Assembly (NCBI GenBank): GCA_002292025.1
Contig: DBBC01000108.1
Span: forward strand, 1-34,617
DNA length: 34,617 bases
Source of the DNA: Firmicutes bacterium UBA994
Lineage (GTDB): Bacteria; Bacillota; UBA994
Reading direction: 5' to 3'
Notes under the pieces: model-generated
The model's input: the letters and a program-made list of their open reading frames with translations, nothing else
Databases searched by the model: none
Told to the model about the DNA's origin: nothing
In this document: in pieces, positions 1 through 34,617 of the stretch
How positions within the stretch are numbered: the first letter of the stretch is position 1
How the letters are laid out: every line of letters starts with the position of its first letter
Translations under genes and position numbers: made by a program

Positions 1-1
1 C

Positions 2-1684
2 AACTAGGCGGCCATCCTTTAAGACTAAAATGCAATCCGCCATTCGCACCGAGGCTAAACGATGGGTAACTAGGATGACGGTCTTGCCTTGGGCCAGCTT
101 AGCAAACTGCCGGTAGATCGTGAGCTCGCTCTTGGGGTCAAGTGAGGCGGTAGGTTCGTCTAGGATAAGGATGTCCGCCTCTTCCCTAAAGAAGGCTCTG
201 GCCAGGGCCACCTTTTGCCATTCCCCGCCGGAGAGATCTGTGCCGCCAAACTCTTTACCCAACGGGGTTTCAACCCCTTGTGGAAGGTTCGCCGCGATCG
301 CTTCTGCCCCTGCAGCCTGTAGTGCTCGCAGGAGCCGGTCTTTATCTTCAGCTTTATCCAAATCAGCAAGGGTCACGTTCTCTTGTAGTGTGAGGGCGTA
401 GTTGCCAAAGTCCTGAAATACCGCTCCGACTCGCCTGCGCCATGCTTCAAGGTTGAGCTCGGAAAGCGCCTCTCCGTCTATCACTATCCTCCCCGCAGAT
501 GGGTCGTGAAAGCGGAGGACCAGTTTAACTAAGGTGGTCTTTCCGGCCCCGTTTTCACCCACAAGCGCAACAATCTGTCCGGGGTTGATCCGCAGACTGA
601 CTCCCTCCAGCGCGGTACGACCGTCGGGGTAGGTGAAGCATACGTTCTCGAAAGAAATCCCTTGCATAAGGGGTGTTGCTTGTATCTTAGGGGTAGTTGA
701 CGTGATAAGCGAAGGTGAGCGGTGGAGGAAGCGATTGAATCGCTCCATGTAAAGTAGGGACTGGTAGAGCATTCCCCCGTCTTGGGTCAACATAGAGAGG
801 TTTTGCTGGATCAGTGCTAGGGATTGCACAAAGAAAACTAGGCTGCCGGGACCTTGGTTTTGCCAGAGCAGTCGAAAAAACGCTGCCCCCACCCCAAGCA
901 CACTCAAGAGGGCAAGGAAAATGTTCCCGCCCGCTTGCCGCCACCTGACCAGCCGCATACCGGCATGAAGGCTCTTAAATGCTTGGCTATAGCGCCTCAG
1001 CCAGAACGTGCCCGTATTGAAGAGGCGGTTTTCCTTGGCAAATTCACGGCTGAGGAGGACCTGACTGCAGTACTGCATCCGCCGGGCAACGGGATTGCTT
1101 AGGGCCACAGTCTCCCAAACGCCACGTTGTAGGCGGAGAGAGACCACAGCGTACGGCGCCGCGGCGGCTAGGATGAGCAAGGGAACCCACCAGCCAAGGA
1201 CAGCCAAGAGAAGGAGCAGCGGTATGAGGGCGAGAAAAGCCTGGCTTGCGCTGGTTAGAAAAATAAGCAGGTTGGTAGGTTGGAAAGAGGCCTGCCCCTC
1301 TAGAAGCCGCACCTCATTGTAGAACTCCTCTTCTTCAAAAGGACCTAGGTCTCGGAAGGACTCGATCTTGCGCATGAGGAGAAGATTGAAGTGGGCAGTG
1401 AGTTGCTCATTGATATTGCCTTGCAAAAGCGCGTACAGTGGTCCGAGGATTTGTGCAATAAGAAGCGCCGCCACCCAGAGAGCCCCCCACTGGGCGGCAG
1501 TCACAAACGAGGCTTGACCGGCTAGGGCATCTACCAATTCCCGTACGACAAAGATGCCTAATGCAGGGACTAGCGCTTGTATAGCCAGAACTAAGGCCAA
1601 GCAGAAAGCCTCCTTGGGAGCAGCGCTGACCACCAGTTTCAGGCTGATTAGGAGCAAACGAGGATATTTGATCAGTTTACTCAT
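2..1684 (-). CDS. ABC transporter, fused permease/ATP-binding protein (exporter type); 3' end cut by window edge
   Basis: Absent from the ORF track because there is no stop codon in the window. The minus frame from ATG (1682-1684) stays open to position 2. Walker A GENGAGKT (~536-559), ABC signature LSGGEWQK (~218-235) and Walker B ILILDEP (~155-178) are all in this frame. The N-terminal ~300 aa are hydrophobic (TMD). Confidence 0.85.
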   Translation of the reverse strand, partial: MSKLIKYPRLLLISLKLVVSAAPKEAFCLALVLAIQALVPALGIFVVRELVDALAGQASFVTAAQWGALWVAALLIAQILGPLYALLQGNINEQLTAHFNLLLMRKIESFRDLGPFEEEEFYNEVRLLEGQASFQPTNLLIFLTSASQAFLALIPLLLLLAVLGWWVPLLILAAAAPYAVVSLRLQRGVWETVALSNPVARRMQYCSQVLLSREFAKENRLFNTGTFWLRRYSQAFKSLHAGMRLVRWRQAGGNIFLALLSVLGVGAAFFRLLWQNQGPGSLVFFVQSLALIQQNLSMLTQDGGMLYQSLLYMERFNRFLHRSPSLITSTTPKIQATPLMQGISFENVCFTYPDGRTALEGVSLRINPGQIVALVGENGAGKTTLVKLVLRFHDPSAGRIVIDGEALSELNLEAWRRRVGAVFQDFGNYALTLQENVTLADLDKAEDKDRLLRALQAAGAEAIAANLPQGVETPLGKEFGGTDLSGGEWQKVALARAFFREEADILILDEPTASLDPKSELTIYRQFAKLAQGKTVILVTHRLASVRMADCILVLKDGRLV

Positions 1685-1747
1685 GTGGCGGGACTTTGCT
1701 TGAACATATTCTTAACTCCTTCATATTGCGGTGAAAATGAGGGCTGC

Positions 1748-3148
1748 TCAGTCCTGTTCATGGCGAGGAATGGTCCACACGATTGCCTTGAACTGACGAC
1801 CGCGGTCTTCAAAGTCGCGAAACATATCGAAGCTAGCACAGGCAGGTGATAGCATAACACTGCTACCGGGAAGTGCTTGCCTTTGACACCACTCTACAGC
1901 AGTGGCAAGTGACGTCAGCGTCTCGCGCCGCACGCATCTCCCGGTGGCTTCTTCGACCAGAGAGATTGCCCGGGAAATCTTCCCCGCTGTCTCACCAATA
2001 AGTGCCACGGCACGCACGCGCTCGGCAATAACCTGCGCCAGTTCGTCGAAAGCCACGTGCTTGTCAGAGCCGCCGGCAATAAGCACGATATCGCCGCCTA
2101 TGGTCAGAATACCGGCTATGGTGCGCGTTGGGCTGGTAGCAATCGAATCGTTATAGTACTTTACGCCGTCTATTTCGCGCACAAGTTCGAGGCGGTGCTC
2201 CACAGCGGTAAACTCGGTTACGGCTTTGGCAATCACTGCCATAGGAATATCTTGAACCAAACAAGCTAGCACTGCAGCCGCGATATTCTCCTGGTTGTGC
2301 GTGCCACGCAGTTTAAGGTCACGGGCGTGACAAATGCTTTCCTCCCGCCCCTGCCAGCGCACAGTTAGGTGATCATCGCGCCAGAACACACCTTGCGGAA
2401 GTTCACTCATACGACTGAAAAACACCGCTTTCCCGGGCACTGACGCAGCCATCTCGCGCGTCAGCGCATCGTCATAGTTTAATATGACCCAGTCGCTCGG
2501 CCGTTGATAGCGCCAAATGTTAGCCTTAGCCGCAACATACTCTTCATAGCTTTTATGCACGTCAAGGTGATTAGGCGAGATGTTTGTGATCACTGCCACA
2601 TGGGGACTTTGCCGCATCGGCATAAGCTGGAAACTAGACAGTTCCAAGACCACTCTATCCCCACTCCGAATCGACTCGACCTGCTCAATCAGAGAGTGGC
2701 CTATATTGCCGCCCAAGTATGTCTTCGCGCCGGTCTCCCTGAATACAGCCGCAATCAAAGAAGTCGTGGTAGTTTTGCCGTCGCTCCCGGTGACGGCGGT
2801 GATGGGGGCGGGGCACAACTCGCAAAACAGCTCAATCTCGCTCGTCACGACAGAACCATTTCTAATCGCCGCGCTCAGCTCAGGCATGTCTAGGCGCATG
2901 ACCGGCGTCTTAAAAATAATGTCAAACCCCTTAAGATGCTCGAGGTAATCTCCGCCGAGCCTAAGTTCGACTTTAAGGCCTGCAAGCAGATCTACGACCT
3001 CCGGCATTTCGTGTGCCTGCCGCTGGTCTAACCCCGTAACCTGTGCACCTTTCCCCAGCAGAAAGCGAACCAGCGGCACTCCGCTTCTTAGGCCCAGTCC
3101 TAAGACGGCGGCCTTCGTGCCGTAGAGCGAGGAAGCTAACTTAGTCAT
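1748..3148 (-). CDS. murD: UDP-N-acetylmuramoyl-L-alanine--D-glutamate ligase (MurD)
   Basis: 466-aa ORF with an N-terminal GLGLRSG Rossmann-like motif, Mur-ligase P-loop GSDGKTTTTSLIA, and NISPNHLDVH motif. AAGGAG SD upstream of ATG 3148. Confidence 0.85.
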   Translation of the reverse strand: MTKLASSLYGTKAAVLGLGLRSGVPLVRFLLGKGAQVTGLDQRQAHEMPEVVDLLAGLKVELRLGGDYLEHLKGFDIIFKTPVMRLDMPELSAAIRNGSVVTSEIELFCELCPAPITAVTGSDGKTTTTSLIAAVFRETGAKTYLGGNIGHSLIEQVESIRSGDRVVLELSSFQLMPMRQSPHVAVITNISPNHLDVHKSYEEYVAAKANIWRYQRPSDWVILNYDDALTREMAASVPGKAVFFSRMSELPQGVFWRDDHLTVRWQGREESICHARDLKLRGTHNQENIAAAVLACLVQDIPMAVIAKAVTEFTAVEHRLELVREIDGVKYYNDSIATSPTRTIAGILTIGGDIVLIAGGSDKHVAFDELAQVIAERVRAVALIGETAGKISRAISLVEEATGRCVRRETLTSLATAVEWCQRQALPGSSVMLSPACASFDMFRDFEDRGRQFKAIVWTIPRHEQD

Positions 3149-3232
3149 ATCCGACTCCTTTGCAGTAAAGCTTTTGCCTAGTGCCCCCTGCCGGTCTTGC
3201 GGCTAGGGTGGCCAGTCTGCACGAGGCGGTGC

Positions 3233-3262
3233 AGTATAGGCACGGGCGATATTTGTCGTCAA
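3233..3262 (-). promoter_or_regulatory. candidate sigma-A promoter for murD (-35 TTGACG, 18-nt spacer, -10 TATACT)
   Basis: Read on the minus strand: TTGACG (3257-3262) and TATACT (3233-3238), ~85 nt upstream of the murD ATG. Confidence 0.45.
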
Positions 3263-3298
3263 AGCACTGATATTGGGTAAGCTTTCGCTGCCAAGGTG

Positions 3299-3329
3299 TT
3301 GATATCCTTTTCCCTGCGCGTGATATAAT
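3299..3329 (+). promoter_or_regulatory. candidate promoter for chrA pair (-35 TTGATA, -10 region TGATATAAT)
   Basis: TTGATA at 3299-3304 and TATAAT at 3324-3329. The spacer is 19 nt, or 17 nt to GATATA. Lies just upstream of the chrA SD GAGGAG. Confidence 0.4.
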
Positions 3330-3346
3330 GCTGTTGTAATAGAGGA

Positions 3347-3925
3347 GTGATGGTTTTGGGCAAGCGCAGCACCCTCCGCGCCATATCTTTATTTGGAAGC
3401 TTCTTCAAGGTCGGGGCATTTACTTTTGGTGGCGGCATCGCCATGCTGCCGGTAATTGAACGGGAGATTGTAGAACAAAGACAGTGGCTGTCCACAGAGG
3501 AGTTTGTCGACGTGCTGGCCATAGCGCAATCCGGCCCGGGGGCTATAGCCATCAACACCGCCATTCTCACCGGCCATAAACTACTCGGGCTCAAGGGCGT
3601 TGCTGCCGCTACTGCAGGCGTCGTTGCGCCGTCCTTCCTTATTATCCTCTCTATTGCCGCTCTGCTGCCGCAAGCTGGTCAATCCCCTATTCTTAACGGC
3701 TTCTTTCAAGGCGTGCGCCCTGCGGTAGTCGCGCTGATTGCAGCCGCCGCCATAAAGCTTGGTCAGAAACTCCTTGTGGACAAGTTTAGCCTAGCGCTTG
3801 CGGGCGGCGCGTTACTTATTAGCACATTGCTGAACCCTCATCCCGCTGTACTAATCCTGCTGGCCGCGGGGATAGGGCTTGGCCGCTATCGCTTTTATCA
3901 TAAGGCCAAGCAGGACAAGCGCTGA
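3347..3925 (+). CDS. chrA: chromate transporter (CHR family), N-terminal-type half
   Basis: 192 aa, multi-TM, with the CHR signature FGGGIAMLPVIEREIVEQRQWLSTEEF. The exact start is ambiguous (GTG 3347 / ATG 3350 / TTG 3356). 1-nt overlap (TGATG) with the next gene. Confidence 0.8.
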   Translation: MMVLGKRSTLRAISLFGSFFKVGAFTFGGGIAMLPVIEREIVEQRQWLSTEEFVDVLAIAQSGPGAIAINTAILTGHKLLGLKGVAAATAGVVAPSFLIILSIAALLPQAGQSPILNGFFQGVRPAVVALIAAAAIKLGQKLLVDKFSLALAGGALLISTLLNPHPAVLILLAAGIGLGRYRFYHKAKQDKR

Positions 3926-4443
3926 TGATATTGCTAAGACTACTCGCGAGCTTTTTTACCGTAGGATTCTTTAGTTACGGCGGCGGTTACGCCATGATCC
4001 CATTAATCGAGCGCGAAATCGTACAACGACAACAATGGCTCTCCCCCAAAGAATTCCTTGATATCCTCGCTATCGCTGAGATAACGCCTGGGCCTGTGGC
4101 CATCAACTCGGCCACTTTTGTTGGGTATCGCGTGGCAGGCGTATTCGGTGCCGTGACGGCTACCCTAGGAGTAGTATTTCCTTCCCTGCTGGTTGTCGGG
4201 GTTCTTTCGTACATTTACCTCAGATTTCAAGGCGCGCCACTGGTGAAGTCCGCTTTTGCAGCGGTGAGACCCCTAGTAGTCGTCCTCATATTTATGGCGG
4301 CGGTTAACATCGGCTCGCGTACCATCTATGATGTTTACAGCGCCGCCGCGACGGCCGCCGCGCTTTTCCTAATGCTTAAGACACGCCTTAATCCTATCTT
4401 AGTGCTTGTGCTTTTCGGTGTCCTAGGCGTGGTAGTATTCTAG
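3925..4443 (+). CDS. chrA: chromate transporter (CHR family), C-terminal-type half
   Basis: 172 aa with the paralogous motif YGGGYAMIPLIEREIVQRQQWLSPKEF. Paired short-CHR genes as in B. subtilis ywrA/ywrB. Confidence 0.8.
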   Translation: MILLRLLASFFTVGFFSYGGGYAMIPLIEREIVQRQQWLSPKEFLDILAIAEITPGPVAINSATFVGYRVAGVFGAVTATLGVVFPSLLVVGVLSYIYLRFQGAPLVKSAFAAVRPLVVVLIFMAAVNIGSRTIYDVYSAAATAAALFLMLKTRLNPILVLVLFGVLGVVVF

Positions 4444-4482
4444 GAAGCGGCTCGGAACGTCTACAAGGAAGGTTGATACGAC

Positions 4483-5160
4483 ATGAACATTACGGGACGG
4501 ACATTGACAATATTGCGCCTGACCTGCCTAGTGCTGGCCTTTGTAGTTATCGGTATAGCTATTGATGTGTCGATCAAGGCCAACCTAGGTGTTGGGGCTT
4601 GGACTGTGTTCCACTTAGGCATTGCCCTGCACACTGGGCTGACGCAAGGCCAAGTAAGCCAAGTAGTTGGCTTAGCCATCATTGCGATTAGCTACTTCCT
4701 AGGCATCAAGCCTGCTTTGGGCACGCTGCTTAACATGCTACTCATTGGTTGGTTTTTTGACGCATCTGTTGCCCTAGGCCTTGTCCCCCCTGCAACTTCC
4801 CTTGTGGTGGGCCTTATTTACCTTCTCGCCGCAACTTTGCTTATGGGCTTTGGCGGGGCCATGTACCTGAGCGCCAGCCTTGGTGCCGGTCCACGTGACA
4901 GCCTGATGTTGGCCTTCATTAGGCGCACGGCATGGCCGGTACGCTTTATACGCACGGGGATGGAGATAACGGTGCTGGCCTTGGGCTGGTTGATGGGAGG
5001 TCCGGTGGGATTTGGCACCTTGGTGTTGTCTTTAGGTTTAGGTCCTGCGATGGAACTATTTTTTGAGTTCTTCAGGCGACTCACTACTAGAAGCGAACTT
5101 GCCGGTACCGTTATGTCTGTGCCTGTACCAAAGCAGAGCTCCTTCCTAAAGGTAGGTTAA
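4483..5160 (+). CDS. YczE/YitT-type integral membrane protein
   Basis: 225 aa, ~6 TM. The N-terminal IKANLGVGAWTVFHLGI motif resembles the B. subtilis YczE family. AAGGAAGG SD. Confidence 0.55.
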   Translation: MNITGRTLTILRLTCLVLAFVVIGIAIDVSIKANLGVGAWTVFHLGIALHTGLTQGQVSQVVGLAIIAISYFLGIKPALGTLLNMLLIGWFFDASVALGLVPPATSLVVGLIYLLAATLLMGFGGAMYLSASLGAGPRDSLMLAFIRRTAWPVRFIRTGMEITVLALGWLMGGPVGFGTLVLSLGLGPAMELFFEFFRRLTTRSELAGTVMSVPVPKQSSFLKVG

Positions 5161-5180
5161 ACCACGGGACGGAGAGCGCA

Positions 5181-5221
5181 ACGCGGCATTTGATCCAAGA
5201 AGGACACGAAGAACCTCGTAG
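5181..5221 (+). repeat. degenerate copy of phased-heptamer element (CGGCATTTGATC + CAAGAAG/CACGAAG/CTCGTAG)
   Basis: Heptamers at 5196-5202, 5205-5211 and 5215-5221 (9- and 10-nt phasing), preceded by GCGGCATTTGATC. Compare the copies at 24931-24971 and 34569-34617 (minus). Confidence 0.5.
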
Positions 5222-5255
5222 TTGCAAATTCAATGCGAAAGGAACGATTTTTTAC

Positions 5256-7004
5256 ATGCGTAAGACAAAGATCGTCTGTACTATCGGGCCGGCGAGCTCG
5301 GACCGAGAAATGCTGAGGAATCTAATCCGCGCCGGAATGGATGTTGCTAGGCTTAATTTTTCGCACGGCACGCATGATGAACACTTAGTAAGGCTTAAGG
5401 CCATCCGCGCGGCCGCGGAACTCGAAGGTAAGCATATAGCAATCATGCTTGACACCAAGGGGCCGGAAATCCGCATCGGCACTTTCGCTAACGGGCCCAT
5501 AACTTTATCGGCGGGGGATGTGTTTACGCTGACTACTAAGGCTGTTGCCGGCACCGCCGAGCATGTCAGCGTAACATACCTAGGACTGCCGCAAGACGTA
5601 CGCTCCGGAGACCGCTTACTGCTTGACGATGGCTTGCTGGAGCTTCGAGTCGAAAGCACGACCGATAGTGAAGTGCGTTGCCGCGTAGTTGTGGGCGGGC
5701 CCCTCAGCAACCGCAAGGGGCTCAATGTCCCTGGCAAACGTGTCAACCTGCCGCCCATTTCCCCCCAAGATGAGGCTGATTTGCGGTTTGGCGTAGCGAA
5801 CGAGGTAGACCTGATTGCCGCCTCGTTTATGCGCACCGCCGCTGATGTCATCGCCATCCGCAAGTTCCTCGAGTCGTGCGGCGGGAACATACCGATCATC
5901 GCTAAGATCGAGAACAAGGAAGGCGTTGATAACCTCGATGCCATCCTGAAGGTCGCGGATGGATTTATGGTGGCACGGGGTGATATGGGGGTGGAGTTCC
6001 CGGCAGAGGAAGTACCCCTCATTCAAAAACAAATGATTCACAAAGGTAACGCCGCCGGCAAGCCAGTGATTACGGCCACGCAAATGCTTGACTCCATGAT
6101 TCGCAACCCCCGTCCAACCAGAGCAGAAGCAAGCGATGTCGCCAACGCCGTATTTGATGGCACGGACGCCATTATGCTCTCGGGCGAGACAGCCAGCGGT
6201 AAATATCCCTTAGAGTCGGTAGTGACCATGGCGCGCATCGCCACACGCACCGAACAAGCGCTGGCATATAATTCGGATCACGGCCATAGTTACCAAGCTA
6301 ATGCCACAGTCACAGACGCCATCAGCCACGCTACGGTGCAAGCGGCGTCTCAGCTCACGGCAGCCGCCATTATTACGTCGACACAATCGGGCTGGACGGC
6401 GCGAATGGTGGCCAAGTACCGTCCTAAAGCCCCCGTCATCGCCGTTACCACCAAGGAGGCAACTGCCCGGCGCTTAAACCTATTGTGGGGTGTTTATCCG
6501 GTTTTAGGTGAGACCATCGCCACTACCGACGAGATGATGGACGAAGCAGTTAAGCGGTCGCTTGCGGCAGGCTTGATTAAAAACGGTGACTTGGTGGTCA
6601 TCACCGCCGGGGTTCCCGTGGGTGTACCAGGCACTACCAACTTAATTAAGGTCCACGTAGTGGGGGATGTATTGGCTCGCGGCACCGGCATCGGCGCGCT
6701 AAATGCCGAGGGCAGGGTGTGTATAGCTAATAGCGCGGCGGAAGCCGCAGCCAAACTTCAGGCGGGAGATATCCTCGTAACTGCATCGACAGACCGCGAT
6801 TACATGGAGGCGCTCTCTAAAGCGGGGGGAATTGTCGCCGAAGAAGGCGGCCTAACCTCACATGCGGCCATCGTGGGACTAAACCTTAACAAAGCCACTA
6901 TCATCGGGGTCACAGGTGCGACACAGATTTTAAAGGACGGTCAACTCGTCACACTGGATGGCAGTCGCGGGCTCATCTACAAAGGACACGCTCAGGTGAA
7001 GTGA
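5256..7004 (+). CDS. pyk: pyruvate kinase with C-terminal PEP-utiliser (swivel, TSH) domain
   Basis: MRKTKIVCTIGPAS N-terminus, the MVARGDMGVE motif, and a C-terminal GGLTSHAAIVG phosphohistidine-type domain as in Bacillus/Geobacillus Pyk. The track ORF starts at 5190, but the conserved N-terminus begins at ATG 5256. Confidence 0.9.
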   Translation: MRKTKIVCTIGPASSDREMLRNLIRAGMDVARLNFSHGTHDEHLVRLKAIRAAAELEGKHIAIMLDTKGPEIRIGTFANGPITLSAGDVFTLTTKAVAGTAEHVSVTYLGLPQDVRSGDRLLLDDGLLELRVESTTDSEVRCRVVVGGPLSNRKGLNVPGKRVNLPPISPQDEADLRFGVANEVDLIAASFMRTAADVIAIRKFLESCGGNIPIIAKIENKEGVDNLDAILKVADGFMVARGDMGVEFPAEEVPLIQKQMIHKGNAAGKPVITATQMLDSMIRNPRPTRAEASDVANAVFDGTDAIMLSGETASGKYPLESVVTMARIATRTEQALAYNSDHGHSYQANATVTDAISHATVQAASQLTAAAIITSTQSGWTARMVAKYRPKAPVIAVTTKEATARRLNLLWGVYPVLGETIATTDEMMDEAVKRSLAAGLIKNGDLVVITAGVPVGVPGTTNLIKVHVVGDVLARGTGIGALNAEGRVCIANSAAEAAAKLQAGDILVTASTDRDYMEALSKAGGIVAEEGGLTSHAAIVGLNLNKATIIGVTGATQILKDGQLVTLDGSRGLIYKGHAQVK

Positions 7005-7005
7005 C

Positions 7006-8412
7006 CTAGCTTTGCCGGCGCAGGCAGAACTCACGCGCCAGCGAAACAGCTTGCTCGCGGCTCGTCAAGTTACCCCTAGCCGCCTGTTCACTGAGATAGT
7101 CAATGGTTTCGCCTATCCACCGGCCTCTGGGCAGCTTCAGTTCCTCCATCAGCTCGGGAGCCGTAATGGGGAGCCTAGGATGAATCACTTCGAGTTTCCT
7201 AAACACCCAAGCATCAAGGAATCTCTCCACAGTGCCTACAATTTTTTCATAGTCCCCTGCATGTTGGTGTTGCTCCCCTTTCCCGCGAAAGTCCGCGACC
7301 GCAAACAGCGCCAGCGGAACGCTCTGCTCACCGCAGCGCCGTGCTATGCGGTGCAAGTGACCATTATGGAGGCGCGGCTGCCGCGCTAACTGGGTGAGAT
7401 ACATGTGCCATCGCACAAAGCGTGTCAACGCTTTGGTTTCGGCTTGCGACAACTTAAGCCGCCCTGCTAAGGACCCTGCCATCGCTTGCCCAATCTGTTC
7501 ATGGCGATAAAAAGTGACTTTGCCGTCCTCGCGCAACGCTTGAGTCGGCGGTTTTCCTATATCATGCAAAAGTGCGGCCAGTTTACAGACGGCCTGCAGG
7601 TGAAAGTCAATCTCCGCAAGCTCCGCCTGTATACGGCGCGCGAGCTCTGCGGAAAGGAAGTCCGGGGAGTGCCAAACTTGCACATAGAAGCGAAACACCC
7701 GCCGGGAGTGCTCGTACACGCAGTAGCTGTGGTGTCGGTTCTGTATGACACCTTTGGCGCGGGTAAGTTCCGGCAGCACTGCATCCCATACACCTGCATC
7801 GTCTAGCCAATCAAGGACTGCGGGTGCAGAGAGTTGGTTTAGGATGCGCGCAAATTCAGCCCAGATTCGTTCCCCTGGGCATCCTTTGAGCAAGAAACTA
7901 GCCCGCGCGGCCTGCTGTGAGAGAGAAACCGTCGGACGAAACCCATTCTCCGCCATCAGGCGCGCGGCACGCAAGATACGCACGGCATCGTTGTGCAGAG
8001 CATGGTCATGTGTAGGGGATAACAGCTTATTTATGAGATGTTCTCTGCCGCCGAAGGGGTCATGGATTTTATCCAGTCGCCCGTGCAAGTAGTCGTCAAG
8101 GGAAAGGGCCATAGAGTTTACCGTAAAATCGCGTTGCGCGAGATTTTCCGCTAAATCGCTCGCTAACGGTGATACGTCGCAAGTGGCATTGCTAAGAACG
8201 AACCTATACATTTCTCGCTCTGCGCTGAGAGGAAAGGGCGAGCGTCTAAAGACCTGTGCGATTCTAGCCAATGCATCTTGGAAACAATGCGCAGGCAGTA
8301 ACAGGTCGATGTCTAGGTTTGGCTGTTCACGTCCTAGGAGAAGATCGCGCACTGCCCCACCAACAACTATCACGTCGGCCAAACGGCTTATCTGCCGCAG
8401 CTGTTCGAACAC
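7006..8412 (-). CDS. cca: CCA-adding tRNA nucleotidyltransferase / poly(A) polymerase family protein with HD domain
   Basis: N-terminal VVGGAVRDLLLG...DIDLL nucleotidyltransferase head and a central HD motif LLHDIGKP. GTG start. Confidence 0.75.
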   Translation of the reverse strand: MFEQLRQISRLADVIVVGGAVRDLLLGREQPNLDIDLLLPAHCFQDALARIAQVFRRSPFPLSAEREMYRFVLSNATCDVSPLASDLAENLAQRDFTVNSMALSLDDYLHGRLDKIHDPFGGREHLINKLLSPTHDHALHNDAVRILRAARLMAENGFRPTVSLSQQAARASFLLKGCPGERIWAEFARILNQLSAPAVLDWLDDAGVWDAVLPELTRAKGVIQNRHHSYCVYEHSRRVFRFYVQVWHSPDFLSAELARRIQAELAEIDFHLQAVCKLAALLHDIGKPPTQALREDGKVTFYRHEQIGQAMAGSLAGRLKLSQAETKALTRFVRWHMYLTQLARQPRLHNGHLHRIARRCGEQSVPLALFAVADFRGKGEQHQHAGDYEKIVGTVERFLDAWVFRKLEVIHPRLPITAPELMEELKLPRGRWIGETIDYLSEQAARGNLTSREQAVSLAREFCLRRQS

Positions 8413-8597
8413 TGCTCTCCCTCCATTCTGCGTCTAAAAGTAACTACTCAGCCCTATTCACGGCAGGGAAGAAAACAAAGAGTACCTATTTGTATGCCGG
8501 GGTGCCTGAGTAGAGTGCCTGGGTAGTTCCGTCTAAAGAAACTATAACATAGGCAGTCTCAAAGGTAGAGGGGTCAAGGGGAGGGCAGGACCACGTA

Positions 8598-8626
8598 TTG
8601 ACCCCCCGAAGCGAAAAAAGTATACT
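8598..8626 (+). promoter_or_regulatory. sigma-A promoter of the riboswitch-btu operon (-35 TTGACC, 17 nt, -10 TATACT)
   Basis: TTGACC at 8598-8603 and TATACT at 8621-8626 with an exact 17-nt spacer, immediately 5' of the riboswitch. Confidence 0.7.
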
Positions 8627-8639
8627 TAATGTGTCAATC

Positions 8640-8812
8640 AAATACGCTGTGGGGTGCCCCTAGGCTTTAGGGGTTAAAAGGGAATCAGGTGTAAATCCTG
8701 AGCGGTCCCGCCACTGTAACGGGTAGTGCCTGCATTAACCACTGTTCGCGCGGCGAATGGGAAGGAGCTAGGCGCGTCACTCCCGTAGTCAGGAAACCTG
8801 CCCCAGAGACAA
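8640..8812 (+). promoter_or_regulatory. cobalamin (AdoCbl/B12) riboswitch aptamer
   Basis: Conserved core AAGGGAATCAGGTGTAAATCCTGAGCGGTCCCGCCACTGTAACGGG (8668-8715) and B12 box AGTCAGGAAACCTGCC (8787-8802). Sits upstream of a BtuF/C/D-type transporter. Confidence 0.88.
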
Positions 8813-8871
8813 GACGCCGTCCTTCGGTCGAAAGGACTAGGTCAAAGCTTTGTACTTAGCTTTGCATCAAA

Positions 8872-8908
8872 CCCTCAGCCAGAAGCGGTTGGGGGCTTTA
8901 CTTTTTGT
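8872..8908 (+). terminator. riboswitch expression-platform intrinsic terminator
   Basis: CCCTCAGCC (8872-8880) pairs with GGTTGGGGG (8887-8895): 9 bp including 2 G-U pairs, 6-nt loop, followed by CTTTACTTTTTGT. Confidence 0.6.
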
Positions 8909-8985
8909 CTAAGGAGGCGGTCGTTAAATAAAAAATAAATGCCTAACAAAATTGCGCGCAGAAAGCTATTTTAGGAGGAAAGTAA

Positions 8986-9885
8986 ATGAAACGCTTGCTT
9001 CTTGTCTCACTCATACTTGTACTCACCCTTGCCTTATCCGGCTGCGCGGCGCTTAATATACTGCAGCCCAACATAGTCGTAACCGACGACTTAGGGAGAG
9101 AAGTCCGCCTAGAACGTGTGGCTAGGCGCATCGTATCGCTCGCGCCCAGCAATACCGAAATGCTCTTTGCCCTAGGCATCGAAGAAAAAGTCGTCGGGGT
9201 CACGGACATCTGCGACTATCCTGCCGGCGCTACTGCCAAAGAGAAAGTAGGCTCTTTCGCCACACCTTCGGTAGAAAAAATAGTAGGCCTCAGGCCTGAC
9301 TTGGTCGTGGCTGCCAGCTTGCATCGGACTGCGGGTGAACAGCTTGCGGCACTCGGCATTCCCGTCATTGTCCTTAACGCGGAGAGTATTCAAGGGGTGT
9401 TAGCCAACGCCGAACTGTTAGGACGCGTCGCCGGTGCGGAGCGAGGCGCACAGCGCGTTAAGCGGCAAATCAACGACGATATCCGAATTGTTGATGAGCG
9501 CTTAAAGACGGTAACCAATGAGCAGCGTCCCTTAGTTTACTATGAGGTGTGGTCTAGCCCTATTATGACCGCGGGACCAAACACCTTTTTACATGAACTG
9601 ATCACCCGCGCGGGCGGTATTAATCTGGGCGCAACTGCCGCCACTGACTGGCCTACGCTTTCCTTGGAGGAGCTGCTGACGCGGCAGCCGCAGGTTATGG
9701 TCTACGGGCACGCCGCAGAGACGGTGGAACAGGTTAAGCAGCGCCCTGATTGGGGCTCCATTCCTGCTCTGCGTGACGGACGGGTCTATCTTGTGGACGA
9801 GAACCTTATCCTGCGGCCCGGGCCCCGTATTGGACAAGGCATTAGGCTTCTCTCCTCGCGGTTGCATCCCGACCTATGGCGCTAG
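8986..9885 (+). CDS. ABC transporter substrate-binding lipoprotein, BtuF/FhuD type (corrinoid inferred from riboswitch)
   Basis: Lipobox LALSGC. Class-8 periplasmic binding protein features (IVSLAPSNTEMLFALG, PDLVV). TAGGAGG SD. Confidence 0.8.
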   Translation: MKRLLLVSLILVLTLALSGCAALNILQPNIVVTDDLGREVRLERVARRIVSLAPSNTEMLFALGIEEKVVGVTDICDYPAGATAKEKVGSFATPSVEKIVGLRPDLVVAASLHRTAGEQLAALGIPVIVLNAESIQGVLANAELLGRVAGAERGAQRVKRQINDDIRIVDERLKTVTNEQRPLVYYEVWSSPIMTAGPNTFLHELITRAGGINLGATAATDWPTLSLEELLTRQPQVMVYGHAAETVEQVKQRPDWGSIPALRDGRVYLVDENLILRPGPRIGQGIRLLSSRLHPDLWR

Positions 9886-10916
9886 CTAAGGGAACTGCCC
9901 CCATGCGCCAGTGGCCGGTAAACGCATGCTTGGGTCTGCTGCTGGTGCTGGCGGTGTTTCTCAGCTTGCTGGTGGGAGCGGTAGACATTGCTCCCTCCAG
10001 CCTGCTTCACACCTTGCAGGAGTTAGTGACGGCCCCAGCGAACGCTTGGTCAGTGGACGCAGTCATCGTTTGGCGGCTAAGATTGCCCAGAGCGTTGCTG
10101 GCAGCAGCGGTCGGTGCAGCCTTGGCCATGGCCGGAGCTGTGATGCAAGGCCTCTTGCACAATAGCTTAGCTGACTCTTTTGTGCTGGGCGTGTCATCGG
10201 GTGCCAGTCTTGGCGCGGCGTTGGCCATGCTGCTTGGGCTGCGCTTCACGTTTCTCGGTCTCGGTGCAGTAACGCCGCTGGCTTTTGTAGGAGCGATACT
10301 GGCCCTAGTAGCGGTACTAATGATTGCGCGGCGGGTGGCGGGCAAATCAACCGCGGGGCTACTGCTGGCCGGTATTGCTATGAACAGTGCTCTGTCCGCC
10401 ATTGTGTCTTTCTTAGTGCTGCTTAGCCGTGAGCGCATCAACCCCCTCTTGTTCTGGCTGATGGGCGGTTTCTCGGGTCGAGGATGGAATCACTTTTTGT
10501 TGATGCTGCCATATGTACTACTTGGCTTTGCCATTGCCTACAGCTATTACCGTTACCTCACAGCGATTAGCCTTGGTGACGCCGCCGCGCATCACTTGGG
10601 GGTAGATGTGGGTAAGGTGCGTCTGTTGCTTTTAGCGGTAGCCGCGCTCCTGACCGCAGCCGCGGTATCTGTCAGCGGCATGATTGGTTTCGTTGGCTTG
10701 ATGACGCCGCATTTCGCCCGCATGCTGGTGGGGCAACACTATCGGCGCCTATTGCCTACGTCTGCTGTGTGCGGTGCCGTTTTTCTTACCTTCGCCGACT
10801 TAGTGGCCCGCGTAGTGATGCGCCCGCAGGAGCTCCCAGTTGGGATTATTACTGCTCTGTGCGGCGGCCCCTTCTTCTTGTGGCTTCTGGCCCGCCAGCG
10901 TCAGGAGATGGTATGA
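9876..10916 (+). CDS. FecCD-family ABC permease (BtuC-like)
   Basis: 346 aa, ~9-10 TM. FecCD motifs (RLPRALLAAAVGAALAMAGAVMQ, GPFFLWLL). Overlaps the neighbouring genes at both ends. Confidence 0.85.
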   Translation: MALAKGTAPMRQWPVNACLGLLLVLAVFLSLLVGAVDIAPSSLLHTLQELVTAPANAWSVDAVIVWRLRLPRALLAAAVGAALAMAGAVMQGLLHNSLADSFVLGVSSGASLGAALAMLLGLRFTFLGLGAVTPLAFVGAILALVAVLMIARRVAGKSTAGLLLAGIAMNSALSAIVSFLVLLSRERINPLLFWLMGGFSGRGWNHFLLMLPYVLLGFAIAYSYYRYLTAISLGDAAAHHLGVDVGKVRLLLLAVAALLTAAAVSVSGMIGFVGLMTPHFARMLVGQHYRRLLPTSAVCGAVFLTFADLVARVVMRPQELPVGIITALCGGPFFLWLLARQRQEMV

Positions 10917-11704
10917 TGTTCGCCCTGAGTATAGAAAACGTGTCTTTTCGTTTTGTTCGGCCTGTACTTAGCGGGGTCTTTGCAGATTTTGCGCCGGGCA
11001 CTTTTTCCGGTATCCTAGGCGCGAACGGCGTTGGCAAATCGACACTTATTAAAATTATCGGTCGTTGGCTGCCTATGCAGGAGGGTTCTATCCGCGTCTA
11101 TAATCGCCCTCTCGGCACATTCTCACAGCGCGACTTAGCCCGCCATATCGCTGTCGTTCCGCAGGAGCAGACCTATGTCACGGATCTAACTGTGCGCGAA
11201 ATGGTAGAGCTTGGTCGTATCCCTCATCAAGGTCTGCTTGCCCACCTGACTACGGCTGATCAAAGCGCGATAAACCATGCGCTCGTGCAGACAGGGCTGC
11301 AGGAAATAGCAGAGCGGAGCTTCTCCACGCTTAGCGGCGGGGAACGGCAACGCGTGCGCGTGGCTACGGCACTAGCCCAAGCAGCCGACATTTTAATCCT
11401 CGACGAGCCTACGACTCACCTGGACATCAGATACCAAGTAGAATTACTGACGCTGCTTGCTCAGCTGGTAACTAAAGGATACACGGTGATAACTGTGCTC
11501 CATGACATTAACCTAGCGGCACTCTTTTGCGATCACCTAGTGCTGCTCGCTGACGGGCGCGTACTGCGTTCCGGTCCACCCGCTGAGGTCATAACGCGGG
11601 AAGCTATCTTGAAAGCCTACCAGTGTGACGTTACCGTGCTTTCGCACCCGACGCAGGGTGTCCCCCAGATTTCGCTGACGCGCCAGCAGTTGCCCCATAT
11701 GTAA
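10913..11704 (+). CDS. ABC transporter ATP-binding protein (BtuD/FepC-like)
   Basis: Walker A GANGVGKST, signature LSGGERQR, Walker B ILILDEP. The ATG at 10913 overlaps the permease stop (ATGA). The track ORF from 10769 is an overlapping upstream extension. Confidence 0.88.
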   Translation: MMFALSIENVSFRFVRPVLSGVFADFAPGTFSGILGANGVGKSTLIKIIGRWLPMQEGSIRVYNRPLGTFSQRDLARHIAVVPQEQTYVTDLTVREMVELGRIPHQGLLAHLTTADQSAINHALVQTGLQEIAERSFSTLSGGERQRVRVATALAQAADILILDEPTTHLDIRYQVELLTLLAQLVTKGYTVITVLHDINLAALFCDHLVLLADGRVLRSGPPAEVITREAILKAYQCDVTVLSHPTQGVPQISLTRQQLPHM

Positions 11705-11716
11705 GTAAGCCTAGGA

Positions 11717-12940
11717 GTGATGTGCGTGATTGATGTCCTAGTTGTAGGTGGTGGGGCGGCCGGATTATCTGCCGCCATTGCTGCCGCCCGCGCCGGCGCA
11801 ATGGTACTTGTCTTAGAAAAACGGGATCGCCTCGGCAAAAAGATTCTCGCTAGCGGCAACGGACGCTGCAATCTCAGCAATCTCTGTCTCTCTCCGTCGC
11901 ACTTCATCAGCCACGACCCTGCGCTTCTCGCGCCCATACTAGAGAGGTTCTCTGTCCGTCACACATACGCTTACTGGAGAGAACTAGGGCTCGAGCTCAT
12001 TGCCGAGGACGGTCGACTCTATCCCCGCACAATGCAGGCCAAAAGCGTCTTAGAAGTGCTCTCACACGAGCTGACCCGACTTAAAGTCCAAGTCAGCTTA
12101 AACAGTCCCGTTACAGCCATAGACGCGCTAAGTTCGGGGCAAGGCCTAGAAGTAAGGACCCACGGGGGGCTCTCGTTCCGGGCGCGCGCAGTGGTCCTAG
12201 CCACCGGGGGCAAAGCGGCCCCGCAATTAGGGTGCAGCGGAGATGGGCACATGTTGGCAGCCATGATCGGACATTCGGTTATCCCTCCAGCCCCGGCACT
12301 TGTAGGGCTAAGGCTGGCCAGCCCCTATCTTAAGCTGCTTTCAGGGTTACGCCTGCAGGCGCGCGTATCTATCCCGCCACTGGCAAAGGAAGAAGCAGGA
12401 GAAATCATCTTTACTGACTACGGCATCTCTGGCATACCTGTGTTTGACCTAACCGCGTATATCGGGAACAGAGAGTCATTAACGCTTCACCTTTGTATTG
12501 CGGAACAGGTGAGTCATGCAGAGCTCTATACGTTCCTGCAAGACCGCTTTGAGCGTCTCTCACATAAAACCATGCATGATGCGCTGCAAGGCTATATCCC
12601 CACAAAGTTGATTGTGCCTCTCTTGCGCGAGGCCGAGATACCTCCCGCCCTGCCCGTGCACAAGGCAATGGGCGGCCCTCTGACAAGACTTGCCTCTCTG
12701 TTATGGGACTGGACATTTCCTATTATGGGGCTAAACACTTGGGAACAAGCGCAGACCACTTGGGGCGGCGTGCCGTTATGCGAGGTGAGTGTTCCCTCCC
12801 TGCGCTCAAAAATACACCCCGGCCTAACTTTGGCCGGGGAGGTGCTGGATGTGCATGGTAAATGCGGCGGCTATAATCTTCACTGGGCCTTCGCCAGCGG
12901 TAAGTTGGCCGGAGAAAGCGCGGCCATTGGGGGACCCTAG
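11717..12940 (+). CDS. HI0933/BaiN-family NAD(P)/FAD-dependent oxidoreductase
   Basis: DVLVVGGGAAGLSAAIAAARAG dinucleotide fold followed by KILASGNGRCNLSN, typical of the HI0933 family. The likely true start is GTG 11726 (AGGAG 8 nt upstream). Confidence 0.75.
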   Translation: MMCVIDVLVVGGGAAGLSAAIAAARAGAMVLVLEKRDRLGKKILASGNGRCNLSNLCLSPSHFISHDPALLAPILERFSVRHTYAYWRELGLELIAEDGRLYPRTMQAKSVLEVLSHELTRLKVQVSLNSPVTAIDALSSGQGLEVRTHGGLSFRARAVVLATGGKAAPQLGCSGDGHMLAAMIGHSVIPPAPALVGLRLASPYLKLLSGLRLQARVSIPPLAKEEAGEIIFTDYGISGIPVFDLTAYIGNRESLTLHLCIAEQVSHAELYTFLQDRFERLSHKTMHDALQGYIPTKLIVPLLREAEIPPALPVHKAMGGPLTRLASLLWDWTFPIMGLNTWEQAQTTWGGVPLCEVSVPSLRSKIHPGLTLAGEVLDVHGKCGGYNLHWAFASGKLAGESAAIGGP

Positions 12941-13830
12941 TTTAGCACTAACCGTCCGCCGCTTGGCGCAAGCACTTTGATTCCCTGCGGCACAATGTAA
13001 GCGTCTACAGGTGTACTGCCATACACGGTGCCGTCGAACATCTTAGTCATGCTGCGCGCGGCAGAAATTTTGACAGTCTTGCAGGTAAAAAACTCTACGG
13101 CGGGGTGTCCTACATGAGCGCCTTTGTACACCTTAGGCAGAAGAGCAAGCAGGTCAAGCCGGCTAATCCCGTTGACGAGACACACATGCAGCAGTCCGTC
13201 ATTGAGCTTCGCTTGCGGGGTTACATACATCCCCCCTCCCGTCCAACAAGAGTTCATAATAAACACGGCCGTAGTTTTACGGTGTATTTTTTGGCCGTCA
13301 AACTCAATCTCCATCTCATCGGCTGTGAGCGTATGCATTACCTTTACTACCGCCGCGGCAATAGCTAGCGGACCGCGCAAAAAATCTTTGTATTTATTGA
13401 CATGCGTCATAACCTCCGTCGTAAAGCCCAGCCCCAAAATCACGCCAAAGGCGGCGTCAGTGTCAACGCCAAAATCGACGGTACGCGTGGGAGCGTCAGA
13501 CAACGCGCGAACAGTCGCGCCAATCTGGAGCGGGATGTTCAAACCGCGCGCTAGGTCGTTGCCCGTGCCGGTAGGAATAACCGCCAGCGTCGCCTGCGAC
13601 CCGATTAAGCCGTTGAGCACCTCATGGGCGGTACCATCGCCCCCCATGGCACCGACTACTTCAGCCCCGTTTTGCACTAATCCCTTCGCCAGCTCTGTTG
13701 CGTGGCGCGGCGCCTTAGTCATGTGGAGCTGATAAGAAATACTTCTGTCCTGCAACGCTCTTTCCATCAGCGGCAGCGCCTTTTGCGTTCGACCACGACC
13801 GGCGATTGGATTGACAATGATATGCCACAT
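12937..13830 (-). CDS. diacylglycerol/lipid kinase family protein (YegS/DagK/BmrU type)
   Basis: 297 aa. NP.AG N-terminus, GGDGTAHEVLNGL and PTGTGNDLAR motifs. AAGGGAG SD. Confidence 0.8.
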   Translation of the reverse strand: MWHIIVNPIAGRGRTQKALPLMERALQDRSISYQLHMTKAPRHATELAKGLVQNGAEVVGAMGGDGTAHEVLNGLIGSQATLAVIPTGTGNDLARGLNIPLQIGATVRALSDAPTRTVDFGVDTDAAFGVILGLGFTTEVMTHVNKYKDFLRGPLAIAAAVVKVMHTLTADEMEIEFDGQKIHRKTTAVFIMNSCWTGGGMYVTPQAKLNDGLLHVCLVNGISRLDLLALLPKVYKGAHVGHPAVEFFTCKTVKISAARSMTKMFDGTVYGSTPVDAYIVPQGIKVLAPSGGRLVLN

Positions 13831-13853
13831 AGTTTTCGCTCCCTTACTACATG

Positions 13854-14204
13854 CTACTCTGGCACGACGCGGATGACTACGCGGTTAGGCAGGCAGACGA
13901 TAACTTCGCCGGGACGCACCTTTTTCCCCATGCCGATACATACTTTGTCCGGGCAGTAAGCCTCTACCACGCGAATCGCCCCATCCTTCACCTCAACCAA
14001 GAGGTCTCCCCGCGTTCCGCGTACTGTAAAGCGTCGCACTTCCTCGCCGGGGCGCAGTGGGACACTTTTCACGTATAGATTATTCACCTCGATAATCGCC
14101 ACCCCACCCGGAACCACAACCAAGCGGCGGTAAGCGATCATCGCACCTGCTAGCAGTGCCACAGCAACCGCAAACAGAATAATCTTCTTGTCTAGAGCGG
14201 TCAT
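13854..14204 (-). CDS. NusG domain II (PF07009-like) membrane-anchored protein
   Basis: One N-terminal TM (IILFAVAVALLAGAMIAY), then a beta-rich domain ending CPDKVCIGMG...PGEVIVCLPNRVVI, typical of NusG_II proteins. Start placed at ATG 14204 (AGGAGA SD). The track start at 14324 overlaps the upstream gene. Confidence 0.65.
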   Translation of the reverse strand: MTALDKKIILFAVAVALLAGAMIAYRRLVVVPGGVAIIEVNNLYVKSVPLRPGEEVRRFTVRGTRGDLLVEVKDGAIRVVEAYCPDKVCIGMGKKVRPGEVIVCLPNRVVIRVVPE

Positions 14205-14221
14205 GGAGGCTCTCTTATCTC

Positions 14222-16327
14222 CTATTGCCATATTCTGCTTCCCACGGTGTAGAGAACGAGCAGTACCATAAGCATCACGGCTGCCACCACCAGCGACCCC
14301 AGCGTAACGTTTTGCGGATTCCACATCTCCGGTCGTTGTCCCGCTGCACCGTTGTCGCCCGCCGCTTCATTACGTATTCTGCGCGTTATATCTTCTGCCG
14401 CTTGACCGACGCTGTCGTATGCCTGCCCAAGCCCCTGTTCCAGCCCGCGGGCCTGTTCAACTACTAAGCTCGTTGTGCGCTGAGCTGTCTCGTAACCCTC
14501 ACCCAGCATATCGTCGAACTTCTTAACTCTCCTAAACACGCTATGGGATACACTGCCGCCACGGTCATATAGGTCGCATAGACCGCCCTCCACACGCGTG
14601 ACGTAGTTGCAGCAAAATCTGAGAAATCCTTGGGTCACAGGACGATACAGGAGCGCCTCGACAGAAAGCCAGCAGGGTACCGGTCCTGTGCCAAACCTAT
14701 AACGGCGCGCCGCCAAGAACACCACCACCCCTAAGGCAACAGGGATAACTCCCGCGATGTAGGAACTCGCTGTCCATAATTTGACTGCGCCCAGCTGCTC
14801 TGCCATCATGCCAAAATCTACTGCCGTGGCTGTGGCGCTCCTAGCCATCATGTTAATCACACGCTCGGGGAACAGTCCGATGGCTACGATACCTCCGGCA
14901 AACGCGGCAAGCACTGCCGGTATGATAGACCCCTCTTTTGCCGCGGAAAAACCTCGTCCGCGATAGCTGCCCAAAAATACCCCGTAATAGAGCTTAATCA
15001 GGTAGGTGACAGTGAGAACGGAACCCAGCATAAACAACGGCCCCACCCAAGCTAGTACCGGTTCGCCGTGATAAGCCGCAGCCTTGTCTATGCCGTACTG
15101 AATGAGTTTCTTGCTGCCAAATCCGCTTAAACCTGGTACTCCTATTACGGACAGAGTGGCAACTAAAGTGGCTAGCGCTGTCAGAGGCAATACCTTGGCC
15201 ATGCCTCCTAACTTACTAAGTTCCAGCGACCCGGTTCTGAGATAGACAGACCCCATCATTATAAACAGCCCCGCCTTGAGCACGGCGTGGTTAAAGGCAT
15301 GAAACACGGCGGCAGTATACGGTAGTCCGCCCTTAGCGCCCAAATATGCGGCGCAACCTACCGCCAGCATCACATAGCCCATCTGGCTGATACTCGAATA
15401 AGCCAAGAGACGCTTTACATTATTTTGCAGCAAAGCCATCACTGCTCCGCCGAGGATGGTCAGTAAGGCCACCCAGATAAGCGCAAAGCCAATATTAATA
15501 GGCAGCGCCGACACCTCTTGGCTAGGCAGCGATGAGGACAGCGTGACAGCAAGCACGCTCAGTATGCCGTAAAAACCCGTCTTCCCCATCACCCCCGCGA
15601 GCAATGCAGTGGCGGGAGCGGGGGCTACCGGATAGGCGTGCGGTATCCAGACGTGCAATGGAATCAAACCAGCCTTCACACCAAACCCAATGAGAAAGAT
15701 GATGGCAATCAAATACGGATTGACCGCTCCCCCCTGCAGTCTGTCCAACACCGGCACAATGTCCGCGGTGCCGGCCGACCACACCAACAGGAGGATGCCA
15801 AACAACAGCACCAGCCCACCGGTCACTCCCATATAGAGATAACTGTCACCTGCCCGCATGGCCTCGTCATCTTCATCGTGAATGACGAGGGGATAGGCCG
15901 CAAAGGTCATAATCTCAAAAAACAGGAAAAGCGTAAAGTAGTCACCGGCCAGAAAAACACCCAAGCAACCGCTGAGGCTAACCAAGAGGAAGCTCGAAAA
16001 ACGCGTCTGAGAATGGCTGCTACGCATATAGCTCATGGCATAAAGGCTGACTAACGCCCCAATCCCGGCCGAAATCAGCGCAAACAGTGCACCCAAATGC
16101 GTAGGGCGAAAACTCAGGCCGAAATCTACAAGGTGAATGAAAATCAGCTCTAGTCTGTGTCCGGGGTTTACGTGATACACCGCCGCCACTGCGCCCAGTG
16201 TCAAAAACGCCGTGCTGACCACCACGACCTCCTGTAAGCGCCGATGCGCACGCAACAAGAAGACCAGCGCCGCACCACAGAGCGGCAAGAGAATTGGCAC
16301 TAGCAACAACAGGTCTAACGAAAGCAC
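14222..16327 (-). CDS. Mrp/complex-I antiporter-like subunit (NuoL/MrpA/MrpD family) with ~220-aa C-terminal extension
   Basis: 701 aa. Conserved channel motifs FFEIMTFAAY, GVKAGLIPLHVWIPHAYPVAPAPATALLAGVMGKTG and HAFNHAVLKAGLF. The C-terminus has extra TMs, a long charged helix and a terminal TM. Confidence 0.85.
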   Translation of the reverse strand: MLSLDLLLLVPILLPLCGAALVFLLRAHRRLQEVVVVSTAFLTLGAVAAVYHVNPGHRLELIFIHLVDFGLSFRPTHLGALFALISAGIGALVSLYAMSYMRSSHSQTRFSSFLLVSLSGCLGVFLAGDYFTLFLFFEIMTFAAYPLVIHDEDDEAMRAGDSYLYMGVTGGLVLLFGILLLVWSAGTADIVPVLDRLQGGAVNPYLIAIIFLIGFGVKAGLIPLHVWIPHAYPVAPAPATALLAGVMGKTGFYGILSVLAVTLSSSLPSQEVSALPINIGFALIWVALLTILGGAVMALLQNNVKRLLAYSSISQMGYVMLAVGCAAYLGAKGGLPYTAAVFHAFNHAVLKAGLFIMMGSVYLRTGSLELSKLGGMAKVLPLTALATLVATLSVIGVPGLSGFGSKKLIQYGIDKAAAYHGEPVLAWVGPLFMLGSVLTVTYLIKLYYGVFLGSYRGRGFSAAKEGSIIPAVLAAFAGGIVAIGLFPERVINMMARSATATAVDFGMMAEQLGAVKLWTASSYIAGVIPVALGVVVFLAARRYRFGTGPVPCWLSVEALLYRPVTQGFLRFCCNYVTRVEGGLCDLYDRGGSVSHSVFRRVKKFDDMLGEGYETAQRTTSLVVEQARGLEQGLGQAYDSVGQAAEDITRRIRNEAAGDNGAAGQRPEMWNPQNVTLGSLVVAAVMLMVLLVLYTVGSRIWQ

Positions 16328-16343
16328 AGGTATGGCCGCCTCC

Positions 16344-17828
16344 CTATCTCGCCGTTGTAAAGAGGGAGTAGGTGGCCCTCTCTGCCAGCTCTAGCGCGAA
16401 GTTGTAAGGCAACAAGTCAATAAGCAAAATCACAGCGGCCAGCGCAACCATAGGGGCCAGCATAGCTAAAGGAAGGTTGTCCCTCCGGGTTTTTGCTTGT
16501 GCGGCGTGCGCTACGCCTTCACCAAAAAAGGCATTTTGTATCAGCGGGAAGTAGTAAATAAAGTTCATCAGCGAGCTGAGAAGTAGCAGCAAGACATATG
16601 CTACGCTGCCGGCATCAAGTGCCCCCAGCGCCAATTCCCATTTGGAAACAAACCCGACCAGCGGAGGGACACCCACCATCGACAGAGCCGCCACAGTGAA
16701 TACAGACATGGTGATGGGCATTTTTCTACCTAACCCTACCCACTCCGATACCCGTCGCTTGCCGGTACTGTAGATAATCGCTCCTGCGGCTAAGAACAAG
16801 CTGGATTTCATAAAGGCATGAGCAAAAATGTGGAAGATGGCTCCGATCAAGGCGCGCTCAGTAAGTAACCCGACGCCCAGCAAAATATACCCCATTTGTC
16901 CCACGCTTGAGTAGGCTAACCTGCGTTTGATGTCGTCTTGCGTGATGGCAACTGCCGACCCTAGGAATATAGTTATGGCGGCAAGCAATTGTAACTGGTC
17001 CCTCCACATGACGATCTGCATCATCTCTAGACCAAATATCTGGTAAGTGACACGTATTAACCCAAATGCCCCCGTTTTCAACATCAGACCGGAGAGCAGC
17101 GCGCTTGCCGGGCTAGGGGCGACAGGATGTGCCTCCGGCAGCCAGATATGCAAAGGAACCATGCCGGCTTTGATGCCAAAGCCAACGAGAAAGCCAAGAA
17201 ACGCTAGAAATGTCAAAGCGGTAATTTCTAGCGGGAGCCCTCCGGGAGTGAACGACACGCGCCCGGCTTGTTGAAACACGGCGATAACCGAGAATAGCAG
17301 CGACAGCCCCCCGATGATTGTAAGAATAAGGTATCTGTAGCCGGCTCGCATGGCGACCGCAGTTTCTTCGTGTATGATCAGGACATATGCTGAAAGCGAC
17401 ATCACCTCAAAGAATAAGAAAAAAGTGATCAAGTCGCCGCTCAGGATCACACCCATAGCCCCCGCTAGGGTAAGAACTGAGAATGGGTAGTATCTATTCT
17501 TAGCATGCTCCTTGACCATATAGGCGGTGCTATAAATTGTCACCAACAGCCATACAAAGGAAACCACTGTCGCTACAAAGAACCCTAGGTAGTCCAAGCG
17601 GAAAGAAACTCCTAGCGGCGGCAAGAGTTGCGGGAAATTAGCCACAATCGTAGTATCGGCCATAATGGTGCGATAGTGCTGCACTACTAGCAAGAATGAA
17701 GCTAGGGCTGCCATCACAGAAAGGCTATTGCGTAAACGCCATGAGCGACGTTCCACAGCGTAGATAACAGCGGCAAGTAAGAGCGGCACCATGACGGGCA
17801 AAATCACTGCGACAGACGTAGTTTGCAT
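16344..17828 (-). CDS. Mrp antiporter-like subunit D (NuoM/N family)
   Basis: 494 aa. FFEVMSLSAY, GIKAGMVPLHIWLPEAHPVAPSPASALLSGLMLKTG, HIFAHAFMKSSLF. Confidence 0.85.
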   Translation of the reverse strand: MQTTSVAVILPVMVPLLLAAVIYAVERRSWRLRNSLSVMAALASFLLVVQHYRTIMADTTIVANFPQLLPPLGVSFRLDYLGFFVATVVSFVWLLVTIYSTAYMVKEHAKNRYYPFSVLTLAGAMGVILSGDLITFFLFFEVMSLSAYVLIIHEETAVAMRAGYRYLILTIIGGLSLLFSVIAVFQQAGRVSFTPGGLPLEITALTFLAFLGFLVGFGIKAGMVPLHIWLPEAHPVAPSPASALLSGLMLKTGAFGLIRVTYQIFGLEMMQIVMWRDQLQLLAAITIFLGSAVAITQDDIKRRLAYSSVGQMGYILLGVGLLTERALIGAIFHIFAHAFMKSSLFLAAGAIIYSTGKRRVSEWVGLGRKMPITMSVFTVAALSMVGVPPLVGFVSKWELALGALDAGSVAYVLLLLLSSLMNFIYYFPLIQNAFFGEGVAHAAQAKTRRDNLPLAMLAPMVALAAVILLIDLLPYNFALELAERATYSLFTTAR

Positions 17829-17843
17829 AATAAGGCCTCCAGT

Positions 17844-19310
17844 TTATCTCACGAAAAGAAGCGCGGTTTGTTGTACAAGCGGTACCATAAGCGAAGGAAA
17901 CAACCCAAAGAAGAACACCATCAAAGCAAGAACTAGGATGGGCGCAAGCATCGCCAAACGTGGCTCTACGGCTTCCTTCTCGCTGTCTTTACCAAAGAAG
18001 GCAGAGATGATGATGGGAAAGTAGTAGGCCGCGTTGAGCAGGCTGCTGACCAGAATAAGCACCGCAAAGACAAGCATATCGGCATCAAGTGCCCCTAGCG
18101 CGATGTATAACTTAGAGATAAAGCCCGCCGTCCCGGGAATACCTACCATAGACATAGCGCCGACAGTAAACGCCGCGAAAGTGAGCGGCATCTTGCGCCC
18201 GAGACCATTAAACTGCGACAGCTTCTTGATACCGGTCTGGTGGATAATTACGCCTGCGGCTAAGAACAACAAAGACTTCATTACGGCATGATTTAGAATA
18301 TGAAGAACTCCGCCTTCGATGGCGCGCGGGCTGAATAGGCCGAACCCCAAGAAGATATAACCCACCTGCGTGACTGTGGAAAACGCCAGCAAACGCTTGG
18401 CATTGTCTTGTACCATGGCAAAGACTGAGCCAACCATCAGCGCTCCTGTCGACAGTGCCAAGAAGAGATGCCGTATCGGTAAGAGCGCAAAGATCTCCAG
18501 CCCCAACGCTAGGTACGCGATTCTCATCAGGGCAATAATATAAACCTTAACAACTAGGCCGCTGAGGAGCGCGCTGGAAGCTGTCGGGGCATTAGAGTGC
18601 GCGTCCGGCAGCCACACGTGCATAGGGAAAAGCGCTGCCTTAACGCCAAAGCCTACAACCATTAAGCCTATCGATGTCAAGAGGTTTAAGGGATACTGCT
18701 CTGCGGTCACGATAAGTGTTGTGCGAATATATTCCATGTTAAGGTGTCCGGTGATCATAAATATTAGGGCTATACTGAACAGAACTCCACCTGAACCTAA
18801 CGCGCTCAGGACAAGGTAGCGAAAGCTCGCTTCCACGCTTTCTTTCGTACCTTTGATGGCAATGATGGCGATGGCGGCCAGCGAGCTAATCTCGATAAAC
18901 ACAAAAAGATTAAACAAGTCCCCGGCCATTACCATGCCTTGCATCGCGGCCGTTAACAGCAAGATAAGTGTAAAGTAGACGCCGTTATGCCTCACTTCGC
19001 GCGGACCGTAGACCGCAAACCAGGAGATAATCAAAGCGACCATAGCCAACACTAGCGAGGAGTAGGCCGCGAAAACGTCAACCAACACCACTATACCATA
19101 CGGAGCCGCCCACCCGCCTACAGGATAGTGAAGTGTGCCTTCCGCTAACACGCGCATTGTCATGCTAAGAGACATGATAAAAGCCGCCGCTCCTGCACCT
19201 AGGAAAACCGCGTTGACCACTCCCTGGCGTTTGCCCAGAAGCGGAATAATAAAAGCAGCTAAGAGCAACACCACTACTATAAGAACGGGCGCATGTCCAA
19301 GATTAAGCAT
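17844..19310 (-). CDS. Mrp antiporter-like subunit D (NuoM/N family)
   Basis: 488 aa. FIEISSLAAI, GVKAALFPMHVWLPDAHSNAPTASSALLSGLVVK, HILNHAVMKSLLF. Confidence 0.85.
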   Translation of the reverse strand: MLNLGHAPVLIVVVLLLAAFIIPLLGKRQGVVNAVFLGAGAAAFIMSLSMTMRVLAEGTLHYPVGGWAAPYGIVVLVDVFAAYSSLVLAMVALIISWFAVYGPREVRHNGVYFTLILLLTAAMQGMVMAGDLFNLFVFIEISSLAAIAIIAIKGTKESVEASFRYLVLSALGSGGVLFSIALIFMITGHLNMEYIRTTLIVTAEQYPLNLLTSIGLMVVGFGVKAALFPMHVWLPDAHSNAPTASSALLSGLVVKVYIIALMRIAYLALGLEIFALLPIRHLFLALSTGALMVGSVFAMVQDNAKRLLAFSTVTQVGYIFLGFGLFSPRAIEGGVLHILNHAVMKSLLFLAAGVIIHQTGIKKLSQFNGLGRKMPLTFAAFTVGAMSMVGIPGTAGFISKLYIALGALDADMLVFAVLILVSSLLNAAYYFPIIISAFFGKDSEKEAVEPRLAMLAPILVLALMVFFFGLFPSLMVPLVQQTALLFVR

Positions 19311-19674
19311 GTCGTTTACTCCTCAAGGCGATGATCTTATCCGCGTCAAGCGTGCCGTACTGCTTGTGCAAGAGCACGACCAGTGCCAAGGCAAACGCGG
19401 TGAAGCTTACAGAGATAACTATGCCTGTCAGGATAAGCGCGGAGGGAACAGGGTTGACGTATTGCATGACACCCTCCCTGAGGATAGGCGCCTGGCCGCC
19501 GTGTATATACCCAATGGCGACGAAGAACAAGAACAGGGACGTATCCATAATGTTCATGCCCATTATCTTCTTGAGCAGATTGTTGTGCGTAAGCATGGTA
19601 TGAAAGCCAATAATAAAAAGAATTACTGCAACTAAATAATATATGTTCATGTACAGGCGCTCAATGATGACCAT
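19303..19674 (-). CDS. Mrp subunit C (MnhC/NuoK-like)
   Basis: 123 aa, 3 TM. NPVPSALILTGIVISVSFTAFALAL motif. Overlaps both neighbours. Confidence 0.8.
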   Translation of the reverse strand: MVIIERLYMNIYYLVAVILFIIGFHTMLTHNNLLKKIMGMNIMDTSLFLFFVAIGYIHGGQAPILREGVMQYVNPVPSALILTGIVISVSFTAFALALVVLLHKQYGTLDADKIIALRSKRHA

Positions 19675-20116
19675 CCGGTTCCGCGCCTCCTTCCAATAGC
19701 TCTTGGAACAGCTTAAGCACGGTGCCCGCCACCTTAGCGCCTATGCCTAGCGTCACCAGCAGAATCATGCCGCTACTCCACAATCGCCCAGGCTCTCCAG
19801 TCGGAAACACACCCTGATTCGTGAGGAAATGCCGTCCGAAGACAATGCCTACTAAACCTGCCATCACATATACCAGCACACCGCCAACCTCCAGCCAGAG
19901 GGACGTTTCGTGCTTAAGGCGGTGTTTCTGTGCGGTAAACCTATATACGAGGCTGTACAAGATAAAGCTTGCGCCGATAATCGTCCCACCGGAAAAGCCC
20001 CCACCAGGGGACAAGTGGCCGTGAAAGAGAATATAGGCCCCAAAGAGCTGCGTCGCGGGGATAAGAATGCGGCTAAGCATCTCAAGAATCATGTCATTCA
20101 TGTTCATAGCCTCCAT
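19661..20116 (-). CDS. Mrp subunit B (MnhB domain)
   Basis: LFHGHLSPGGGFSGGTI motif characteristic of MnhB. The start is ambiguous (several ATGs at 20092-20116). Confidence 0.8.
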   Translation of the reverse strand: MEAMNMNDMILEMLSRILIPATQLFGAYILFHGHLSPGGGFSGGTIIGASFILYSLVYRFTAQKHRLKHETSLWLEVGGVLVYVMAGLVGIVFGRHFLTNQGVFPTGEPGRLWSSGMILLVTLGIGAKVAGTVLKLFQELLEGGAEPDGHH

Positions 20117-20375
20117 AGAACGCCGCCGTCACAGCAATGACGGCTACAAACAACACCGTGGCCTCACCTAAGGTGTCATAAGCGCGGTAGTCGATGATAA
20201 TTGCGGCAATGGTGTTAATGGCCCCGGTGTCACGAGCGCTATCCCGCAAATACTTTTGCATGACCCCTTGGTGCGCCGGAGCTGTCACATCCCCATACAA
20301 GGGCATCTCTGCGACCATTAACACCAAGAGCACTCCAATCCCAAGTAGCACCATAAGCGTCAATGTTTTCCTCAT
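20094..20375 (-). CDS. small MnhB-related membrane protein (MbhE-like; corresponds to part of MrpA C-terminus)
   Basis: 93 aa. IIIDYRAYDTLGEATVLF motif (the DYRG.DTLGE signature of the MnhB-related family). Confidence 0.65.
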   Translation of the reverse strand: MRKTLTLMVLLGIGVLLVLMVAEMPLYGDVTAPAHQGVMQKYLRDSARDTGAINTIAAIIIDYRAYDTLGEATVLFVAVIAVTAAFYGGYEHE

Positions 20376-20614
20376 TCTTCATGCCTTCCCGTGCGGCTGA
20401 TGGCGGCAAGAAACAAGAGCGAGGTAGCTCCGGCACCAATAGCGGCCTCGGTAATGGCCACGTCGGGGGAGTGTAGCTGTTGCCAGATGATAGACATGAC
20501 CATGCTATAGGCGCCGAAAATAACAGTCGCACTGAGTAAATCCTTGGTGCGAGCTACGACTACAGCACAAACCACCAAAAACAATAACAAGAGGACATTA
20601 ATTGCCGCTAGCAT
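20372..20614 (-). CDS. DUF4040-type membrane protein (MbhD-like; MrpA C-terminal domain homologue)
   Basis: 80 aa, 3 TM. SATVIFGAYSMVMSIIWQQLHSPDVAITEAAIGAG resembles DUF4040. Confidence 0.6.
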   Translation of the reverse strand: MLAAINVLLLLFLVVCAVVVARTKDLLSATVIFGAYSMVMSIIWQQLHSPDVAITEAAIGAGATSLLFLAAISRTGRHEE

Positions 20615-20906
20615 GTTTGTGACCCTCTCGCGTACGATAGACGGCTCTGGCCATATAATGAGCAGCGGCGGGCGTGGTAACCCATAAAAAGATAATCAAT
20701 AAGATGACCTTGAGCACAAGGTACATACTTCCACCCTCGAAAAAGGTCAAGCCTACTAGGACCAACCCCGCGCCTAAGGTGTCGCACTTGGTCGTGGCGT
20801 GCATGCGGGTGAGCGCGTCTGGGAAGCGCAATAAGCCAACGGTACCCGCGGTAAAGAAGAATATCCCCCCCACTAGGAACGCAGTGCCGATTACAGAGGC
20901 CAGCAT
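20598..20906 (-). CDS. Mrp subunit G (MnhG)
   Basis: GTVGLLRFPDALTRMHATTKCDTLGAGL is the MnhG/PhaG signature. Confidence 0.85.
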   Translation of the reverse strand: MLASVIGTAFLVGGIFFFTAGTVGLLRFPDALTRMHATTKCDTLGAGLVLVGLTFFEGGSMYLVLKVILLIIFLWVTTPAAAHYMARAVYRTREGHKHASGN

Positions 20907-20919
20907 CTATACATCCCCC

Positions 20920-21189
20920 TCATACCATTGTTCCTCTCTCAATATAGCGCGCCACGCCAATGGTCAATAAAAAGCTAATGAGTGAGTACACCATCGCCAC
21001 ATCTAAGTAGTACGGGACCTCCTGAAAGATGTAGCCGATCAGCATCAGCACGACTACAGTCTTTGTGCCGATAACGTTAATGGCCACTACCCTGTCCGCT
21101 GGCGTGGGCCCCACTATCGCCCGGTACAAAGACGCAAACGTCAAGAGCATCAACCACAAACATGTAACTAAGAGCGCCGTCAGTTCCAT
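20920..21189 (-). CDS. Mrp subunit F (MnhF)
   Basis: 89 aa, 3 TM. LYRAIVGPTPADRVVAINVIGTK motif. Confidence 0.75.
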   Translation of the reverse strand: MELTALLVTCLWLMLLTFASLYRAIVGPTPADRVVAINVIGTKTVVVLMLIGYIFQEVPYYLDVAMVYSLISFLLTIGVARYIERGTMV

Positions 21190-21701
21190 TAGTGTCGCCT
21201 CTCAATCTCTACTAACAGGTTCTCGATATGCCAATCCCTAAGTCCTGCCGCGGCACCATCCATAAGCGCATGCACGATAAACTCTCCTTGCACCGGCGCC
21301 TCTACTGAGATAGTGCCGGGCGTCAGCGTAATGCTGTTAGCTAAAAAGACGCGCATCATCGGCTCTTTAAGCTTACTCTCGTGCGCAACGAACTGCGGGT
21401 TTAAGGCTATGCGGCGGGCAAATGCCAGCTCAGCCACCTGTACCGAAGCCTTAAACACGTCAATGATTAAGTATCCGGCATACGTCAGCCACGCGGAGAG
21501 GTTGCCGCGGTTGATATGCAAGTCATTGGCAAAGCTGAGTAACAAGTCACGATTGACATAGGTCACTAAAGCGGCCACTAACCAGCCCGTAATCAGCGAC
21601 TGGATGTCAGCGCTTTGTGCGAACAGCATCCAGAGCACGAACAAGGCCAGAGTCCAACCAATCAGGCGCATATAACGGGACATCGCTTTCTCCCCCCACA
21701 A
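21189..21701 (-). CDS. Mrp subunit E (MnhE)
   Basis: 170 aa. Two N-terminal TMs and the ITLTPGTISVE...IVHAL motif. The real start is possibly ATG 21683 (GGGGAGAAAGCG upstream). Confidence 0.75.
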   Translation of the reverse strand: MWGEKAMSRYMRLIGWTLALFVLWMLFAQSADIQSLITGWLVAALVTYVNRDLLLSFANDLHINRGNLSAWLTYAGYLIIDVFKASVQVAELAFARRIALNPQFVAHESKLKEPMMRVFLANSITLTPGTISVEAPVQGEFIVHALMDGAAAGLRDWHIENLLVEIERRH

Positions 21702-21764
21702 AGATAAGAGCTACCACCAGCATGACGGCAGCCCCTATTAATCACTCTGTTCTCGCACAAAGCC

Positions 21765-22610
21765 TCACTTGCTTGGCGCCTTCTCCAAGGCATCGATCAC
21801 CGCTTGCACAAAGCCTTCACTGGAACCGGTGGCGCCCGATACTACATCAACTTCAGGGTCCTGTTCTGCTATTACCGCCTGCGCCAGAGCCGCAAAGGCC
21901 GCATTCGCGTATTCCGGCGTGTCTTGGTGGGCCACGACCCGCACGCTCTCCACTCGGCCCCCCCTGACGGTGACTGATACGCGAATAGGGCCTAGTAACC
22001 CGACCCCTTGACCTAGATACTCGCCATCCGGAATCGAGGCGAGGTCACGCGTAAATCGGTCTACAGGAATAGGGGCCGCTTCGCCCAGTACATGCTGCTG
22101 AAATAAGGCCAATGCCTCCCTGACCCCGGCCGTAACACCGCGCGTTGAAAGCGTTGCATTAGTGATCACGTCCACATCCACGCCCACAACGAGCTGGTCG
22201 CGAGCGGTTTTACCCGTAAACTGCCGCAAAAACGCGGGTGCTTCCACCTTGTCGCCAATGCCCGGTGTCTCGCGGTGTGCGGTTATGCGTATGCCTGCCG
22301 CCGCACCCGACGCATCCACCGCGACCAACAAGCTAATCGGGCCGGCATAGCCGCTGCCTGCACTTTGCATTATCGCCCCGATAAGCTTACCGTCCCTAGT
22401 GGCGAGAAAGTAGGTGACATCATCACGTATGGTTTCCTCGAACTTGTCCGCCGCAGGCAAAAGCTCACCCAACGCGCGCTGCAATTCTGCTTGTTTTCTC
22501 TCCGAGATCACTTCGCTGGTAACGGAGTAGGTCGCGGCTAACGCCGCCCCCGCTATGGAGCAGATGAGCGCGAGCGTCACGCTAAGCCTGAATACATCTT
22601 TCACGTACAA
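21765..22610 (-). CDS. membrane-anchored protein with two FMN-binding (FMN_bind) domains; N-terminal half RnfG/NqrC-like
   Basis: N-terminal TM (LSVTLALICSIAGAALAA). RnfG-like core SGYAGPISLLVAVD...ITAHRETPGIGDKV. Flavinylation-type motifs DVITNATLS (22152-22163 = TNAT) and DVVSGATGSS (21828-21839 = SGAT). TTG 22610 or GTG 22604 start. Confidence 0.75.
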   Translation of the reverse strand: MYVKDVFRLSVTLALICSIAGAALAATYSVTSEVISERKQAELQRALGELLPAADKFEETIRDDVTYFLATRDGKLIGAIMQSAGSGYAGPISLLVAVDASGAAAGIRITAHRETPGIGDKVEAPAFLRQFTGKTARDQLVVGVDVDVITNATLSTRGVTAGVREALALFQQHVLGEAAPIPVDRFTRDLASIPDGEYLGQGVGLLGPIRVSVTVRGGRVESVRVVAHQDTPEYANAAFAALAQAVIAEQDPEVDVVSGATGSSEGFVQAVIDALEKAPSK

Positions 22611-22646
22611 TCCCTGCCTCGGTGATAGATTATTATTTCCTCGCTT

Positions 22647-22674
22647 ATTCTAGCACATAGCAGTCCCTTAACAA
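22647..22674 (-). promoter_or_regulatory. candidate promoter of the FMN-binding/Mrp operon (-35 TTGTTA, 16 nt, extended -10 TGCTAGAAT)
   Basis: Minus-strand read: TTGTTA (22669-22674) and TAGAAT (22647-22652), preceded by TGC. Lies ~40 nt upstream of the first gene. Confidence 0.5.
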
Positions 22675-22784
22675 AGAGGGAAGCGTCCCCGCCGGTAAAG
22701 TGCAGCAAACCCTCGCGCTGTGTGCTCCAAAGTAACCACGCCCTGCGGCAGCGACGAGATGGTCAATGAAGAATAAGTGCGCCG

Positions 22785-23459
22785 TCAAATGCTGCGAAAA
22801 ATAAGGTATAGCCCTACCCCAACAAACAATAGCCCGGCGACATATGCGCCAAAGTCCCAGTACCTGCTGAAGCCGCGCCAAGCTCGCAGCGCCCCTACCG
22901 CACCGCCCATAAGCAGCAAAGGCAGCCCCTGCCCTAAGCCAAAAGCAAACAACAGCAGTCCCCCTGCGTAAACTTGCCTAGAGGTCGCCGCGACACTGAC
23001 TATAATGCCAAGCACCGGACTCACGCAGGGCGAGGCCGCCAGCCCAAATGCCAGCCCCACCAAAAAGGCCCCAAGGAAACCGTGTGCTCGCACGGGCATC
23101 TTAGTTATGCTCTTAAAGGGCAGTTGTACCAACTGCATTAAGCTAAGTCCCATCAGCAGCAACACTGCCCCGAGCAGCATGGGGGCTACACTAGAAGTGA
23201 TGCCGATTATGCCGCCTAGAAGTGCCGCCGCCAGCCCCAGCGCAGTAAACGCTGTAGAAAGCCCAAGTACTAGGCTCAGCACTAGCAGTAAGCTGCGCCG
23301 CGTTTTAATGCCGCCACTGACGCCCACATACCCTAAAACTATAGGCATCATGGCGATAATGCAAGGGGATAGACTGGTCAGCACACCGGCGCCAAATGAA
23401 GCCAGCACTGCGAGGCCAAGGTTTCCGACCAGTATGCTCTGTAGCGTTTCCATCGTCAT
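22785..23459 (-). CDS. ccdA: cytochrome c biogenesis / thiol-disulfide electron transporter CcdA (DsbD-core family)
   Basis: 224 aa, 6 TM. The two conserved membrane Cys motifs LSPCIIAMMP and ASPCVSPVLG. The ATG overlaps the upstream stop (ATGA). Confidence 0.85.
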   Translation of the reverse strand: MTMETLQSILVGNLGLAVLASFGAGVLTSLSPCIIAMMPIVLGYVGVSGGIKTRRSLLLVLSLVLGLSTAFTALGLAAALLGGIIGITSSVAPMLLGAVLLLMGLSLMQLVQLPFKSITKMPVRAHGFLGAFLVGLAFGLAASPCVSPVLGIIVSVAATSRQVYAGGLLLFAFGLGQGLPLLLMGGAVGALRAWRGFSRYWDFGAYVAGLLFVGVGLYLIFRSI

Positions 23460-23869
23460 CGTGGATTTATCCCCGCAGCAATAAACCGCCGCAGTTCCTC
23501 CTTAGACATGGCCCCCACCTCATGCCGCTCACGCCCATTGGCAGTGACCACAACAAAATGGGGGATAGACCGAAGATTAAAGCGACGCCCAAGTTCTGTG
23601 GCTTGGTCTGACTTAATGTCCGCGACAATAAAGGTGACTTGTGTGCCGAACTCGGCCTTAAGCTCCCGCACCGCGGGATATATTACTACGCAGGAGCGTC
23701 ACGTATCGGAGGTGAACATGACAAAGACCGGGCTCTGCTGTGCCCGAGCTTGCTCAAAAGCTGTGAGCGGCGCGAGAGACTTAAGGTCATCTCCACCGCT
23801 CGGTCTGGCAAGGACCCAAGCCACAACACCCACGAGCAAGATTAGTAGTAGAGATACGCTACGCTTCAT
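23456..23869 (-). CDS. signal-anchored thioredoxin-fold protein with in-frame TGA (23699-23701) at the first active-site position (U-R-S-C); predicted selenoprotein (alternative: nonsense pseudogene)
   Basis: ATG 23869 has GGAGG 8 nt upstream. Translation: MKRSVSLLLILLVGVVAWVLA...SPVFVMFTSDT-TGA-RSCVVIYPAVRELKAEFGTQVTFIVADIKSD...IPHFVVV. This is one frame, 138 codons. The track shows only the C-terminal 71 aa. Confidence 0.65.
23662..23698 (-). promoter_or_regulatory. candidate bacterial SECIS hairpin immediately 3' of the UGA
   Basis: mRNA GCUCCUGC (23697-23690) can pair with GCGGGAGC (23669-23662): 8 bp, 1 G-U. A mutually exclusive apical hairpin CCCGC-GGU-GCGGG lies at 23677-23665, with a GGU loop ~27-29 nt after the UGA. 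Confidence 0.45.
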
Positions 23870-24851
23870 CTTCGTTGCCTCCCCAAGTATCCGCCAAAAT
23901 ACTTTGCTCTAAACGTTTATCCCAAGCCGACCAGCGCTCACCCAAAGAAATTGTATCGACAATAATCTTCTCGACTTGAGCTAACCTGCTGCTCGTATAG
24001 TCGGCAAGATGCAGCGCCACCGCATTAGCTGTTTTTGGTTCCTCAGGCGACCCCCACTCGCGTTGGCCATGATGACTAAGGACAAGGTGTTTCAGCTCAT
24101 CGCCTAAGGCAGGCGGGAATGCTGGCAGGCGCTCGGTCAGACTGCCAACAAGCTCCGCACCCAGCACCACGTGACCGATGAGTTTGCCTCTATCCGTAAT
24201 ATCAAAACCAAAAGCTCGCGGCTCGTACTCCTCCGTCTTGGCCGCGTCGTGCAAGATAGCCCCCACGATCAGCAAGTCGCGGTTAAGACGCGCGCCCTGC
24301 ACTTGCACCATGCTCTCGACGTAAGCTATGACTTCCAAGGTGTGCATAAGGAGCCCACCTACATGAGCGTGGTGTACGTCGCGACCGGCAGGCGCCTGCT
24401 GATAGGCGTGCTTTACCCCGGGCGAAGAAAAGTACAAGGTTAGTAAGTCTCGTAAGCAGGGCGTCTTAATACCAGCCATAACCTCTTCCAGTTCGCGCCA
24501 CATCTCGGCTATAGGGCGCGGGGACGGCGCGGAAAAATCAAGGGCGTCAAAATCGGCAACGTTAGCCCGCGCAACTTCCTCGATGTAGATTTGCTTTTCC
24601 CCGCGATAATCTTGGACTCGTCCTGACACCAGCACGATGTCGTTTTTGCGGTAGGAATTATCGGTAGCCAGCGCCTCGTTCCAAGCCACGGCCGATACTC
24701 TGCCGGTACGGTCGCCAAGGGACAACACCATGCCGCAAGCAGGCACACCGTTTTTATTGTAGTTAATAAGCCGCTTGTCAATGACAAAGAAGTGGCTCTT
24801 TACCTGCGCGCCGACTGTCAGATCTTTGGCGTATGTCTTCTTCAAGTGCAA
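23859..24851 (-). CDS. yhaM: OB-fold + HD-domain 3'-5' exoribonuclease, YhaM-like
   Basis: N-terminal OB fold (GMVLSLGDRTGRVSAVAWNEA). HD motifs HHAHVGGLLMHTLEV and GAILHDAAK. The likely start is TTG 24845 (GAAGGGG 8 nt upstream) rather than TTG 24851. Confidence 0.7.
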   Translation of the reverse strand: MHLKKTYAKDLTVGAQVKSHFFVIDKRLINYNKNGVPACGMVLSLGDRTGRVSAVAWNEALATDNSYRKNDIVLVSGRVQDYRGEKQIYIEEVARANVADFDALDFSAPSPRPIAEMWRELEEVMAGIKTPCLRDLLTLYFSSPGVKHAYQQAPAGRDVHHAHVGGLLMHTLEVIAYVESMVQVQGARLNRDLLIVGAILHDAAKTEEYEPRAFGFDITDRGKLIGHVVLGAELVGSLTERLPAFPPALGDELKHLVLSHHGQREWGSPEEPKTANAVALHLADYTSSRLAQVEKIIVDTISLGERWSAWDKRLEQSILADTWGGNEDEA

Positions 24852-24930
24852 AACCCCTTCACTGGACTAACAACTTTTTATTTTGTAATCGCTTAGGCAT
24901 ACCTGCATGCAAGTAGGTCATCTTTTCTTG

Positions 24931-24971
24931 CGTCTTCGTGCCCCTTAGTGTTCTTCGTGGATCATGCCGTG
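24931..24971 (-). repeat. phased-heptamer element copy (minus sense: CACGGCATGATC-CACGAAG-AA-CACTAAG-GGG-CACGAAG)
   Basis: Plus-strand heptamers CTTCGTG at 24934-24940, CTTAGTG at 24944-24950 and CTTCGTG at 24953-24959, then GATCATGCCGTG. Spacing is 9/10 nt. Lies ~85 nt upstream of the yhaM-like start. Confidence 0.7.
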
Positions 24972-25000
24972 CTCTGCCCAAGCCGAGTAGTCACTCAGCG

Positions 25001-26179
25001 TTATTGAATTACTCCCATCTCTTTACCGACGGTCGCAAAGGCATCGAGGGCAAAGTCGAGGTCCTCCCTACTGTGCGCGGCTGAAATCATAGCCCTAATT
25101 CTGGCTTTACCCTTAGCTACCGTGGGGAAACCAATCTTGGTGGCGAACAGGCCCCTTTGGAACAAGCGGCGGCTCATTTCCCCTGCCACCTCTGCTTCGC
25201 CCAGCATCACCGGCGTTATAGGTGTCTCGCTGCCTCCAATGTCAAACCCGAGATTGCTCATGCCTTTTTTAAAGTAACGGGCATTGCTCCACAGCCGTTC
25301 TACAGACTCGCCGCTTGCCGTCAGGATTTCAATGGCCTTGGCCGTAGCTGCCACATCAGGCGGAGTAAGCGCAGAGCTAAACAGGAAGGGGCGCGCGCGC
25401 TGCTTGAGATATTCAATCAGTTTCGCGCTCCCGGCGGCAAAGCCCCCGATCGTGCCAATGGCCTTGGAGAAAGTGCCTACTTCTACGTCTACTTGCCCAT
25501 GCAAATGGAAGTGGTCAACAATACCGCGTCCGTTCTCTCCCAGCACCCCTTCGCCGTGGGCATCGTCGACCATAGTCATGGCACCGTAGCGTTTAGCCAC
25601 GGCCACGATCTGCGGCAATTTTGCTATATCTCCATCCATGCTGAAGACGCCATCCGTGATGACGAGCACTCGCCCTGCGTTACCTTGCTTAAGCACTGCC
25701 TCCAGCGAGTCTGGGTCGTTGTGCTTGTAGACTTTAATCTCAGCCCGACTCAAGCGTGCGCCATCAATAATGCTGGCGTGGTTCAGCTCGTCGGATACGA
25801 TGGTGTCTTCCTTGCTTACCAAAGCAGGAATCACAGCGAGGTTGGCCATAAAGCCCGACTGCAAGGTAAGCGCCGCCTCGACGCGCTTGAACTTGGCTAC
25901 TTGCCGGTCAAGGTCAGCATGAAGGCTCATAGTCCCGGCAATACTCCGCACGGCAGCGGGACCGACGCCAAATTCGGCAATCGCTGAGGCGGCAGCTTGA
26001 CAAAGCCGGGGGTCATTAGCAAGGTTTAGGTAGTTGTTGGAGCATAGATTGAGCTTCCTCTCCCCGCCAATGACAATCCACGCGCCCTGCGCACTATCGA
26101 TAACCTTGATATCATTGTAAAGCCCGCTGCCCTTAAGCTCCTGCAGGATTTCGTCAATGAAGTTGAGTCTTTCTGACAT
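25001..26179 (-). CDS. kbl: glycine C-acetyltransferase (2-amino-3-ketobutyrate CoA ligase), alpha-oxoamine synthase family
   Basis: 392 aa. N-terminus LKGSGLY...[11 protein letters not shown]...[10 protein letters not shown] parallels E. coli Kbl. PLP-lysine region GTFSKA. Confidence 0.75.
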
Positions 26180-26191
26180 AAGGACCTCCCT

Positions 26192-26566
26192 TTATTTTCT
26201 TTCCTTGCCCGAAAGGTGTTTTGTGTAGATCGTTTCTTTGAGCCCCTCCGAGCGGAGGCTGCGCCAGTCAACCTCCAAGGCGCCGCGACGTGATACAGGG
26301 CCGAACTTAGGCGAAGTTGCCTCCGCCAGAAACGTGAGCACTAAACGGTGCAAGCTCTCGTTGCGCTTTTCGCGGGAGAGATGGCGCGTGACTCTTACAT
26401 CCCCGCCGATTTGTGCAGCCACCGTGCGCTGCACTGCATCCTCAGGGGTCTCGCCTTCTTCCACGTCTCCGCCCGGCAGAGCCCATACTCCTCCGGGGGG
26501 CCTAACCATAAGCACATGATGGCCGTTAAGGATAATAGCTTGAACGTAGATTCTGCGATAATCCAT
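26192..26566 (-). CDS. NUDIX hydrolase
   Basis: 124 aa. Nudix box GGDVEEGETPEDAVQRTVAAQIGG. 12 nt upstream of kbl, so probably co-transcribed. Confidence 0.8.
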   Translation of the reverse strand: MDYRRIYVQAIILNGHHVLMVRPPGGVWALPGGDVEEGETPEDAVQRTVAAQIGGDVRVTRHLSREKRNESLHRLVLTFLAEATSPKFGPVSRRGALEVDWRSLRSEGLKETIYTKHLSGKERK

Positions 26567-26601
26567 GTCCGACTCTCCTTTCCATCATCTTATCTAGCCT
26601 T

Positions 26602-26630
26602 AGCATACCAGAGGGCACTGCGCCGCGCAA
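26602..26630 (-). promoter_or_regulatory. candidate promoter for NUDIX-kbl (-35 TTGCGC, 17 nt, -10 TATGCT)
   Basis: Minus-strand read: TTGCGC (26625-26630) and TATGCT (26602-26607). Confidence 0.35.
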
Positions 26631-26677
26631 CGAGCTAACTCGCCTTTGACGATATCTTAAAGGTCTGAGACAAGCAC

Positions 26678-26706
26678 TTGAACATTGCGCGTCATAGGTT
26701 TAATAT
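26678..26706 (+). promoter_or_regulatory. candidate promoter for decarboxylase gene (-35 TTGAAC, 17 nt, -10 TAATAT)
   Basis: TTGAAC at 26678-26683 and TAATAT at 26701-26706, ~55 nt upstream of the TTG start. Confidence 0.5.
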
Positions 26707-26759
26707 ATCGTTGTATGCCTGCGCCATATCGCACCCATAATACGAAGGAGGCTCTCGCG

Positions 26760-28247
26760 TTGAAGCACAAGAAGGACACCGCGCATATTGCACTTGGGCG
26801 CAGGCAGAGCCGCACGCCGCTTTACGACGCTTTGCGCAACTATGTACGCGAAGGCACACTCTCCTTCCATGTCCCCGGCCATAAGCATGGCAAGGGGCTG
26901 CCGGAGTTTACGCGCTTTGTGGGCAAGAACGTTATGAACATAGATCTTACGATTATGCCGGACCTTGACAGTATCTACAAGCCTCACGGGCCGATCAAAG
27001 CGGCACAGGATTTAGCCGCCGAGGCTTTTGCGTCCGATTACGCGCATTTCCTTAGCAACGGCACGACTGCGGGCATTCACTGTATGCTGATGTCCACATT
27101 GCGCCCCGGCGATAAGTTTATCGTGCCGCGTAATGCCCATAAATCAGTCATTTCCGCGATGATACTAACCGGGGCCGAACCTGTCTACATCCAACCGTAC
27201 GTAGACAATTACCTCGGCGTAGCCATGGCTATCACCGCCGATGAAGTGCGCCAAGCCTTGCGCCAGCAATCCGATGCCAAGGCTATTTTCGTCATCAATA
27301 CCACTTTTTATGGCATGGCGCCGGAGCTGGAACGCATTGTGGAAATTGCTGAGGATTACGAGATTCCGGTTCTGGTTGACGAAGCGCATGGGGCACATCT
27401 TAAGTTTCATCCCAGTCTTCCTCTGTCAGCGATGGAAGCTAAGGCCGACATGGCTGCGCTGAGTACGCACAAGCTGCTAGGGTCCATGACACAAAGTTCA
27501 CTGCTGCTGACCCGCGGCGAGTTAGTCGACCCGCAGTTCACTAAGACCACCCTGAATTTAACGCAGACTACGAGCCCAAGTTACCCGCTTTTGGCCTCAC
27601 TAGATCTCGCGCGCAAACAGGTTTTCTTCCGCGGGCAAGAGATGCTGACACACGCCATCAACCTTGCTAACTGGGCGCGCTACGAGATTAATAACAGCAT
27701 CCCCGGCCTATATGTCTACGGCAATGACATGGTGGGACAACCCGGTTGCTACGAGTATGATCCGACCAAGCTCGTCGTCAACGTGCGTGCCTTAGGTATT
27801 TCAGGCTTCGACATGGAACGCCTTCTCCGGCAAGGGTTCCATATTCAAGTAGACCTCTCTGATTTATACAACGTACTGTGCGTGGTGAGCATTGCTGACA
27901 CCAAAGAAAACGTGCGCACTTTAGTACATGCGCTAAGCGAAATCGCGCGCAAATTCACAGTGCAAGACGTGCGCGAACAACCCATTGAGCTGCCGCCGCT
28001 TCCGGCACTAGCCTATTTGCCGCGTGAGGCCTTTTATGCGGAGTCCAAGCGTGTACCCTTAGAACAGGCCAAGGGCAAAATCGTGGCCGAGATGTTGATG
28101 GCCTATCCGCCCGGCATCCCCCTTATCTGTCCGGGTGAAATTCTGACACAAGAAATTATTGACTACGTACGCATGCTAGAAGAAGCAGACGCACAGATCT
28201 ACGGCACGGAGGACCCCAGTGCCGAGTACATTAAGATCGTACGTTAA
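26760..28247 (+). CDS. speA: Orn/Lys/Arg decarboxylase family PLP enzyme, Bacillus SpeA-like arginine decarboxylase
   Basis: TPLYDAL...FHVPGHKHGKG, PRNAHKS, VDEAHGAH and STHKLLGSMTQSS (PLP Lys) are collinear with B. subtilis SpeA. Start placed at TTG 26760 (GAAGGAGG 8 nt upstream). The track start at 26685 lacks an SD. Confidence 0.75.
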   Translation: MKHKKDTAHIALGRRQSRTPLYDALRNYVREGTLSFHVPGHKHGKGLPEFTRFVGKNVMNIDLTIMPDLDSIYKPHGPIKAAQDLAAEAFASDYAHFLSNGTTAGIHCMLMSTLRPGDKFIVPRNAHKSVISAMILTGAEPVYIQPYVDNYLGVAMAITADEVRQALRQQSDAKAIFVINTTFYGMAPELERIVEIAEDYEIPVLVDEAHGAHLKFHPSLPLSAMEAKADMAALSTHKLLGSMTQSSLLLTRGELVDPQFTKTTLNLTQTTSPSYPLLASLDLARKQVFFRGQEMLTHAINLANWARYEINNSIPGLYVYGNDMVGQPGCYEYDPTKLVVNVRALGISGFDMERLLRQGFHIQVDLSDLYNVLCVVSIADTKENVRTLVHALSEIARKFTVQDVREQPIELPPLPALAYLPREAFYAESKRVPLEQAKGKIVAEMLMAYPPGIPLICPGEILTQEIIDYVRMLEEADAQIYGTEDPSAEYIKIVR

Positions 28248-29101
28248 GGCATACAAGCCTCATGCGCCAAGGCGTTGACAAAGCGCTTGAGGCTGATTTT
28301 GCCGCCATACGGCCCATTATTTTCCACACGGCGCATCTCGCACCGCACTTCGGCAAAATCGAAGAAGGTAGCGGCATATTTCTCAAAGCGAGGGTGGGCG
28401 TAGTCCTCAAGCCCTAGAGCGACTAAATGACGTAAAGCCGACTGCACGGCACGGCGCATGCGTTGTTCAGCCGCTTTTTGCGCCGTGAGGCTATCCCCCG
28501 CAATATGCAAAAGCAAATCTTTCACGGATACAGCGTCCCTACTCTGGCCGCAAACAATAAATAGCGCCGCATCCTCTAAATCACGCGCGCCCGCCTCGCC
28601 GCCAATACCTAAGTCGCGCAACAAAGTCCTTATGCGCAGCGTCGTCTTATCGGTCAAAGTGGAGGGCTCTGGGGTGGTCGAGACACCGATCTCGGCCACA
28701 GAGCGGTAGATATTGCTCACAGTTCGCTTGAGGGCCAAGGTTTCACACACTTTCGCTAAGACGGCGCGTACTTCGCGACTATTGATGGGTTTATGAATAA
28801 AGAAGTCAATCCCCGCTTCGTAGGCCGCCTCTACCATCACCTTAGCCTGTACCTGCGAAATCATCACATAAGATGCCGGCAAAGTCCCGGACAACAGACG
28901 CACCAGTTCAATGCCATCCATATCGGGCAGCAGCAAGTCAACCAAGACAACATCGACGGCGGTGGCGAGCATTGCCTGCCTTGCCTCGTTCCCACAACTG
29001 GCGGAACCGATCAACGTACCTAGCCCACTGTCTTGAATCACCTCTTGCAGCATCCGCCTGACGGCAATGTCATCGTCCACCACAAAAAAACGGTACTGCA
29101 C
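28244..29101 (-). CDS. glnL: response regulator, REC + YcbB-type output domain (GlnL-like)
   Basis: REC domain (FVVDDD...DLLLPDMDG...MISQVQAKVMVEAAYEAGIDFFIHKPIN) and a C-terminal PRFEKYAATFFDF region resembling B. subtilis GlnL/YcbB. Confidence 0.65.
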   Translation of the reverse strand: MQYRFFVVDDDIAVRRMLQEVIQDSGLGTLIGSASCGNEARQAMLATAVDVVLVDLLLPDMDGIELVRLLSGTLPASYVMISQVQAKVMVEAAYEAGIDFFIHKPINSREVRAVLAKVCETLALKRTVSNIYRSVAEIGVSTTPEPSTLTDKTTLRIRTLLRDLGIGGEAGARDLEDAALFIVCGQSRDAVSVKDLLLHIAGDSLTAQKAAEQRMRRAVQSALRHLVALGLEDYAHPRFEKYAATFFDFAEVRCEMRRVENNGPYGGKISLKRFVNALAHEACMP

Positions 29102-29102
29102 G

Positions 29103-30359
29103 CTATTCCCCCCTTGGCAGCGGCATTCGCACGATAAACGTACTGCCCTTCGTCGGCTCGCTCTGCACCGTAATTTCCCCCGCCAGACTTTCAGCTATGG
29201 CCTTGACCTGAGCTAAACCTAAGCCCGTAGAAGCCTGCCCGGTGCCGGGGTTGTACTTCGTGGTGTAGCCCGGTTCAAAAATTATTCCTAGGTCTTCCCT
29301 CCTGATACCTATGCCGGTGTCCCGCACTTCAATATACAGGTGCTCTTCGCGGAGCCGGACATCCAGCCATACCGCGCCTGCTTGCGGTATGGCCTCGACG
29401 GCATTGCTCATCAGGTTGTTAATGATGGCCAGAATGCGGTGATACGCTGCCACTTCTGCCCGTCCCTCGATGGAAGAGTAAACTGCAACGGTTTTACCTT
29501 GCTCACTGGCTAATGCTTGGTTTGCTTTTACCGCTACTTCCACTAGTGTATGCAAAGCGAGGTGTTCTCCGTGGCTTTCTCTAACGACCACATGACGAAG
29601 CCGAGCCGCGAGACGCGCAAAATCTTTCTTAGCGTCGTGAACCTCCCTAGCCACCGCTAGGGCGGCTTCGGCTTCATCCGGTCCTGTCGTTTTTAACCGC
29701 TTGTACAGCTGATGACTTTGCACCGTCACAGATTCTACCTGTGCCAGTGTATTATCAAGATAGAGCAGCTCCCCGGCTACATCCGAAGTCAAAAGCAACA
29801 AGCGCCGAAACTCGCGCTCCTTTTGCTCCTGCTTTATAATTGTCTCACGCTGCTGCCAAGCCGTGTAGGCCAGCCCGGTCAAGGCTCCTCTCACTAAGGC
29901 CACCAGCCCCAAGAGATAAATCATCGGCAGAACGTCCCTGCTCGCAAAGTCCCCCCGGACTAATAGCTCGCCGATATTTGCACCCATGTCGAGAAAAGCT
30001 AAGCCAAAGACTATGTCCGCTCCCCCGCTGTTTAGCCCCCGGCGCCAGAGCGCCAACCCCGCACCCAGCAAGAGATAGAAAACGCCTGCCGCGTAATGCT
30101 GGCCTAGCCCCTGAAGAAACGGCACTTCCGCCAACAAGAAGCCTGCCCCCGCGCGGAACACGGTAACTGATACACCTGTGGTGAACCCGGCCAGCGAGCG
30201 GTTCAGCCGTTCATGCACCAAGAGATAAAAGCAAAACACACTCACCGCCAGGCTAAACCTAAACCCGGTGCCAAAGGGAAAAAAACTAAAGTTACTCACA
30301 AAAATAGTGAGCAGTGCGAGATAGGTGAGTGACTTAATGTCCTGCCATAGTTTCCACAC
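29103..30359 (-). CDS. glnK: sensor histidine kinase with multi-TM N-terminal sensor (GlnK/YcbA-like)
   Basis: About 5-6 N-terminal TMs, an H-box-like REVHDAKKDF, and HATPase_c motifs (NLMSNAVEA, DTGIGI, GLGLAQV). GTG start at 30359. Its stop lies 1 nt from the regulator's start. Confidence 0.65.
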   Translation of the reverse strand: MWKLWQDIKSLTYLALLTIFVSNFSFFPFGTGFRFSLAVSVFCFYLLVHERLNRSLAGFTTGVSVTVFRAGAGFLLAEVPFLQGLGQHYAAGVFYLLLGAGLALWRRGLNSGGADIVFGLAFLDMGANIGELLVRGDFASRDVLPMIYLLGLVALVRGALTGLAYTAWQQRETIIKQEQKEREFRRLLLLTSDVAGELLYLDNTLAQVESVTVQSHQLYKRLKTTGPDEAEAALAVAREVHDAKKDFARLAARLRHVVVRESHGEHLALHTLVEVAVKANQALASEQGKTVAVYSSIEGRAEVAAYHRILAIINNLMSNAVEAIPQAGAVWLDVRLREEHLYIEVRDTGIGIRREDLGIIFEPGYTTKYNPGTGQASTGLGLAQVKAIAESLAGEITVQSEPTKGSTFIVRMPLPRGE

Positions 30360-30374
30360 AAAGCCTGCCTGTCT

Positions 30375-31721
30375 CTAGGCCCCGGAGACAGCCAACGACC
30401 CGATAAACAGCGACGGCGCGCCGATAGCACCCGCCCCGAAATCCAGATCATTGCCGACAGCTTGCACATCCGAGAGCATAGCAAAAAAATTGCCCGCAAT
30501 GGTAATCTGGTTGACGGGGCGAACCACTTGGCCCGCGCTGATTAAATAGCCGTAGGCGGAGAGCGAGAAGTCGCCGGAGACCGGGTTAGCCCCGGCATGT
30601 GTACCTTGGACGCCGGTGACGAGCAGCCCCTCGCCCATTTGTGCCAACAACGCCTGGTAACCAGCTTGACCCGGCACAATATAGAAGTTGCTCGGTGCCA
30701 CCCCCACCGGCGCGTTGTAAGCAGCTTTATGCGCATTGCCGGTCGAAGCTACGCCGTCTTTCTTAGCTGTTTTTTGGTTATGCAACAAGGTTTTCAGCAC
30801 GCCTGCTTCTACTACTGCTTTCTTGCGCGTCGGGAAGCCCTCCGCATCAAAGGGAGCGGCAGCGGGGCGTTCCGCCAGCAACGGGTCATCCATGATGGTA
30901 ATGACTTCGCTCATAATGCGTTCACCCACTTTGCCTTTGAGCAGCGACATCCCTTTTTGCGCGGCATCAGCCGAAAAAGGCGAAGCAAACGTCGCCAACA
31001 TCGCCCGTGCCACGTCTTTGCGCAGCACCACGGGGTAGCGGCCGGATGCCACAGGTTCCGCCCCTAGGAGGGACAGTGCTTCTTCTACGGCTTCCCCAGC
31101 CATTTTCGCCGCGTCAAGGCACGAAAAATCACGGCTCGCCGCAAAGGCGAAGGCTTGTTTGGTGTCTGCGCCCGCTTTAACCACCGCTGAAATGTACCCA
31201 GCGGCAAAATTATCGCAATGTGACAAGGTCAAGCCATGCGAGTTCATAAGCAGCGTCTCGCCGGAATTGTCACCTACACTTACTTGCGCTGTAAAAACAC
31301 GGTTATCTAGTGCGTAGGCCTCTCCTTCCACTGCTTTGACCCAAGCGATTTTTTCTGCGGCGGGGACTTCCGCCAGAGACTGATTAAAAGCATCTAGGCG
31401 GGCATAGTCTTCCGGCGCGGCACCTACAAAAATCTCGTCCCCCTCCTCACCGTCCATAATGGCCGCATTCTCCATCGCGTCCTTAAGCAGAGCCTCCATG
31501 CCCTCGGCCGCCAAGTTCTCGGTAAAGGAGTATCCCATCTTGCCGCCAATCATCCCGCGAAACATCAAACCGCGTGATTGGGCTAGGGTGTAGCTGTCAA
31601 TTTCTTGCTTAAATATGCCTACACGAAACTGATTGCGGGAGGAGACATAGACCTCCATGTCCAAAAACCCCATTCCCTCGCCACGCGCGAACAGCTCGCG
31701 CGCCAAGCCTTGTATATCCAC
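30375..31721 (-). CDS. pmbA: TldD/PmbA-family protein, PmbA-type (no HExxxH)
   Basis: 448 aa. PmbA_TldD fold motifs (GxxGYSFTENL, C-terminal GNFF..L). Directly abuts the tldD stop. Confidence 0.75.
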   Translation of the reverse strand: MDIQGLARELFARGEGMGFLDMEVYVSSRNQFRVGIFKQEIDSYTLAQSRGLMFRGMIGGKMGYSFTENLAAEGMEALLKDAMENAAIMDGEEGDEIFVGAAPEDYARLDAFNQSLAEVPAAEKIAWVKAVEGEAYALDNRVFTAQVSVGDNSGETLLMNSHGLTLSHCDNFAAGYISAVVKAGADTKQAFAFAASRDFSCLDAAKMAGEAVEEALSLLGAEPVASGRYPVVLRKDVARAMLATFASPFSADAAQKGMSLLKGKVGERIMSEVITIMDDPLLAERPAAAPFDAEGFPTRKKAVVEAGVLKTLLHNQKTAKKDGVASTGNAHKAAYNAPVGVAPSNFYIVPGQAGYQALLAQMGEGLLVTGVQGTHAGANPVSGDFSLSAYGYLISAGQVVRPVNQITIAGNFFAMLSDVQAVGNDLDFGAGAIGAPSLFIGSLAVSGA

Positions 31722-33113
31722 TTATTTATCCCCCTTTCGTCCACCCACGGTAATCTCGGAAACTCTAATCGTAGGCTGACCTACGTCCGCCGGAACACTG
31801 CCGCTCAGTGAGCCGCACATGCCCTGTCCGCAGAGCAGATTGTTGGCGACCATATCGATACGCGTCAATATTTCTGCTCCCTTGCCGATCAAGCTAGCCC
31901 CGCGTACCGGCTCCATAACTTTACCATTACGTACTATGTAGGCTTCGTTTACGGCAAAATTAAACTCCCCCGTCGCGGTGTTGACCGACCCCCCACCCAT
32001 ATAGCGGGCCAACAACCCGTACTCTGTGTTGGCGATAATTTCCTCTTTGGTGTAGGGACCAGCCAAGATAAAGGTGTTGGTCATACGCGAGGTCGGGGCA
32101 AACTTATAGGACTGGCGACGGGAACTGCCGGTAGCTTTCGCTTGCATGCGTCTTCCGTTTAGCATATCAATAAGATATCCCTTGAGAATGCCGTTCTCAA
32201 TCAGCAGGTTGCGCTGGGTGGGATGCCCCTCGTCATCCACGTTCAGGCTGCCCCACGCATTAGGAATCGTGCCGTCATCCACCGCGCTCACGCAGTCCGC
32301 CGCAATCTTCTCCCCTAGTTTATCGGCAAACACAGAGGTCTTCTTGGCCACGGATGTAGCTTCTAGGCTATGCCCGCACGCCTCGTGAAAGATCACGCCG
32401 CCAAACCCATTGTCGATAATCACCGGCATGCGGCCGCTAGGCGCATAGTCGGCGTGAATCATAGTGCTGGCCATGCGTGCCGCCTCCCGCGCATAGGTGT
32501 CGATATCGATCTTGTCGTAGAAATCAAAGCCCATATGAGCTCCCGGCGCCAGCATGCCGGATTGCTTTTCGGCGCCCTTGGAAGCAATCGCCGTAATACC
32601 CGTGCGCGTGCGCACACGGCGATCCTCGACTAGCAGGCCGCCGGAATTAGCGATCTGCACATGCTGATCTTCGTCAAAGTAGCGCACCGAGACCTGCGAA
32701 ATAATGGGGTCGTACTCCTTGGCCGCCTGATAAGCTCCGGTCATCAAGGCTACCTTGCGCTGCTTATCAATGGTGTGTGGCAGGGCGCGGACCAGATTTA
32801 CTTGCGGGATACCAGCCTTAATCAAGTTTATGCGACGCTCTCCGTTTACCCCCGGCAGCGCCTCCGCCGCCTCTTTCGCCACTCGCAAAAGACCCTCGCG
32901 GGTGTCATCGTTGGTGTAGGCGTAGACGCAGTTTGTACCCTGCATGATTCGTATGCCTATCCCGTATTCCCGCCCCGATACACTGCTGTCCACCCTCCCC
33001 CCGACCATAGATAAAGTGTTACTCATGCGGTCTTCCACAAAGACCTCCGCGAAATCGCCCCCCGTGCCAAGGGCCGCCGCAATGCAATCTTCCAGCAAGG
33101 CTTTTGTTAGCAT
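31722..33113 (-). CDS. tldD: TldD metalloprotease
   Basis: 463 aa. GDFAEVFVE N-terminus, zinc motif HEACGHSLE, GGSVNTATGEFNF. AAGGAGGAA SD. Confidence 0.85.
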   Translation of the reverse strand: MLTKALLEDCIAAALGTGGDFAEVFVEDRMSNTLSMVGGRVDSSVSGREYGIGIRIMQGTNCVYAYTNDDTREGLLRVAKEAAEALPGVNGERRINLIKAGIPQVNLVRALPHTIDKQRKVALMTGAYQAAKEYDPIISQVSVRYFDEDQHVQIANSGGLLVEDRRVRTRTGITAIASKGAEKQSGMLAPGAHMGFDFYDKIDIDTYAREAARMASTMIHADYAPSGRMPVIIDNGFGGVIFHEACGHSLEATSVAKKTSVFADKLGEKIAADCVSAVDDGTIPNAWGSLNVDDEGHPTQRNLLIENGILKGYLIDMLNGRRMQAKATGSSRRQSYKFAPTSRMTNTFILAGPYTKEEIIANTEYGLLARYMGGGSVNTATGEFNFAVNEAYIVRNGKVMEPVRGASLIGKGAEILTRIDMVANNLLCGQGMCGSLSGSVPADVGQPTIRVSEITVGGRKGDK

Positions 33114-33152
33114 AGTGTTATTCCTCCTTTTGTGATCAGCGTTTCTTCGCTC

Positions 33153-34421
33153 TCAGAACTGAGGCAGATGGCGCCGCTGTGCCTCCATCAGGTCAGCCAC
33201 CAATAGCTGTGCCGTCTGGTGAGTTGGTACCAAGGGGTGCAGGCGCATGGCTTCGATTGCTAATTGACGGTCTCCTTTTACCGCTGCTGCCACATTCAAG
33301 GCTTCGGCTCGCTCTACGCGCATGATAAGTTCTTTAAGACCGTCGTCAAGTTCCCCGGATGCCGGCAGTAAGCGTGCCCCTTTGCTGCTTACGTGACTAG
33401 GCACTTCCACAATAGCCTCTGCGGGCAGCCAGTTTATCAGTCCCTCATTGCGCCCGTTCACCACAATACGGTCTTGCCGCTCGGCCTGCATGGCGGCAAT
33501 GATTTGCACCGCTAAGTCTCCATGCCCGGCCATACCGCGCCGCAGGCGTAAACGCGGGGAAGACTGTTCTGCTTGCTCGCGGTAATGATTGTAGATCGCT
33601 GGCAGCTGTAATATAAGCTGTTGTGCTCGCGTCCGTTGCATCTTTTGCTGCTCGCGCAAAATTTCGCGTGTAAAGTAATAGTACAAAAGATAGGGCGAAG
33701 GCAGCGCCTTCAGCTGCTTCGTCAGGTGCGCCACGCGTCCGACAAAACCGGGGACAAGCCTTAATGCTCCACTCAGCACAAGCAACCTAGGCAACAACTC
33801 GCGATCTTGGCAACGCACTGCCGTTACCGCGCCGCAATGGTTAATCCCTATATTATCTAAGGCTAAGTGTTTGTGGCTTATCCTCAACAGCTGCCCCAAC
33901 ACGATTTGTATCCCTAAGAGCTCGTCGCAAATCGCAGTGATCTTGCTAAAGCCGCTGTCCAGCACGGCACGCGCCACTTGCCCGGTGGGGTTTGCGTAAT
34001 TTATGAGGTGCGCCTTGGGGCACAGACTCCGCATACGCCGTGTCAGGTCTAGCATGAATGGTATTGAACGCCAAGCGAAAGACAGGCCGCCCGGGCCTGT
34101 AGTTTCCTGCCCGATACAGCCGAGCCGACGCGGTATGATTTCATCAAGCGCACGGGCCTCTAGACCCCCGATCCGCACTTGGCATAACACGTAATCAGCG
34201 CCGGTCAATGCCTCGTCCAGCACAGCAGTGTCGGTTATGGTGTACTGCGATCCTTGCGCCTCTACCATGCGCCGCGAGAGCGCGGCGATGACTGCTAAGT
34301 TCTCGCGGTCGATGTCCATCAGGCAGACCTCGGCTCCCCCAAGGACCGCTTTCTCTGCGAACAAACCCTCAATGATACCGGGGGTAAACGCGCTGGCCCC
34401 ACCGATCACTGCGATCTTCAA
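33153..34421 (-). CDS. glycoside hydrolase family 4 (NAD/Mn-dependent (phospho)glycosidase-like)
   Basis: LKIAVIGGASAFTPG Rossmann start, INYANPTG, AICDE and GINHCG motifs. Start set at TTG 34421 so that the Rossmann strand is N-terminal. The track start at 34499 would run through a leader hairpin. Confidence 0.6.
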   Translation of the reverse strand: MKIAVIGGASAFTPGIIEGLFAEKAVLGGAEVCLMDIDRENLAVIAALSRRMVEAQGSQYTITDTAVLDEALTGADYVLCQVRIGGLEARALDEIIPRRLGCIGQETTGPGGLSFAWRSIPFMLDLTRRMRSLCPKAHLINYANPTGQVARAVLDSGFSKITAICDELLGIQIVLGQLLRISHKHLALDNIGINHCGAVTAVRCQDRELLPRLLVLSGALRLVPGFVGRVAHLTKQLKALPSPYLLYYYFTREILREQQKMQRTRAQQLILQLPAIYNHYREQAEQSSPRLRLRRGMAGHGDLAVQIIAAMQAERQDRIVVNGRNEGLINWLPAEAIVEVPSHVSSKGARLLPASGELDDGLKELIMRVERAEALNVAAAVKGDRQLAIEAMRLHPLVPTHQTAQLLVADLMEAQRRHLPQF

Positions 34422-34426
34422 ACAGA

Positions 34427-34471
34427 AACACCGCCTTCCCTCGCTTACATTCGCGAGGGCTGGGCGGTGTT
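34427..34471 (-). promoter_or_regulatory. leader hairpin (terminator-like, also sequesters the SD) 5 nt upstream of the GH4 start
   Basis: Minus sense: AACACCGCC-CAG-CCCTCGC-GAATGTAA-GCGAGGG-AA-GGCGGTGTT, followed by TCTGTTTG. That is 16 bp in two helices. The SD-like GGCGGTG lies in the 3' arm. Confidence 0.55.
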
Positions 34472-34487
34472 CCTGCAAAGAGTAATC

Positions 34488-34513
34488 CACTAAGAACACT
34501 AAGGGCTACGAAG
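34488..34513 (-). repeat. inverted-orientation heptamers (plus strand CACTAAG, CACTAAG, TACGAAG) facing the 34569-34617 array
   Basis: CACTAAG at 34488-34494 and 34497-34503, and TACGAAG at 34507-34513. This is the reverse orientation of the upstream array, separated from it by a ~55-nt AT-rich spacer. Confidence 0.65.
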
Positions 34514-34568
34514 TGCCGTAGAGTAGATTCTGCAAGAAGAAATCATTGTAATATTACCCAAATAGACC

Positions 34569-34617
34569 CTTAGTGCCCCTTAGTGTCCCTTCGTGTCCTT
34601 CGTGGATAGTGGCCGTG
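34569..34617 (-). repeat. phased-heptamer element copy (minus sense: CACGGCCACTATC-CACGAAG-GA-CACGAAG-GGA-CACTAAG-GGG-CACTAAG); may continue beyond the window
   Basis: Plus-strand heptamers CTTAGTG at 34569-34575 and 34579-34585, CTTCGTG at 34589-34595 and 34598-34604, then GATAGTGGCCGTG to the window end. Spacing is 10/10/9 nt. Confidence 0.7.

What the first reader, a model, noticed from the sequence alone, without database searches (positions are those of the whole stretch)
13854..22674. Operon: two-domain FMN-binding protein + Mbh-ordered Mrp module with three antiporter-like subunits + NusG_II protein, with no catalytic redox module
Twelve co-directional genes run from a plausible promoter (22647-22674). 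Gaps are 13-63 nt or the genes overlap (E/F, G/DUF4040, DUF4040/MbhE-like, MbhE-like/B, B/C, C/D). The genes encode: (i) an extracytoplasmic RnfG/NqrC-like protein with two FMN_bind domains carrying flavinylation-type motifs; (ii) MnhE, F, G, DUF4040, an MnhB-related protein, MnhB and MnhC; (iii) three NuoL/M/N-type subunits that all retain the charged channel residues (FFE..., G.KAG, K in TM8, H..H..K in TM12); and (iv) a single-TM NusG-domain-II protein. From memory, NusG_II proteins often occur in Firmicutes next to FMN-binding / ApbE / Gx-transporter genes. Known Mrp-containing respiratory machines (Mbh, Mbx, Fpo, complex I) couple the antiporter arm to a NuoB/D/H-type module, and none of those subunits is present here. 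Classical Mrp antiporters have no flavoprotein partner. The genetic linkage of a flavinylatable periplasmic-side redox protein with an Mrp arm suggests two possibilities. One is a new type of redox-linked or redox-regulated ion translocator. The other is an Mrp antiporter with an unrecognised accessory subunit pair. The Sec-thioredoxin/CcdA pair immediately upstream makes the whole 13.8-23.9 kb stretch an extracytoplasmic redox plus ion-transport island.
Basis: partly seen in the sequence, partly recalled or inferred. Interest (0 to 1): 0.78.

Follow-up and report, generated by a model that had tools for sequence, protein, structure and literature searches.

The report
Mrp antiporter operon with RnfG-type neighbour
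A sodium/proton antiporter (Mrp) operon from a bacterium of hyperalkaline springs is bracketed by a flavin-carrying RnfG-type protein and a small NusG_II protein, and comparison with relatives traces this layout to the Rnf–Mrp–flavin-attachment gene neighbourhood of anaerobic alkaliphiles rather than to a new redox-driven ion pump.

Summary
Twelve co-directional minus-strand genes encode a two-FMN_bind protein, ten Mrp subunits in Mbh order with three antiporter-like subunits, and a NusG_II protein. No NuoB/D/H-type module or ApbE lies in the window.

The flavoprotein is an RnfG: it passes NCBIfam TIGR01947, its best fold match is A. woodii RnfG, and it aligns full-length with the two-domain RnfG inside the Dethiobacter rnfCDGEAB operon.

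The nearest Mrp relatives are in Dethiobacter, Natranaerobius and Anaerobranca. There the same Mrp sits between rnfCDGEAB and apbE(-NusG_II)-Gx, as separately terminated units. The window's lineage (Bacillota_D class UBA994/SRB2, serpentinite springs) keeps only rnfG–mrp–NusG_II.

This block is intact in all 8 other sequence versions found. It is absent from 80 other Mrp loci, and one close relative lacks the flavoprotein gene. A conserved terminator-like hairpin separates the flavoprotein gene from mnhE, whereas NusG_II starts 17 nt after the last Mrp gene.

Most likely this is an ordinary secondary antiporter co-located with Rnf/flavinylation genes. An accessory or regulatory role for the two flanking proteins is not excluded. 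I could not establish whether these genomes carry the rest of Rnf elsewhere.

The parts
22647..22674 (-). Sigma-70-like promoter candidate (TTGTTA-16-TAGAAT with TG) upstream of the flavoprotein gene
   Evidence: It is a 9/12 consensus match only, and such sites are only modestly enriched over shuffles.
21765..22604 (-). RnfG-type membrane-anchored flavoprotein of 279 aa: N-terminal TM helix, an RnfG-like FMN_bind domain (motif ITNAT) and a second FMN_bind domain (motif VSGAT)
   Evidence: Pfam FMN_bind x2. NCBIfam TIGR01947 rnfG scores 120.8 bits against a cut-off of 102. The best PDB sequence match is RnfG 7ZC6_G at 3e-20, and domain 2 matches 8P2B. The AF2 model (pLDDT 82) best matches A. 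woodii RnfG 9ERI_G with TM 0.74. It is 38% identical over its full length to the Dethiobacter RnfG. dN/dS is 0.06-0.09.
21704..21738 (-). Conserved RNA hairpin followed by a T-rich tract (terminator- or attenuator-like), about 20 nt before the mnhE start
   Evidence: RNAfold, alignment A5 and consensus fold. There are 15 pairs, 4 of them invariant G.U, so the hairpin is stable only on the sense strand. It has no Rfam match and the scan tool did not flag it.
21189..21683 (-). mrpE/mnhE
   Evidence: Pfam MNHE 5.7e-29. The start was set by alignment with homologues.
20920..21189 (-). mrpF/mnhF
   Evidence: Pfam MrpF_PhaF
20598..20906 (-). mrpG/mnhG
   Evidence: Pfam PhaG_MnhG_YufB
20372..20614 (-). 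MbhD-like subunit (DUF4040), equivalent to part of the MrpA C-terminal domain
   Evidence: Pfam MbhD; NCBIfam
20094..20375 (-). MbhE-like subunit, equivalent to part of the MrpA C-terminal domain
   Evidence: Pfam MbhE. NCBIfam hits fall on residues ~690-790 of MrpA models.
19661..20116 (-). mrpB/mnhB
   Evidence: Pfam MnhB
19303..19674 (-). mrpC/mnhC (NuoK-like)
   Evidence: Pfam Oxidored_q2
17844..19310 (-). Antiporter-like subunit 1 (MrpD/MbhH-like, 488 aa)
   Evidence: Pfam Proton_antipo_M. The best PDB matches are MbhH 6CFW_H and MbsH 6U8Y_H.
16344..17828 (-). Antiporter-like subunit 2 (MrpD-like, 494 aa)
   Evidence: Pfam; PDB
14222..16327 (-). Antiporter-like subunit 3 (MrpA-N/NuoL/MbsH'-like, 701 aa), with a long C-terminal amphipathic region and a terminal TM helix
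   Evidence: Pfam. The best PDB match is 6U8Y_X.
13854..14204 (-). Single-TM NusG_II (DUF1312) protein of 116 aa with invariant Cys84 and Cys104; it starts 17 nt after the stop of the preceding Mrp gene
   Evidence: Pfam NusG_II. PDB homologues Lin0431, EF3258 and RUMGNA_02503. AF2 pLDDT 88. Alignment A9. dN/dS 0.12-0.18.

Best explanation
The ten central genes encode a conventional secondary Mrp (CPA3) cation/proton antiporter of the anaerobe type. MrpA is split into a NuoL-like subunit plus MbhD- and MbhE-like pieces, the genes run in the order E-F-G-first, and there are three proton-channel subunits. The antiporter uses the membrane potential to take up H+ in exchange for Na+ (or K+). This keeps the cytoplasm below the external pH of 11-12 in a serpentinite-spring bacterium of Bacillota_D class UBA994 ('SRB2').

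The two flanking genes do not belong to the antiporter mechanism. They come from the extracytoplasmic flavin electron-transfer system. The 279-aa protein is an RnfG subunit with an extra FMN domain. The NusG_II protein is the small companion that in other Bacillota sits with apbE and the Gx transporter next to rnf.

The arrangement is a reduced form of the rnfCDGEAB | mrp | apbE-NusG_II-Gx neighbourhood of anaerobic alkaliphiles. There the primary Na+ pump (Rnf) and the Na+/H+ exchanger (Mrp) are kept together, presumably for coordinated running of the Na+ cycle.

Shown: the identities, synteny, purifying selection and outgroup layouts. Inferred: the antiport function and ion specificity, that three proton-channel subunits raise the H+/Na+ ratio, that the RnfG-type protein works with an Rnf core or another electron-transfer partner encoded elsewhere, and that co-location serves co-regulation.
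For: The Mrp subunit set is complete and no redox module is present. The same E-F-G-MbhD-MbhE-B-C-D-D-(D/A) layout, without any flavoprotein, is common among 80 metagenomic Mrp loci.

The flavoprotein is an RnfG by three tests:
- curated model above cut-off;
- PDB sequence and fold matches;
- full-length alignment to RnfG inside the Dethiobacter rnfCDGEAB operon.

Multi-FMN RnfGs are already described (PMC8238504).

The nearest Mrp outgroups all place this Mrp between rnfB and apbE:
- Dethiobacter alkaliphilus;
- Natranaerobius thermophilus;
- Anaerobranca gottschalkii, where apbE-NusG_II-Gx follows;
- one metagenomic contig with rnfA-rnfB-mnhE;
- Natranaerofaba, noted in the literature (PMC8359318).

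Without Mrp the order is rnfCDGEAB-NusG_II-Gx, and elsewhere apbE-NusG_II-Gx.

In the outgroups strong terminators separate rnf, mrp and apbE. The window has a conserved terminator-like hairpin after its rnfG-type gene.

Divergence of the flavoprotein from outgroup RnfG (36-38% identity) matches that of MrpE (32-35%), the 701-aa subunit (32-35%) and NusG_II (35%). This is consistent with common descent of the whole neighbourhood.

Locus L020 has an MrpD 62% identical to the window's but purK directly upstream of mnhE and no flavoprotein gene.
Against: Within the UBA994 clade the rnfG-mrp-NusG_II block is never interrupted, although both flanks are rearranged.

NusG_II is fused into the Mrp transcription unit with a 17-nt gap, and overlaps the Mrp gene in L003. 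In the outgroups a terminator follows the last Mrp gene.

No recognisable promoter lies between the hairpin and mnhE. Mrp transcription therefore probably passes through the flavoprotein gene.

No other rnf gene or apbE lies within 10 kb in any clade locus. Even so, the flavoprotein and NusG_II genes are under strong purifying selection.

Leaving rnfG alone next to mrp needs two separate deletions or a specific translocation, which hints at selection for that adjacency.

I could not establish whether the genome holds rnfCDEAB or apbE elsewhere.
Confidence: 0.52

Rival explanations
1. Accessory-subunit model. In the UBA994 lineage an RnfG copy and the NusG_II protein were recruited as extracytoplasmic accessory subunits of Mrp. 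They could act as a redox sensor or gate that tunes antiport to the extremely reducing, H2-rich surroundings, or as assembly or stabilising factors at high pH.
For: - The block is intact in all 8 other sequence versions while the flanks change.
- NusG_II is tightly coupled to the last Mrp gene.
- There is no separate mrp promoter after the hairpin.
- Selection is purifying.
- Both proteins are single-TM-anchored, as small accessory subunits often are.
- No rnf core genes lie nearby.
Against: - L020 has this Mrp type without the flavoprotein gene.
- 0 of 80 other Mrp loci have such neighbours.
- The number of FMN domains varies between 2 and 3 within the clade. That fits an electron conduit better than a fixed structural subunit.
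- A terminator-like hairpin uncouples the expression levels.
- Solved Mrp, MBH and MBS structures offer no known docking site or redox-sensitive element (established knowledge, not tested here).
Confidence: 0.22
2. Redox-driven translocator. Electron transfer through the two covalent flavins on the outer face drives, or is driven by, ion movement through the Mrp arm. This would be a new respiratory machine lacking a NuoB/D/H module.
For: There is only the genetic linkage and the precedent that Mrp modules are coupled to redox modules in MBH, MBS and complex I. The antiporter-like subunits are closest to MbhH and MbsH.
Against: - No transmembrane electron path, quinone site or cytoplasmic donor module is encoded.
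- In all known Mrp-type machines coupling runs through NuoH/NuoB/NuoD-like subunits on the cytoplasmic side, and these are absent.
- Outgroups show that the flavoprotein's native partner is Rnf.
- The terminator-like hairpin.
Confidence: 0.04
3. Thiol-flavin module. The flavoprotein (and the Cys-bearing NusG_II protein) works with the upstream selenocysteine thioredoxin and CcdA as an extracytoplasmic reductant-delivery system, and Mrp is merely a neighbour.
For: - Sec-Trx and CcdA lie upstream of the block in every clade locus that extends far enough.
- NusG_II has two invariant cysteines.
- DsbD-linked flavinylation systems exist (PMC8238504).
Against: - A glycosyltransferase gene, and in some relatives a small ORF, separates CcdA from the flavoprotein gene in most relatives.
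- The flavoprotein gene has its own promoter-like site, and a weak terminator follows ccdA.
- The described DsbD systems use DUF3570, DUF4266 and ApbE, none of which is here.
- Outgroup Rnf-Mrp clusters have no CcdA.
Confidence: 0.07

Closest known systems
Rnf-Mrp-ApbE(-NusG_II)-Gx gene neighbourhood of anaerobic alkaliphilic Bacillota (Anaerobranca gottschalkii, Dethiobacter alkaliphilus, Natranaerobius thermophilus; noted for Natranaerofaba carboxydovora in PMC8359318)
   Same: The Mrp gene order and subunit set are the same, with MrpD 44-48% identical. An RnfG with extra FMN domain(s) lies upstream. A flavinylation-associated gene (apbE and/or NusG_II) lies right after the long antiporter-like subunit.
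   Different: The window keeps only rnfG of the six rnf genes and has no apbE, Gx transporter or moaC. NusG_II is fused into the Mrp unit instead of lying behind a terminator. The flanking genes are unrelated, with no maf-radC-mreB.
Anaerobe-type ('group 3'-like) Mrp/CPA3 antiporters, e.g. N. thermophilus mrp with 'three mrpB genes' (PMC5703873) and Unc8 'MrpEFGBBBCD, MrpDD' (PMC6305446)
   Same: MrpA is split, the order is E-F-G-first, MbhD+MbhE+MnhB were previously read as three MrpB copies, and there are several MrpD-like subunits. The layout is common in metagenomes.
   Different: None in the antiporter genes themselves. The difference is only the two flanking genes.
MBH / MBS respiratory complexes of Pyrococcus furiosus (PDB 6CFW, 6U8Y)
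   Same: The gene order mbhA-H corresponds to E, F, G, MbhD, MbhE, B, C, D. The antiporter-like subunits are the best PDB matches.
   Different: There are no MbhI-N / NuoB,C,D,H,I-like subunits and no hydrogenase or sulfane reductase module.
Multi-flavinylated RnfG subunits (Meheust et al. 2021, PMC8238504)
   Same: An RnfG core is followed by additional ApbE-type FMN_bind domain(s). The clade has 2 or 3 domains, and Anaerobranca RnfG is larger, at 463 aa against 279.
   Different: The gene is not inside an rnf operon, and the domain-1 motif in this window is TNAT rather than SGAT.
DUF1312 / NusG_II stand-alone proteins (Lin0431 3LD7, EF3258 4OBI, RUMGNA_02503 4ESN)
   Same: The fold matches (TM 0.8-0.86) and so does the family. 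These proteins are usually beside apbE, rnf or the Gx transporter.
   Different: Here the gene is the last gene of an Mrp operon, with no apbE or Gx gene nearby. The function of the family is unknown.

Membership tests
Mrp (CPA3) multisubunit cation/proton antiporter | All seven subunit functions present (MrpA N- and C-terminal parts, B, C, D, E, F, G) in one co-directional cluster | tested here: met
   Pfam hits above curated cut-offs for MNHE, MrpF, MnhG, MbhD, MbhE, MnhB, Oxidored_q2 and 3x Proton_antipo_M. NCBIfam maps MbhD/MbhE onto the MrpA C-terminal region.
Mrp (CPA3) multisubunit cation/proton antiporter | Conserved charged channel residues in the antiporter-like subunits (TM5 Glu, TM7 Lys, TM8 Lys/His, TM12 Lys) | tested here: met
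   Read directly in the three translations: FFE/FIE, G.KA(G/A), (M/V)(G/L/V)K, H..H..K, G(F)xSK. The 701-aa subunit was also aligned to 6U8Y_X.
Mrp (CPA3) multisubunit cation/proton antiporter | Na+(K+)/H+ antiport activity | not testable with these tools
   Needs vesicle assays, e.g. in E. coli KNabc.
MBH/MBS/complex-I-type redox-coupled machines | NuoB/NuoD/NuoH/NuoI-like coupling and catalytic subunits encoded with the Mrp module | tested here: not met
   None in the window or within 10 kb in relatives.
RnfG (Rnf complex subunit G) | Sequence model and fold of RnfG | tested here: met
   TIGR01947 scores 120.8 bits against a cut-off of 102. 7ZC6_G matches at 3e-20. Foldseek gives 9ERI_G at TM 0.74, rmsd 2.3.
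RnfG (Rnf complex subunit G) | ApbE flavinylation motif [S/T]GA[S/T] with the acceptor Thr | tested here: inconclusive
   Domain 1 is ITNAT: the Thr is kept but Gly is replaced by Asn. It is SGAT/TGAT in all 11 relatives. Domain 2 is VSGAT and invariant. Actual flavinylation was not tested.
RnfG (Rnf complex subunit G) | Encoded within rnfCDGEAB and assembled with RnfD/E/A | tested here: not met
   No other rnf gene lies in the window or within 10 kb in clade loci. Presence elsewhere in the genome could not be checked.
Flavinylation-associated gene cluster (Meheust et al. 2021) | ApbE plus a flavinylation substrate plus a transmembrane electron-transfer component in one cluster | tested here: not met
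   Only the substrate is present. There is no ApbE, NapH-, MsrQ-, PepSY- or NqrB/RnfD-like gene. CcdA (DsbD_TM) lies upstream, but the described DsbD systems use DUF3570/DUF4266.
NusG_II / DUF1312 | Pfam PF07009 above cut-off and the DUF1312 fold | tested here: met
   82.6 bits against a cut-off of 29.6. 3LD7 matches at TM 0.84-0.86.
Single operon (one transcription unit from 22674 to 13854) | Co-directional genes, short gaps and no internal terminator | tested here: inconclusive
   Gaps are at most 81 nt. A conserved hairpin with a T tract lies between the flavoprotein gene and mnhE. No promoter-like site lies after it. No transcript data were available.

The most novel reading that the evidence does not exclude
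In the hyperalkaliphilic UBA994/SRB2 lineage an RnfG-derived two-flavin protein and a NusG_II protein have become extracytoplasmic accessory subunits of a three-channel Mrp antiporter. This would make cation/proton exchange responsive to, or partly energised by, the external redox state. It would be the first flavoprotein partner of a stand-alone Mrp and a possible evolutionary bridge between Rnf-type and Mrp-type ion machines.
Probability: 0.15. Interest if true: 0.8.

Novelty: new variant of a known kind. Interest (0 to 1): 0.42.

Why it matters
Mrp antiporters are the main device for pH homeostasis at high pH, and serpentinite springs (pH 11-12) are the extreme case. The survey shows that in several anaerobic alkaliphiles the Mrp genes are embedded between the Rnf Na+ pump and the flavin-attachment genes. 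That association has so far been mentioned only in passing. The serpentinite lineage has reduced it to rnfG-mrp-NusG_II.

If the association is only co-regulation, it still marks Rnf plus Mrp as one functional Na+-cycle unit in these organisms. It also gives a genomic handle on the unknown role of NusG_II/DUF1312 proteins. If the flanking proteins do bind Mrp, that would be a new kind of regulated or redox-linked antiporter.

Tried and rejected
1. The genome-contig scan with a clade-only MrpE alignment returned only 6 loci, all from the same clade. The patterns were too specific to reach outgroups.

It served only as a background sample of 80 Mrp loci.

3. I tried to learn whether UBA994 genomes carry rnfCDEAB or apbE elsewhere. 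None of these routes gave an answer:
- the supplements and text of the papers describing these MAGs;
- searches for literature on UBA994/SRB2;
- an exhaustive HMMER search with the flavoprotein followed by cluster look-ups, hoping for a second RnfG with a UBA994 locus tag.

4. The Rfam search of the spacer and leader found nothing.

5. A DsbD-type flavinylation system was considered and rejected, because its defining DUF3570, DUF4266 and ApbE genes are absent.

6. A decaying-relic reading of the two flanking genes was rejected: dN/dS is 0.06-0.18.

7. A sigma-70 promoter inside the spacer was considered. The conserved A/T-rich bases pair at the base of the hairpin and lack the invariant -10 T, so I did not accept it.

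8. Complex prediction (AlphaFold-Multimer) is not available here.

Full report
OBSERVATION

They are:
- a protein with two FMN_bind stretches;
- MNHE, MrpF and MnhG;
- MbhD (DUF4040) and MbhE;
- MnhB and a NuoK-like MrpC;
- three Proton_antipo_M proteins of 488, 494 and 701 aa;
- a NusG_II protein.

The rest of the window holds housekeeping genes and a cobalamin riboswitch. There is no NuoB/D/H/I, hydrogenase or ApbE gene. The three antiporter-like subunits keep the charged residues of functional proton channels (direct reading of the translations; the 701-aa subunit also aligned).

Homologues refine three starts: GTG 22604 for the flavoprotein (279 aa), ATG 21683 for mnhE and ATG 14204 for NusG_II (116 aa).

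WHAT THE FLAVOPROTEIN IS

It is an RnfG with an added FMN domain. The evidence:
- Residues 9-169 score 120.8 bits on NCBIfam TIGR01947 (rnfG), above the cut-off of 102.
- The best PDB sequence matches are RnfG of C. tetanomorphum, A. woodii and A. vinelandii. NqrC matches far more weakly.
- An AlphaFold model (pLDDT 82) superposes best on A. woodii RnfG, with TM 0.74.
- Residues ~200-276 match single domains of multi-flavinylated proteins (8P2B, TM 0.87).
- The 271-aa RnfG encoded inside rnfCDGEAB of Dethiobacter alkaliphilus aligns with it end to end at 38% identity.
- An RnfG of 277 aa lying between rnfD and rnfE has the same architecture.

Multi-flavinylated RnfGs are already in the literature (PMC8238504). 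The acceptor threonines are present in both domains. Domain 1 of this window reads ITNAT where all relatives have SGAT or TGAT.

CONSERVATION WITHIN THE LINEAGE

The flavoprotein family is small, with 19 hits. Eleven loci carry flavoprotein -> ten Mrp genes -> NusG_II without interruption. They represent eight sequence versions besides the window, and their flavoproteins are 48-82% identical to the window's.

The loci come from MAGs of serpentinite-hosted springs (The Cedars, Hakuba Happo, CROMO). GTDB places these MAGs in Firmicutes_D, class UBA994 ('SRB2'), next to class Dethiobacteria.

The flanks change between loci:
- A glycosyltransferase gene, and in some loci a small ORF, separates CcdA from the flavoprotein gene in most of them.
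- A DAGK-like gene or a methyltransferase gene follows NusG_II in some.

The Sec-thioredoxin/CcdA pair is therefore a neighbour, not part of the unit.

dN/dS against three relatives is 0.06-0.09 for the flavoprotein, 0.12-0.18 for NusG_II and 0.02-0.11 for the Mrp genes (dS is near saturation). Both flanking genes are therefore functional.

One locus, L020, has an MrpD 62% identical to the window's but purK directly upstream of mnhE and no flavoprotein gene.

OUTGROUPS

These give the decisive context. After a gap in identity (at least 61% within the clade, at most 50% outside), the nearest MrpD relatives come from anaerobic alkaliphiles.
- Dethiobacter alkaliphilus: rnfCDGEAB - moaC - the same ten Mrp genes - apbE - Gx transporter - maf - radC - mreB.
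- Natranaerobius thermophilus: the same order, with two antiporter-like subunits.
- Anaerobranca gottschalkii: rnfC-D-G(463 aa)-E-A-B - ten Mrp genes - MOSC - apbE - NusG_II - Gx - maf - radC - mreBC.
- A metagenomic contig also has rnfA-rnfB-mnhE.

Where no Mrp is inserted, the order is rnfCDGEAB - NusG_II - Gx - maf - radC - mreBCD. Elsewhere NusG_II follows apbE (and Desulfosporosinus in the supplement of PMC8238504).

Both proteins that bracket the window's Mrp therefore belong, in other Bacillota, to the Rnf/flavinylation gene set, and this Mrp type is habitually lodged inside that set.

Identity of the window's flavoprotein to outgroup RnfG (36-38%) is in line with MrpE (32-35%), the 701-aa subunit (32-35%) and NusG_II (35%). 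This fits common descent of the whole neighbourhood.

BACKGROUND SAMPLE

A scan for MrpE in metagenomes returned 80 diverse Mrp loci. The E-F-G-MbhD-MbhE-B-C-D-D-(D/A) layout with two or three antiporter-like subunits is common among them.

tblastn with RnfC/D/G/E/A/B, ApbE, Gx and NusG_II queries found no FMN_bind or NusG_II neighbour in any of the 80 loci. It found one rnfAB-mnhE case.

I also ran Pfam on the nearest upstream ORF of 64 loci and the nearest downstream ORF of 29 loci. Neither family appears among the families listed. The upstream list shows only the first 25 of 118 families, so a single upstream hit cannot be strictly excluded.

An Mbh-ordered Mrp with three antiporter-like subunits is thus an ordinary stand-alone antiporter type. 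The flanking pair is specific to UBA994.

TRANSCRIPTION UNITS

In the three cultured outgroups, strong intrinsic terminators follow rnfB. In Anaerobranca and Dethiobacter a strong terminator also follows the last Mrp gene. Rnf, Mrp and ApbE-Gx there are adjacent units, not one operon.

In the window the 81-nt spacer after the flavoprotein gene holds a 15-pair hairpin at 21738-21704, followed by a T-rich tract.
- Its sequence is almost invariant in the 80%-identity group, while the surrounding spacer varies.
- It recurs with a stronger U tract in L014 and in a different sequence in L005.
- It contains four G.U pairs, so it is stable only in the sense RNA.
- The scan tool missed it and Rfam has no match.

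Only about 20 nt, including the ribosome-binding site, separate the hairpin from mnhE, and no promoter-like site follows it. The most economical reading is an attenuator with read-through, which gives more flavoprotein transcript than Mrp transcript. A promoter overlapping the hairpin cannot be excluded.

NusG_II, by contrast, starts 17 nt after the stop of the 701-aa subunit gene and overlaps it in L003. It is part of the Mrp unit.

HOW IT MOST LIKELY WORKS

My best reading, at about 0.5, has three parts.
- The ten Mrp genes form a conventional electrogenic cation/proton antiporter. Three proton channels may raise the H+/Na+ ratio, which would help at pH 11-12. This point is inferred.
- The RnfG-type protein is an extracytoplasmic two-flavin electron carrier. 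Its native partner is an Rnf-type core, or another membrane electron-transfer protein, encoded elsewhere.
- NusG_II is a flavinylation- or Rnf-associated factor of unknown biochemical role. It has an invariant Cys pair and belongs to a fold family of unknown function.

Co-location would reflect descent from, and probably continued co-regulation with, the Rnf Na+ pump.

The main rival, at about 0.2, is that UBA994 recruited the two proteins as accessory or regulatory Mrp subunits. Four observations favour it: the uninterrupted block, the coupling of NusG_II to the operon, the lack of nearby rnf genes and the purifying selection. Four weigh against it: L020, the negative background survey, the variable number of FMN domains and the hairpin.

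A truly redox-driven pump is unlikely, at about 0.04, because no transmembrane electron path or coupling subunit is encoded.

A functional tie to Sec-Trx/CcdA is also unlikely, at about 0.07.

WHAT COULD NOT BE SETTLED

I could not establish whether UBA994 genomes have rnfCDEAB and apbE elsewhere. The collection scans were exhausted, the papers on these MAGs do not list Rnf for this lineage, and an exhaustive protein search gave no traceable second RnfG. This single check would move the probabilities most.

NOVELTY

The parts are known families, and the Rnf-Mrp locus has been remarked on once in passing. The reduced rnfG-mrp-NusG_II form and the breadth of the Rnf | Mrp | ApbE-NusG_II-Gx neighbourhood among anaerobic alkaliphiles appear undescribed. 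I rate this a new variant of a known kind, of moderate interest.

Noticed in passing
window 21704-21738 (minus strand): A conserved 15-pair hairpin with four G.U pairs and a T-rich tail lies between the flavoprotein gene and mnhE. Its sequence is almost invariant in relatives whose proteins are ~80% identical, while the rest of the spacer varies. It has no Rfam match and could be an attenuator or another regulatory RNA.
   Followed up: partly
window 23456-23869 (minus strand); TGA at 23701-23699: This is a membrane-anchored thioredoxin-like gene with an in-frame TGA. The TGA aligns with the first Cys of the CxxC motif of an orthologue (GCRAC in L003). It is conserved as TGA in L010, L005 and L014. 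A -22 kcal/mol hairpin starts 4 nt downstream. It is a likely selenoprotein (UxxC) encoded just upstream of CcdA.
   Followed up: partly
window 8635-8819 (+), with genes 8986-11704: A cobalamin riboswitch (106 bits) lies upstream of a periplasmic-binding-protein / FecCD / ABC-ATPase transporter set, presumably for B12 uptake.
   Followed up: no
window 12937-13830 (minus strand): A DAGK/YegS-like lipid kinase gene follows NusG_II after 23 nt on the same strand, so the transcription unit may run on beyond 13854. The gene is present only in the ~80%-identity relatives, is split in L001, and is absent or replaced in L003, L005 and L012-L014.
   Followed up: partly
L015 9560-10000 and 13830-14640 (MAG HKB212): The flavoprotein gene is frameshifted at a poly-G run, and the second antiporter-like gene has an internal deletion of ~700 nt. 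These could be assembly errors or real decay in that MAG.
   Followed up: partly
L101 4077-5468 (Anaerobranca gottschalkii): This RnfG is 463 aa, much larger than the window's 279-aa protein, and its sequence shows four SGAT/TGAT-type motifs (direct reading). The window protein aligns to it in three separate registers, consistent with repeated FMN domains in an RnfG inside a complete rnf operon.
   Followed up: partly
P0243 and other hits: Many proteins of ~570-800 aa match the whole query at residues ~305-573. They are apparently RnfD-RnfG fusions with a two-domain G part. One, annotated RsxD in Dehalococcoidia MAGs, is 45% identical to the window's flavoprotein, which is closer than the Dethiobacter RnfG.
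   Followed up: no
window 13854-14204; alignment A9: NusG_II proteins of this group have two invariant cysteines (C84 in CPDK, C104 in CLPN) and a third frequent one. The solved homologue Lin0431 has neither C84 nor the third cysteine. The pair might form a disulfide or a metal site.
   Followed up: partly
L010 (QLUB01000013.1): The record title says 'candidate division NPL-UPA2 bacterium GPS119'. The supplement of PMC9751293 lists bin GPS119 as Firmicutes SRB2 / GTDB UBA994, so the title appears to be mislabelled.
   Followed up: partly
L021-L100 (background Mrp loci): The nearest upstream neighbours of diverse Mrp operons repeatedly include universal stress proteins (5 of 64) and DabA (4 of 64). 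Single downstream neighbours include a multihaem cytochrome (L023) and an RseC/MucC-family protein.
   Followed up: no
L018 6041-6544, L019 6024-6503, L101 15125-16042: Molybdenum-cofactor genes (moaC or a MOSC/MoCF gene) are wedged beside the Mrp genes in all three Rnf-Mrp superclusters. I have no explanation for this.
   Followed up: no

What the first reader, a model, noticed from the sequence alone, without database searches (positions are those of the whole stretch)
23456..23869. Hidden UxxC selenoprotein: thioredoxin with TGA in place of the nucleophilic Cys, translationally coupled to CcdA
The ORF track shows only a 71-aa fragment (23456-23671, GTG start) that would lack any active site. 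Reading the same frame upstream gives an ATG at 23869 with a GGAGG SD 8 nt upstream. That is followed by a signal-anchor (MKRSVSLLLILLVGVVAWVLA) and then ...SPVFVMFTSDT-[TGA 23699-23701]-RSCVVIYPAVRELKAEFG.... This aligns with the thioredoxin F.....WC..C...P active-site strand/helix. The TGA sits exactly at the first Cys of CxxC, and the resolving Cys is kept three residues later. The whole reading frame is 138 codons with no other interruption. Its real stop overlaps the ccdA ATG (ATGA at 23456-23459). TGA works as an ordinary stop elsewhere in the window (pyk, chrA, ccdA, this gene itself), so this is local recoding rather than a variant genetic code. Sec/Cys-interchangeable thioredoxin-fold selenoproteins are known in anaerobic Firmicutes and Deltaproteobacteria. 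An extracytoplasmic, membrane-anchored Sec-Trx fed by CcdA would be missed by standard annotation.
Basis: partly seen in the sequence, partly recalled or inferred. Interest (0 to 1): 0.8.

Follow-up and report, generated by a model that had tools for sequence, protein, structure and literature searches.

The report
Hidden selenocysteine thioredoxin next to CcdA
A small exported thioredoxin gene that looks cut in two by a stop codon is almost certainly a selenoprotein gene, because the TGA replaces the catalytic cysteine, is kept in 17 related sequences and is followed by a conserved RNA hairpin; it is a well-supported new member of a known class that annotation pipelines split in half.

Summary
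On the minus strand, 23869-23456 is one 138-codon frame with a single in-frame TGA (23701-23699). That codon aligns with the nucleophilic Cys of the thioredoxin CxxC motif. The gene's real stop overlaps the ccdA start.

Seventeen distinct orthologous sequences from MAGs and metagenomes all carry TGA at this column, while their terminal stop codons vary. Both halves of the gene are under purifying selection. Positional orthologues with Cys (TGT/TGC) also exist.

All TGA forms have a 6-bp hairpin with a GGU loop, 26 nt after the TGA (window 23678-23664). It is frozen at synonymous sites, shows compensatory changes, meets all four published bacterial SECIS criteria, and is absent from both Cys-form DNAs.

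TGA ends 10 of 31 other genes in the window, so the code is not reassigned. A published gene table lists Sec-biosynthesis genes and glycine reductase genes in the MAG that carries the closest orthologue.

The product is a membrane-anchored or secreted classical-fold thioredoxin with a UxxC site. It is probably kept reduced by the co-transcribed CcdA.

Verdict: interpretation supported. This is a new member of a known kind (UxxC thioredoxin-fold selenoproteins) that no curated NCBIfam model captures. Interest is moderate.

The parts
23456..23869 (-). Complete selenoprotein gene: 138 codons giving a 137-aa product with Sec (U) at residue 57. It is an exported or membrane-anchored thioredoxin with a U-R-S-C active site.
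   Evidence: sequence and frame; PF00085, 45.8 bits; alignment to solved thioredoxins; purifying selection on both halves.
23878..23882 (-). Shine-Dalgarno-like GGAGG, 8 nt upstream of the ATG. It lies inside the 3' end of the upstream yhaM-like gene.
   Evidence: Read directly. The consensus GGGAGGG is kept in orthologues.
23804..23869 (-). N-terminal signal anchor or signal peptide (MKRSVSLLLILLVGVVAWVLAR): basic N-terminus followed by a hydrophobic helix.
   Evidence: sequence. The AlphaFold2 model of Cys orthologue P0041 has a helix at residues 2-20 ahead of the Trx domain. Whether the segment is cleaved was not tested.
23699..23701 (-). Sec codon: in-frame TGA at the position of the nucleophilic Cys of CxxC.
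   Evidence: TGA in 17 of 17 distinct orthologues while terminal stops vary (TGA 10, TAA 6, TAG 1), and the following base is C in 15 of 17. Cys (TGT/TGC) in orthologues L006 and L025-L028.
23690..23692 (-). Resolving Cys (TGC) of the UxxC motif. Invariant in all orthologues, with free TGC/TGT variation.
   Evidence: invariant column C60; codons TGC 5, TGT 5.
23664..23678 (-). SECIS-type hairpin UCCCGC-GGU-GCGGGA: 6-bp stem, 3-nt GGU loop, 26 nt between the UGA and the loop, -9.7 kcal/mol.
   Evidence: consensus fold, 100% paired. (with the sister group: 96.9% paired, 3 of 6 pairs compensatory, 0 of 500 shuffles reach the covariation score). (synonymous sites frozen). (energy). Criteria taken from PMC13188914.
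23561..23563 (-). cis-Pro of the thioredoxin fold (…RSIPHF…). Invariant.
   Evidence: invariant P103; aligned with 'siP' of 3HXS.
22785..23459 (-). ccdA, the DsbD-type transmembrane thiol-disulfide electron transporter. Its ATG overlaps the Trx stop (ATGA). It has two 'PC' motifs (…LSPCIIAM…, …ASPCVSPV…).
   Evidence: sequence; PF02683, 85.2 bits. A CcdA gene lies immediately downstream of the Trx in every related locus long enough to show it, and is fused to it in L014.
23859..24851 (-). Upstream yhaM-like OB-fold/HD-domain gene whose 3' end overlaps the Trx start by 11 nt. Same operon position in Sec-type and Cys-type relatives.
   Evidence: NF010007 YhaM, 130.6 bits, below its 460 cutoff. 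Synteny.

Best explanation
Positions 23869-23456(-) encode one 137-residue selenoprotein: a classical-fold thioredoxin with an N-terminal signal anchor or signal peptide, whose nucleophilic active-site residue is selenocysteine (U-R-S-C). The proposed mechanism is as follows. During translation the ribosome reaches UGA at 23701-23699. The hairpin UCCCGC-GGU-GCGGGA lies 21-38 nt downstream, inside the codons for Y-P-A-V-R-E, and acts as a bacterial SECIS. It recruits SelB·GTP·Sec-tRNA(Sec), so Sec is inserted and translation does not terminate. The product is exported through the Sec translocon and stays anchored at, or is released near, the outer face of the membrane. There its selenenylsulfide is re-reduced by CcdA, which is translated from the overlapping downstream gene and takes electrons from cytoplasmic thioredoxin. 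The reduced UxxC protein then reduces extracytoplasmic disulfides or sulfenates on clients that are still unknown. What is shown: the gene structure, conservation of the TGA, Sec/Cys interchange among positional orthologues, the conserved and covarying hairpin, the thioredoxin fold, and the tight Trx-ccdA coupling. What is inferred: actual Sec insertion, SelB binding, topology, electron flow from CcdA, and the clients.
For: (1) The TGA sits at the catalytic Cys column of a bona fide Trx domain. (2) TGA occurs in 17 of 17 distinct orthologues from independent assemblies down to about 40% protein identity, while terminal stops vary between TGA, TAA and TAG. (3) Both halves are under purifying selection in one frame (dN/dS 0.12-0.35). 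The xxC between the TGA and any possible restart codon is conserved. (4) Cys-type positional orthologues exist (8 protein clusters). One of them (L025-L027) shares about 20 kb of synteny with the window. (5) RNAalifold independently predicts the hairpin. It is 100% paired in 10 close sequences and 96.9% in 16. Three of six pairs show compensatory changes, 0 of 500 shuffles reach the covariation score, and slid controls reach at most 74%. (6) Four of five hairpin codons are codon-monomorphic, against 0 of 29 control columns with a conserved amino acid (Fisher p = 1.1e-4). The single exception is a compensated CCU/CAG pair. (7) Both Cys-form DNAs lack the hairpin (-1.8 and -3.4 kcal/mol against -9.7). 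(8) All four published bSECIS criteria are met: loop of 3-9 nt, stem of 4-16 bp, G in the first two loop positions, 16-37 nt spacing, MFE at or below -7.5 (PMC13188914; measured). (9) TGA is a normal stop in 10 of 31 window genes. (10) MAG HKB212, which carries orthologue L001, is tabulated with 'Sec biosynthesis' genes DDT20_01332/01331 and with GrdA1/GrdA2/GrdB. GPS119 (L002) is tabulated with the Grd genes (bioRxiv 10.1101/2021.04.20.440570, Table S3; MAG identities). (11) CcdA partnership: ccdA starts within a few nucleotides of the Trx stop in every locus long enough to show it and is fused in frame in L014. The pneumococcal etrx2-ccdA2 operon is a characterised analogue (PMC3914529). (12) The model of a Cys orthologue (pLDDT 87) has an N-terminal helix followed by a classical Trx fold with CxxC at a helix N-terminus, and its best PDB neighbours are classical thioredoxins.
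Against: No selA, selB, selC or selD lies in the 34.6-kb window, and no tRNA gene at all was found. The Sec-machinery evidence comes from a relative's published table read by machine: the gene labels appear as 'SaeA/SaeB' and the GPS119 column is cut off. The hairpin is small and nearly invariant among close relatives, so the covariation rests on only a few independent events (perhaps three or four), and a shuffle test does not correct for relatedness. In the window itself the MFE fold pairs the hairpin's 3' arm with an upstream CUCCUGC instead. I consider this irrelevant during decoding, because that upstream arm would lie inside the ribosome when the UGA is in the A site, but that is an inference. 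No Rfam SECIS model matches. All sequences are metagenomic, and there is no 75Se or proteomic evidence. Topology and the CcdA electron path are not demonstrated for this family.
Confidence: 0.87

Rival explanations
1. Pseudogene: a thioredoxin gene inactivated by a nonsense mutation at the active-site codon, now decaying.
For: Gene callers treat it as two fragments. Database entries for orthologues are 74-76 aa stubs.
Against: The same TGA occurs in 17 of 17 distinct sequences. Both halves have dN/dS well below 1, an indel is in frame, and there are no further stops or frameshifts. The downstream RNA hairpin is conserved at synonymous sites.
Confidence: 0.01
2. Programmed UGA read-through or recoding that inserts something other than Sec (for example near-cognate Trp, Cys or Arg), with the hairpin acting as a generic read-through stimulator.
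For: The tools cannot show which amino acid is inserted. The UGA-C context (15 of 17) is known to be a leaky stop context (my own knowledge). Sec machinery was not verified in this genome.
Against: The position is the redox-active Cys and Cys orthologues exist, which is the classical Sec/Cys signature. The hairpin fits the bSECIS geometry, including a G-G/U loop start. The closest relative's MAG is tabulated with Sec-biosynthesis genes and the selenoprotein genes grdA and grdB. Inserting Trp, Arg or Gly would destroy the catalytic residue.
Confidence: 0.06
3. Two separate products: a 56-aa membrane peptide ending at the TGA, plus an independently initiated C-terminal fragment of about 71 aa.
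For: ORFs with start codons exist after the TGA (GTG at 23671 in the window; ATG 'MYPAV' in most orthologues).
Against: The restart codon is not conserved: Ile in the window, Ala in L012, Ser in L014. The residues between the TGA and the putative restart, including the invariant Cys at +3, are conserved. Met at that position is also present in full-length Cys forms, so it is a fold residue. A Trx fragment with no active site has no plausible function.
Confidence: 0.03
4. Lineage-wide reassignment of TGA to a sense codon.
For: Some uncultured bacterial lineages reassign UGA (my own knowledge).
Against: TGA terminates 10 of 31 confident genes in the window, including ccdA and this gene itself. 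No other gene in the window has an internal TGA that is not a gene boundary or antisense artefact.
Confidence: 0.01

Closest known systems
Sec-containing thioredoxin (Trx, PF00085, UxxC) of the catalogued prokaryotic selenoproteome (PMC13188914 Table 1; PMC1794560)
   Same: Same Pfam family above the gathering score. Same UxxC arrangement, with Sec replacing the nucleophilic Cys. Same classical ~105-aa fold. bSECIS immediately downstream in the coding region.
   Different: This protein has an N-terminal signal anchor or signal peptide and is operonically coupled, and in one case fused, to CcdA. The active site is (D/S)(T/G)-U-x-x-C with no Trp before U and no Gly-Pro dipeptide. It scores far below NCBIfam thioredoxin equivalog cutoffs (44.5 against 96.8). 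I could not fetch catalogued Sec-Trx sequences to measure identity.
[quoted passage not shown]
   Same: Thioredoxin-fold, UxxC oxidoreductases, by their names presumably extracytoplasmic. PF13098 is also hit here (37.7 bits against a gathering score of 27).
   Different: In the 2006 survey that family was listed in Deltaproteobacteria (PMC1794560). Membership could not be tested because no reference sequence was available. The best structural neighbours here are classical Trx, not TlpA/ResA/DsbA types.
CcdA-Etrx extracellular reducing pathways of Streptococcus pneumoniae (PMC3914529), and by my own knowledge CcdA-ResA/StoA of Bacillus subtilis
   Same: A CcdA gene co-transcribed with a surface-exposed thioredoxin-family protein (etrx2-ccdA2 is bicistronic). 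Electrons are proposed to flow from cytoplasmic Trx to CcdA to the extracytoplasmic Trx. This is the likely way the present system works.
   Different: Etrx, ResA and StoA use Cys, are larger TlpA/ResA-type domains, and Etrx proteins are lipoproteins. Here the fold is minimal Trx, the anchor is a TM helix or signal peptide, and the nucleophile is Sec. ResA and StoA NCBIfam models are far below cutoff (24.5 against 170; 16.6 against 210). No MsrAB or cytochrome c maturation gene lies nearby.
DsbD (fusion of a TM electron transporter with a periplasmic Trx-like domain) and the selenoprotein TsoB (rhodanese/DsbD fusion-like, NF045694)
   Same: L014 is a natural in-frame fusion of the Sec-Trx with CcdA, analogous to the Trx-like domains fused to the DsbD membrane core. 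Both the CcdA and the Trx show weak similarity to the TsoB model (62.2 and 17.5-24.7 bits).
   Different: All scores are far below the TsoB cutoff (805). There is no rhodanese domain. In the window and most relatives the two proteins are separate genes. In TsoB the motif is UxxxxU.
Bacteroides fragilis TrxP (PDB 3HXS/3HYP), an exported thioredoxin
   Same: Best sequence match among solved structures (E = 2e-9). Described as an exported thioredoxin (PMC6158253). Classical fold.
   Different: TrxP has WCGPC with Cys and sits in an operon with doxDA, not ccdA. Identity is only about 26%.

Membership tests
Bacterial selenoprotein gene (Sec-UGA plus bSECIS) | In-frame UGA conserved among orthologues within an otherwise intact, selected reading frame | tested here: met
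   17 of 17 distinct sequences carry TGA. dN/dS is 0.12-0.35 on both sides.
Bacterial selenoprotein gene (Sec-UGA plus bSECIS) | Homologues carrying Cys at the UGA column (Sec/Cys pair) | tested here: met
   L006 has TGT and L025-L028 have TGC at the same column. Eight Cys-type protein clusters were found.
Bacterial selenoprotein gene (Sec-UGA plus bSECIS) | bSECIS criterion (i): apical loop of 3-9 nt and upper stem of 4-16 bp (PMC13188914, Fig. 2 legend) | tested here: met
   Loop GGU (3 nt) and 6-bp stem. In sister-group sequences L020 and L023 the loop is 9 nt.
Bacterial selenoprotein gene (Sec-UGA plus bSECIS) | bSECIS criterion (ii): a G in the first two loop positions, usually followed by G or U | tested here: met
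   The loop is G-G-U in 15 sequences and C-G-U-… in L020 and L023.
Bacterial selenoprotein gene (Sec-UGA plus bSECIS) | bSECIS criterion (iii): 16-37 nt between the UGA and the apical loop | tested here: met
   26 nt (alignment columns 4-29), or 23 nt in L020 and L023.
Bacterial selenoprotein gene (Sec-UGA plus bSECIS) | bSECIS criterion (iv): MFE at or below -7.5 kcal/mol | tested here: met
   -9.7 kcal/mol in the window and -10.0 in L010. The Cys forms give -1.8 and -3.4.
Bacterial selenoprotein gene (Sec-UGA plus bSECIS) | selA, selB, selD and tRNA-Sec present in the same genome | not testable with these tools
Indirect support: the relative HKB212 is tabulated with 'Sec biosynthesis' genes and grdA/grdB.
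Bacterial selenoprotein gene (Sec-UGA plus bSECIS) | Selenium actually incorporated at the UGA position | not testable with these tools
   Needs 75Se labelling or mass spectrometry.
Thioredoxin family (Pfam PF00085) | Score above the Pfam gathering threshold | tested here: met
   45.8 bits against 23.5, residues 37-131.
Thioredoxin family (Pfam PF00085) | CxxC-type dyad at the N-terminus of helix 1, a cis-Pro loop, and a β-α-β-α-β-β-α core | tested here: met
   Alignment to 3HXS. The model of Cys orthologue P0041 has pLDDT 87. Foldseek TM is about 0.8 to classical Trx. The model is of an orthologue 41% identical to the window protein, not of the window protein itself.
Curated NCBIfam families, including named selenoprotein models (TsoB NF045694, Trx7/PDZ NF041199) and thioredoxin equivalogs | Score above the curated cutoff of any model | tested here: not met
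   The best is TIGR01068 at 44.5 against 96.8. TsoB scores 17.5-24.7 against 805, and trx7_PDZ 15.2 against 300.
TlpA/ResA/StoA/Etrx-type extracytoplasmic thiol-disulfide oxidoreductases | Sequence or fold membership in the ResA/TlpA type | tested here: not met
   ResA NF002854 scores 24.5 against 170 and StoA 16.6 against 210. The top 50 Foldseek matches are classical thioredoxins. It can still work like these proteins.
CcdA/DsbD-type membrane electron transporter (the neighbouring gene) | DsbD_TM domain with the two conserved membrane-embedded Cys | tested here: met
   PF02683 at 85.2 bits. The motifs LSPCIIAM and ASPCVSPV are visible in the translation.

The most novel reading that the evidence does not exclude
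This is a previously uncatalogued selenoprotein family: an extracytoplasmic, membrane-tethered Sec-thioredoxin that is the dedicated partner of a CcdA transporter. It would be the first CcdA/DsbD-type pathway whose acceptor is a selenenylsulfide. It occurs in at least two divergent clades with different SECIS sequences, is occasionally fused to CcdA, and has switched between Sec and Cys among positional orthologues. Its closest members come from hyperalkaline, highly reducing serpentinite springs, where a selenol might give a kinetic or redox-potential advantage on the cell surface.
Probability: 0.35. Interest if true: 0.55.

Novelty: new member of a known kind. Interest (0 to 1): 0.4.

Why it matters
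It corrects an annotation error. In public records the orthologues are 74-76 aa stubs named 'hypothetical protein' or 'thioredoxin family protein', and no NCBIfam model would rescue them.

It adds a CcdA-coupled, exported Sec-thioredoxin to the selenoproteome of uncultured Firmicutes (SRB2/UBA994 and Peptococcaceae-like MAGs). This implies that selenium-dependent redox chemistry may operate on the outer face of the membrane in these organisms.

Positional orthologues with Sec or Cys, with or without the hairpin, form a clean natural series for studying how a SECIS is built inside coding sequence. Here the RNA constraint visibly fixes the peptide Y-P-A-V-R-E/D. They also give a natural series for comparing Sec and Cys in a CcdA-driven pathway.

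It does not change any general principle, because UxxC thioredoxin-fold selenoproteins are the commonest kind known.

Tried and rejected
1. The word-indexed protein search with the U-to-C read-through protein found nothing. The profile version and the exhaustive HMMER search with the post-TGA 80 aa were needed.
The structure was therefore predicted for the Cys orthologue P0041, not for the window protein.
3. An exact look-up of the window's CcdA found no record, so the source genome could not be identified or searched for selA, selB, selC or selD.
4. I first took the 9-bp stem from the window's MFE fold as the SECIS candidate. I rejected it because it exists only in the window/L002 clade and is not conserved.
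5. Rfam found no SECIS family at gathering or at E up to 10.
6. ARAGORN found no tRNA in the window or in loci L001-L014.
7. A scan for other in-frame-TGA genes in the window found only gene boundaries and antisense ORFs.
8. The NPL-UPA2 genome paper (PMC6305446) does not mention selenium or thioredoxin. A search for 'UBA994' returned unrelated Nitrospinota papers.
9. I had recalled that B. fragilis TrxP is encoded next to a CcdA-like gene. The paper I could read places it with doxDA instead, so I dropped that claim.
10. The pseudogene, split-gene and codon-reassignment rivals were rejected on the evidence given above.
Full report
OBSERVATION

The minus strand between 23869 and 23456 is a single reading frame of 138 codons, interrupted once by TGA at 23701-23699. 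The ORF lister reports only the two halves: a 56-aa ORF (23699-23869) and a 71-aa GTG-start ORF (23456-23671). The ATG at 23869 follows GGAGG (23882-23878) after an 8-nt spacer. The terminal TGA overlaps the ATG of the next gene as ATGA.

With Cys in place of the stop, the product passes the Pfam gathering score for Thioredoxin (PF00085, 45.8 bits, residues 37-131, spanning the TGA). The next gene is a DsbD_TM/CcdA protein (85.2 bits). A phmmer alignment to PDB 3HXS places the TGA column on the first Cys of W-C-G-P-C and aligns the cis-Pro.

NOT A CODE CHANGE, NOT AN ACCIDENT

The 31 confident genes in the window end in TAG 11, TGA 10 and TAA 10 times. No other in-frame TGA in the window separates two plausible coding halves, apart from gene boundaries and antisense ORFs.

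Scanning species-representative genomes with the CcdA protein gave three related MAG loci with CcdA 74-83% identical. All three carry the thioredoxin gene upstream with TGA at the same column, and one has an in-frame 3-nt indel.

An exhaustive HMMER search with the 80 residues after the TGA returned mainly 66-76 aa proteins that begin just after the active site. That is the signature of gene callers truncating at a TGA. It also returned one longer protein with G-C-R-S-C. Fetching the DNA behind those proteins, plus a metagenome scan, gave 14 distinct sequences of the close family. Every one has TGA in the motif (F/I/V)-M-(F/V/I)-T-x-D-(T/G)-U-x-x-C.

Three members of a more distant sister group (motif F-Y-S/G-x-F/L-U-x-x-C) have the TGA at the same column as well. 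Across the 17 distinct sequences the internal stop is always TGA, while the terminal stop is TGA 10, TAA 6 and TAG 1 times. The base after the internal TGA is C in 15 of 17.

Nei-Gojobori estimates on unsaturated pairs give dN/dS of 0.12-0.18 upstream of the TGA and 0.18-0.35 downstream. Both halves are therefore translated in this frame and kept by selection. This excludes a pseudogene.

A two-polypeptide reading is also unlikely. The residues between the TGA and any restart codon are conserved, including the invariant Cys at +3. The candidate restart Met is replaced by Ile, Ala or Ser in three members.

SEC/CYS INTERCHANGE

A profile search found eight Cys-type protein clusters of 104-137 aa, named 'thioredoxin family protein [Peptococcaceae bacterium]' where named. 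It also found the truncated Sec-type stubs, one of them named 'hypothetical protein DDT37_00379'.

The Cys-type locus L025-L027 (GCA_018334055.1) is syntenic with the window over about 20 kb: TldD/PmbA pair, decarboxylase, NUDIX, Kbl-like, YhaM-like, Trx, CcdA, FMN_bind and Mrp cluster (compared). So Sec forms and Cys forms are positional orthologues.

THE RNA ELEMENT

The window's own MFE fold is dominated by a 9-bp stem starting 2 nt after the TGA. That stem exists only in the window/L002 clade.

What all TGA forms share is a smaller hairpin, UCCCGC-GGU-GCGGGA, at positions 24-38 counted from the U of UGA (window 23678-23664). RNAalifold predicts exactly this helix as the consensus, with and without the sister group.

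On 10 close sequences it is 100% paired, with one compensatory C-G to U-A change in L010. On 16 sequences including the sister group it is 96.9% paired, and three of six pairs carry compensatory changes (U-A/G-C at 24-38, C-G/U-A at 27-35 and at 29-33). None of 500 shuffles reaches the observed covariation score or percentage paired, and slid controls reach at most 74% paired. The number of independent events is small, and the shuffle control does not correct for relatedness.

The strongest evidence is therefore the synonymous-site test. Among the 10 close sequences, every one of 29 control columns with a conserved degenerate amino acid uses 2-5 different codons. The five hairpin codons use TAT, CCC, GCG, GTG and CGG throughout, and the only exception is the compensated CCT/CAG pair in L010. 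Fisher's exact test gives p = 1.1e-4. These codons are not strongly preferred in the window's genes, with fractions of 0.15-0.44.

Both Cys-form DNAs have different codons there and no hairpin: -1.8 and -3.4 kcal/mol against -9.7 and -10.0. At the protein level the Cys forms have drifted to YP(V/L/I)V(Q/E), whereas the Sec forms are held at YPAV(R/Q)(E/D).

The hairpin meets all four criteria of the published bacterial SECIS consensus: a 3-9 nt loop with a 4-16 bp upper stem, a G in the first two loop positions followed by G or U, 16-37 nt from the UGA to the loop, and MFE at or below -7.5 kcal/mol (PMC13188914). The values here are a GGU loop, 6 bp, 26 nt and -9.7 kcal/mol. [quoted passage not shown]

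In the window, the competing 9-bp stem uses positions 5-13 after the UGA. Those positions should lie inside the ribosomal mRNA channel when the UGA is in the A site, which would leave the conserved hairpin free to form. This is an inference from general knowledge of the ribosome footprint.

SEC MACHINERY

The window has no tRNA gene and no selA, selB or selD. Its genome could not be reached.

The closest relatives L001 and L002 are MAGs HKB212 and GPS119. [quoted passage not shown]

Supplementary Table S3 of the preprint version lists by locus tag, for HKB212 and GPS119, GrdA1/GrdA2/GrdB/GrdC/GrdD (DDT20_01364-01369; DDT37_00574-00570). For HKB212 it also lists a 'Sec biosynthesis' row with DDT20_01332 and DDT20_01331. 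The gene labels are machine-read as 'SaeA/SaeB', which I take to be SelA/SelB, and the last column of that row is cut off. GrdA appearing as two adjacent tags may reflect the same split-at-TGA artefact.

This is genome-level, literature-based support that the lineage decodes Sec. It is not proof for the window's own organism.

WHAT THE PROTEIN IS AND HOW IT PROBABLY WORKS

The N-terminus (MKR followed by about 18 hydrophobic residues, then ARPSGGDD) is a signal anchor or a cleavable signal peptide. An AlphaFold2 model of the 137-aa Cys orthologue P0041 (pLDDT 87, pTM 0.75) has a helix at residues 2-20, a linker and a compact thioredoxin fold with CxxC at the N-terminus of helix 57-73. Its best structural neighbours are classical ~105-aa thioredoxins (target TM about 0.8), not TlpA/ResA-type proteins.

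ccdA lies immediately downstream of the thioredoxin gene in every related locus long enough to show it, and overlaps its stop as ATGA in the window. In L014 the two are fused in one frame, with the TGA and hairpin retained.

By analogy with the pneumococcal CcdA-Etrx pathways, which include a bicistronic etrx2-ccdA2 operon (PMC3914529), and with DsbD, I infer this path: cytoplasmic thioredoxin reduces CcdA, CcdA reduces the exported UxxC thioredoxin, and the latter reduces extracytoplasmic clients. The clients are unknown, and no msrAB or cytochrome c maturation gene is adjacent. The conserved neighbours are a YhaM-like OB/HD protein upstream, overlapping by 11 nt, and an FMN_bind (RnfG-like) protein and an Mrp-type antiporter cluster downstream.

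COMPARISON WITH KNOWN FAMILIES

[quoted passage not shown] It also includes DsbA-like, DsbG-like, TlpA-type, SaoT and other thioredoxin-like selenoproteins (PMC13188914 Table 1; PMC1794560). The kind is therefore known.

The present family passes only the generic Pfam Trx models. It reaches no curated NCBIfam cutoff, including those of the named selenoprotein models, and public annotation truncates it. I could not retrieve reference sequences of the catalogued Sec-Trx families, so I cannot exclude that earlier surveys counted members of this family under 'Trx'. I found no report of a CcdA-coupled Sec-thioredoxin in the papers I could search: 'CcdA' has no occurrence in the two selenoproteome reviews.

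VERDICT

This is a real, conserved selenoprotein gene with its own SECIS, a new member of a known kind. It has a neat operon context and a useful natural Sec/Cys series. Interest is moderate, at 0.4.

Noticed in passing
L014:297-1382 (logan SRR13727525_72004): Natural in-frame fusion of the Sec-thioredoxin (TGA and hairpin retained) to the CcdA membrane domain, giving a DsbD-like single polypeptide that would itself be a selenoprotein.
   Followed up: partly
L020:~50-455, L022:~1-471, L023:2300-2728: A more distant sister group of CcdA-coupled thioredoxins (motif FYS-x-F/L-U-x-x-C) also has TGA at the catalytic column. Its hairpin is in the same register but has a different sequence (GGAGCC…GGCUCU; 9-nt CGUGAUAAU-type loop, or a GGU loop in L022).
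   Followed up: partly
window 23661-23697 (-): In the window and L002 only, the codons R-S-C (CGC UCC UGC) can pair with the 3' arm of the SECIS hairpin. This forms a competing 9-bp stem that dominates the MFE fold (-15.9 against -9.7 kcal/mol). Whether it modulates Sec insertion is unknown.
   Followed up: partly
window 8635-8819 (+): Cobalamin riboswitch (Rfam RF00174, 106.5 bits) directly upstream of a BtuF-like binding protein, FecCD permease and ABC ATPase operon (8986-11704). Ordinary arrangement.
   Followed up: partly
window 23859-24851 (-) and related loci: A YhaM-like OB-fold/HD-domain gene overlaps the thioredoxin start by 11-14 nt. The order NUDIX, Kbl-like acyltransferase, YhaM-like, Trx, CcdA is conserved in both Sec-type and Cys-type relatives. 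No functional link between an RNase-like protein and the redox pair is evident.
   Followed up: no
window 21765-22610 (-) and 14222-21701 (-): An RnfG-like protein with two FMN_bind stretches follows ccdA. After it comes a large Mrp/Mbh-type antiporter-like cluster with three Proton_antipo_M subunits. Relatives have a GT4 glycosyltransferase and a small ORF inserted between ccdA and the FMN_bind gene, and the window lacks both.
   Followed up: no
window 3347-3925 and 3925-4443 (+); 4483-5160 (+): A pair of half-size chromate-transporter (CHR) genes with overlapping stop and start, followed by a 225-aa ORF with no Pfam match at E up to 1e-5.
   Followed up: no
window 2-1711 (-): An apparently ORF-free 1.7 kb at the left edge is in fact an ABC exporter gene (fused permease and ATPase) running off the window, so the ORF tool does not list it.
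   Followed up: yes
P0001 (5143 aa; representatives search): The top hit of the HMMER search is a 5143-residue protein with 17 separate stretches matching the thioredoxin C-terminal half. It appears to be a giant multi-Trx-repeat protein of unknown origin.
   Followed up: no
bioRxiv 10.1101/2021.04.20.440570, Table S3 (MAGs HKB212 and GPS119): grdA is listed as two adjacent locus tags ('GrdA1/GrdA2') in several MAGs. This may be the same artefact seen here, a selenoprotein gene split at its Sec-TGA by the annotation pipeline. NCBI titles GPS119 as 'candidate division NPL-UPA2', whereas the paper classes it as Firmicutes SRB2/UBA994.
   Followed up: no

Follow-up and report, generated by a model that had tools for sequence, protein, structure and literature searches.

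A conserved GGU-loop hairpin is very probably the bacterial SECIS of a thioredoxin-fold selenoprotein gene coupled to ccdA

A thioredoxin-like reading frame on the minus strand of the window (the whole stretch of DNA that was analysed, 34,617 nucleotides) contains an in-frame UGA at 23701..23699. The locus raises the question of whether this codon is read as selenocysteine (Sec) and, if so, which structure in the codons that follow acts as the SECIS. A sequence-only reading of the same DNA had proposed a SECIS-capable stem-loop directly after the UGA, with two candidate folds whose coordinates and sequences proved correct. The stem-loop is supported here by covariation, by frozen synonymous sites and by the loss of the hairpin in homologues that encode Cys (Cys-forms), and we propose that the hairpin UCCCGC-GGU-GCGGGA (23678-23664, minus strand) is very probably the bacterial SECIS (bSECIS) of a thioredoxin-fold selenoprotein gene. 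The gene, its in-frame UGA and its neighbour are located as follows:

23456..23869, minus strand: membrane-anchored thioredoxin-fold selenoprotein gene, 137 aa (PF00085, PF13098, hydrophobic N-terminus)
23699..23701, minus strand: in-frame UGA, predicted selenocysteine U57, first residue of the T-U-R-S-C redox motif
22785..23459, minus strand: ccdA (DsbD_TM family), membrane electron carrier (PF02683, E 5.4e-24)

The selenoprotein gene starts with the ATG at 23869, with GGAGG located 8 nt upstream, and its real stop is a second UGA (23458-23456). The translation presents an N-terminal hydrophobic anchor and a thioredoxin domain, which was recognised above the Pfam cut-offs by PF00085 (E 6.6e-12, 45.8 bits, cut-off 23.5) and PF13098 (37.6 bits, cut-off 27), and the closest solved structures to the product are thioredoxins. 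The UGA aligns with the first Cys of the CxxC motif in the Cys-forms and in ordinary thioredoxins, and among the homologues the columns U/C57, C60 (the resolving Cys) and P103 (the cis-Pro) are invariant. None of the NCBIfam selenoprotein models reached its cut-off, the best two giving 17.5 bits (cut-off 805) and 15.2 bits (cut-off 300), and the protein lies outside these particular families, which include NF045694 TsoB and NF041199 Trx7/PDZ.

The stop codon of the selenoprotein gene overlaps the ATG of ccdA, located directly downstream, and CcdA is its translationally coupled partner. A ccdA homologue is found directly downstream and on the same strand in 28 of the 32 homologous loci long enough to tell, and L024, one of the relatives, encodes an in-frame fusion of the Sec-thioredoxin and CcdA. 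For this pair, participation in cytochrome c maturation was considered and rated unlikely, since ResB/ResC genes were not found in the 90.6%-complete genome; the CcdA-fed reductase therefore probably serves another process.

Relatives were examined by six-frame searches. The thioredoxin gene is present in all 10 genomes of the order, and the TGA occurs at the same codon in six of the nine order relatives, namely four congeners and members of two other genera; one genus (three genomes) has Cys instead, as GCSSC or GCRAC. At the level of the phylum, 401 genomes were sampled; a homologue (E <= 1e-8) was present in 57 of them, in most cases with exactly one TGA. Single-protein scans of genome and metagenome contigs gave seven more close loci, several of them identical to known ones. 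The distinct homologues comprise 44 with TGA at this position (Sec-forms) and eight with Cys, and the segments compared below run from the U/C codon for 51 nt in a gap-free alignment.

In the public records, an exact look-up showed that the gene is split into a 56-aa N-terminal fragment and C-terminal fragments of 71-74 aa; the latter are named 'hypothetical protein [candidate division NPL-UPA2 bacterium]', and the Cys-form is named 'thioredoxin family protein'. A protein homologue search at E <= 1e-10 returned no matches, which is consistent with Sec-forms that gene callers have split, as the look-up of the fragments confirmed. This split, together with the fact that the terminal stop of the gene is also UGA, is what would be seen if the TGA were a real stop and the locus a pseudogene or two small ORFs, with a hairpin that is coincidental or acts as a terminator or attenuator. 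Such an interpretation is extremely improbable: in 44 distinct homologues the TGA occupies the column of the catalytic Cys, the protein sequence is conserved on either side of it (27-74% identity), neither fragment alone has the active site, no T run follows the hairpin, and the genome has a complete Sec machinery.

The window corresponds to contig C62 of an assembly of 1.45 Mb, and the genome is Sec-competent, encoding tRNA-Sec(UCA), SelA, SelB and SelD. The tRNA-Sec (72.8 bits, anticodon UCA) is located on contig C52, which also carries SelB (with its winged helix), SelD and the end of SelA, the rest of SelA being at the end of C115. The selD gene itself has an in-frame TGA, and a formate dehydrogenase on C42 presents the classic ...HCARLUH... 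motif. Recoding of TGA to Trp (code 4) was rejected, as the thioredoxin gene itself ends in TGA and the tRNA-Sec/SelB system is present. The close relatives are public MAGs labelled 'candidate division NPL-UPA2', 'Bacillota bacterium' and 'Peptococcaceae', from serpentinising springs, where NPL-UPA2 is regarded as a putative formate-using acetogen (PMC9751293).

The minus-strand mRNA around the UGA reads ...ACC UCC GAU ACG UGA CGC UCC UGC GUA GUA AUA UAU CCC GCG GUG CGG GAG CUU AAG..., and the two candidate structures in it are the following:

23664..23678, minus strand: candidate bSECIS apical hairpin UCCCGC-GGU-GCGGGA, -9.7 kcal/mol, with conservation and covariation
23678-23673, 23672-23670 and 23669-23664, minus strand: 5' arm, GGU loop and 3' arm of the hairpin, respectively
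23662..23697, minus strand: competing long stem, 5' arm GCUCCUGCG (23697-23689) and 3' arm UGCGGGAGC (23670-23662)

Counting the U of UGA as nucleotide 1, the long stem pairs GCUCCUGC (23697-23690) with GCGGGAGC (23669-23662), that is, nt 5-12 with nt 33-40, and RNAfold extends it to 9 bp by G13.U32 (23689/23670). The apical hairpin pairs C25-C29 with G33-G37 around the loop G30-G31-U32 (CCCGC-GGU-GCGGG, 23677-23665), and reaches 6 bp via U24-A38 (U23678-A23664); the codons under it are Y64(U)-P65-A66-V67-R68-E69. Both folds use the same 3' arm and are thus mutually exclusive.

According to the 2026 review of the prokaryotic selenoproteome (PMC13188914), which follows the model of Zhang & Gladyshev, a bSECIS has an upper stem of 4-16 bp closed by a loop of 3-9 nt, a G in the first two loop positions, mostly as N1-G-[G|U]-N-N2 with N1/N2 paired, a distance of 16-37 nt from UGA to loop and an MFE <= -7.5 kcal/mol. 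The apical hairpin has a 3-nt GGU loop on a 6-bp stem (U24-A38 to C29-G33), and its apex is C29-G30-G31-U32-G33, with C29/G33 paired and G first in the loop; its energy is also within these limits. The sequence-only reading had placed the GGU loop about 27-29 nt after the UGA and within the bSECIS range, and this was borne out: the loop lies 27-29 nt after the UGA, with a UGA-to-loop spacing of 26 nt (positions 4-29) and 20 nt to the hairpin base. In Rfam, the sole match at gathering score in the whole window was a cobalamin riboswitch elsewhere in the window, with no SECIS, and at E <= 10 nothing relevant was found in 23560-23780.

The two other clear selenoprotein genes of this genome offer hairpins for comparison. 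That of fdhA is GUGGUC-GGUCU-GGCCAC with a spacing of 18 nt, and that of selD is UUAGGGC-CGGGU-GCCCUAA with a spacing of 16 nt. GGU in the apical loop is common to these two and to the thioredoxin gene, as would be expected of hairpins recognised by a single SelB, although the loop of the thioredoxin hairpin is about 8 nt further from its UGA. Near the terminal UGA (23458-23456) nothing comparable occurs, the best hairpin having -3.2 kcal/mol.

Folding of this sequence alone gave a divided answer. The sequence-only reading would have been refuted by minimum-free-energy folding that favours neither of its two folds; the minimum is the long stem in the free RNA (RNAfold, -13.9 vs -9.7 kcal/mol; 63% of the ensemble vs 36% for the hairpin), and the hairpin once the first 12, 15 or 18 nt after the UGA are forced single-stranded, to mimic the mRNA channel of a ribosome with the UGA in its A site. 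A 66-nt stretch folded with -22.6 kcal/mol and z = -1.0, 32 of 200 dinucleotide shuffles folding as well, and a 47-nt stretch had the same outcome; for the isolated 23-nt hairpin z was -1.96.

The chance background was taken from 8758 codon positions sampled in long ORFs of the same genome. A hairpin passing all four structural bSECIS-like rules follows 5.0% of these positions, one at least as stable as UCCCGC-GGU-GCGGGA follows 2.6%, and an equally stable one with GGU in the loop follows 0.25%. The claim that structure at this position would by itself be an unlikely coincidence is thus weaker than it was stated. In a motif-plus-hairpin scan of the genome, 62 sites were found, mostly in obviously non-coding frames and with fdhA among them, and the structural bSECIS rules alone are unspecific; a scan for selenoproteins by codon-usage score missed both this gene and selD. 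The single-sequence structure is therefore suggestive, not decisive, and cannot choose between the folds. As a criterion it was rejected, since z is not significant and a non-conserved stem is favoured. Whether the structure exceeds chance was therefore judged from the comparative data, which are strong for the apical hairpin only.

All nine distinct Sec-forms of the order keep AUCCCGCGGUGCGGGA exactly, whereas the 5' arm of the long stem varies among the same nine (GCGCCUGYG, CCGCCUGUG). Across all 44 Sec-forms the hairpin is found in one register, columns 21-29 with 33-41 and the loop at +30..32, with a stem of 6-9 bp and a loop of 3 or 9 nt in the wider family. Two architectures occur there: GGAGCCNGU-GGU-RCNGGCUCU, with 9 bp and a GGU triloop, and GGAGCC-CGUGAUUAU-GGCUCU, with 6 bp and a 9-nt loop. 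In the 44 Sec-forms 79.5% of the hairpin cells are paired, against 33-54% in controls with the 3' partner shifted by 1-3 columns, and covariation scores 0.230, which 0 of 500 shuffles reach (shuffles: 0.118). Changes on both sides are seen in five of the nine hairpin pairs; column 24/38 is GC in 32 sequences and UA in nine, and column 27/35 occurs as CG, GU, AU, GC and UA.

In the loop, G30 and U32 are invariant in 44 of 44 Sec-forms, and the clade of the window has rebuilt the stem from different codons with G30/U32 fixed throughout. With two hairpin architectures in the family, the RNAalifold consensus of the 44 Sec-forms is reduced to three core pairs (24-26/36-38), and pairs were accordingly counted on the explicit structure instead. 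Of the two folds that had been put forward, then, the apical GGU hairpin is conserved, whereas the stem of 8-9 bp is not above shuffles across the family.

The long stem could nevertheless be the functional element, either as the SECIS itself or by holding up the ribosome at the UGA as a roadblock. It is the MFE structure of this sequence, and in L019, L022 and L024 a similar alternative pairing is the dominant one. On the other hand, only 59.6% of its cells are paired in the 44 Sec-forms; among 500 shuffles, 66 attain this value and 106 attain the covariation of the stem. The stem is broken or weak in L020, L021, L050 and L053, with a probability of about zero in L020, L021 and L050, which belong to the same genus, and in 40 of the 44 Sec-forms the long stem is the less stable of the two folds. 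In addition, its 18-nt loop is outside the 3-9 nt of bSECIS (PMC13188914), and with the UGA in the A site its 5' arm would lie inside the stretch covered by the ribosome. We consider a function of the long stem very unlikely. The apical hairpin is the conserved element, and the long stem is probably a by-product of the coding sequence.

The competing pairing could also belong to a translation-coupled SECIS switch, in which the helix would hide the SECIS on untranslated mRNA and an approaching ribosome would melt it, giving SelB access. In this organism and some relatives, the 3' arm of the SECIS can pair with codons that directly follow the UGA (here R58-V61), and in L022 and L024 the UGA itself and the P-A-C codons (UGA CCC GCC UGU) pair with this arm, two different 5' sequences reaching the same competing pairing. 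The alternative pairing exceeds a probability of 0.3 in only nine of the 44 Sec-forms and is near zero in the three congeners named above (L020, L021, L050), and it is largely forced by the coding, with its repeated Pro-Ala codons and invariant Cys codon. A switch of this kind seems unlikely.

Synonymous sites point to the apical hairpin as well. In the nine Sec orthologues of the order, which share 47-74% protein identity, 20 four-fold codons have an invariant amino acid, and the third base varies in 16 of them. It never varies only at P65 (CCC), A66 (GCG), V67 (GUG) and R68 (CGG), which are four consecutive codons of the hairpin. By our own arithmetic the probability of exactly that split, four of 20, is 1/4845, a value that is not inflated by relatedness because all columns share one phylogeny.

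These data bear on the possibility that the hairpin merely follows from conservation of Y-P-A-V-R-E/D-L, with no RNA role, the UGA being decoded otherwise or not at all. YPAVR(E/D)L is indeed invariant in the nine Sec orthologues of the order, and the Cys-forms differ here in amino acids too. Against this, the four-fold third bases of the hairpin are fixed while the 16 other four-fold sites vary. In the wider family the amino acid of codon 10 varies (A, V, T, E) and its wobble base, G30, is always G; likewise, the wobble base of the Pro codon (column 27) changes together with the second base of codon 12. A hairpin imposed by the protein alone is thus highly improbable.

The hairpin is absent from the eight Cys-forms, in which 43% of the cells pair and G30 is G in three of eight, against 44 of 44 Sec-forms. 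The local fold energy of nt 18-45 ranges from 0 to -5.7 kcal/mol in the Cys-forms and from -6.8 to -17.0 kcal/mol in the Sec-forms, with no overlap. The Cys-forms represent two tree clades kept apart by well-supported branches, and the hairpin is gone in both; Mann-Whitney and Fisher p-values for this contrast are nominal and overstate it, because it comprises two independent transitions only. The Cys genus of the window's own family retains tRNA-Sec and SelB, so the hairpin tracks the codon and not the Sec competence of the organism. The amino acids of the hairpin region also differ between Sec- and Cys-forms, and part of the contrast could be at the protein level. The possibility that Cys orthologues keep the same sequence with no covariation, which would have counted against a SECIS, is not what was found: the structure is conserved and covaries in Sec-forms and is dispensable where Cys is encoded.

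The mechanism that we propose for the apical hairpin is modelled on E. coli fdhF and Moorella SelB. With the UGA (23701-23699) in the A site of the ribosome, the mRNA to about +15 would already be melted, including the 5' arm of the long stem; as the ribosome would cover +4..+15, the long stem should be unable to exist at decoding. SelB-GTP-Sec-tRNA(Sec) would bind the exposed G and U of the loop through the C-terminal winged-helix domain of SelB, by analogy with these systems, and the tethered SelB would deliver the Sec-tRNA in competition with release factor 2. U57 would then be the attacking residue of the T-U-R-S-C redox centre, and the second UGA (23458-23456), which has no such hairpin, would terminate translation. 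The product is predicted to be membrane-anchored with its thioredoxin domain outside the cell, and is probably kept reduced by the co-translated CcdA, a redox partnership that we infer from the gene arrangement.

A read-through of the UGA driven by the hairpin independently of SelB, with near-cognate Trp or Cys inserted, would be compatible with the sequence alone, and the spacing exceeds that of fdhA and selD of this genome by 8 nt. This is exceedingly unlikely, as the GGU motif of the loop is the same as in the SECIS of fdhA and selD, the spacing is inside the published 16-37 nt (PMC13188914), the UGA aligns with a redox Cys in a classic Sec/Cys pair, and the hairpin vanishes exactly where Cys is directly encoded. 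Decoding by SelB at the apical hairpin remains the preferred reading; the mechanism is ordinary, and the gene is an unannotated one of a known selenoprotein class.

The known mechanism is left unchanged by these results, and their value, which is modest, is in annotation and in data on SECIS evolution. Two 'hypothetical protein' fragments of NPL-UPA2 and related Bacillota from hyperalkaline serpentinising springs become one gene, for a predicted exported selenoenzyme coupled to CcdA, and the same correction of annotation applies to dozens of genomes across the phylum. The 44 Sec-forms and eight Cys-forms represent a clean natural experiment on SECIS evolution, and the set is usable for training bacterial selenoprotein finders. 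It could also be used to probe the spacing tolerance of SelB, since GGU is found at +22-24 and at +30-32 within one genome.

Compared with the prototype bSECIS of E. coli fdhF/fdnG, the hairpin is likewise a stem-loop in the coding sequence just 3' of the Sec-UGA, with a GC-rich upper stem of 6 bp. Unlike the E. coli elements, it has a minimal GGU triloop (or C-GGU-G pentaloop), no bulged U and no lower stem. Its G30 and U32, which we take to be the equivalents of E. coli G23/U24, stand at +30/+32, which puts them some 8 nt more distant from the UGA than their E. coli counterparts. No Rfam model covers the hairpin.

Regarding the protein, Sec-thioredoxin (PF00085, UxxC; Treponema denticola type) and the 'thiol:disulfide interchange protein' family (PF13098, UxxC) are both listed among the prokaryotic selenoproteins (PMC13188914). 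Our protein shares with them, as likened by Pfam definitions, the thioredoxin fold, Sec as the first residue of UxxC, at the place of the N-terminal Cys of CxxC, and the existence of Cys homologues; here, in contrast, it is membrane-anchored, predicted to face outward and coupled to ccdA.

The arrangement with ccdA resembles the pairs CcdA-ResA and CcdA-StoA of Bacillus subtilis, in which a membrane-anchored extracytoplasmic thioredoxin-like protein is encoded with or near CcdA. ResB/ResC were not found in this 90.6%-complete genome, so the substrate is probably not apocytochrome c. ResA and StoA are Cys-based CxxC reductases, whereas in the protein described here the attacking residue would be Sec.

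In the family of the membrane-anchored Sec-thioredoxin, an alignment of 44 distinct Sec-forms from the phylum (homologues with TGA at the catalytic position; alignment A2, columns 21–41, with the U of the Sec-UGA counted as 1) revealed two SECIS architectures within one protein family. The first presents a GGU triloop on a 9-bp stem, and the second a 9-nt loop, CGUGAUUAU, on a 6-bp stem. G30 and U32 are invariant across both. In the clade of the window, three basal pairs of the SECIS were lost and the top of the stem was strengthened instead.

The terminal stop of the gene is also a UGA and shares bases with the start codon of ccdA (AUGA, 23456–23459 of the window). A single gene thus contains two UGA codons, 81 codons apart, of which the first encodes Sec and the second ends translation; no SECIS-like hairpin was found after the second. 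In public records, this gene appears as two pieces of 56 aa and 71 aa, and its Sec-form orthologues are present only as C-terminal fragments of 73–74 aa annotated as 'hypothetical protein' (MBT9133818.1, MBT9155412.1, MBT9175741.1 and MBT9154788.1).

Two other selenoproteins were observed in the same genome: SelD (GGGU-ASKLG; contig C52, ~7768–8691, minus strand) and the formate dehydrogenase alpha subunit (HCARLUH; contig C42, minus strand), whose SECIS hairpins have loops containing GGU, 16–18 nt past the UGA. The selA gene is in two pieces at contig ends (C115:8321–9208 and C52:12878–13141), which suggests that these contigs are neighbours in the genome. A perfect 29-nt hairpin, GAAGCAAAAGGGACGGAGCCUUUUGCUUC, is repeated on at least three contigs, C15, C103 and C51 (reverse complement), and could represent either a terminator present in several copies or an element of the REP type. 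The window itself includes one further RNA element:

8635–8819, plus strand: cobalamin riboswitch (106.5 bits, E 6e-26)

Since homologues of ResB (PF05140) and CcsA/ResC (PF01578) were not found in the whole genome, whose assembly is 90.6% complete, it is unlikely that the thioredoxin-CcdA pair forms a module for cytochrome c maturation. In the relative G007, a single open frame (locus L024 on contig C117, ~1561–2565 of the locus) joins a Sec-thioredoxin with the motif T-U-P-A-C to a CcdA/DsbD_TM domain, and long open frames (377–421 aa) in the genomes G133, G337, G157 and G077 suggest further fusions of this type.
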